Part shown: positions 1 to 35,616 of the stretch, piece by piece
Layout: the number at the start of each line of letters is the position of its first letter
Position numbering within the stretch: the stretch's first letter is position 1
Translations under genes and position numbers: made by a program
Assembly (NCBI GenBank): GCA_048882025.1
Contig: JBHLSA010000001.1
Location: 15,520 to 51,135 of the forward strand
Direction of reading: 5' to 3'
Source of the DNA: Candidatus Thorarchaeota archaeon
GTDB taxonomy: Archaea; Asgardarchaeota; Hermodarchaeia; Hermodarchaeales; Hermodarchaeaceae
Length of the DNA stretch: 35,616 nucleotides
The notes under the pieces: generated by a model
Told to the model about the DNA's origin: nothing
Seen by the model: the letters and a program-made list of their open reading frames with translations, nothing else
Databases searched by the model: none

Positions 1-9433: not shown

Positions 9434-10610
9434 TCTGAAGTTCTAGTTCATGTTCCAGAACTTCAGCCGGGATATCTGGAAGGCCGATCAGAGTAGTGTT
9501 TCCACGTTGCCCAGGTCCTGAAATTTTCGAGGAGAGAATTCCTAAACCAACAAGCTCTTGGATATATGACCAGACTTGGGTATGAGCACGGGGATTACGA
9601 CCATATTCCTCACACACAAGAGCATAACGCTCCTCTAGCGTGCCAGTGGTCACATAGGCGTCCTCTGAGGATTTCAGTAGCCTACAGGCTGCAAGCAGCA
9701 GTATTTTGGGGTGCAGCGACAAATCCAAGAGAACTTCGCGTCGTACCTCAGACGTTATAAAGGCTTTAGCACTTCGCACAAACTCAGGTGATACGCGAAG
9801 AACGCCTTTCTCATCAGCTACCTTACCTGCATTATACAAAAGTTCTAAGGCGTAGCGCGCATCTCCTGACGAGCCTGCAATATCAGCAATAAGATCCATT
9901 GTGCTTTCAGGCACAGCCCCATCCAGAAATGCCTCTTTTGCACGAAAATTCAGGATATCATGAAGCTGCTGAGAATCATACCGACTAAACTGTATCATGT
10001 TCTTCTGAAGTGTACTCCATGTACTTGGATCTAGAATATACCCAAAGAGTGGATTTCGGCTTATCCCAATTAACGATATTCGCTGTTGAGCATTGAGTTG
10101 ATCATCCACTGTGCGTGATAGCAGATACAGTAGCTCTTCTCCTCGTCGCCTAAGAAATACGCCGAGTTCATCTAGAGTAATTAACAAATACAAATTATGT
10201 GTCTCAATGAAGCTCTGAATAATTGAGAGAAGCTCTTGGGTTGAGAGCCCCCGGAGTGGGATACCAGATTGAAGTGCTGAAAGGATTTTATTTAGAATCA
10301 TGTATTCCGTTCGTTCACGTCGTGCATTAACATGCACGTAGACTAAGTTGAATCCATGGTTTTGAGCGACTTCAGTCAACAGCTTCCCAAAGAGTTTAGT
10401 TACAGAGGTCTTTCCCGAGCCTGTATTACCAATCACAAGAACCTTTTGTGACACACGACCAGGGGCTTCAACTACACCGCGAAACAGCTGGGTAAGTTTA
10501 CGTAGATGCGTTTCGCGATGAGGGAGATTGGGTGGAACATAATCGATTGAGAGCTTCGCTTCATCGATGAATACAGATGGACGTTGTAATTCATGCCGAA
10601 TGATCTCCAT
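9399..10610 (-). CDS. cdc6: Orc1/Cdc6 replication initiator paralog (copy 1)
   Basis: Contains YVPPNLPHRE, Walker A GNTGSGKTS, Walker B ITLDELGVF, SGDARYALELL and a C-terminal winged helix. The ATG at 10610 was preferred over the TTG at 10655. Confidence 0.85.
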   Translation of the reverse strand: MEIIRHELQRPSVFIDEAKLSIDYVPPNLPHRETHLRKLTQLFRGVVEAPGRVSQKVLVIGNTGSGKTSVTKLFGKLLTEVAQNHGFNLVYVHVNARRERTEYMILNKILSALQSGIPLRGLSTQELLSIIQSFIETHNLYLLITLDELGVFLRRRGEELLYLLSRTVDDQLNAQQRISLIGISRNPLFGYILDPSTWSTLQKNMIQFSRYDSQQLHDILNFRAKEAFLDGAVPESTMDLIADIAGSSGDARYALELLYNAGKVADEKGVLRVSPEFVRSAKAFITSEVRREVLLDLSLHPKILLLAACRLLKSSEDAYVTTGTLEERYALVCEEYGRNPRAHTQVWSYIQELVGLGILSSKISGPGQRGNTTLIGLPDIPAEVLEHELELQIDSKRWGRKYD

Positions 10611-10727
10611 CCTGTGTTCTCCATTCGCGATATCTGGAACATGTGGTGGGTGCAATAAAAAGACCAGACAGAGTTGAAGATAAGTGAAAAGAAGATTTTG
10701 AAGGGATTTTGATGGGTTTAGTAGCAG

Positions 10728-11279
10728 TTATGGTTCGTAGTCTGATTTTGTCTCTGATTCAGAGAAGACGCGGGTGTGGAGATATTCACTTAAAACCGTT
10801 AACGCATAGCTTGCTAGACGAGAATTATCACTTTGTTCAGATCTATGCCTTCGAAGCTGGGCAGCATTGAGAATCCGATTGAGCGTAGTAAACGTATCTC
10901 GCGAATCAGTCATGAATAGGGAAATTCGATCCTCATGAATCTCGATTTGTTCTTCCATGGACACCGGGCGCCGAGATCCTTCATTAATGAAGAGGAATAG
11001 GAACACCAAGAGCATGACGCCTGTCGCTAGATAGCGAATTTCAAGAGGAAACGCAGGAATTGGAAGCCCATTCAATTCTGCTAAAAGAATGATTAACTCT
11101 GAAGCCGAAAAGCCGATGGCAATAACAGCTAGCCAAATGAGTGTGAATATTACACGAATACGCCGTCGAGCATACACATCCCTTATGATGGTATCAAGAA
11201 ACAATATCTCTCCCACAAGAGGATAAAGGAGGAACAGTAGAGTACCACGCATTCCGGGGGCTGTCTTGGGTTGACCCAT
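10728..11279 (-). CDS. Hypothetical membrane protein
   Basis: 183 aa with about four hydrophobic helices and then a charged soluble tail. No recognisable motif. Confidence 0.4.
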   Translation of the reverse strand: MGQPKTAPGMRGTLLFLLYPLVGEILFLDTIIRDVYARRRIRVIFTLIWLAVIAIGFSASELIILLAELNGLPIPAFPLEIRYLATGVMLLVFLFLFINEGSRRPVSMEEQIEIHEDRISLFMTDSRDTFTTLNRILNAAQLRRHRSEQSDNSRLASYALTVLSEYLHTRVFSESETKSDYEP

Positions 11280-11387
11280 TTGTAAGTCCCTTTCTCATAT
11301 TTTTCCAAATAGAAGGGATACGATGGCAAAGAATATATAGCGTTCGTATGGTCTATTTGACGCTCACAATAATCCTTAGGTGAGAAA

Positions 11388-11828
11388 ATGTCGGATCTTT
11401 GGTGGCCACGATTCATTCGCAAACCGCGCTTGAGACTGCGCAGACCCCAATTAGGGGAAATCCGTATGCCTTCGAAGTGGATATTCTTTGGAATAGCACT
11501 CGTTGTCTACTATTTCATCGTCAGTGGAGGTATGTTTACTTTATCCTATCAGCCCCAACCTCTTATCCCCATGGGTGAAGGACAACCACCTTTAGCTCTT
11601 TATCCAGGCATCCATCGACAACTCCTGATAGAAGGAATTGTAGGAGGCGCCTTATACTTTGTTGGCTTTTTAGGATTCTTTCTGATGTATCAGAGTACAA
11701 GAAATATCTACAGACCACGATATTCCCAAATGCTACTCGCTGCAGGATTAGTGCTCATTCTTGTATCGTTTTTCGGTTGCCAATGGCTAATTAATGAGAA
11801 GTTCCGTTTGGCTAGTGAACTCGGCTAA
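11388..11828 (+). CDS. OSTC/DC2 (Ost3/Ost6-family) oligosaccharyltransferase-subunit homolog
   Basis: 146 aa with three TM helices. By eye it is collinear with human OSTC recalled from memory: YYFIVSGGMF vs SYFLITGGIIY, LLIEGIVGGALYFVGFLGFFLM vs [22 protein letters not shown], and LILVSFFGCQW vs CVLLSFFMARV. Confidence 0.6.
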   Translation: MSDLWWPRFIRKPRLRLRRPQLGEIRMPSKWIFFGIALVVYYFIVSGGMFTLSYQPQPLIPMGEGQPPLALYPGIHRQLLIEGIVGGALYFVGFLGFFLMYQSTRNIYRPRYSQMLLAAGLVLILVSFFGCQWLINEKFRLASELG

Positions 11829-11838
11829 TCTAAAGGCA

Positions 11839-12402
11839 TTACCATGGTTCCCGCTTTAGCCGTAAGACGTAGCCAATTATATTCGCTAATAGATGAATGA
11901 TTGGAGTGACGATAATTAAGAATAGCATGAGGATCAACGGCAAAGGAATCACCAACGCACCGAAGATTATCGCCATAATTAGGAAATCCAATTGATCAAG
12001 AAAGGGAGCGGGACGTCCTCTAGCAATGTTCAATCTTCGTTTAATAAACGATCCAATCAAATCACCTACTAATGCACCTAACGATACTAAGATTACTAGT
12101 GGAACAGATAGAAACACAATAGGTATCAATTCTGGTGGTAAGATTAAGTATTGAATTATGAGTGAATGTAAGAATGGTGCAACCAACCATAGCAATATCC
12201 CAAAAAGCGACCCAGAAACCAAACCGATAAGGAATCCTTCCCAAGTTTTTCCTGGTCCGAAGAGTGGCCGACCATCTCGGAGTGTACGTTCACCATCAAT
12301 GGAGTGGCGGAATTTTATAAATTTAGCAAATACTGCAAATCCATTAGCAAAGTATGCAGGAAAAATATACCAAAAGCCTAAGAGAAGAAAAATTGGATGA
12401 AT
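11839..12402 (-). CDS. carS: CDP-archaeol synthase (DUF46 family). The N-terminus extends upstream of the first canonical start codon.
   Basis: Contains GDLIGSFIKRR..G...PFLDQLDF and the C-terminal LKREPW. Upstream, in frame, it encodes FPAYFANG and DGRPLFGPGKTWEGF. There is no ATG, GTG or TTG between the radB stop (12424-12426) and the TTG at 12222. The proposed start is the ATT at 12402, 9 nt after AAGGAG. Confidence 0.7.
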   Translation of the reverse strand: MHPIFLLLGFWYIFPAYFANGFAVFAKFIKFRHSIDGERTLRDGRPLFGPGKTWEGFLIGLVSGSLFGILLWLVAPFLHSLIIQYLILPPELIPIVFLSVPLVILVSLGALVGDLIGSFIKRRLNIARGRPAPFLDQLDFLIMAIIFGALVIPLPLILMLFLIIVTPIIHLLANIIGYVLRLKREPW

Positions 12403-12423
12403 ATTGATACACTCCTTGCTTAA

Positions 12424-13104
12424 TTATCGAAACCCAGTTGAATGTAATTCTACCACGAATGTCGAAGGTTCAGATTCTTCCCCCTTAAATAACTTAAATT
12501 CTCTGTAACCTTTAGATTCAGCCTTCGTAATTTGAACTGAATATGTGCTCCAGTAAGACACTACTGATGAGGCCACAGGTTGGAAAAAATCGTCTCCTTC
12601 AACATCCCCCCGTACTTGATTAACGACTATTATTGAAAATGGAAAAGATCTTGATAGGCTAGCAAGAATACCGAATTGCTGGTTCAACTTACGATTTAAA
12701 ATTAAAATTTCTGAATTTAGTCCATACTCTGTTCTATAAAGTGACACTATTGTGTCGAATACTATGAGCCTTACATCAGTTGAAATAATTGATTCAAGCC
12801 GCGAGACTAATTCAGATTGCTCTTTAAAACTCGTTGGCGACACAACAGAAATTAAAGGAGATACTTCATCAAAATCGGATTCAGCCATTTGCCGAAGACG
12901 AATAATTGGAAATTGTCCCTCTAAATTAACATACAAGATTCTATGACCAGTTCGAGCTGCATTAATACAAAATTGTAAAGCAAGCGTAGTTTTTCCAACT
13001 CCTCCGGGACCATAGATTTGAAGAATGTCTGATACACCAAGCCCACCATCAAGTTCAACATCCAGAACTGATAAGCCAGAACTAACCTTTTCCTTCAAGG
13101 ACAT
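12424..13104 (-). CDS. radB: RadB-like RecA-superfamily recombinase paralog
   Basis: About 226 aa. Contains LD..L.GG, Walker A GPGGVGKTT and Walker B LIVFDTI, with no N-terminal HhH domain. The ATG at 13104 was preferred, because the longer ORF reads through an intergenic box array. Confidence 0.65.
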   Translation of the reverse strand: MSLKEKVSSGLSVLDVELDGGLGVSDILQIYGPGGVGKTTLALQFCINAARTGHRILYVNLEGQFPIIRLRQMAESDFDEVSPLISVVSPTSFKEQSELVSRLESIISTDVRLIVFDTIVSLYRTEYGLNSEILILNRKLNQQFGILASLSRSFPFSIIVVNQVRGDVEGDDFFQPVASSVVSYWSTYSVQITKAESKGYREFKLFKGEESEPSTFVVELHSTGFR

Positions 13105-13120
13105 TAATTCACACCATGAT

Positions 13121-13147
13121 TTCAATGAATTCAATGAGTTTATTAAT
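13121..13147. promoter_or_regulatory. Tandem 9-bp TTCAWTGAA box array (TTCAATGAA TTCAATGAG TTTATTAAT)
   Basis: Read directly from the sequence. It lies between the XPD stop (13168) and the radB ATG (13104). Confidence 0.6.
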
Positions 13148-13167
13148 AATAATGAATTTTTGAGCAT

Positions 13168-15087
13168 TTATTTTGGTTCATAGAATGATTTCAACTGCTT
13201 ATAGAGAATACCATCTGAATCATCAGCTCGTTTTAAGTTTTCGAGAATCCAACGAGGTAGCAAACGACTACAATACGGAGTTGCATAACGATTGTCTAAA
13301 AAGACAAGGGCACCGCGATCTTCTAGTCTTCGAATCGGTCGACCAGCCGCTTGAGCAGCAGTTCTCATTGCTGGTAATTGATAACCATAAAGTCGCCCCT
13401 TCTGATGATACTGGAGATCAAAATATTCAATTCTTGCTTTTTCTCTTGGGCTGGGTATCGCATAGGGCACCCCCACAACAACTACTGTCTCCATCTCATG
13501 ACCTGGATAATCCTCTCCTTCACAATTTCTTCCTCCTAAAACACCTAACAATGCGGCTCCTTCATCGGCTTTGTTTTTGAAAGCTTTAATTAGTCGATCA
13601 TTGTCACTTGATTTTAGGCCCTGTTTTTCGATGAAGAGTTCACGGTCTATCCGTGAATCTAACCCTGTTTGAAGAAGTGATTTGAGAACTCGATATGATG
13701 GGACAAAAATTCCAATATTATGAGGAGTGGCCTGAACTGCTTCTAGGATGCGTTTAGTAATCTTCTCATACATGTGTGGTGTTCTTTGTCTCATTGCTGT
13801 TGTTACACCGAGACTTATCACTGGAAATATTTGAGTGGGGCTAAATGGTGATGGGAGGGTGAGCGTTTGTGTGTCTTCAGGTAAACCAACCAGTTCTATA
13901 TGAGCGTTAAGAGGTTGTAATGTTCCAGATAAATGAACAGAAGCATGACTAGAATTTAGAATTGAAGCTGACGCATACCTTGGATCTAATGCGATAACTT
14001 CCAGTTGAATAGAAGATTGGTTAATACCATTTCTAATTAAGAAATACGCGGCATCTTGTCTTTCAAGAAAATGACACCATTGAACGAAAAACCTAGCAAC
14101 GTAATGGATATAGCTTATAGGAGGTCTTCCTTCGGCCAAGAGCTTGTAAAGAATTTTATCTCCTTCTTTCAAAAGTTTACTTGTAAATGATTTACACTCA
14201 TTCGTCTTTTTTAACTTGGATATTCGTTGCCCGAATTCTATAGGATCAAATCTAACTTCCTGTTCGGTACTTTCTTTGAGTAGTAATTCAATAGCTTTTT
14301 CGAGCTCGATGCAAAATATTGCTATGGAGCGTAAACCAAACTTCTTTGCTTCTTTTGCGGCTTGCTGGATGGAGGTTAGATTCAGTCTTGCTGAGGCTAG
14401 TTCAACAGCAATTCGTGGTAAATTATGCGCCTCATCAATCAATAGAATGGTCTTTGCCAAAGGTCGATTGAATGCATCAAAGAAGATTGAATTGATATAT
14501 GGATCAAAAACCTGATTATAAGAAGTTGCGACCACGGTAACTAGCGGTAATAACTGTCTTGTCAGCTCATATGGACATACCCGTTCGGTTTTACATTTTT
14601 GCCGAAGCTCTAATCCTGTTAAAGGGTTAAGATAGAAGCGTTTACAATAATCTGGATTCCTTTTCATTTTCTTTAATAAATTAGTGTAGAATTCACACCT
14701 TTCAGTCTGCTTTAGCTGGTTACAAATGAAACTTGCTAATCGAGCACTTGCTGCATATTTTTGAATTATCGGATTTAAGCAAGAGGACGCTCTTCCACGT
14801 TGAACAACCCCGCTAAACCTTGTAGGTTCTGACACACGACGAAGTTCTTGCATTACTCGGTCAAGTTGTTTATGGGTCCGTGCTATGTAGATAATTCCGA
14901 ATTTTTCTTTCTCGAGGAGTGGGAGAACTCCTGATAATGCAGCAATGGTCTTACCAAATCCGTTTGCCGCTTCTACACAGAGATGCTTACCCACTGCTAC
15001 ATCCTCTTGGATGGCTCTTATTAGCCTTAGTTGACCTGGTCGGGGTGATGTGTAAGGAAAATATCGATTTGGTAAATTAGAAGTCAT
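13168..15087 (-). CDS. xpd: XPD/Rad3-family Fe-S DNA helicase
   Basis: Contains Walker A EAANGFGKT, DEAH box IDEAHNL, and four Cys of the FeS domain (SSCLN, CNQL, CEFY, CPYE). The C-terminal helicase motifs are QAAGRPIR and LDNRY. Confidence 0.85.
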   Translation of the reverse strand: MTSNLPNRYFPYTSPRPGQLRLIRAIQEDVAVGKHLCVEAANGFGKTIAALSGVLPLLEKEKFGIIYIARTHKQLDRVMQELRRVSEPTRFSGVVQRGRASSCLNPIIQKYAASARLASFICNQLKQTERCEFYTNLLKKMKRNPDYCKRFYLNPLTGLELRQKCKTERVCPYELTRQLLPLVTVVATSYNQVFDPYINSIFFDAFNRPLAKTILLIDEAHNLPRIAVELASARLNLTSIQQAAKEAKKFGLRSIAIFCIELEKAIELLLKESTEQEVRFDPIEFGQRISKLKKTNECKSFTSKLLKEGDKILYKLLAEGRPPISYIHYVARFFVQWCHFLERQDAAYFLIRNGINQSSIQLEVIALDPRYASASILNSSHASVHLSGTLQPLNAHIELVGLPEDTQTLTLPSPFSPTQIFPVISLGVTTAMRQRTPHMYEKITKRILEAVQATPHNIGIFVPSYRVLKSLLQTGLDSRIDRELFIEKQGLKSSDNDRLIKAFKNKADEGAALLGVLGGRNCEGEDYPGHEMETVVVVGVPYAIPSPREKARIEYFDLQYHQKGRLYGYQLPAMRTAAQAAGRPIRRLEDRGALVFLDNRYATPYCSRLLPRWILENLKRADDSDGILYKQLKSFYEPK

Positions 15088-15164
15088 CGACCAGGTCCTC
15101 AGAATTTGAATGCATTCTACAGATAAAACCTCATTTACTATTCAACTTGTTTGGCTTTTGATAT

Positions 15165-15182
15165 TTCATTGAATTCAATGAA
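15165..15182. promoter_or_regulatory. Perfect 18-nt palindrome TTCATTGAATTCAATGAA (two TTCAWTGAA boxes)
   Basis: Read directly from the sequence. It lies in the divergent intergenic region between XPD (start 15087) and the 15296 ORF. Confidence 0.65.
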
Positions 15183-15295
15183 GTCAATATTTATGTTGAC
15201 AATTTAATTGCTTACCAGTTATTGATGGTGTCGATGGTTTTATTTATGAAAACCAACTATTACGTATACAAAACTGTATCCATGGAGATATGTGA

Positions 15296-15805
15296 TTGAC
15301 TGAAGAAATGAAAGTTGAGGAGACGCGTTCTTGGGCACTTAGAATGCTACAAGACCCAATTACTCAACTTCTCGCGGAGAATAGTCATTTAACAAGAGTT
15401 CAGCTTGAAACCCTCTTGATAGATTATCTTATCGATGGTTTTGGTGTAGAACGTACCGATTATGAAACTAAAGCAACTCTACGAGACTTGAAATCTAGTA
15501 AGAAGCGACAAGGTGTAAGTAGAGGATCATTTAACCGATCACTAGCACAGGCACGTAAAAACGTAACAAGGTCTATTTTCACTCTAGTACTCTTAGGTTA
15601 TCTGGGCCTTTTTGATACACCCTCCCTATTACGCTATCAGGACCTTGCTGAAAATATTCGAACCTATGCACGGGAATATGACCAAGTGGCCACAGACAGC
15701 GGAAAACCCACGCCAACTCATCTTCAAACCTTGAAACAAACCAGGGACCGAATTCTTCAGCTTATTGAGGCGCTTGCACAGCCTCTCGCTTTAAAACCTG
15801 AATGA
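15296..15805 (+). CDS. Hypothetical protein with a putative HTH (sigma-region-4/Tfx-like segment)
   Basis: GVSRGSFNRSLAQARKNVTRSI resembles a region-4-type HTH. The start is either the TTG at 15296, 8 nt after GGAG, or the ATG at 15308. Confidence 0.45.
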   Translation: MTEEMKVEETRSWALRMLQDPITQLLAENSHLTRVQLETLLIDYLIDGFGVERTDYETKATLRDLKSSKKRQGVSRGSFNRSLAQARKNVTRSIFTLVLLGYLGLFDTPSLLRYQDLAENIRTYAREYDQVATDSGKPTPTHLQTLKQTRDRILQLIEALAQPLALKPE

Positions 15806-15825
15806 TTTCAATGAATTCATTGAAA
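15806..15825. promoter_or_regulatory. Perfect 20-nt palindrome TTTCAATGAATTCATTGAAA (two TTCAWTGAA boxes)
   Basis: Read directly from the sequence. It starts 1 nt after the stop of the 15296..15805 ORF, in a convergent 3'-3' gap. Confidence 0.65.
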
Positions 15826-15850
15826 ATAATCTGATGTATTATACTAGGCC

Positions 15851-16420
15851 CTAAAGCAACAACTTAGCCAATTGTTCGCCGCCCTGAGTGCAATCTAATC
15901 CCGCATCTGTCTCTATTACATAACCACATTCTAAGAGATATTTTTTCGCACGCCTGAAATATTCGAAATCAAAACCTCTTTCAAGAAGCTTCGTTTCTTG
16001 GACATTTGATCCCATTTCCATTAGAGTAATTAGAAGCGATAGATACCCGAATTTTGTAATACGATTATTAACTATCAGGGATACTTCTTCTCCTGGTGAG
16101 AGAGATGCAGGTAACCATGCAATGAATGAAAAGAAAACTATCTCATCAAATGATTCAATCAATTGTAGAATCTTTTGTTCTGTACCTGGTTGAACACCTA
16201 ATACACTCTTTCCTAGTTTAACATGTGGTATTTGATCTAAAACTCCGGAGTAGTGATAAGTACGCCTTACCACCTCTCCACTTTTTAGCCTTTGAGTAAT
16301 CTGTTGAGTGTATCCATATAATTCACGAAAGAATTTTGTTTTTCTCGCCTGGCTAGATCCTTTAGGCTGTTGGAAATCAAAAGAAATGACTGAGACCCTG
16401 TTCAATTGTGTTGAAGCCAA
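15851..16420 (-). CDS. Hypothetical protein with an N-terminal ferredoxin-like (Cas2/VapD-like?) region and a C-terminal winged-helix-like region
   Basis: 189 aa. The TTG start lies 8 nt after GGAGG. The N-terminal pattern is VISFDF...KFFRELYGY...Y.YSGVL..KLGKSVLGV. The fold assignment is a guess. Confidence 0.45.
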   Translation of the reverse strand: MASTQLNRVSVISFDFQQPKGSSQARKTKFFRELYGYTQQITQRLKSGEVVRRTYHYSGVLDQIPHVKLGKSVLGVQPGTEQKILQLIESFDEIVFFSFIAWLPASLSPGEEVSLIVNNRITKFGYLSLLITLMEMGSNVQETKLLERGFDFEYFRRAKKYLLECGYVIETDAGLDCTQGGEQLAKLLL

Positions 16421-16503
16421 ATGTTAGACCTCCGGAATTTGGAACTAATATTAGCTTAGAAAAAAGTGTACCCCTGAAAGCTAATTTGAACGAGTTCAGT
16501 CTA

Positions 16504-16539
16504 TTCATTATATTCAATAATTTCATTAATTTTATTGAT
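16504..16539. promoter_or_regulatory. Four degenerate tandem 9-bp boxes (TTCATTATA TTCAATAAT TTCATTAAT TTTATTGAT)
   Basis: Read directly from the sequence. It lies upstream of the 15851..16420 ORF and downstream of the RHH gene. Confidence 0.5.
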
Positions 16540-16588
16540 ATTCTTTGGCATCGAATGAAAAATTGTGAATAGATGGTTAGTTTTCTAC

Positions 16589-16951
16589 TTATCGTTGAAG
16601 TTTCTTGAAGACATCAGGGAAGTCTTTCTTCAGCTTTTCCTCAAGTGCTTCGGCAATGAATCGTGATTTACCACCAAAGCCACCGTATTGTCCTTGACCA
16701 GATTTTGTTGCAGCAACGGCTACAAAATCTAATGCGGCTTTAAGCCAAGCCGGTACGCTAGCACTAATTGTACGGCGACCTTCGTATTCGCTTTCTATGC
16801 GTAGTCTTTTCAGTCCAGAATCTCCAACTCTAGTCGACAACTCGTCTAACTCTATTTCAGTGGTTTCAGATGGTGGTTTTTTCTCTCGGATTTTGGATTT
16901 CTCTTCCTTTTCTTTTTTCATTCGTTCCCTTATCAAATCAGTAGCTGACAT
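16589..16951 (-). CDS. Ribbon-helix-helix (CopG/Arc/MetJ-like) DNA-binding protein
   Basis: The RRTISASVPAWLKAALDF beta-strand and helix, followed by KSRFIAEALEEKL, fit an RHH fold. The N-terminal tail is Lys/Glu-rich. Confidence 0.55.
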   Translation of the reverse strand: MSATDLIRERMKKEKEEKSKIREKKPPSETTEIELDELSTRVGDSGLKRLRIESEYEGRRTISASVPAWLKAALDFVAVAATKSGQGQYGGFGGKSRFIAEALEEKLKKDFPDVFKKLQR

Positions 16952-16964
16952 ACTTCAAATCACC

Positions 16965-18347
16965 TTAGACAAACGTTGAGCCCTTTGTCCATAATTCTGT
17001 GGCCTGAATACGCCCTGCTTCGGGACTATGTATCAGACCCTGCTTTTCAAATAAGTCAAAATCTTCCAACACGCTTTCCCATGACCGGTTATTGGTTAGA
17101 AGCCAAGACTCGATTTCGTCAAGTGAGCGAGGATCGGAAAGAAATTGTAATAGTTGAGTTTGAAAAGATGTAAATTCAGCTCTTGCTTTTGTAACCTCTT
17201 TCTTAACAAACTGCTGCACATATTCTGAATCAACATGATAAACAGAGAAGACCTGTTCGAGGTTATAACCATCATTCACTAACACTTCAGCGCCTCGAAT
17301 TGCATCTTGAAGGCAACGAAGCAAAAGTTCTAACATAATTCCAGGATTTCCTCCTGAATAATTATAAATCGCTTCAAGTGCCTCAGGAGTAAAAGGATGT
17401 AATATCTCCTTAACCTCTTTAGATGTAAGATCAGGTGGTTCTTCTGAATCTAGAGAAAGTTTTTCCATAGCACTCTTGAGATAAGCGATTCGCCAAAGCA
17501 AGACCTTCATCGCACTATTCTTTTTCATCCGACGCATATCATAAATCTCGACAAAGCGTCTTCGAATTGCGGATTTAGTCCCATGGCCAAGTGTTTCGCC
17601 AACAGAAGATAGAAGCTCCAAGGTTTTAATAGCACTTTCTCCTACACGTGTAATTACAGCTAGAGCCAAAACGAGATACCGACGACCATCTCTTGTCTTA
17701 TCATTTACCATGCGTAAGAGTGTGTCAACAATTCGTACACGATTATCAGGTCTTTGTCTTTCTAATTGCCTAAACTCATCAATTAGCAAAACATATGATG
17801 TTTCGTTCTCCTCAGCGTCAGTTCTTAGAGCTAATAATAGACGTGATAGCCGTTTAGCAATTGAACCACTTCGAACAACTCTAACTCCTACCCTGTCAAT
17901 CAAGAAATCACGAACCGTCTGATCACCTAGATTTGCATGAACCAGATCATCGATGAGTGCATCTGCCGAGCTTATACCTTCAAGTCGAATGGCGCGTATT
18001 TTAGGAAGGCGATTTAAGGATTGTTGAATCATTTCTAAGAAAGTGGTTTTCCCCGCACCCAATGGTCCTGAAACAACCACACTTGCAGTTTGATTACGAA
18101 GGTAATTGACAGCCCGTTTGATGGCTAGTGATTCTTCATGAGGAACCACATACAAATCAGCAGAGTCAATGCCAAAGAGCTCAATCCGCTCATTCTTAAA
18201 GCCCCATTTTGCTAGCATTTGTTGATCAAACTTGTGCGTACGTTCGACTAATCGATCTAGTTCACTCAGACTCAACACACCCGGATTTATTGCAGATGAC
18301 TTTTCTATGATATAAGGATTATTAATTGTAATGGAGATATAAAACAT
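16965..18347 (-). CDS. Divergent AAA+ ATPase with a C-terminal winged-helix-like domain (Orc1/Cdc6-like architecture)
   Basis: Contains Walker A SGPLGAGKTT, Walker B VLLIDEFRQLE, a GGNPGIMLELL sensor-2-like segment, and a C-terminal LLQFLSDPRSLDEIESWL...GLI. The ATG at 18347 was preferred, because the longer ORF reads through a box array. Confidence 0.6.
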   Translation of the reverse strand: MFYISITINNPYIIEKSSAINPGVLSLSELDRLVERTHKFDQQMLAKWGFKNERIELFGIDSADLYVVPHEESLAIKRAVNYLRNQTASVVVSGPLGAGKTTFLEMIQQSLNRLPKIRAIRLEGISSADALIDDLVHANLGDQTVRDFLIDRVGVRVVRSGSIAKRLSRLLLALRTDAEENETSYVLLIDEFRQLERQRPDNRVRIVDTLLRMVNDKTRDGRRYLVLALAVITRVGESAIKTLELLSSVGETLGHGTKSAIRRRFVEIYDMRRMKKNSAMKVLLWRIAYLKSAMEKLSLDSEEPPDLTSKEVKEILHPFTPEALEAIYNYSGGNPGIMLELLLRCLQDAIRGAEVLVNDGYNLEQVFSVYHVDSEYVQQFVKKEVTKARAEFTSFQTQLLQFLSDPRSLDEIESWLLTNNRSWESVLEDFDLFEKQGLIHSPEAGRIQATELWTKGSTFV

Positions 18348-18353
18348 ACCAAT

Positions 18354-18380
18354 TCTATTGAATTCAATGAATTTATTGAG
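18354..18380. promoter_or_regulatory. Tandem 9-bp boxes (TCTATTGAA TTCAATGAA TTTATTGAG)
   Basis: Read directly from the sequence. It fills most of the 43-nt gap between the HTH-CBS stop (18391) and the ATPase ATG (18347). Confidence 0.6.
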
Positions 18381-18390
18381 TTTAGTGTTG

Positions 18391-18969
18391 TCAAATCTTA
18401 GTAAATGCGATGACATCAATTTTGGTGATAACCCCGATTGGTCGTCCATTTTCTACCACAATTAGGGCATCAACTCCTGAAACCATTTTAGAAAATACTG
18501 ACTCCACACTTTCAGTAATTTCCACCTCTGTGAAGGGAGGATCCATTATCTCTTGAACTGTCAATGTGAACACATTATGTGAATCCATAGCCATCAGTTC
18601 TCTAATAATAGTCCCCTCACTGATAGAACCCACTGACTTGTTCCCTTTTATTACTGGAAGTTGAGAAATTCCGTGACGTTTCATAAGAATTACTGCTCGT
18701 CTGACCCTATCATTTGGACTAATCCATATCAATGGTTGAAGTTTTGTAGTAGCTCGTTTCCATTTTATGAGGTCCCGAATATTTGATCGGGTCTTTTGTT
18801 TCTTTTCGATTTCATTAAGAATACGTTTCAGAGTCATTATACTAGGATTCACTTTACCTTTTTCGATTCGTGCCACCAATGATTGACTAATCCCCACCAG
18901 CTTAGCTAATTGAGCTTGAGTAAGACCTACCTTTTTCCTTAATTCTTGGAGCTCCTTTGGGGTTGGCAT
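18391..18969 (-). CDS. XRE-type HTH plus CBS-domain-pair regulator
   Basis: GLTQAQLAKLVGISQSLVARIEKG is an XRE-type HTH. It is followed by two CBS-like repeats (...HGISQLPV..., ...DALIVVENGRPIGVITKIDV). The start is either the ATG at 18969 or the TTG at 18984. Confidence 0.75.
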   Translation of the reverse strand: MPTPKELQELRKKVGLTQAQLAKLVGISQSLVARIEKGKVNPSIMTLKRILNEIEKKQKTRSNIRDLIKWKRATTKLQPLIWISPNDRVRRAVILMKRHGISQLPVIKGNKSVGSISEGTIIRELMAMDSHNVFTLTVQEIMDPPFTEVEITESVESVFSKMVSGVDALIVVENGRPIGVITKIDVIAFTKI

Positions 18970-19074
18970 ACGAAATTCCGTCAAATAGGCACCTTCTTTA
19001 TTTCATTATATTATGATGATAACTCCAAAAGAATTAATACTCTGCTACCATCGGTGAAAAAGGAGTTGACACCG

Positions 19075-21399
19075 ATGACAGAAATTCAACAAGCAGAAAT
19101 TCGGGTTGTCGGTGTTGTACAAGGAATTGGTTTTCGCCCGTTCATTTATTCTTTGGCCACAGGTCATAACCTGTTAGGTTATGTATTGAATACAGGAAAC
19201 TCTGCTGTACGAGTCGTTGTTGAGGGGGATAAAGATGAAATTATTGATTTCATTGAATCCATTGAAAATAAGAAACCTCATCTTGCTGTAATTGATAGTA
19301 TACGTACTATTTGGCACCCACCAACAGGTGAATACACTAATTTTCAAATCCGTATCTCAAAAGATGAACAAAAAGCAGGCGGCTCAGTAATACCTTCTGA
19401 TATAGCCATTTGTAATGATTGTATCAAAGATATGCAAAACCCCAAATCCCGACACTATCAATACCCAATGACGTGTTGTGCTATTTGTGGACCACGATAC
19501 ACAACAGTCACTGATACTCCGTATGATAGAGAACGTACCACAATGGATGATTTTCCTTTATGTGACAATTGCGAGGCTGAATTTCTCAATCCAATAGATC
19601 GGCGATATAATGCCCAAACAATTTGTTGCCCTACTTGCGGTCCACAATTTCAGCTACTTGAATCAGACGGATCTATCGTTGATACTACAAACGTATTTGA
19701 AAAGACTGTAAATCTATTAAACGATGGCGCAATTGTTGCGATAAAAGGTTTGGGTGGTATACATCTAGCCGTCATGGCTAGTCTTGAAGATCAAATCACA
19801 CGATTACGAATGATTCGAAAAAAACCCCGCAAACCATTAGCCATAATGTCTCCTGATCTGAATACGATTCGCCAATATGCGGAAATCAGTGATACGGCAG
19901 AACAGCTTCTATGTTCATGGAGACGCCCGATTGTTGTTCTTAAGAAATCCCAGCCATTTCCATTAGCCCCATCTCTTGCACCAGGATTAGACACCATTGG
20001 TGTAATGCTCCCCTATTCAGGAATCTATTTACGACTATTTGAAGGGCTCAATGATCTAGCACTTGTTATGACCAGTGCTAATCCCTCTGGGTTACCAACC
20101 ATAATTCAGGCTAGTACCTACCAAAAACAGTTCATGGAAATGGCAGACTATTTTCTCACACATAACCGAACAATATACCAAAGATGTGATGACTCGGTAG
20201 TCATCCCCATTTACGATCGCGGCCTTATTATTCGCCGCTCAAGAGGATTTACACCAGAACCCATTGAAACAGCTGAATTAGGTCCTTCTATTTTGTCATT
20301 AGGTGCATTAGAAAAAAACACAGGAACCATCTATCAAAAGAAACGTATTTTCATGACACAGCATATTGGGGATGTTGATACCATTGAGACCTTAGAATTT
20401 CTCAAAGATAGTCTCTCCCACCTTCAGAAATTACTCCGTGTTTCGACTTTTGAGGCCATAGCTTGTGATCTACATCCAGATTTTTTGACAACAGAATATG
20501 GTGAGAAACTAGCCCAAGAACAAGAAATCCCACTCGTCAAAGTCCAACACCATCATGCTCATCTTGCTTCATTATTAGCAGACTTCCAATTACCATCTAC
20601 AGAAGAGATAATTGCCATTTGCTGTGATGGTGCAGGATTTGGTAACGATAACACCATTTGGGGGGGAGAAATTTTACGTGGATGCGCGCGCAACTTCCAT
20701 CGCACAGCCCATCTTGAACTTCACCCAATGCCGGGTGGTGATCTTGCAGCCAACTATCCGCTTCGAATGCTTATTGGAATTCTTTCAAAGATCTACTCAC
20801 CCACCGAATTGTACAACCTGTTTGAAAATGAAGCCCAAACCGCATTATCTCAAGGCTCCCAAGAATTAGGGATAGCTATTCAGCAAATTAATCAAAACAT
20901 CAATACTCCCTTAACATCCAGCACAGGACGTGTCCTAGACGCACTTTCTGCACTTCTTGGAGTCTCTTACTTCCGAAGTTATGAAGGCCAACCAGCCATT
21001 GAATTTGAAGCCTATGCCAATATGGGGAATATGAATTCACAGATGGATTTTGAAATTCCTGTAAAACAAGAAGGATCCTCCCAAGTTCTGATTACAAGTG
21101 CACTCATTGACCACATTATGAACCTACGCAAGAAATTCAAAGGACAAGATCTCGCATATGCATCACATCAGATTCTCGGAAAAGGCTTAGCCAACTTAGC
21201 GCTTGATTCGGCTCAAAAGCATGGACTGAAAAAGATCGGTTTTTCAGGCGGGGTGGCCTATAACAGAATTTTAACAACAGTCATCCGAGAAACCATTGAA
21301 GCCGAGGGGTACACCTTCCTAATGCATCGCTATGTACCCCCTGGTGACGCAGGAACCTCTGTCGGCCAATCTCTTGTTGCTCGGGCCATGATTCAATAA
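19075..21399 (+). CDS. hypF: [NiFe]-hydrogenase maturation carbamoyltransferase HypF
   Basis: Has an acylphosphatase domain (VVGVVQGIGFRPFIY), two Zn-finger CxxC pairs (CNDC...CAICGPRYT and CDNC...CPTCGP), a YrdC-like domain and a Kae1-like domain. The ATG at 19075 follows GGAG. The longer ORF start overlaps the upstream gene. Confidence 0.9.
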   Translation: MTEIQQAEIRVVGVVQGIGFRPFIYSLATGHNLLGYVLNTGNSAVRVVVEGDKDEIIDFIESIENKKPHLAVIDSIRTIWHPPTGEYTNFQIRISKDEQKAGGSVIPSDIAICNDCIKDMQNPKSRHYQYPMTCCAICGPRYTTVTDTPYDRERTTMDDFPLCDNCEAEFLNPIDRRYNAQTICCPTCGPQFQLLESDGSIVDTTNVFEKTVNLLNDGAIVAIKGLGGIHLAVMASLEDQITRLRMIRKKPRKPLAIMSPDLNTIRQYAEISDTAEQLLCSWRRPIVVLKKSQPFPLAPSLAPGLDTIGVMLPYSGIYLRLFEGLNDLALVMTSANPSGLPTIIQASTYQKQFMEMADYFLTHNRTIYQRCDDSVVIPIYDRGLIIRRSRGFTPEPIETAELGPSILSLGALEKNTGTIYQKKRIFMTQHIGDVDTIETLEFLKDSLSHLQKLLRVSTFEAIACDLHPDFLTTEYGEKLAQEQEIPLVKVQHHHAHLASLLADFQLPSTEEIIAICCDGAGFGNDNTIWGGEILRGCARNFHRTAHLELHPMPGGDLAANYPLRMLIGILSKIYSPTELYNLFENEAQTALSQGSQELGIAIQQINQNINTPLTSSTGRVLDALSALLGVSYFRSYEGQPAIEFEAYANMGNMNSQMDFEIPVKQEGSSQVLITSALIDHIMNLRKKFKGQDLAYASHQILGKGLANLALDSAQKHGLKKIGFSGGVAYNRILTTVIRETIEAEGYTFLMHRYVPPGDAGTSVGQSLVARAMIQ
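19240..19266. repeat. Box-array-like sequence inside the hypF coding region (ATTATTGAT TTCATTGAA TCCATTGAA)
   Basis: Read directly from the sequence. It encodes EIIDFIESIE in the acylphosphatase domain, so it could be a functional site or a coding coincidence. Confidence 0.35.
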
Positions 21400-21442
21400 T
21401 CAGAGAATCAATAAATTGTGTGTTCAGTTAAACAAAACGTAT

Positions 21443-21469
21443 TTCATTTATTTCATTGAATTCATTAAG
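21443..21469. promoter_or_regulatory. Tandem 9-bp boxes (TTCATTTAT TTCATTGAA TTCATTAAG), in phase with the adjacent mini-ORB
   Basis: Read directly from the sequence. It lies upstream of the 21538 wHTH gene and directly abuts TTCCAGTGGAAAT. Confidence 0.6.
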
Positions 21470-21482
21470 TTCCAGTGGAAAT
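21470..21482 (+). promoter_or_regulatory. Mini-ORB (TTCCAGTGGAAAT)
   Basis: Identical to the first 13 nt of the three full ORB elements. Confidence 0.55.
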
Positions 21483-21537
21483 CATCCACAACTAATATAA
21501 ATACCCGATATTTATCTAGACGTAGAGTTGTAGTATC

Positions 21538-21834
21538 ATGGCAGCTACCCGAACAACACAACAATCCTCCTCAAGCACCCAAAAAACTAAAACTCGCCAA
21601 CGAGTTACAACGATTCAACCCCCAGAATCTGCTGATGTAAAGACTTACATTACTGATCTTTTACGTGATGAAGGTGCACTCACTAGGGGAGATATTACGG
21701 TTAAAACAGGAATCCCACGAACTACCGTATATGATACTCTCATGAATCTTCTTATTGCAGGCATTATTGAGAAATATGTTGAAAGAAATGGCCGCCGTGG
21801 AAGACCCTCTGTTTACTATCAATTAGTAGCTTAG
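21538..21834 (+). CDS. Small winged-helix (TrmB/MarR-like) DNA-binding protein with a low-complexity N-terminal tail
   Basis: GALTRGDITVKTGIPRTTVYDTLMNLLIAGIIEK...GRRGRPSVYYQL fits a wHTH. A TATA-like ATATAAATA lies about 35 nt upstream of the ATG. Confidence 0.65.
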   Translation: MAATRTTQQSSSSTQKTKTRQRVTTIQPPESADVKTYITDLLRDEGALTRGDITVKTGIPRTTVYDTLMNLLIAGIIEKYVERNGRRGRPSVYYQLVA

Positions 21835-21846
21835 TAAATAGACAAA

Positions 21847-21866
21847 CCCCTTTATTTCCACTGGAA
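21847..21866 (-). promoter_or_regulatory. Origin recognition box ORB-a (TTCCAGTGGAAATAAAGGGG on the minus strand)
   Basis: The plus strand reads CCCCTTTATTTCCACTGGAA. This matches the archaeal ORB architecture of a dyad TTCCAGTGGAA followed by a G-string. Confidence 0.8.
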
Positions 21867-22051
21867 CTTCTTATTGAATGTATTTTTTGTTACCCTTTCA
21901 GCTAATCGTAAAATGCGCAAAATCAATTTCTAAAACATCAGCATATTGCAACGAGAGAGTGTAAAGTATTTATACAAGGTAGAATGAAAACATTCGGGTA
22001 TTATTCTTCGAATTATATATTTGAACTACCAAACTTCGACAATTCTTCGAC

Positions 22052-22071
22052 TTCCAGTGGAAATAAAGGGG
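22052..22071 (+). promoter_or_regulatory. Origin recognition box ORB-b (TTCCAGTGGAAATAAAGGGG)
   Basis: An exact 20-nt copy, inverted relative to ORB-a. The two dyads face the roughly 185-bp AT-rich spacer between them. Confidence 0.8.
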
Positions 22072-22201
22072 AGTGGTTCGTTTAGTTTTCCTATCAATTG
22101 GGTAGGGCCAGGATCTTCTTGATTTATAATACCTTATAAAAAAAGTTTATAACTATAGTGCGAAATTTTTTGTAATTTAGTAAAATATAGAAGGAGTTAT
22201 C

Positions 22202-22657
22202 CTAGATTCGGGTTGCTAGTATTGCAGCAATTTCTTCTGTGAGTTCTTCGATGTTAACGCGATATTCACGCTGGGCAGCGGATCCGCGTCTGGTAAGGCT
22301 TCCGTCTTTGTGCATACGTGAGAGATATGTTGATGCTGTGGCTAATGGAATTGATGGTTCAAATGTTCTTTCATAAATTTCCTGGACGTCTTTTGAAGTA
22401 AACCAGCCATGGCGGCAATTTCTAAGGACGATATAGCGAACTTTTTGGCGAACACTCCAAGACTCAATGTCTTGGAGTTCTGCTGTTTCAGTGGTTGATC
22501 CATCTGTAGATTCTTTAGTTCCTGTGCCCATAAGGGCAGAAGCGATGGATTCAGTAATTGATGAAGGGAGGCCATCAGTAAAAGTTAGAGTCACATCGCA
22601 GGATTTTCCGTCTATAAAGAGTCCTTCGATAGTTATCTTTTGTTTTCGCTTCTTCAT
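22202..22657 (-). CDS. Hypothetical winged-helix protein encoded between ORB elements
   Basis: The C-terminal half, YIVLRNCRHGWFTSKDVQEIYE...ATASTYLSRMHKDGSLTRRG, looks like a wHTH. The start is either the ATG at 22657 or the GTG at 22672. Confidence 0.5.
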   Translation of the reverse strand: MKKRKQKITIEGLFIDGKSCDVTLTFTDGLPSSITESIASALMGTGTKESTDGSTTETAELQDIESWSVRQKVRYIVLRNCRHGWFTSKDVQEIYERTFEPSIPLATASTYLSRMHKDGSLTRRGSAAQREYRVNIEELTEEIAAILATRI

Positions 22658-22957
22658 CCGTCGATCACCCACTCTAATCTAGCTCTCCTGTCCCAACTAG
22701 GAAGGCGTGTTAACATAAATAAAAGTGTGATGGTGTGAACTAATAGAGTTAGAAATGTTGGAAAGTATCAGAATTACGTGTACCTTTGAGGTTGAGGTAG
22801 TAAGGCGGTTCTTAGTTTCATTGCGGAGTTAATGAATAAATAAGGTTTCTAAGGGCTTATTTGTAAATTTAAAGCGTTTTGTCCATATTTTGATACTGTT
22901 CATGTGTTGTTAACACTATAACATATAAAATGACAAATCTAAGGCTTTAGAAAGGTT

Positions 22958-22977
22958 TTCCAGTGGAAATAAAGGGG
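22958..22977 (+). promoter_or_regulatory. Origin recognition box ORB-c (TTCCAGTGGAAATAAAGGGG)
   Basis: The third exact 20-nt copy, 245 nt upstream of orc1/cdc6 copy 2. Confidence 0.8.
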
Positions 22978-23222
22978 GGAGGTTTTGTTAACTAATCAAG
23001 GTACATAGTATAGTATCAATTCAGAAAAACAGGGTATCATTAGGGTTATTTTCAATTTTATGTTAACATTTATCGCGCCAATTGTGAACAAATTAACCAT
23101 TATTATTTGAAATTAATATTTGAAAGTAGGCTGACATTACGAAACCCTAATATGGAAGATACATCCATTTCCAAAAGAAACGCTAGTGTTTCCTTTGGGA
23201 TTTTCTGGAGGAAGACATCCAA

Positions 23223-24458
23223 ATGGATGAACAAAGACCGCTTGATCGAATCTTTGATAGACTTAGTTCAGGTCCCACTCTCATTCAGGATCGAAAAGTG
23301 TTGTGGCATTCTTATGTTCCTGACGAACTTCCTCACCGGGAAGAACAAATTACACAAATTGGAAGCATTTTAGCAACAGGATTGAAAGGAAGCCGGCCTT
23401 CGAACGTGTTTGTTTACGGAAAACCAGGTACTGGAAAGACTGCTGTTACTCGGTATGTTCTCCGTGAGTTGACAACGAAGTTTGGAGAACTTCAGTTGCC
23501 TTTTAAGGCCGTGTATTTGAATTGTCGAAACGTGGATACCGATTACCGCGTACTCGCTAGAATTTGTGCAGAACTTGGACAAAAGGTGCCATTCACGGGT
23601 TTACCAACCGATGAGGTTCATTCACGATTAATAGAACTATTGGAAAGCCAAGATATCCTGACAATAATTGTGCTCGATGAAATTGATCGTTTAGTGTTAA
23701 AGAGTGGTGATGATACCCTCTATAAGTTAACACGGATTAATTACGAGCTATCTAAGGCAAGTGTTAGTCTAATCGGAATATCAAACGATCTTAGGTTTCC
23801 TGAATATCTAGATCCACGGGTCTTGAGCAGCCTTAGTGAAGAAAAAGTTATTTTCCATCCCTATACAGCCCTACAATTGCAAGATATTCTTCGACGCCGA
23901 AGTTCACATGGTCTGAAAGAAGGTATCTTGGAAGAGCCTGGTGTCATAAATCTCTGTGCTGCTTTAGCAGCTAGAGAGGAAGGAGATGCTCGACGGGCTC
24001 TTGACCTCTTTAGGGTTGCTGTTGAGATTGCTGAACGCGAAGGAAATAAGATGGTTCAAGTGGACCATGTTGAAAAGGCTCGCTTAAGTATTGAACGGGA
24101 CACGGTACTTGAAGTGTTACGCACTTTACCCGTTCAGCAGAAATTAGTTCTCTATGCTGTCTACCTCCTAGAACGACACAAACACCCTCATCCAGTCACG
24201 GGAGAGGTTCAAGACGTTTATGGTGATTTATGCGCGCAGCTAGGTATGGATCCATTAACGCAACGTCGCGTAAGTGACCTCATCAACGATCTTGATGCAA
24301 TTGGAGTTGTTAATGCAAAGGTCGTCAGCAAGGGGCGTTATGGACGTACCAAGATAATCAGATTGAGTGTAACCAAAACAATGGTAGCCGACGTTTTAGA
24401 ACGCGATTCGCGAATAAAAACACTCTCAAGTTATGTTCCTAAATCACTTGGTAAATAA
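23223..24458 (+). CDS. cdc6: Orc1/Cdc6 replication initiator (copy 2, adjacent to the origin)
   Basis: Contains YVPDELPHREEQ, Walker A YGKPGTGKTA, Walker B IVLDEIDRL, EGDARRALDLFR and a C-terminal winged helix (GRYGRTKIIRL). GGAGG lies about 10 nt upstream of the ATG. Confidence 0.9.
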   Translation: MDEQRPLDRIFDRLSSGPTLIQDRKVLWHSYVPDELPHREEQITQIGSILATGLKGSRPSNVFVYGKPGTGKTAVTRYVLRELTTKFGELQLPFKAVYLNCRNVDTDYRVLARICAELGQKVPFTGLPTDEVHSRLIELLESQDILTIIVLDEIDRLVLKSGDDTLYKLTRINYELSKASVSLIGISNDLRFPEYLDPRVLSSLSEEKVIFHPYTALQLQDILRRRSSHGLKEGILEEPGVINLCAALAAREEGDARRALDLFRVAVEIAEREGNKMVQVDHVEKARLSIERDTVLEVLRTLPVQQKLVLYAVYLLERHKHPHPVTGEVQDVYGDLCAQLGMDPLTQRRVSDLINDLDAIGVVNAKVVSKGRYGRTKIIRLSVTKTMVADVLERDSRIKTLSSYVPKSLGK

Positions 24459-24480
24459 TCAAGTCGGTGGTTTCTAGATA

Positions 24481-25056
24481 GTGAAAATTCCCCGAACCCC
24501 TCTTCATTTGGTTGATTATGCTTTTCGTGCACTTGGTAGAGAAAAGCTACCTATTCAACAATTAATTTTTTTCCTGTCCTTTGATATCAGACAAATGCCT
24601 CCTTCGCAAGCTCAGAAATTAGTTCAAGAATTGCAATCAAAAGGGCAGCTAGAAATTGCAAACGGCTTGGTTAAACTAACAACTGAGATTACTCAAGAAC
24701 CTAATAGCAAAGTTACAACGAGTAAAGCAGATTTGGGAGAATTACTTCGCCTTTTTGTAAGCTCATCGCGATTGTCACGAGCTGTTGGTATCAGTGATGA
24801 TGCAATTGAATTCATTCGAGTTGAAAACAATCCCCTACAAATTGAAGCAACGGTTCACGGGTCACAGGACTATGTTCTTAAATTAGATGAAGAAACAAGA
24901 CAAATTACTCATAACTGTCCTGATTGGCGAAAAGTAAGTGTGCTCCATCGATTTTGCAAACATGTAGCTAAGCTATTTCTCCTTATGCAAAAAGATGAAG
25001 CCATTCGGATTTTAAAATCAGTGCAACAAGAATCCTGGGATTTTGATTTGATTTAG
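24481..25056 (+). CDS. Hypothetical protein with a C-terminal SWIM-like zinc-finger motif
   Basis: HNCPDW...HRFCKHVAKL fits an HxC...CxH pattern, resembling the SWIM CxCxnCxH motif. The start is a GTG. The gene converges on, and overlaps by 4 nt, the DP1 gene. Confidence 0.45.
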   Translation: MKIPRTPLHLVDYAFRALGREKLPIQQLIFFLSFDIRQMPPSQAQKLVQELQSKGQLEIANGLVKLTTEITQEPNSKVTTSKADLGELLRLFVSSSRLSRAVGISDDAIEFIRVENNPLQIEATVHGSQDYVLKLDEETRQITHNCPDWRKVSVLHRFCKHVAKLFLLMQKDEAIRILKSVQQESWDFDLI

Positions 25057-26600
25057 ATGAAATTCAAACTTTTCACGTTGAGTGTGTGTAGATTAACTAG
25101 TGGAACAATTCCAGGTGTAGGATCAATGCCTATCAGTTTTTGGTAATCAGTTTGACTTTGAAAGGTTCCTGAATTGATAATGAGTGTTTTTCGATAACTT
25201 CCTACACTGGTTACATGGATGTGTCCACAATGAAGAATGTCAGGAACATCATCAATAACAAGCCAGTCACGGGGTTCAGCAACTATGTTTGTGCTCTTAC
25301 CATATATTGGAGCAAGGTGACGACCTCGAAGCATCTCTCGCATTGCGGCGAATCCTGCTTCAACGTCCGGTTTTGATAGAGCTCCCATGATATCCACCAG
25401 ACTATCACCATGATAAATGAGGAGACTAACCCCATGAAGTGTAATCTGTGATGGACATCCTAGTGAGGTTACTTGTATCCCAGAATCAATTAGAGTAGTA
25501 AGAAATTGGTCTGCTATTGCAGGTCGTGGAACAGCTATTCGTACCCCATCATGATTTCCGGGAGCAATTACAAGGTGGATATGGCTCGGAATATCTTGAA
25601 GGAACTTACAAATTCCATTAAATTGTTCATAGAGATTATGAATAGTAATTTCAGCTAATTGGTTCGGATAAACCCCAATGCCATCGACAAGATCACCATT
25701 AATTACGATATACTTAACGGTGCTGGCTAGATCTATGTGTTCATCATCACCTTCTTTTCCGTTTAGCCAATCGATGACACGTTGAAAGACATTATTCAAG
25801 AAATGTCGACTGCCAAAATGAATGTCAGAAAGAAGTAAAGCACTAATGTTCTCTTTTGCCCGATTATTTCGCCGTTGTGATGGAACATCAGGTAAAAAGA
25901 GATCTTTGACAATCACCATCTCGGAACTAACCGGTGCTCCTTCGACACATAAAATTTGGTCTAATAAAACACTGCGCGCTTTTTGAATTAGATTAGGATC
26001 TCGGTGTTGTACGATAACTGAAATGCTTCCTGTCAAATCTTCTAATTCAATTACAACATTATCATTTTTTGTAAGAGTTTTGTTAGTTACCATTCCGACA
26101 ATTTTTACAGTTCTTTCCTTCGTCTTTCCTTGGTTATTACCTGATTTTGTTACTTCGCTAATGTCAGTTATTCCCTTTCCATCGACGCGCTGTGTAATGA
26201 TTGCTCGGATACGATTATAACGATCTTGAAAATTCGTCACAAAATCCTCAATTGTTCCTTTACTCAGCAATTCCTGAGTTGGGTCCTTCTGGATCTCAAT
26301 CCTAGTTTTAACGCTTTCAGCAATACCCTTTGATGTTACATGAGGAACTGAAAGGCCTTGAAGGCTTTCTTCAGGAACGAGATCCAATTCGTTAGAGCTA
26401 GATGGAGTAGTTTGAAAATGAATGGGTTCAAGAACGGGTGTTTCTGCGGGATGAACAGTATCAGAGGTTAGAAATCGTTGAACCAACTGATTAGGATTGG
26501 GTTCTGATTTTAGCATGTCAAGAGTTGCAGGGCTAATCTGAAAGCCTGCTTTAAGCAACTTTGCAATTGAGGATTGAACATCAGGGTTATCTGTTTGCAC
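25053..26600 (-). CDS. dp1: DNA polymerase D (PolD/Pol II) small subunit DP1
   Basis: Carries Mre11-like phosphoesterase motifs (LLSDIHFGS, INGDLVDG, APGNHD, CGHIH) and an OB-fold segment. The N-terminal AKLLKAGFQISPATLDML domain is also present. The start is a GTG. Confidence 0.85.
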   Translation of the reverse strand: MQTDNPDVQSSIAKLLKAGFQISPATLDMLKSEPNPNQLVQRFLTSDTVHPAETPVLEPIHFQTTPSSSNELDLVPEESLQGLSVPHVTSKGIAESVKTRIEIQKDPTQELLSKGTIEDFVTNFQDRYNRIRAIITQRVDGKGITDISEVTKSGNNQGKTKERTVKIVGMVTNKTLTKNDNVVIELEDLTGSISVIVQHRDPNLIQKARSVLLDQILCVEGAPVSSEMVIVKDLFLPDVPSQRRNNRAKENISALLLSDIHFGSRHFLNNVFQRVIDWLNGKEGDDEHIDLASTVKYIVINGDLVDGIGVYPNQLAEITIHNLYEQFNGICKFLQDIPSHIHLVIAPGNHDGVRIAVPRPAIADQFLTTLIDSGIQVTSLGCPSQITLHGVSLLIYHGDSLVDIMGALSKPDVEAGFAAMREMLRGRHLAPIYGKSTNIVAEPRDWLVIDDVPDILHCGHIHVTSVGSYRKTLIINSGTFQSQTDYQKLIGIDPTPGIVPLVNLHTLNVKSLNFI

Positions 26601-26712
26601 ACTTTATCGCCATCATGCCTAGGTAGTTATCTTTTTTGTAGGGTTCGGTTGGGATGGTATCATAAGGAACTTCGAAGATAAATATCTACAGAACAGATAT
26701 TTGGTGATTATC

Positions 26713-27669
26713 ATGGAGGCACGTAAGTTACAACGGGTAGGCGCATCCTTTCTCCTCTCTGTACCAAAAAACTGGGTCGAATCACAGGGTCTAAAGAAAG
26801 GATCAATGATCTTAGTACATGAACGCGTAGATGGCATGTTAATTATTGATCCGGGATTATCTGAAGAACCACCACGGATTCGAAACGTGATTTCAGATCC
26901 AGCAAACCTAGCACGAAACATACTTGCCGGATATTTAGCGGGAAATGATGTCATTGAAGTAAATTTAGGAAAAACGATTACGCCAGCATTGAAAACAGAA
27001 GTAAAGCGGATGGCTCAATTTCTTGTTGGCGTGGAAATCATGGAAGAGGATGCTGCTACTATGACACTTCAATGCCTCATTCCTCGAAGCATCGATCTAA
27101 GAACTTATCTTCGCCGTACATATGGAATTGCTGAAAAAATGCATGAAGACGCGGTTCATGCCTTCATTCGAAATGATAAAGAACTTGCTCAAGATGTTAT
27201 CAATCGAGATCGCGAAGTAGACCGATTGTACTTTCTCGTTGTTAGACAGCTTCGAAAGGCTATCGCTTCACCAACTGGTGATTTACTTCTTTCACCACTT
27301 AATCTACTGGATTATCGATTAGTAGCAAAGGAAGTTGAAGCCATTGCTGATGGCTGTGCCAGTATCGCTGAACAAGTTATTACTGAAGGCTATATGGTTC
27401 CACCACGTTCTTTTTCACGGGTTTTGTCTGAACTCAGCCAGAAAGTACTCCGAGCTCATCGAGAAGCCATTACCGCGGTATTACAACAGGATAATACACG
27501 AGCTCGTAATGTGATTGAACGTCAATCTGATATTTCTAAATTAGTTATTGAAATCACTGAGGTATTAGCGAAACAGGATACTTCAGTATTACCTGTCTTT
27601 GATCGTGTCATACATAATCTTGAACGTATCTTCGAATCCAGTATTGATATTGCTGATCTTGTGATATGA
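26713..27669 (+). CDS. AbrB/SpoVT-domain plus PhoU-domain regulator (archaeal PhoU-like)
   Basis: The N-terminal KLQRVGASFLLSVPKNWV fits a SpoVT/AbrB fold. It is followed by two PhoU-like helical repeats (DREVDRLYF..., ...LERIFESSIDIADL). Confidence 0.7.
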   Translation: MEARKLQRVGASFLLSVPKNWVESQGLKKGSMILVHERVDGMLIIDPGLSEEPPRIRNVISDPANLARNILAGYLAGNDVIEVNLGKTITPALKTEVKRMAQFLVGVEIMEEDAATMTLQCLIPRSIDLRTYLRRTYGIAEKMHEDAVHAFIRNDKELAQDVINRDREVDRLYFLVVRQLRKAIASPTGDLLLSPLNLLDYRLVAKEVEAIADGCASIAEQVITEGYMVPPRSFSRVLSELSQKVLRAHREAITAVLQQDNTRARNVIERQSDISKLVIEITEVLAKQDTSVLPVFDRVIHNLERIFESSIDIADLVI

Positions 27670-27678
27670 TGAAAGAAA

Positions 27679-27775
27679 TGGCGCGGAGTAAGGGATTTGA
27701 ACCCTTGCGACCTGAAGGTCACTGGATTACCCGATTCAACTCGAGTCCAGCGCGTTACCGCTCCGCCAACTCCGC
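27679..27775 (-). tRNA. tRNA-Ser (anticodon CGA) with a 12-nt intron at 37/38 (27728..27739); CCA is encoded
   Basis: The cloverleaf was folded by hand. The acceptor is GCGGAGT/ACTCCGC, the anticodon stem is CTGGA/TCCAG, and the loop is CTCGAGA. It has a long variable arm (GACC..GGTC), T-arm AAGGG TTCAAAT CCCTT, and discriminator G. The intron forms a BHB with helix CUCG/CGGG. Confidence 0.85.
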
Positions 27776-27893
27776 AGGGGCATAAAACATCGATTCACTG
27801 CCCAATAAACATTCTTTCCTTCTTTTCAATAGTTATTCTACCCAAACATTTTACTTCTTCGAACAACCCCTCATCACATTCAGGTGATTCATT

Positions 27894-28742
27894 TTGCCCA
27901 TTTCCAAAGATGTTACATCCATTTCACGGAAATACAAAATCATTGGACGCCAGGAAATCCTTTTGCAATGCTTGGCTTCGGACAAAGCAAATAAACATCT
28001 TCTTATCGAAGGTCCGGTAGGGGTAGGGAAGACCACAGTTGCTTCTGCCATTGCCAATTACCTCGGGCGATCCTTCTTTCGAGTTGATGGTGATGAACGA
28101 TATACATCTTCAAAACTTGTTGGGTGGTTTGATCCACCAGTGGTGTTAAGAAACGGTTATACACGCGATACTTTCGTTCCAGGTCCCCTTGTCGAAACAA
28201 TGGAAACTGGTGGAGTCCTTTTCATTAATGAACTCAATCGTATGCCAGAAGCCACCCAAAACACACTTCTACCCGTCATGGATGAAGGGCGTTTACACAT
28301 ACCTAAACTTGGAATCATCAATGCTAAGAACGGCTTTCGTATAATAGCAACACAAAACCCTGAAGCAAGTGTTGGTGTTACACCCCTTGGGGAAGCTCTA
28401 CGTGATCGTTATGTTTGGCTTTATTTAGACTATCACTCAGAATCGGAAGAACAAGATATTGTTAGAATTAATACCGGGATCACCGATGAAGAAATCGTCA
28501 ACCTTGCAGTAGCCATCTCTCGTGCCACCCGTGATTTTCCAGATATAAAAAGGGGAGCTAGCGTCCGAGGCGCCATCGACATAGCTAGCCTCTATAAACA
28601 ACTTCCTGGTGATGGTAATCGGGTTTGGGAGCAAGCTGCAATTATGTCATTGGTTCCCAAAATCGAATTACAAGATACTACTCAAAGAACAGCAGTTGAA
28701 GTTATCAAACAACTCGTTAAATCAGTGTTAGCAAATTTTTGA
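27894..28742 (+). CDS. MoxR/CbbQ/NorQ-type AAA+ ATPase
   Basis: Contains Walker A EGPVGVGKTT, Walker B VLFINELNR plus ATQNTLLPVMDEG, and IIATQNP. The TTG start lies 6 nt after GGTGA. Confidence 0.75.
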   Translation: MPISKDVTSISRKYKIIGRQEILLQCLASDKANKHLLIEGPVGVGKTTVASAIANYLGRSFFRVDGDERYTSSKLVGWFDPPVVLRNGYTRDTFVPGPLVETMETGGVLFINELNRMPEATQNTLLPVMDEGRLHIPKLGIINAKNGFRIIATQNPEASVGVTPLGEALRDRYVWLYLDYHSESEEQDIVRINTGITDEEIVNLAVAISRATRDFPDIKRGASVRGAIDIASLYKQLPGDGNRVWEQAAIMSLVPKIELQDTTQRTAVEVIKQLVKSVLANF

Positions 28743-29812
28743 TCACTGAGGAGGTTTCTTCCTCCGATGACGTGCCCATAGTCCTTTCCGGAACACTTTC
28801 TGATGAAAAGCTCTTCGAATCCGAAATTCGGGCTAACGGCCGTGACTTTCAATACTACCTCCGCCTTGGCCGAACATTTGATTATCCTACCGCAAAGGAA
28901 ATGGCTAAACTCGCAATTGAATTTGGTAATATATCAGCCCTACAAGCCCTAGCTCAACTTCAACCCATTGCTACTAGCGAAGCCATCTCCACTCAAGACG
29001 GCGTCCATCTCATTGCTCGTTCTGCACGGGACGGAAACGTGGCTGCACCTCTTCTGTTTTTCCAACTTCGTCACCAAATCCGTGGAAGCTACCGACAAAC
29101 CTTCCGTGAACTTGCCAGAGCTACTATCATACATTCAGCCCTAAGAATCAGTGGTCGTGGTCTTAGGCCAGAAACCATCAAACAAGTCCCATTCAATCCT
29201 GGATTGGACGAATTCGATTTGGAAGCTACCTTAGAAGAGACCCTTCTTAAACCCAATTATGTAAACTATGCTGACATTATTGGTATTGAACGCGTTGCTC
29301 GGAAAAAAATCGGGACTATCATCCTTGATACCTCGGGGTCTATGGCAGGGCAAAAACTCCTCACTGCTGCTACAGCCGCCGCGGTCGCAGCTTATCATCT
29401 TCGGCACGATAAATACGCACTTGTTGCCTTCAACACTGTTGCTTCCACCATTAAAACCATGGAGCAAAACACAACTATTGATTCCATTGTGGATACAATC
29501 CTTGACACCGAACCTGCCGGCTACACCAACATCAGTGATGCCCTTAAGGTAGCTTACCTTCAATACCAAAAGGCGCATCACTACGAATCATGGGCAATTC
29601 TAATTACAGATGGCATTGCAAATCGTGGAGATCCTCCGGAACTCCACGCGAAGAAATATCATAACCTTCATGTACTCCAGACACCTGGCACACATCCACA
29701 GGGTAAAGAGACCTGTATTCAAATTGCAAAGCTTGGTCGTGGGCGTCACGTCAAAGTCAATTCTTATACAGAAGTACCCCGTGCCCTAATGCGGCTGCTA
29801 CGCCACACCTAA
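28739..29812 (+). CDS. von Willebrand factor A (vWA) domain protein, partner of the MoxR-type ATPase
   Basis: Contains the MIDAS motif ILDTSGSM and a downstream ITDG. The start TTG overlaps the ATPase stop (TTGA). Confidence 0.7.
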   Translation: MITEEVSSSDDVPIVLSGTLSDEKLFESEIRANGRDFQYYLRLGRTFDYPTAKEMAKLAIEFGNISALQALAQLQPIATSEAISTQDGVHLIARSARDGNVAAPLLFFQLRHQIRGSYRQTFRELARATIIHSALRISGRGLRPETIKQVPFNPGLDEFDLEATLEETLLKPNYVNYADIIGIERVARKKIGTIILDTSGSMAGQKLLTAATAAAVAAYHLRHDKYALVAFNTVASTIKTMEQNTTIDSIVDTILDTEPAGYTNISDALKVAYLQYQKAHHYESWAILITDGIANRGDPPELHAKKYHNLHVLQTPGTHPQGKETCIQIAKLGRGRHVKVNSYTEVPRALMRLLRHT

Positions 29813-30045
29813 TCCCCAATCATTCAATAATTCTTAAGCACTCCAAGGGAATGCACTCAACGGGCCGATTCCATCACCAGGTTCCGGATACATGACATTC
29901 ACCAACAGTTACACTAGATAAAGTCATTTAAACACCACAAAATTTCGCACTATAGTATCGAAACAAAATAAGTCACCGCTACTCAACTCTAAAAGGCACA
30001 AAGCTTAAATCAACCACACTAGTCCTTCTGTATCAGATGCCCCTT

Positions 30046-30137
30046 AGCGGGGTGGGGTAGCCAGGATATCCCGCGGGGCTCATAAACCCAATTGGGAAAC
30101 CCCGAGATCGGTCGTTCAAATCGACCCCCCGCTACCA
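30046..30137 (+). tRNA. Initiator tRNA-Met (anticodon CAT) with a 14-nt intron at 37/38 (30085..30098); CCA is encoded
   Basis: The acceptor AGCGGGG/CCCCGCT gives an A1:U72 pair. The anticodon stem CGGGG/CCCCG has three G:C pairs, and the T-arm is GGTCG TTCAAAT CGACC. These are archaeal initiator features. The intron forms a BHB with helix CUCA/UGGG. Confidence 0.85.
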
Positions 30138-30177
30138 CTTTCTTAAGAATTTGTATCTTACGCTGATTTTCAGATTG

Positions 30178-31383
30178 TTAGAAGAAGATGTTCATACACG
30201 CAATTCCTCTTGCGACGGGATTACTGAGGGGATGAGGCAGATTTTCAATAACATGAATGGTCAGATCGTGTACGAAGAAGCGCCCTTTTTTCGTGACTTC
30301 TTCGTCTTTGATATAACCTGTGAGCTTGAGAAGGTTTGCAACTAATCTAAGGCGCCGTGGGAGAGATTTTAGAAAGGATTCTTCGAGTTTCAAATCGTAG
30401 AGGTGGTGGGCAAACTCGCGCCAAGCATCGAATGTTTCACTGAATTCGATTCGATAGCCAAAGGTTTCTCTTTTACTCAAATGTTCAAGGTATTCATCAA
30501 GGAATGGATTAACCACTTGCACGTTGTTAATTTTACTAAAGGCCGAAGGACCAAAGCCAAAGTATTCAGCAGGGTGTTCAGTTAGGGATTTTTTAGCGAG
30601 TTCGGGTGTAGAAAATACCCACACATTTTCTCGTTCATATCCCATCCCGGTTAAAATATCATCTGCGGTTTCAATCATTTCAAAAATGTCATGAGGAGTA
30701 ACATTAGGCTTGGCACGGGCTCCGGGGGCTTTTGTAAAGGGATAAGTGGTTATTTGGTCAAGACCAAGATTCGCTAAACGTGTAACGTCAAATAAAAAAT
30801 CACCGCGGTGTTGATGGGGTAAGCCCACCATAAGGTCTGCATTAACAACAATTCCGAGATCATGTGCCTTTTCTATAATTGCGCGAATCAATGGCACATC
30901 GGTTCGGTCGCGTTGAACATTTTCGAGAACTTTCTTGGTTAGAGACTCAACACCCATACTTATCTTCGTCACATCTAATTGGTGGAGTGCCTCAAGATAG
31001 TTTTCAGTAAAGTAGGGGGGTTTGCCCTCTAGGGCTATGTCTTCAAGGTGTACATAGTCCTTTAATTTCGATAGAATTTGACTTATTTCTTCTTCTCTAA
31101 GAAGATTGGGGGTTCCACCACCAAAATAGACCCATTCCACCTTTCCTTCTAATTCTCGAAGCTCAATCTCCCGCAGTAAGGCTTTGACATAAGCGTCCTT
31201 TAAGGTCGGTTCAAAGAGAACACGATGAAATGGGCAAAAAGCACAAAGGCGTTCACAAAAGGGCACATGTAAATAAATGCCTACGTGAGAGGTAATGACT
31301 TCTTTCCAGTCGATGGCACAATAATCATAATTTAGCTTGGAAAAACTCGACGCCACCATCTTTTTCGCAATTTTGGTTATCAT
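30178..31383 (-). CDS. HemN/HemW-like radical SAM protein (oxygen-independent coproporphyrinogen-III-oxidase family)
   Basis: YLHVPFCERLCAFCPF carries the CxxxCxxC motif, followed by GGGTPN. The ATG at 31383 was preferred over the TTG at 31470. Confidence 0.7.
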   Translation of the reverse strand: MITKIAKKMVASSFSKLNYDYCAIDWKEVITSHVGIYLHVPFCERLCAFCPFHRVLFEPTLKDAYVKALLREIELRELEGKVEWVYFGGGTPNLLREEEISQILSKLKDYVHLEDIALEGKPPYFTENYLEALHQLDVTKISMGVESLTKKVLENVQRDRTDVPLIRAIIEKAHDLGIVVNADLMVGLPHQHRGDFLFDVTRLANLGLDQITTYPFTKAPGARAKPNVTPHDIFEMIETADDILTGMGYERENVWVFSTPELAKKSLTEHPAEYFGFGPSAFSKINNVQVVNPFLDEYLEHLSKRETFGYRIEFSETFDAWREFAHHLYDLKLEESFLKSLPRRLRLVANLLKLTGYIKDEEVTKKGRFFVHDLTIHVIENLPHPLSNPVARGIACMNIFF

Positions 31384-31486
31384 TGTAATACTCTCGATTT
31401 TGTTAATTTGAACCGAAAAATATGAGCAAACCTCTTTGAAATGAAGAGGAAAAGCCAAAATTTTGGTCAATTAATGTAGTGGGAGA

Positions 31487-31963
31487 TTACCCGCCAGGCC
31501 CACCATGCCAAGGAACATCTTTCCAGGTTAGATCCCAAAGGTCTTCTTCAGTGAGGGTTTCTTTTTCTATAACGAGTTCGTATAGTTGTGTTAGAAGTTT
31601 GTGGTGGCGTTTTTCGTCACCGAGAATATACTTGAGGACTTCCTTAGATCCAGGATCATCAGTCTTGGGGATGAGCTGTTTATAGGTGTCAATGGCTTCG
31701 GCTTCCAATTCGATGTGGGCTTGAATATCTTTGCTTAATTCATCTCGTTTTGTTTCTTCAATGAATGGAGTTTTTGATTCAAGCCGCGCTAGGATAGCGT
31801 TGAGCATGAGAGCGTGTTTATTGGAGTCGATAGCGATTGCTTGGATGAGGTTTTTGACAAGTTGGTTTTTTGTATCTGTAACACTCTTCTTCGCAATTCG
31901 AACAATTTTCTCCTCAAGCGCGATTTGGTTTTTAAGAAACGCTTTGAGTTGATCCGTATCCAT
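31487..31963 (-). CDS. Ferritin-like (four-helix-bundle, possibly di-iron) protein
   Basis: 158 aa, helical, with spaced E/H pairs (LEEK, DSNKH, ELEAEAI, DEKRHH). The function is unknown. Confidence 0.4.
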   Translation of the reverse strand: MDTDQLKAFLKNQIALEEKIVRIAKKSVTDTKNQLVKNLIQAIAIDSNKHALMLNAILARLESKTPFIEETKRDELSKDIQAHIELEAEAIDTYKQLIPKTDDPGSKEVLKYILGDEKRHHKLLTQLYELVIEKETLTEEDLWDLTWKDVPWHGGPGG

Positions 31964-32200
31964 GGGTAGGTCACCAAAGTCCTCTTCACATGTGCTTCCT
32001 TTTTTGTGTTGTTATTTTCCCAGAGGAGGTCAAAGCTTCAATTACACTTACATAGAAAAGACCAATGAGTAATCTTGGTTCCACGACTCAATATCACCTA
32101 AGGATCCCAAATCTCTCCAGACAACCTCCGAATACTATTAAGACTGCAAAACCCATGTTAATCAAGTTCTTGGGAGAAACATCAACAGGAACTTCCGCTC

Positions 32201-33934
32201 ATGACCCCCCCACAACCAACAAATCAAGCAGAAGCCATCAACATTCAGCAAGAGGAAGCCATCAAGCAGTTTTTGTCAATTTCAAATACAATCACATCCA
32301 TTCTAGCATCTTCTCCGCTCGATCATTATGAAACCATAAAATTCGTACCAACCATGCTTGAACTCTCTGGCCCAAGATTTGGTGCCGCTGAATACCGAAA
32401 CACCAACAATCAGTTAGTTCTTAACCTCTCGCAAGACTTGTTAACAGAATACCAAAAGTATCTCAAACCGATTCTCTGGCGAGAAGCCTATCTACTACAT
32501 CTTCCTAATTGCATTAGACATGTTTCCCAAGCTGCCGACCTTGGTTTATATTGTTACTATCTATACGGGCTCAAAACGAAACAACAACGGCGTGGCTTCC
32601 TCCAACTCTGGGAAGCTGTTTCTCCTCCAATCGAATATCCCACATATCGATATTATCCCACTGCAGGATTTCCTTTCTTCGACAAAGTAGTCGATGGATC
32701 CTTTCTTCGAAAAGCCACACAATGGTTCAAACCTTTCGTTGATTTATCATCAACAATGACGACCGATGCTTATACTGCGAATATGGAACGTTGGATGGTT
32801 AATTATCAACGAATTTTACGTCCTATAGAGCTCAAAGTTCTTCGTGGTTTAAACGATTGCTTAACCTGCTCCCAGATTGAATTAGCTGATAAACTCAAGC
32901 TCCGTCAACCAACAATAAGTCAGGTAATCAAACGGTTAGCAGAAAAACACCTATTACGCTACATTATCTTTGAAAACTATCCAATTCTGGGCCTTCAACC
33001 AATTACCGCGAAATTCACTGTACATAATATGAATACCATCTCTTCCCTAGAACAACTAATAGCAAAAATTCGGTATGCTCTTAGTATTCAAGAGTTTGAT
33101 AACCTGCTATTAGCTGCATTCATAATACCAACAGAGCGAATGACGAGATTTCAACAATGGATGAAACAAGTAGCCTCCAGTTTGAATCTCCCAGTTCCTG
33201 AACTGCATTTTATTTCAGAAAGATTGCATGCTCAAAACTTTGATCTATATAATCCCAAAAAAGGTGGATGGGTAAAGGAATACGAATCTATAAATGAAAA
33301 TTTTTCAAGATTAATTGACGAGAAATGGGCTACACATTTGCCATCAGTTAAATTTTACAAGCGTACTTCACCTAACTTGGAAAAGCCCATTCAACTCCAA
33401 CATCAAGACTTCATATACATGCAAAGAGCTTTTGATACCTATTTATCAACTAGTCAAGTGAAATTTTATGAATCTCACGAACTAAGGCAAGCGGGATATA
33501 AAGAATCCGAACACATGGCCTATCGACGACGAGTAAAATATTTAGAAAAGCACAAAGTAATCAGTCCCCCTCTTGGAATTGGTCTAATCCATATGGGACT
33601 CAATGCATCCATTTACTTATACTTAGAATCGCAAATTGAGGAAACACGTCGGATAATCACAGCATGTCAAGTATTTCCACATGTTGCTGCAAGAATATTT
33701 GATGATGGATCAGGCACGGCAACAATCAGAATTCCAAGCTCATCTGCAATTTCGGTAAAAACTGCGATTAGCGAATACTTCACCGCTAAAAACGTTCCCG
33801 TAAGAATTTCAGTTCATCCTTCATGGAAGGCATTCGGATGGACTGGTCCAAATACTGTAAATCCCATAAATTACGATTTTAACAAAGGTAAATGGAAATG
33901 GACAAAAGACACTCTTCCATTACCAAAAATCTAA
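32201..33934 (+). CDS. Large multi-HTH protein with tandem Lrp/AsnC-like modules, paralog 2 of 3
   Basis: The HTH is SQIELADKLKLRQPTISQVIKRLAEKHLL, followed by GLQPITAKFTV. It is collinear with the protein starting at 34237 (ILWREAYLLHLP..ADLGLYCYY vs VLWREALLSFLLP..ADLGLYAGI; HMAYRRRVKYL vs HMKYRRRVKRL). Confidence 0.6.
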   Translation: MTPPQPTNQAEAINIQQEEAIKQFLSISNTITSILASSPLDHYETIKFVPTMLELSGPRFGAAEYRNTNNQLVLNLSQDLLTEYQKYLKPILWREAYLLHLPNCIRHVSQAADLGLYCYYLYGLKTKQQRRGFLQLWEAVSPPIEYPTYRYYPTAGFPFFDKVVDGSFLRKATQWFKPFVDLSSTMTTDAYTANMERWMVNYQRILRPIELKVLRGLNDCLTCSQIELADKLKLRQPTISQVIKRLAEKHLLRYIIFENYPILGLQPITAKFTVHNMNTISSLEQLIAKIRYALSIQEFDNLLLAAFIIPTERMTRFQQWMKQVASSLNLPVPELHFISERLHAQNFDLYNPKKGGWVKEYESINENFSRLIDEKWATHLPSVKFYKRTSPNLEKPIQLQHQDFIYMQRAFDTYLSTSQVKFYESHELRQAGYKESEHMAYRRRVKYLEKHKVISPPLGIGLIHMGLNASIYLYLESQIEETRRIITACQVFPHVAARIFDDGSGTATIRIPSSSAISVKTAISEYFTAKNVPVRISVHPSWKAFGWTGPNTVNPINYDFNKGKWKWTKDTLPLPKI

Positions 33935-34131
33935 CACTGCTCTCTGAAATAATGTTTTAATCAAAACGTTCTACAAAAAAGTCTAAAAAAACATGATATT
34001 CCTTTCATTTTTTTGCAAATAATTTTCGGTCTTTAAAGGGGAAGTTCCTTGAGCAAAATTTAGAAAACATCAGGAGGCTCTCAAAAGATGTATCCCCCAC
34101 GCCGTCCAGAACCAGCTTTTTAATTAATCAC

Positions 34132-34151
34132 AGAACCCAAAAAAGGGTTCT
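34132..34151 (+). terminator. 7-bp hairpin (AGAACCC-AAAAAA-GGGTTCT) followed by a T-rich tract
   Basis: Read directly from the sequence. It is followed by TTCTTTATTTTTT. Confidence 0.3.
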
Positions 34152-34236
34152 TTCTTTATTTTTTGAAGAGAAATCGGAAGGTAAAATTAGCTTAACAGCC
34201 TTGTATATCCACCACGTAAATGGATGACTGGGTTTT

Positions 34237-35616
34237 TTGTCTAAAGAGTCCCGTGAACTATTACAATGGTTTCGTTGTAAGCAGGAATTGTTAAGTACTA
34301 AACTCTCCTTGGAACCTCTTCCTAAGCAAAGAAACCGTATCCTCTTCCTCTCTTGGAGCGACACACCATTAGTCTATGATCAACCACGGTTTGGGGCTCT
34401 TGAACTCCTTTTCGAGGATAACCACCGTAGTGGTTGGCAAGTCAATCTCTCCCGAGACCTGCGGAACGCCCCTACGCATGTGATGGACTGGGTGCTCTGG
34501 CGCGAAGCCCTTCTTAGTTTCCTCTTACCCCACATACGCCATATTCCTGAAACTGCTGATCTAGGACTTTATGCTGGAATTATCTTCGGGGGCTTTTCCA
34601 GTACCCAAAAGGTCGCTCTCAACACTTTGTGGAAACAGGTCGCTCCTCCACAACATTATCAGCACCACATCTATGACGCCCCAATTGGTTTTCCGCTCTT
34701 CGACCAAGTCGTAAATGGAACATTACTTGGCCGTGCTATTCACTGGCTAAACACTCTCCGACCTACCACCACTGGTACTCCCATAACCACTGAAACCTAC
34801 ACTGCTGCTCTCGAACGCTGGATGCTCGAAACCCACACTCCGCTTACTAAATCCGAACACCGTATACTCACCGCTCTAACCCAACTTGACACCCCACTCC
34901 ACCAAGCTCGCCTTGCAGAACAACTCGATATGACCATTTCGGGGCTCAGTCAACACCTCACCAAACTGGCAAAACGTTATCTTCTTCGCATTTTCAATTC
35001 CATTAATTTACCATTAATTGGACTGGTTCCTTTCGAATTAATCTTTAAAACATCAAATATAGAACAGGTTATGAGAATAAATCAGTCTTTTACAGAATTT
35101 CCCTATGTAAACTCGACTCATGAAATTCAAGATAACATGCATCGTTACCGACTCTTTGTTCCACATAACAAAGTAGATTCATTCAAAAAATGGGTTAACG
35201 ACATTTTAGCACATGAGGATATACAATCTTCTTTAATTGTTCGAGATTCTGAAATTTTTCTTAACTGGAACTTCACCTCATATCTTCCTGAAATTGGATG
35301 GGCAAATGATTTCGCGCTAATACTTAATCACATTCAATTATCAATAGAAAGTTTCATGGAACAGAAGTTTTCTCCACTGAAAACATTAGAATATTCATAT
35401 CATCTCTTGGAAACATCTCGAAGATATCCCATTCACTTACGAAGCGATGATTTTACATATTTCAGGCGGTCAACAGATATTATTCAAATTACTGATCGAA
35501 TTTCATCTCAATCATCTCAAGAGCTTCGGGAGGCAGGAATTTCGGAAACGGCTCATATGAAATATCGCCGTCGAGTTAAGAGGCTTACTTATTTGCATTT
35601 TTTCAAGCTTCTTAAC
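34237..35616 (+). CDS. Large multi-HTH protein, paralog 3 of 3 (partial; runs off the window end and is absent from the ORF track)
   Basis: Frame 1 is open from 34228 to 35616 by hand translation. It encodes QPRFGALE, DWVLWREALL, ADLGLYAGI, ERWMLE, and the HTH ARLAEQLDMTISGLSQHLTKLAKRYLL. The start is uncertain: either the TTG at 34237, or the ATG at 34224 in another frame. Confidence 0.65.
   Translation, partial: MSKESRELLQWFRCKQELLSTKLSLEPLPKQRNRILFLSWSDTPLVYDQPRFGALELLFEDNHRSGWQVNLSRDLRNAPTHVMDWVLWREALLSFLLPHIRHIPETADLGLYAGIIFGGFSSTQKVALNTLWKQVAPPQHYQHHIYDAPIGFPLFDQVVNGTLLGRAIHWLNTLRPTTTGTPITTETYTAALERWMLETHTPLTKSEHRILTALTQLDTPLHQARLAEQLDMTISGLSQHLTKLAKRYLLRIFNSINLPLIGLVPFELIFKTSNIEQVMRINQSFTEFPYVNSTHEIQDNMHRYRLFVPHNKVDSFKKWVNDILAHEDIQSSLIVRDSEIFLNWNFTSYLPEIGWANDFALILNHIQLSIESFMEQKFSPLKTLEYSYHLLETSRRYPIHLRSDDFTYFRRSTDIIQITDRISSQSSQELREAGISETAHMKYRRRVKRLTYLHFFKLLN

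Follow-up and report, generated by a model that had tools for sequence, protein, structure and literature searches.

Tandem short palindromes are a recognized binding mode of RHH proteins. In E. coli, several promoters carry two to five contiguous met-boxes of 8 bp, each of which takes up one dimer of the RHH protein MetJ in a cooperative manner; similarly, the omega protein places one dimer on every repeat of its tandem 7-bp heptads. In the plasmid-borne systems omega/delta (pSM19035) and ParG/ParF (TP228), the gene of a small RHH protein with a flexible N-terminal extension lies next to that of an NTPase, which is the layout of type Ib partition cassettes, and the contiguous repeat arrays at nearby promoters, built from non-palindromic 7-bp heptads or from 4-bp boxes, double as operators and centromere. 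CopG of pMV158 and ORF56 of pRN1 are small RHH autorepressors with an upstream operator, co-transcribed with an initiator-type protein (RepB and ORF904, respectively). Bacterial parS sites are palindromes clustered near oriC and the partition operon, some of them intragenic, and their binder ParB is an HTH CTPase clamp with a ParA-type ATPase as partner. Finally, the archaeal Orc1/Cdc6 proteins are ORC-fold ATPases whose ORB sites contain a TTC...GAA dyad.

Two further systems are archaeal. SegAB of the Sulfolobales is chromosomal, with the tandem short repeats of segS beside its own operon; in S. acidocaldarius, the RHH protein SegB, which has disordered regions, binds a 7-bp unit repeated three times in tandem adjacent to segAB, and its ATPase partner SegA is ParA-like (bioRxiv 10.1101/2025.04.15.649018). 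The RHH cell-cycle regulators aCcr1 and CdrS use a 9-bp palindromic box at promoters and in 5′ UTRs, binding of such a palindrome being described for aCcr1 (PMC9976878). In the literature, we found no description of an array layout comparable to the one presented here, which surrounds an operon of an ORC-like ATPase and a small protein.

The locus lies in a 35.6-kb stretch of a Hermodarchaeia (Asgard) genome, hereafter the window. Between 13.1 and 21.5 kb, we observed seven in-phase arrays of two to four boxes with the sequence TTCAWTGAA, and none elsewhere in the window (Table 1). Exact boxes are present 12 times against 1.45 expected, a number that none of 100 shuffles attained, and we counted 10 tandem box dimers with up to three mismatches, compared with an expected 0.21, each of them within 13121-21469. 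With the 95% shuffle threshold of 15.9 bits as cut-off, a position-weight scan for box triplets in 9-bp phase returned exactly these seven arrays at 28.9 to 32.0 bits, while the rest of the window failed; independently, Tandem Repeats Finder reported period 9 at 7/7 arrays. Seven of the eight sites of an earlier note on this DNA, both of its perfect palindromes among them, were verified on the sequence. Its claim that the boxes cluster beside oriC is likewise supported.

Table 1. Arrays, genes and origin elements of the locus, with positions in the window, position-weight scores of the arrays and the relatives in which an array is kept
Feature	Position	Strand	Description	Score (bits)	Kept in
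Array 1	13112..13156 (core in the earlier note, 13121-13147)	.	63-nt gap from XPD stop to radB start	31.1	L034, L094, L106, L125
Array 2	15156..15191	.	divergent gap XPD/ORF169; perfect 18-nt palindrome at 15165-15182	29.0	L094, L106, L123, L125
ORF169	15296..15805	+	conserved; sigma region-4-like HTH (GVSRGAFxRSLxQA); bracketed by arrays 2 and 3		
Array 3	15798..15825	.	convergent (3′-3′) gap ORF169/ORF189, overlapping the ORF169 stop codon; perfect 20-nt palindrome at 15806-15825	30.8	L094, L123, L124, L125, L127
ORF189	15851..16420	-	possible C-terminal winged helix		
Array 4	16495..16539 (core in the earlier note, 16504-16539)	.	four boxes between ORF189 start and stop of the RHH-like gene	29.5	
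RHH-like protein	16589..16951	-	120 aa; 13 nt downstream of the ATPase gene		
ATPase	16965..18278	-	predicted ORC/Cdc6-fold AAA+ ATPase, ~437 aa; open frame runs upstream to 18347 and 18449		
TATA-like element TTTTATATC	18336..18344	-	conserved across 10 sequences in the array 5 alignment		
Array 5	18354..18380	.	three boxes upstream of the ATPase/RHH-like operon promoter, downstream of the HTH-CBS stop	32.0	9 relatives
HTH_3(XRE)-CBS regulator	18391..18984	-	operon neighbor in most lineages		
Array 6 (seventh listed site of the earlier note)	19240..19266	.	three boxes within hypF, codons 56-64 (IIDFIESIE)	31.9	
Array 7 (eighth listed site of the earlier note)	21443..21469	.	three boxes upstream of the small wHTH gene promoter	28.9	
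Mini-ORB TTCCAGTGGAAA (ORB1)	21470..21481	+	first of four marking oriC		
wHTH protein	21538..21834	+	TrmB/Lrs14-like, 98 aa; gene between ORB1 and ORB2		
Other mini-ORBs	21855, 22052, 22958	-, +, +	mark oriC with the first one		
Orc1/Cdc6	23223-24458				

The box has the consensus WTYAWTGAA, with an invariant central A-W-T. Among 48 arrays from the window and 15 relatives, two boxes are found in 15, three in 29 and four in 4, always contiguous and in strict 9-bp phase. Since the central base is identical in 30/41 pairs of neighboring boxes, there is no selection for hairpin pairing. Relative to putative promoters, predicted from conserved TATA-like motifs, the arrays may lie upstream of TATA/BRE, between TATA and start codon, in a 3′-3′ gap or within a gene, so that their positions do not point to one common regulatory logic. 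Most arrays are within about 100 nt of some start codon.

In array 1, degenerate AT-rich boxes come after the strong ones at 13121-13138; boxes lie downstream of a putative TATA and ahead of the radB start, which we set at ATG 13104 from the homologue alignment. One relative, L127, has lost XPD yet retains an array in the merged radB/ORF169 gap. Array 4 (TTCAATAATTTCATTAATTTTAWTGAA) is near-identical in 6/8 aligned relatives and, in L125 and L128, diverged but still recognizable. Array 5 had been described as lying 6 nt upstream of the ATPase ATG (18347), which is probably not the true start: homologues measure 436 to 437 aa and align from residue 24, pointing to a GTG near 18278 as the probable start. 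With the start thus moved, array 5 sits 9 nt upstream, on the sense strand, of the TATA-like TTTTATATC, the putative promoter element of the ATPase/RHH-like operon. At array 6, the same codon is used at 6/8 amino-acid-invariant codons, compared with 55/434 elsewhere in hypF, and it is the highest-scoring 9-codon window of the gene for synonymous-site constraint; its ATT, GAA and TCC codons are retained even in L128, a relative with 53% GC. Array 7 runs without a gap, keeping the 9-nt phase, into the first mini-ORB, within a region of ~50 nt that is almost invariant in three relatives (L125, L127 and L130).

The conservation check that the earlier note had proposed showed the arrays to be retained. 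In 15 related loci, with ~68% nucleotide identity, arrays hold the same gaps while the flanking intergenic DNA has diverged. The same box is present in Ranarchaeia, a second Asgard class in which the ATPase is 54-56% identical (73-88% among full-length Hermodarchaeia database homologues). Two Ranarchaeia loci contain 6 arrays (0.14 expected) and 5 arrays (0.24 expected), and a third has 7. There, the arrays occupy gaps between different genes, yet always around the ATPase/RHH-like operon near Orc1 and ORBs; they therefore follow operon and origin, not radB, XPD or hypF. A DNA-repair regulon is unlikely, as the neighbors of the Ranarchaeia arrays include POR, Alba and adenosine kinase. Orc1 and ORF156 are likewise always found near arrays. 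By position-weight scan, lineages with the ATPase possess 6-9 arrays, whereas those without it have about 2-4, mostly weaker ones; where the small protein occurs without the ATPase, one array is upstream of its gene. Indeed, an array precedes the small-protein operon or gene in every lineage examined, ATPase-less ones included, and another lies past the small-protein stop codon in Hermodarchaeia, L134 and L139. In ATPase-containing lineages, the ORBs are between 0 (contiguous) and about 3 kb from the nearest array, and the array-bearing domain spans about 7.5-11 kb beside or around oriC. Thus, the arrays track operon and origin across two Asgard classes, whichever genes happen to be their neighbors, and they are under selection, synonymous sites included.

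These conservation data effectively refute the reading of the boxes as non-functional products of AT-rich composition, codon repeats, mobile-element remnants, RNA hairpins or terminators, to which we give next to no credence. It is true that the motif is AT-rich and that perfect dimers arise by chance in many unrelated genomes, which account for most of the at least 120 stretches listed in a scan of a genome collection. However, footprints are conserved in two classes while flanks diverge, no shuffle of the window matched the observed counts, the hypF array is synonymously constrained, and the central bases of adjacent boxes are devoid of hairpin-type covariation. Synteny, moreover, is stable, with no transposase and no matches to defense or phage families. 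We therefore consider the boxes real cis-elements, as the earlier note had supposed, rather than a by-product of AT composition.

The most likely binder would be the 120-aa protein encoded within the cluster. Regarding the proposal of an RHH gene in mid-cluster, its central position and an RHH-like sequence pattern were confirmed, while profiles, structural model and hhalign gave the fold no support. In the protein, a charged linker joins a conserved N-terminal peptide to a C-terminal domain that is conserved as well (RRTISASVPAW...GFGGKSRFIAEALE) and of which RR-T-I-S-A-S-V-P and GFGGKS-RFIAEALE are invariant in family alignments of 20 and 14 sequences; in the cross-class set, A64 is replaced by G in one Ranarchaeia sequence and R97 by K in three sequences. 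Read by inspection, and as a pattern only, the domain displays a strand of the RHH type, with a basic residue and alternating polar and hydrophobic ones, and, ahead of helix B, a G-x-S/T/N turn. Wherever the box stays the same, the stretch TIS(A)S, the putative strand that reads the DNA, does not vary, and the N-terminal peptide MSxxDLI[KR]xR[ML] is retained only where the ATPase is present.

The family is an orphan one: at 50% identity, it accounts for 3 clusters in a set of 1.84 billion proteins. The protein and 20 homologues have no Pfam match even at E 10, and the protein has no NCBIfam match; a PDB sequence-profile search found no RHH protein, and hhalign against aligned sequences of eight classic RHH domains returned a probability of 1.6%, with helix B alone aligned. 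There is no detectable sequence similarity to MetJ (PDB profile search, hhalign), nor was a sequence relationship to SegB detected. An AlphaFold model of the monomer (pLDDT 56) places helices at 68-80 and 94-110 after an unassigned segment at 59-67, a predicted secondary structure compatible with strand-helix-helix in which the strand could pair only in a dimer, a monomer being what was modeled; a fold search with this model gave meaningless matches. For this protein, we infer an RHH fold and a role as box binder.

The other product of the operon matches Pfam ATPase_2 and AAA, with a Walker A (GPLGAGKTT) and a Walker B motif (LLIDEF) whose residues G94-G97, G99-T102 and D190-F192 are invariant in 23 homologues; its conservation in relatives equals that of Orc1. 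For its AlphaFold model (pLDDT 82), the best Foldseek matches were A. pernix ORC2 (1w5t, E 2e-9), S. solfataricus Orc1 (2qby), eukaryotic ORC4 and Cdc6, over roughly 430-500 alignment columns with TM-scores of only 0.4-0.5, as expected for flexible domains. Model and matches agree with an AAA+ base, a lid and a C-terminal winged helix as in Orc1/Cdc6, and so uphold the Orc-like ATPase of the earlier note. Even so, the protein matches neither Cdc6_lid (PF22703) nor Cdc6_C (PF09079), both of which are present in both true Orc1/Cdc6 genes of the window, and it scores 12 bits against TIGR02928 (cutoff 181). As modeled, the ATPase is thus ORC-like in fold, yet outside the Orc1/Cdc6 family. Nor is it a ParA/deviant-Walker ATPase; the sole CbiA/ParA-like match in the block is the RadB/KaiC-like protein, whose best match is Rad51.

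In the reading that we favor, at a probability of roughly 45%, the arrays are dsDNA docking sites on which the RHH-like protein would bind cooperatively, control its own operon and, together with the ATPase, assemble a complex spanning multiple sites next to oriC. One symmetric dimer would occupy each 9-bp box, so that two to four cooperatively bound dimers would be neighbors at a distance of 9 bp. A compact palindrome whose center is conserved is better suited to a two-stranded beta ribbon inserted into a single major groove than to an HTH dimer. Autoregulation of the operon is suggested by the array just upstream of its promoter, and some of the remaining arrays are located at, or upstream of, putative promoters of neighboring genes. 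The conserved N-terminal peptide may contact the ATPase, its operon partner, to recruit or regulate it, and seven to nine arrays would come together as one nucleoprotein domain, about 7.5-11 kb long and located next to or around oriC. Local transcription control is certainly at least a side-effect of such a domain; its final role may reach further, to control of the origin or of segregation.

Among the known RHH systems, this arrangement resembles the met-boxes, with a box of 9 bp instead of 8 bp. In contrast with the MetJ regulon, which is dispersed over the genome and has no partner ATPase, the arrays of the loci examined lie in one domain around an ATPase operon. To our knowledge, no MetJ sites occur in 3′-3′ gaps or under synonymous constraint. 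aCcr1 and CdrS share the box length, yet they have one or two boxes per promoter rather than in-phase arrays, their regulon is dispersed genome-wide, and the proteins, at about 58 aa, are without tail or ATPase partner.

Could the boxes instead be ordinary operators of a local regulon, serving ORF169, HTH-CBS or the small wHTH protein and playing no part in structure or at the origin? DNA-binding proteins are unusually frequent in the block, and most arrays are close to start codons. ORF169 in particular is a candidate rival binder: orthologues are next to arrays in every lineage examined, ATPase-less ones included, a co-occurrence as universal as that of the 120-aa protein, and the putative recognition helix has invariant residues (a match to NF003257 is weak). 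HTH-CBS is present in L135, L136, L138 and L139, and the wHTH protein is 83-87% conserved in relatives. However, the L134 locus, with its many arrays, shows no detectable homologue of either within about 10 kb on each side of the ATPase gene. Moreover, HTH dimers do not typically use half-sites spaced by 5 bp or contiguous 9-bp repeats, the candidate target genes are completely different between the two classes, and both the 3′-3′ gap array and the synonymously constrained intragenic array are left unexplained. We regard such a regulon as unlikely.

These two non-promoter positions would be less surprising in an origin-proximal centromere bound by the RHH-like protein, with the ORC-fold ATPase in place of ParA/SegA. 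A stretch of about 7.5-11 kb next to or around oriC contains several conserved sites, arrays are more numerous where the ATPase is present, and neighbor genes are interchangeable between the classes. In addition, the arrays bracket an operon in which an NTPase gene is followed by that of a small, predicted DNA-binding protein whose N-terminal tail is long and charged and has a conserved tip, as in the ParF/ParG and delta/omega cassettes, and SegAB offers a chromosomal archaeal parallel, with ParA-like SegA, RHH protein SegB and tandem repeats by the operon (bioRxiv 10.1101/2025.04.15.649018). Nonetheless, most arrays are near promoters, and the ATPase fold is ORC/Cdc6-like, unlike the Walker-type ParA partners of omega and ParG, SegA or the ATPase partner of ParB. 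SegAB has one full segS site, 166 kb from an origin, compared with 7-9 arrays beside or around oriC here, and parS, of which the intragenic hypF array is reminiscent, is a single 16-bp site rather than a tandem array. We know of no AAA+-driven partition system, and rate this possibility as rather unlikely.

A further possibility concerns the adjacent oriC, where the cumulative GC skew turns near 22 kb: the arrays might control initiation there, as sites for loading, titration or handcuffing. They might recruit the ORC-like paralogue or titrate Orc1, much as datA titrates DnaA; alternatively, the RHH-like protein might control how much of an initiator-like ATPase is made, in the manner of CopG for RepB and of ORF56 for ORF904. 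The box (TTCA-W-TGAA) resembles the mini-ORB dyad (TTCCA-G-TGGAA), and the junction at which array 7 continues into ORB1 in phase is almost invariant. An array also adjoins an ORB in the ATPase-less L136 (at 8063), the ATPase has the ORC/Cdc6 fold and is conserved as strongly as Orc1, and the operon is linked to Orc1 and ORBs in both ATPase-bearing classes, as is the small-protein gene in the ATPase-less lineage. On the other hand, a 9-bp spacing is too tight for an Orc-sized protein on each box, which falls 2 bp short of the ORB dyad and has no ORB flanks, and the ATPase is without a profile match to the Cdc6 lid or winged helix. Arrays reach as far as 8 kb from ORBs and track the operon more closely than the ORBs, ending about 2.9 kb short of them in L139 and lying on both sides in L134. 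Unlike this multi-array domain, the CopG/RepB and ORF56/ORF904 loci are on plasmids, with a single operator and reversed gene order. Overall, we consider origin regulation quite improbable.

Beyond the cooperative docking complex that we favor, a broader and doubtful extension is that Hermodarchaeia and Ranarchaeia share a so far unrecognized origin-proximal chromosome organizer, in which a small adaptor, coating 7-9 arrays over about 7.5-11 kb, would drive an ORC/Cdc6-derived AAA+ ATPase via its N-terminal peptide. If true, this would be a centromere/segregation or origin-licensing device in which an ORC-like engine takes the place of ParA.

Some minor elements of the locus deserve mention. 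Among the loci examined, ORF189 is found only in Hermodarchaeia; it has a weak match to PADLOC WH_III-A (E 0.0023). As the earlier note stated, the window holds no other tandem array, although its list of lone boxes was incomplete, with further ones at 7608 and 31757. The sole lone box compared, at 9107, is not conserved in relatives. Similarly, a degenerate copy reported at 19002-19019 is not kept as boxes in seven relatives; the gap around it instead contains another conserved element.

The arrays of a tandem 9-bp palindrome, TTCAWTGAA (the box), that the earlier note had picked out beside oriC proved to be real. Exact boxes occur 12 times in the window, compared with 1.45 expected from dinucleotide-preserving shuffles, while tandem two-box matches with ≤3 mismatches number 10 versus 0.21 expected, all within 13121-21469. 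Period-9 repeats were found independently at the same places by Tandem Repeats Finder. Scanning the whole 35.6 kb with a weight matrix for three boxes in 9-bp phase, we obtained seven arrays of 29 to 32 bits and nothing else above the shuffle threshold of 15.9 bits, which bears out the claim that no comparable array exists elsewhere in the window. The palindromes quoted in that note, and the junction in 9-nt phase of the last array with the mini-ORB (ORB, Orc1/Cdc6 origin box) at 21470, can be read directly on the sequence. Its list of lone boxes needs amending, as they lie at 4315, 7608, 9107, and 31757. The box at 9107, the one compared with relatives, is not conserved there.

The arrays occupy a block that comprises, in order, the genes for a RadB-like protein, XPD, ORF169, ORF189, a 120-aa protein, a PF01637/AAA ATPase, an HTH-CBS protein, HypF, and a 98-aa wHTH protein. 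To its left lie, in order, genes for EF-2, the small and large RFC subunits, a second Orc1/Cdc6, an OST3/6 homologue, and CarS; to its right, oriC is followed by Orc1/Cdc6 and the PolD small subunit.

Window positions of the box arrays and other features; the setting given for each array is the one conserved across Hermodarchaeia loci
Feature	Position	Setting	Remark
Array 1	13121 (start)	Upstream of radB, downstream of XPD	Between putative TATA and radB start codon
Array 2	15165 (start)	Divergent gap XPD/ORF169	35-50 nt upstream of TATA-like element (XPD; range shared with array 4)
Array 3	15798 (start)	Convergent gap ORF169/ORF189	Away from promoters
Array 4	16513 (start)	Upstream of ORF189, downstream of 120-aa gene	35-50 nt upstream of TATA-like element (ORF189; range shared with array 2)
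Array 5	18354 (start)	Upstream of ATPase operon	Directly upstream of putative TATA/BRE region
Array 6	19240 (start)	Within hypF	Coding region, away from promoters
Array 7	21443 (start)	Downstream of hypF, abutting ORB1	
Lone boxes	4315, 7608, 9107, 31757		
oriC	21470-22969		Marked by four mini-ORBs
Mini-ORBs TTCCAGTGGAAA	21470(+), 21855(-), 22052(+), 22958(+)	oriC	Four, all perfect
Lrs14/TrmB-like wHTH, 98 aa	21538-21834	Between mini-ORBs	
ORF156	22202-22672	Between mini-ORBs	Weak Endo_dU similarity
Second Orc1/Cdc6	9399-10655 (-)		
oriC-adjacent Orc1/Cdc6	23223-24458		
Non-box element CGTATACAAAACTGTATCCATGGAG	15264-15290	Directly upstream of ORF169	
Box-like element ATTATTAAT	18314-18322	~20 nt downstream of operon's TATA-like element	ATTATTGAT in relatives
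Element TGATRATAACTCCAAAAGAATTAATACTCTGC	19016-19048	HTH-CBS/hypF divergent gap	
OST3/OST6-family gene	11388-11828		
11-bp direct repeat GATTTTGAAGG	10694-10716	Gap between second Orc1/Cdc6 and ORF183	Two copies
tRNA-Thr	27679-27775		97 nt
tRNA-Met	30046-30137		92 nt
28-bp tandem duplication	32671-32725	Within 577-aa ORF	

The arrays are also conserved in relatives, a point that the earlier note had left to comparison with related genomes. A collection scan for perfect dimers gave at least 120 matches, mostly chance ones in AT-rich bacteria; among the matches listed, three Hermodarchaeia species have a match inside the orthologous block, at 67 to 70% nucleotide identity. Since all three listed matches of these genomes fall inside the block, perfect dimers elsewhere in them should be few at most. 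Matches at four other Asgard loci (L009, L061, L107, and L118) were dismissed as chance, as these have no proteins in common with the window. The same scan turned up box-like repeats about every 99 nt on an SR1 bacterial contig (L077, 3158-5551), which look like an unrelated coding repeat.

Together with 12 further loci from a protein-guided metagenome scan, all these Hermodarchaeia loci carry arrays at the same positions; related sequences count as partly independent in the conservation statistics. In alignments, the spacers have otherwise diverged and the boxes form the conserved islands. Outside the block from radB to oriC, neither of the two 21-kb loci shows a strong array, the one signal there being a marginal 14.2 bits, versus a threshold of 13.6 bits, at position 20117 of the Hermodarchaeia locus L125. 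The same locus carries an extra array within its XPD gene (7130), without counterpart in the window.

Selection is also visible in the array inside hypF, whose boxes encode IIEFIESIE. Among codons for invariant amino acids, the same codon is kept in 6/8 within this array and in 55/434 in the rest of hypF; of all 9-codon windows in the gene, that of the array scores highest. ATT, GAA, and TCC are kept even in a relative with 53% GC, where these codons are in the minority. Selection thus acts on the DNA sequence as such.

Across 48 arrays, we found two to four boxes each, mostly three, in strict 9-bp phase, with the consensus WTYAWTGAA and positions 4 to 6 (A, W, T) invariant. In 30 of 41 adjacent pairs, both boxes have the same base at the center. 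The arrays are thus direct repeats, each unit being symmetric in itself, and hairpin pairing is not selected; we therefore rejected the possibility that the palindromes serve as hairpins or terminators. We are confident in regarding the arrays as putative protein-binding DNA elements under strong selection.

As for the operon formed by the ATPase gene and the 120-aa protein gene, the earlier note had placed the ATPase start at ATG 18347; judging from homologues, it most likely lies near 18278, which would leave 9 nt between array 5 and a conserved TATA-like element downstream of it. An exact look-up of the 460-aa version of the ATPase returned no record, owing to the gene being called with a different start. 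The lone box-like element downstream of this TATA-like element is conserved as well, does not share the phase of array 5, and may serve as a site of its own for autorepression close to where transcription starts. The non-box element preceding ORF169 is near-identical in both relatives aligned there and could represent either the promoter of ORF169 or an operator in its own right. In the HTH-CBS/hypF gap, the weak box copy that the earlier note had proposed at 19002-19019 did not hold up, its boxes not being kept in relatives; the conserved feature of this gap is instead TGATRATAACTCCAAAAGAATTAATACTCTGC, strongly conserved in 8/8 genomes compared.

What do the arrays follow? The ATPase family is limited to Hermodarchaeia (73 to 88% identity, about as conserved as Orc1) and 'Ranarchaeia' (54 to 56%), and its homologue records carry the names Hermodarchaeia/Hermodarchaeota or Promethearchaeota. 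Three Ranarchaeia loci have the ATPase/120-aa operon together with 6 to 10 arrays of the same box; in two of them, two-box counts are 6 versus 0.14 expected and 5 versus 0.24 expected. Their arrays neighbor genes for DUF2070, ZPR1, POR subunits, Alba, adenosine kinase, an aminotransferase, and an Arf-like GTPase. A DNA-repair regulon, as radB and XPD might suggest, was rejected in view of these unrelated neighbors and of the Hermodarchaeia locus L127 (7454-8845), which lacks XPD and retains the array in the merged radB/ORF169 gap.

The operon lies inside the array domain in every ATPase-containing locus, with ORBs at the edge of the domain in Hermodarchaeia, inside it in one Ranarchaeia locus (L134), and 2.9 kb beyond it in another (L139). 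Distant homologues of the 120-aa protein are found on 'Asgardarchaeia' contigs without the ATPase, where Orc1, ORF156, ORF169, HTH-CBS, and the wHTH protein are still nearby. These contigs have about two to four arrays each, mostly weaker, with one array 85 to 155 nt upstream of the 120-aa gene; in one of them (L136), an array adjoins an ORB. The arrays thus follow the operon and the origin rather than the neighboring genes.

The ATPase gene of the window matches PF01637/AAA, and its product has a confident predicted model (pLDDT 82). In structure comparisons, this model aligned best, over its whole length, with archaeal ORC2 and Orc1 and with eukaryotic ORC4 and Cdc6 (best E 2e-9). Profiles of the Cdc6 lid and WH domains gave no match, so we consider the ATPase as having an ORC-like fold without being a member of that family.

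The 120-aa protein consists of a conserved N-terminal peptide, MSxxDLI[KR]xR[ML]xxEK, a variable charged linker, and a conserved C-terminal domain, Y-x-G-R-R-T-I-S-A-S-V-P-A-W-I-K-A-A-L-D ... G-F-G-G-K-S-R-F-I-A-E-A-L-E. Homologues from both classes with the ATPase retain the N-terminal peptide, whereas those from ATPase-less contigs lack it or have a degenerate version. An exact look-up matched only a 2.4-kb Logan contig, and when 1.84 billion representative proteins were searched with a profile, the result was an orphan family of three clusters at 50% identity with no bridge to known families. As to the earlier note's ribbon-helix-helix (RHH) gene, the sequence pattern and predicted helices do fit an RHH domain, but no support came from Pfam, NCBIfam, or PDB sequence searches, from a fold search with the monomer AlphaFold model, or from hhalign of the family against classic RHH domain sequences.

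We nevertheless regard this RHH-like protein as the most likely binder of the boxes. In every lineage, its own operon or gene is preceded by an array, and the strand with which it would read DNA stays invariant as long as the box does. Lineages that have the ORC-like ATPase also have more arrays and keep the N-terminal peptide. Contiguous compact palindromes are, moreover, a known binding mode of RHH proteins: MetJ and omega act on compact contiguous repeats. Further precedents are aCcr1 for a compact palindrome (PMC9976878) and SegB for contiguous short repeats (bioRxiv 10.1101/2025.04.15.649018). A genuine rival for box binding is ORF169, a sigma-region-4-like HTH protein that is conserved in every lineage and therefore a real contender.

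In the best-supported mechanism, small symmetric dimers would occupy each 9-bp box, side by side and cooperatively, to build a multi-site nucleoprotein domain beside oriC. Such a domain might control transcription locally, regulate the origin, or act in the manner of a centromere, and the arrays in a 3'-3' gap and within a gene, together with the interchangeable neighboring genes, argue for more than a simple regulon. We rejected a defense system or prophage origin, for which PADLOC and PHROGs matched generic P-loop or HTH domains only, and likewise a mobile element bounded by repeats and equipped with a TnsC/TniB-like ATPase, given the stable synteny beside oriC in two classes; no transposase was found at the block loci examined in these classes.

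Individual parts resemble known systems: the arrays tandem-box RHH operators, arrays and operon type Ib and SegAB centromeres, and the operon RHH-plus-initiator operons. The combination, an ORC-fold ATPase within a domain that flanks the origin and has its intergenic gaps filled by seven to nine arrays, appears to be new; we found no counterpart, and full-text literature searches returned no description of the motif, of either protein family, or of the locus. Asgard archaea are the closest prokaryotic relatives of eukaryotes, and to our knowledge their chromosome organization, segregation, and licensing are essentially unknown, the lineages concerned here not being genetically tractable. The locus offers concrete parts, namely a motif with seven to nine conserved sites, an ORC-fold ATPase, and a small orphan putative DNA-binding protein, all fixed beside oriC in two classes. 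Should the ATPase act on the arrays, an ORC-type AAA+ protein would be used outside classical origin recognition, bearing on ORC diversification towards eukaryotes and on the existence of archaeal non-ParA segregation or origin-control systems. Even if read most cautiously, as an autoregulated network of local operators, the locus would provide the first cis-regulatory code to be defined in these lineages.

Around the origin itself, ORF156 lies beside Orc1 in every related Asgard locus covering Orc1, and the wHTH gene does so in most, excluding L134 and L139. The window holds two true Orc1/Cdc6 genes: the oriC-adjacent one is 89 to 94% conserved in relatives, and the second copy, which lies 2.5 kb to the left of the box domain with no ORB adjoining it, is 81 to 84% conserved. 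An 11-bp direct repeat sits beside this second copy. The OST3/OST6-family protein resembles a subunit of the eukaryotic oligosaccharyltransferase and is conserved in every relative whose locus covers its position, which fits an Asgard host. Further along, the window contains a short tandem duplication within an ORF, and tRNA-Thr and tRNA-Met genes that are longer than standard tRNAs and so probably contain introns.
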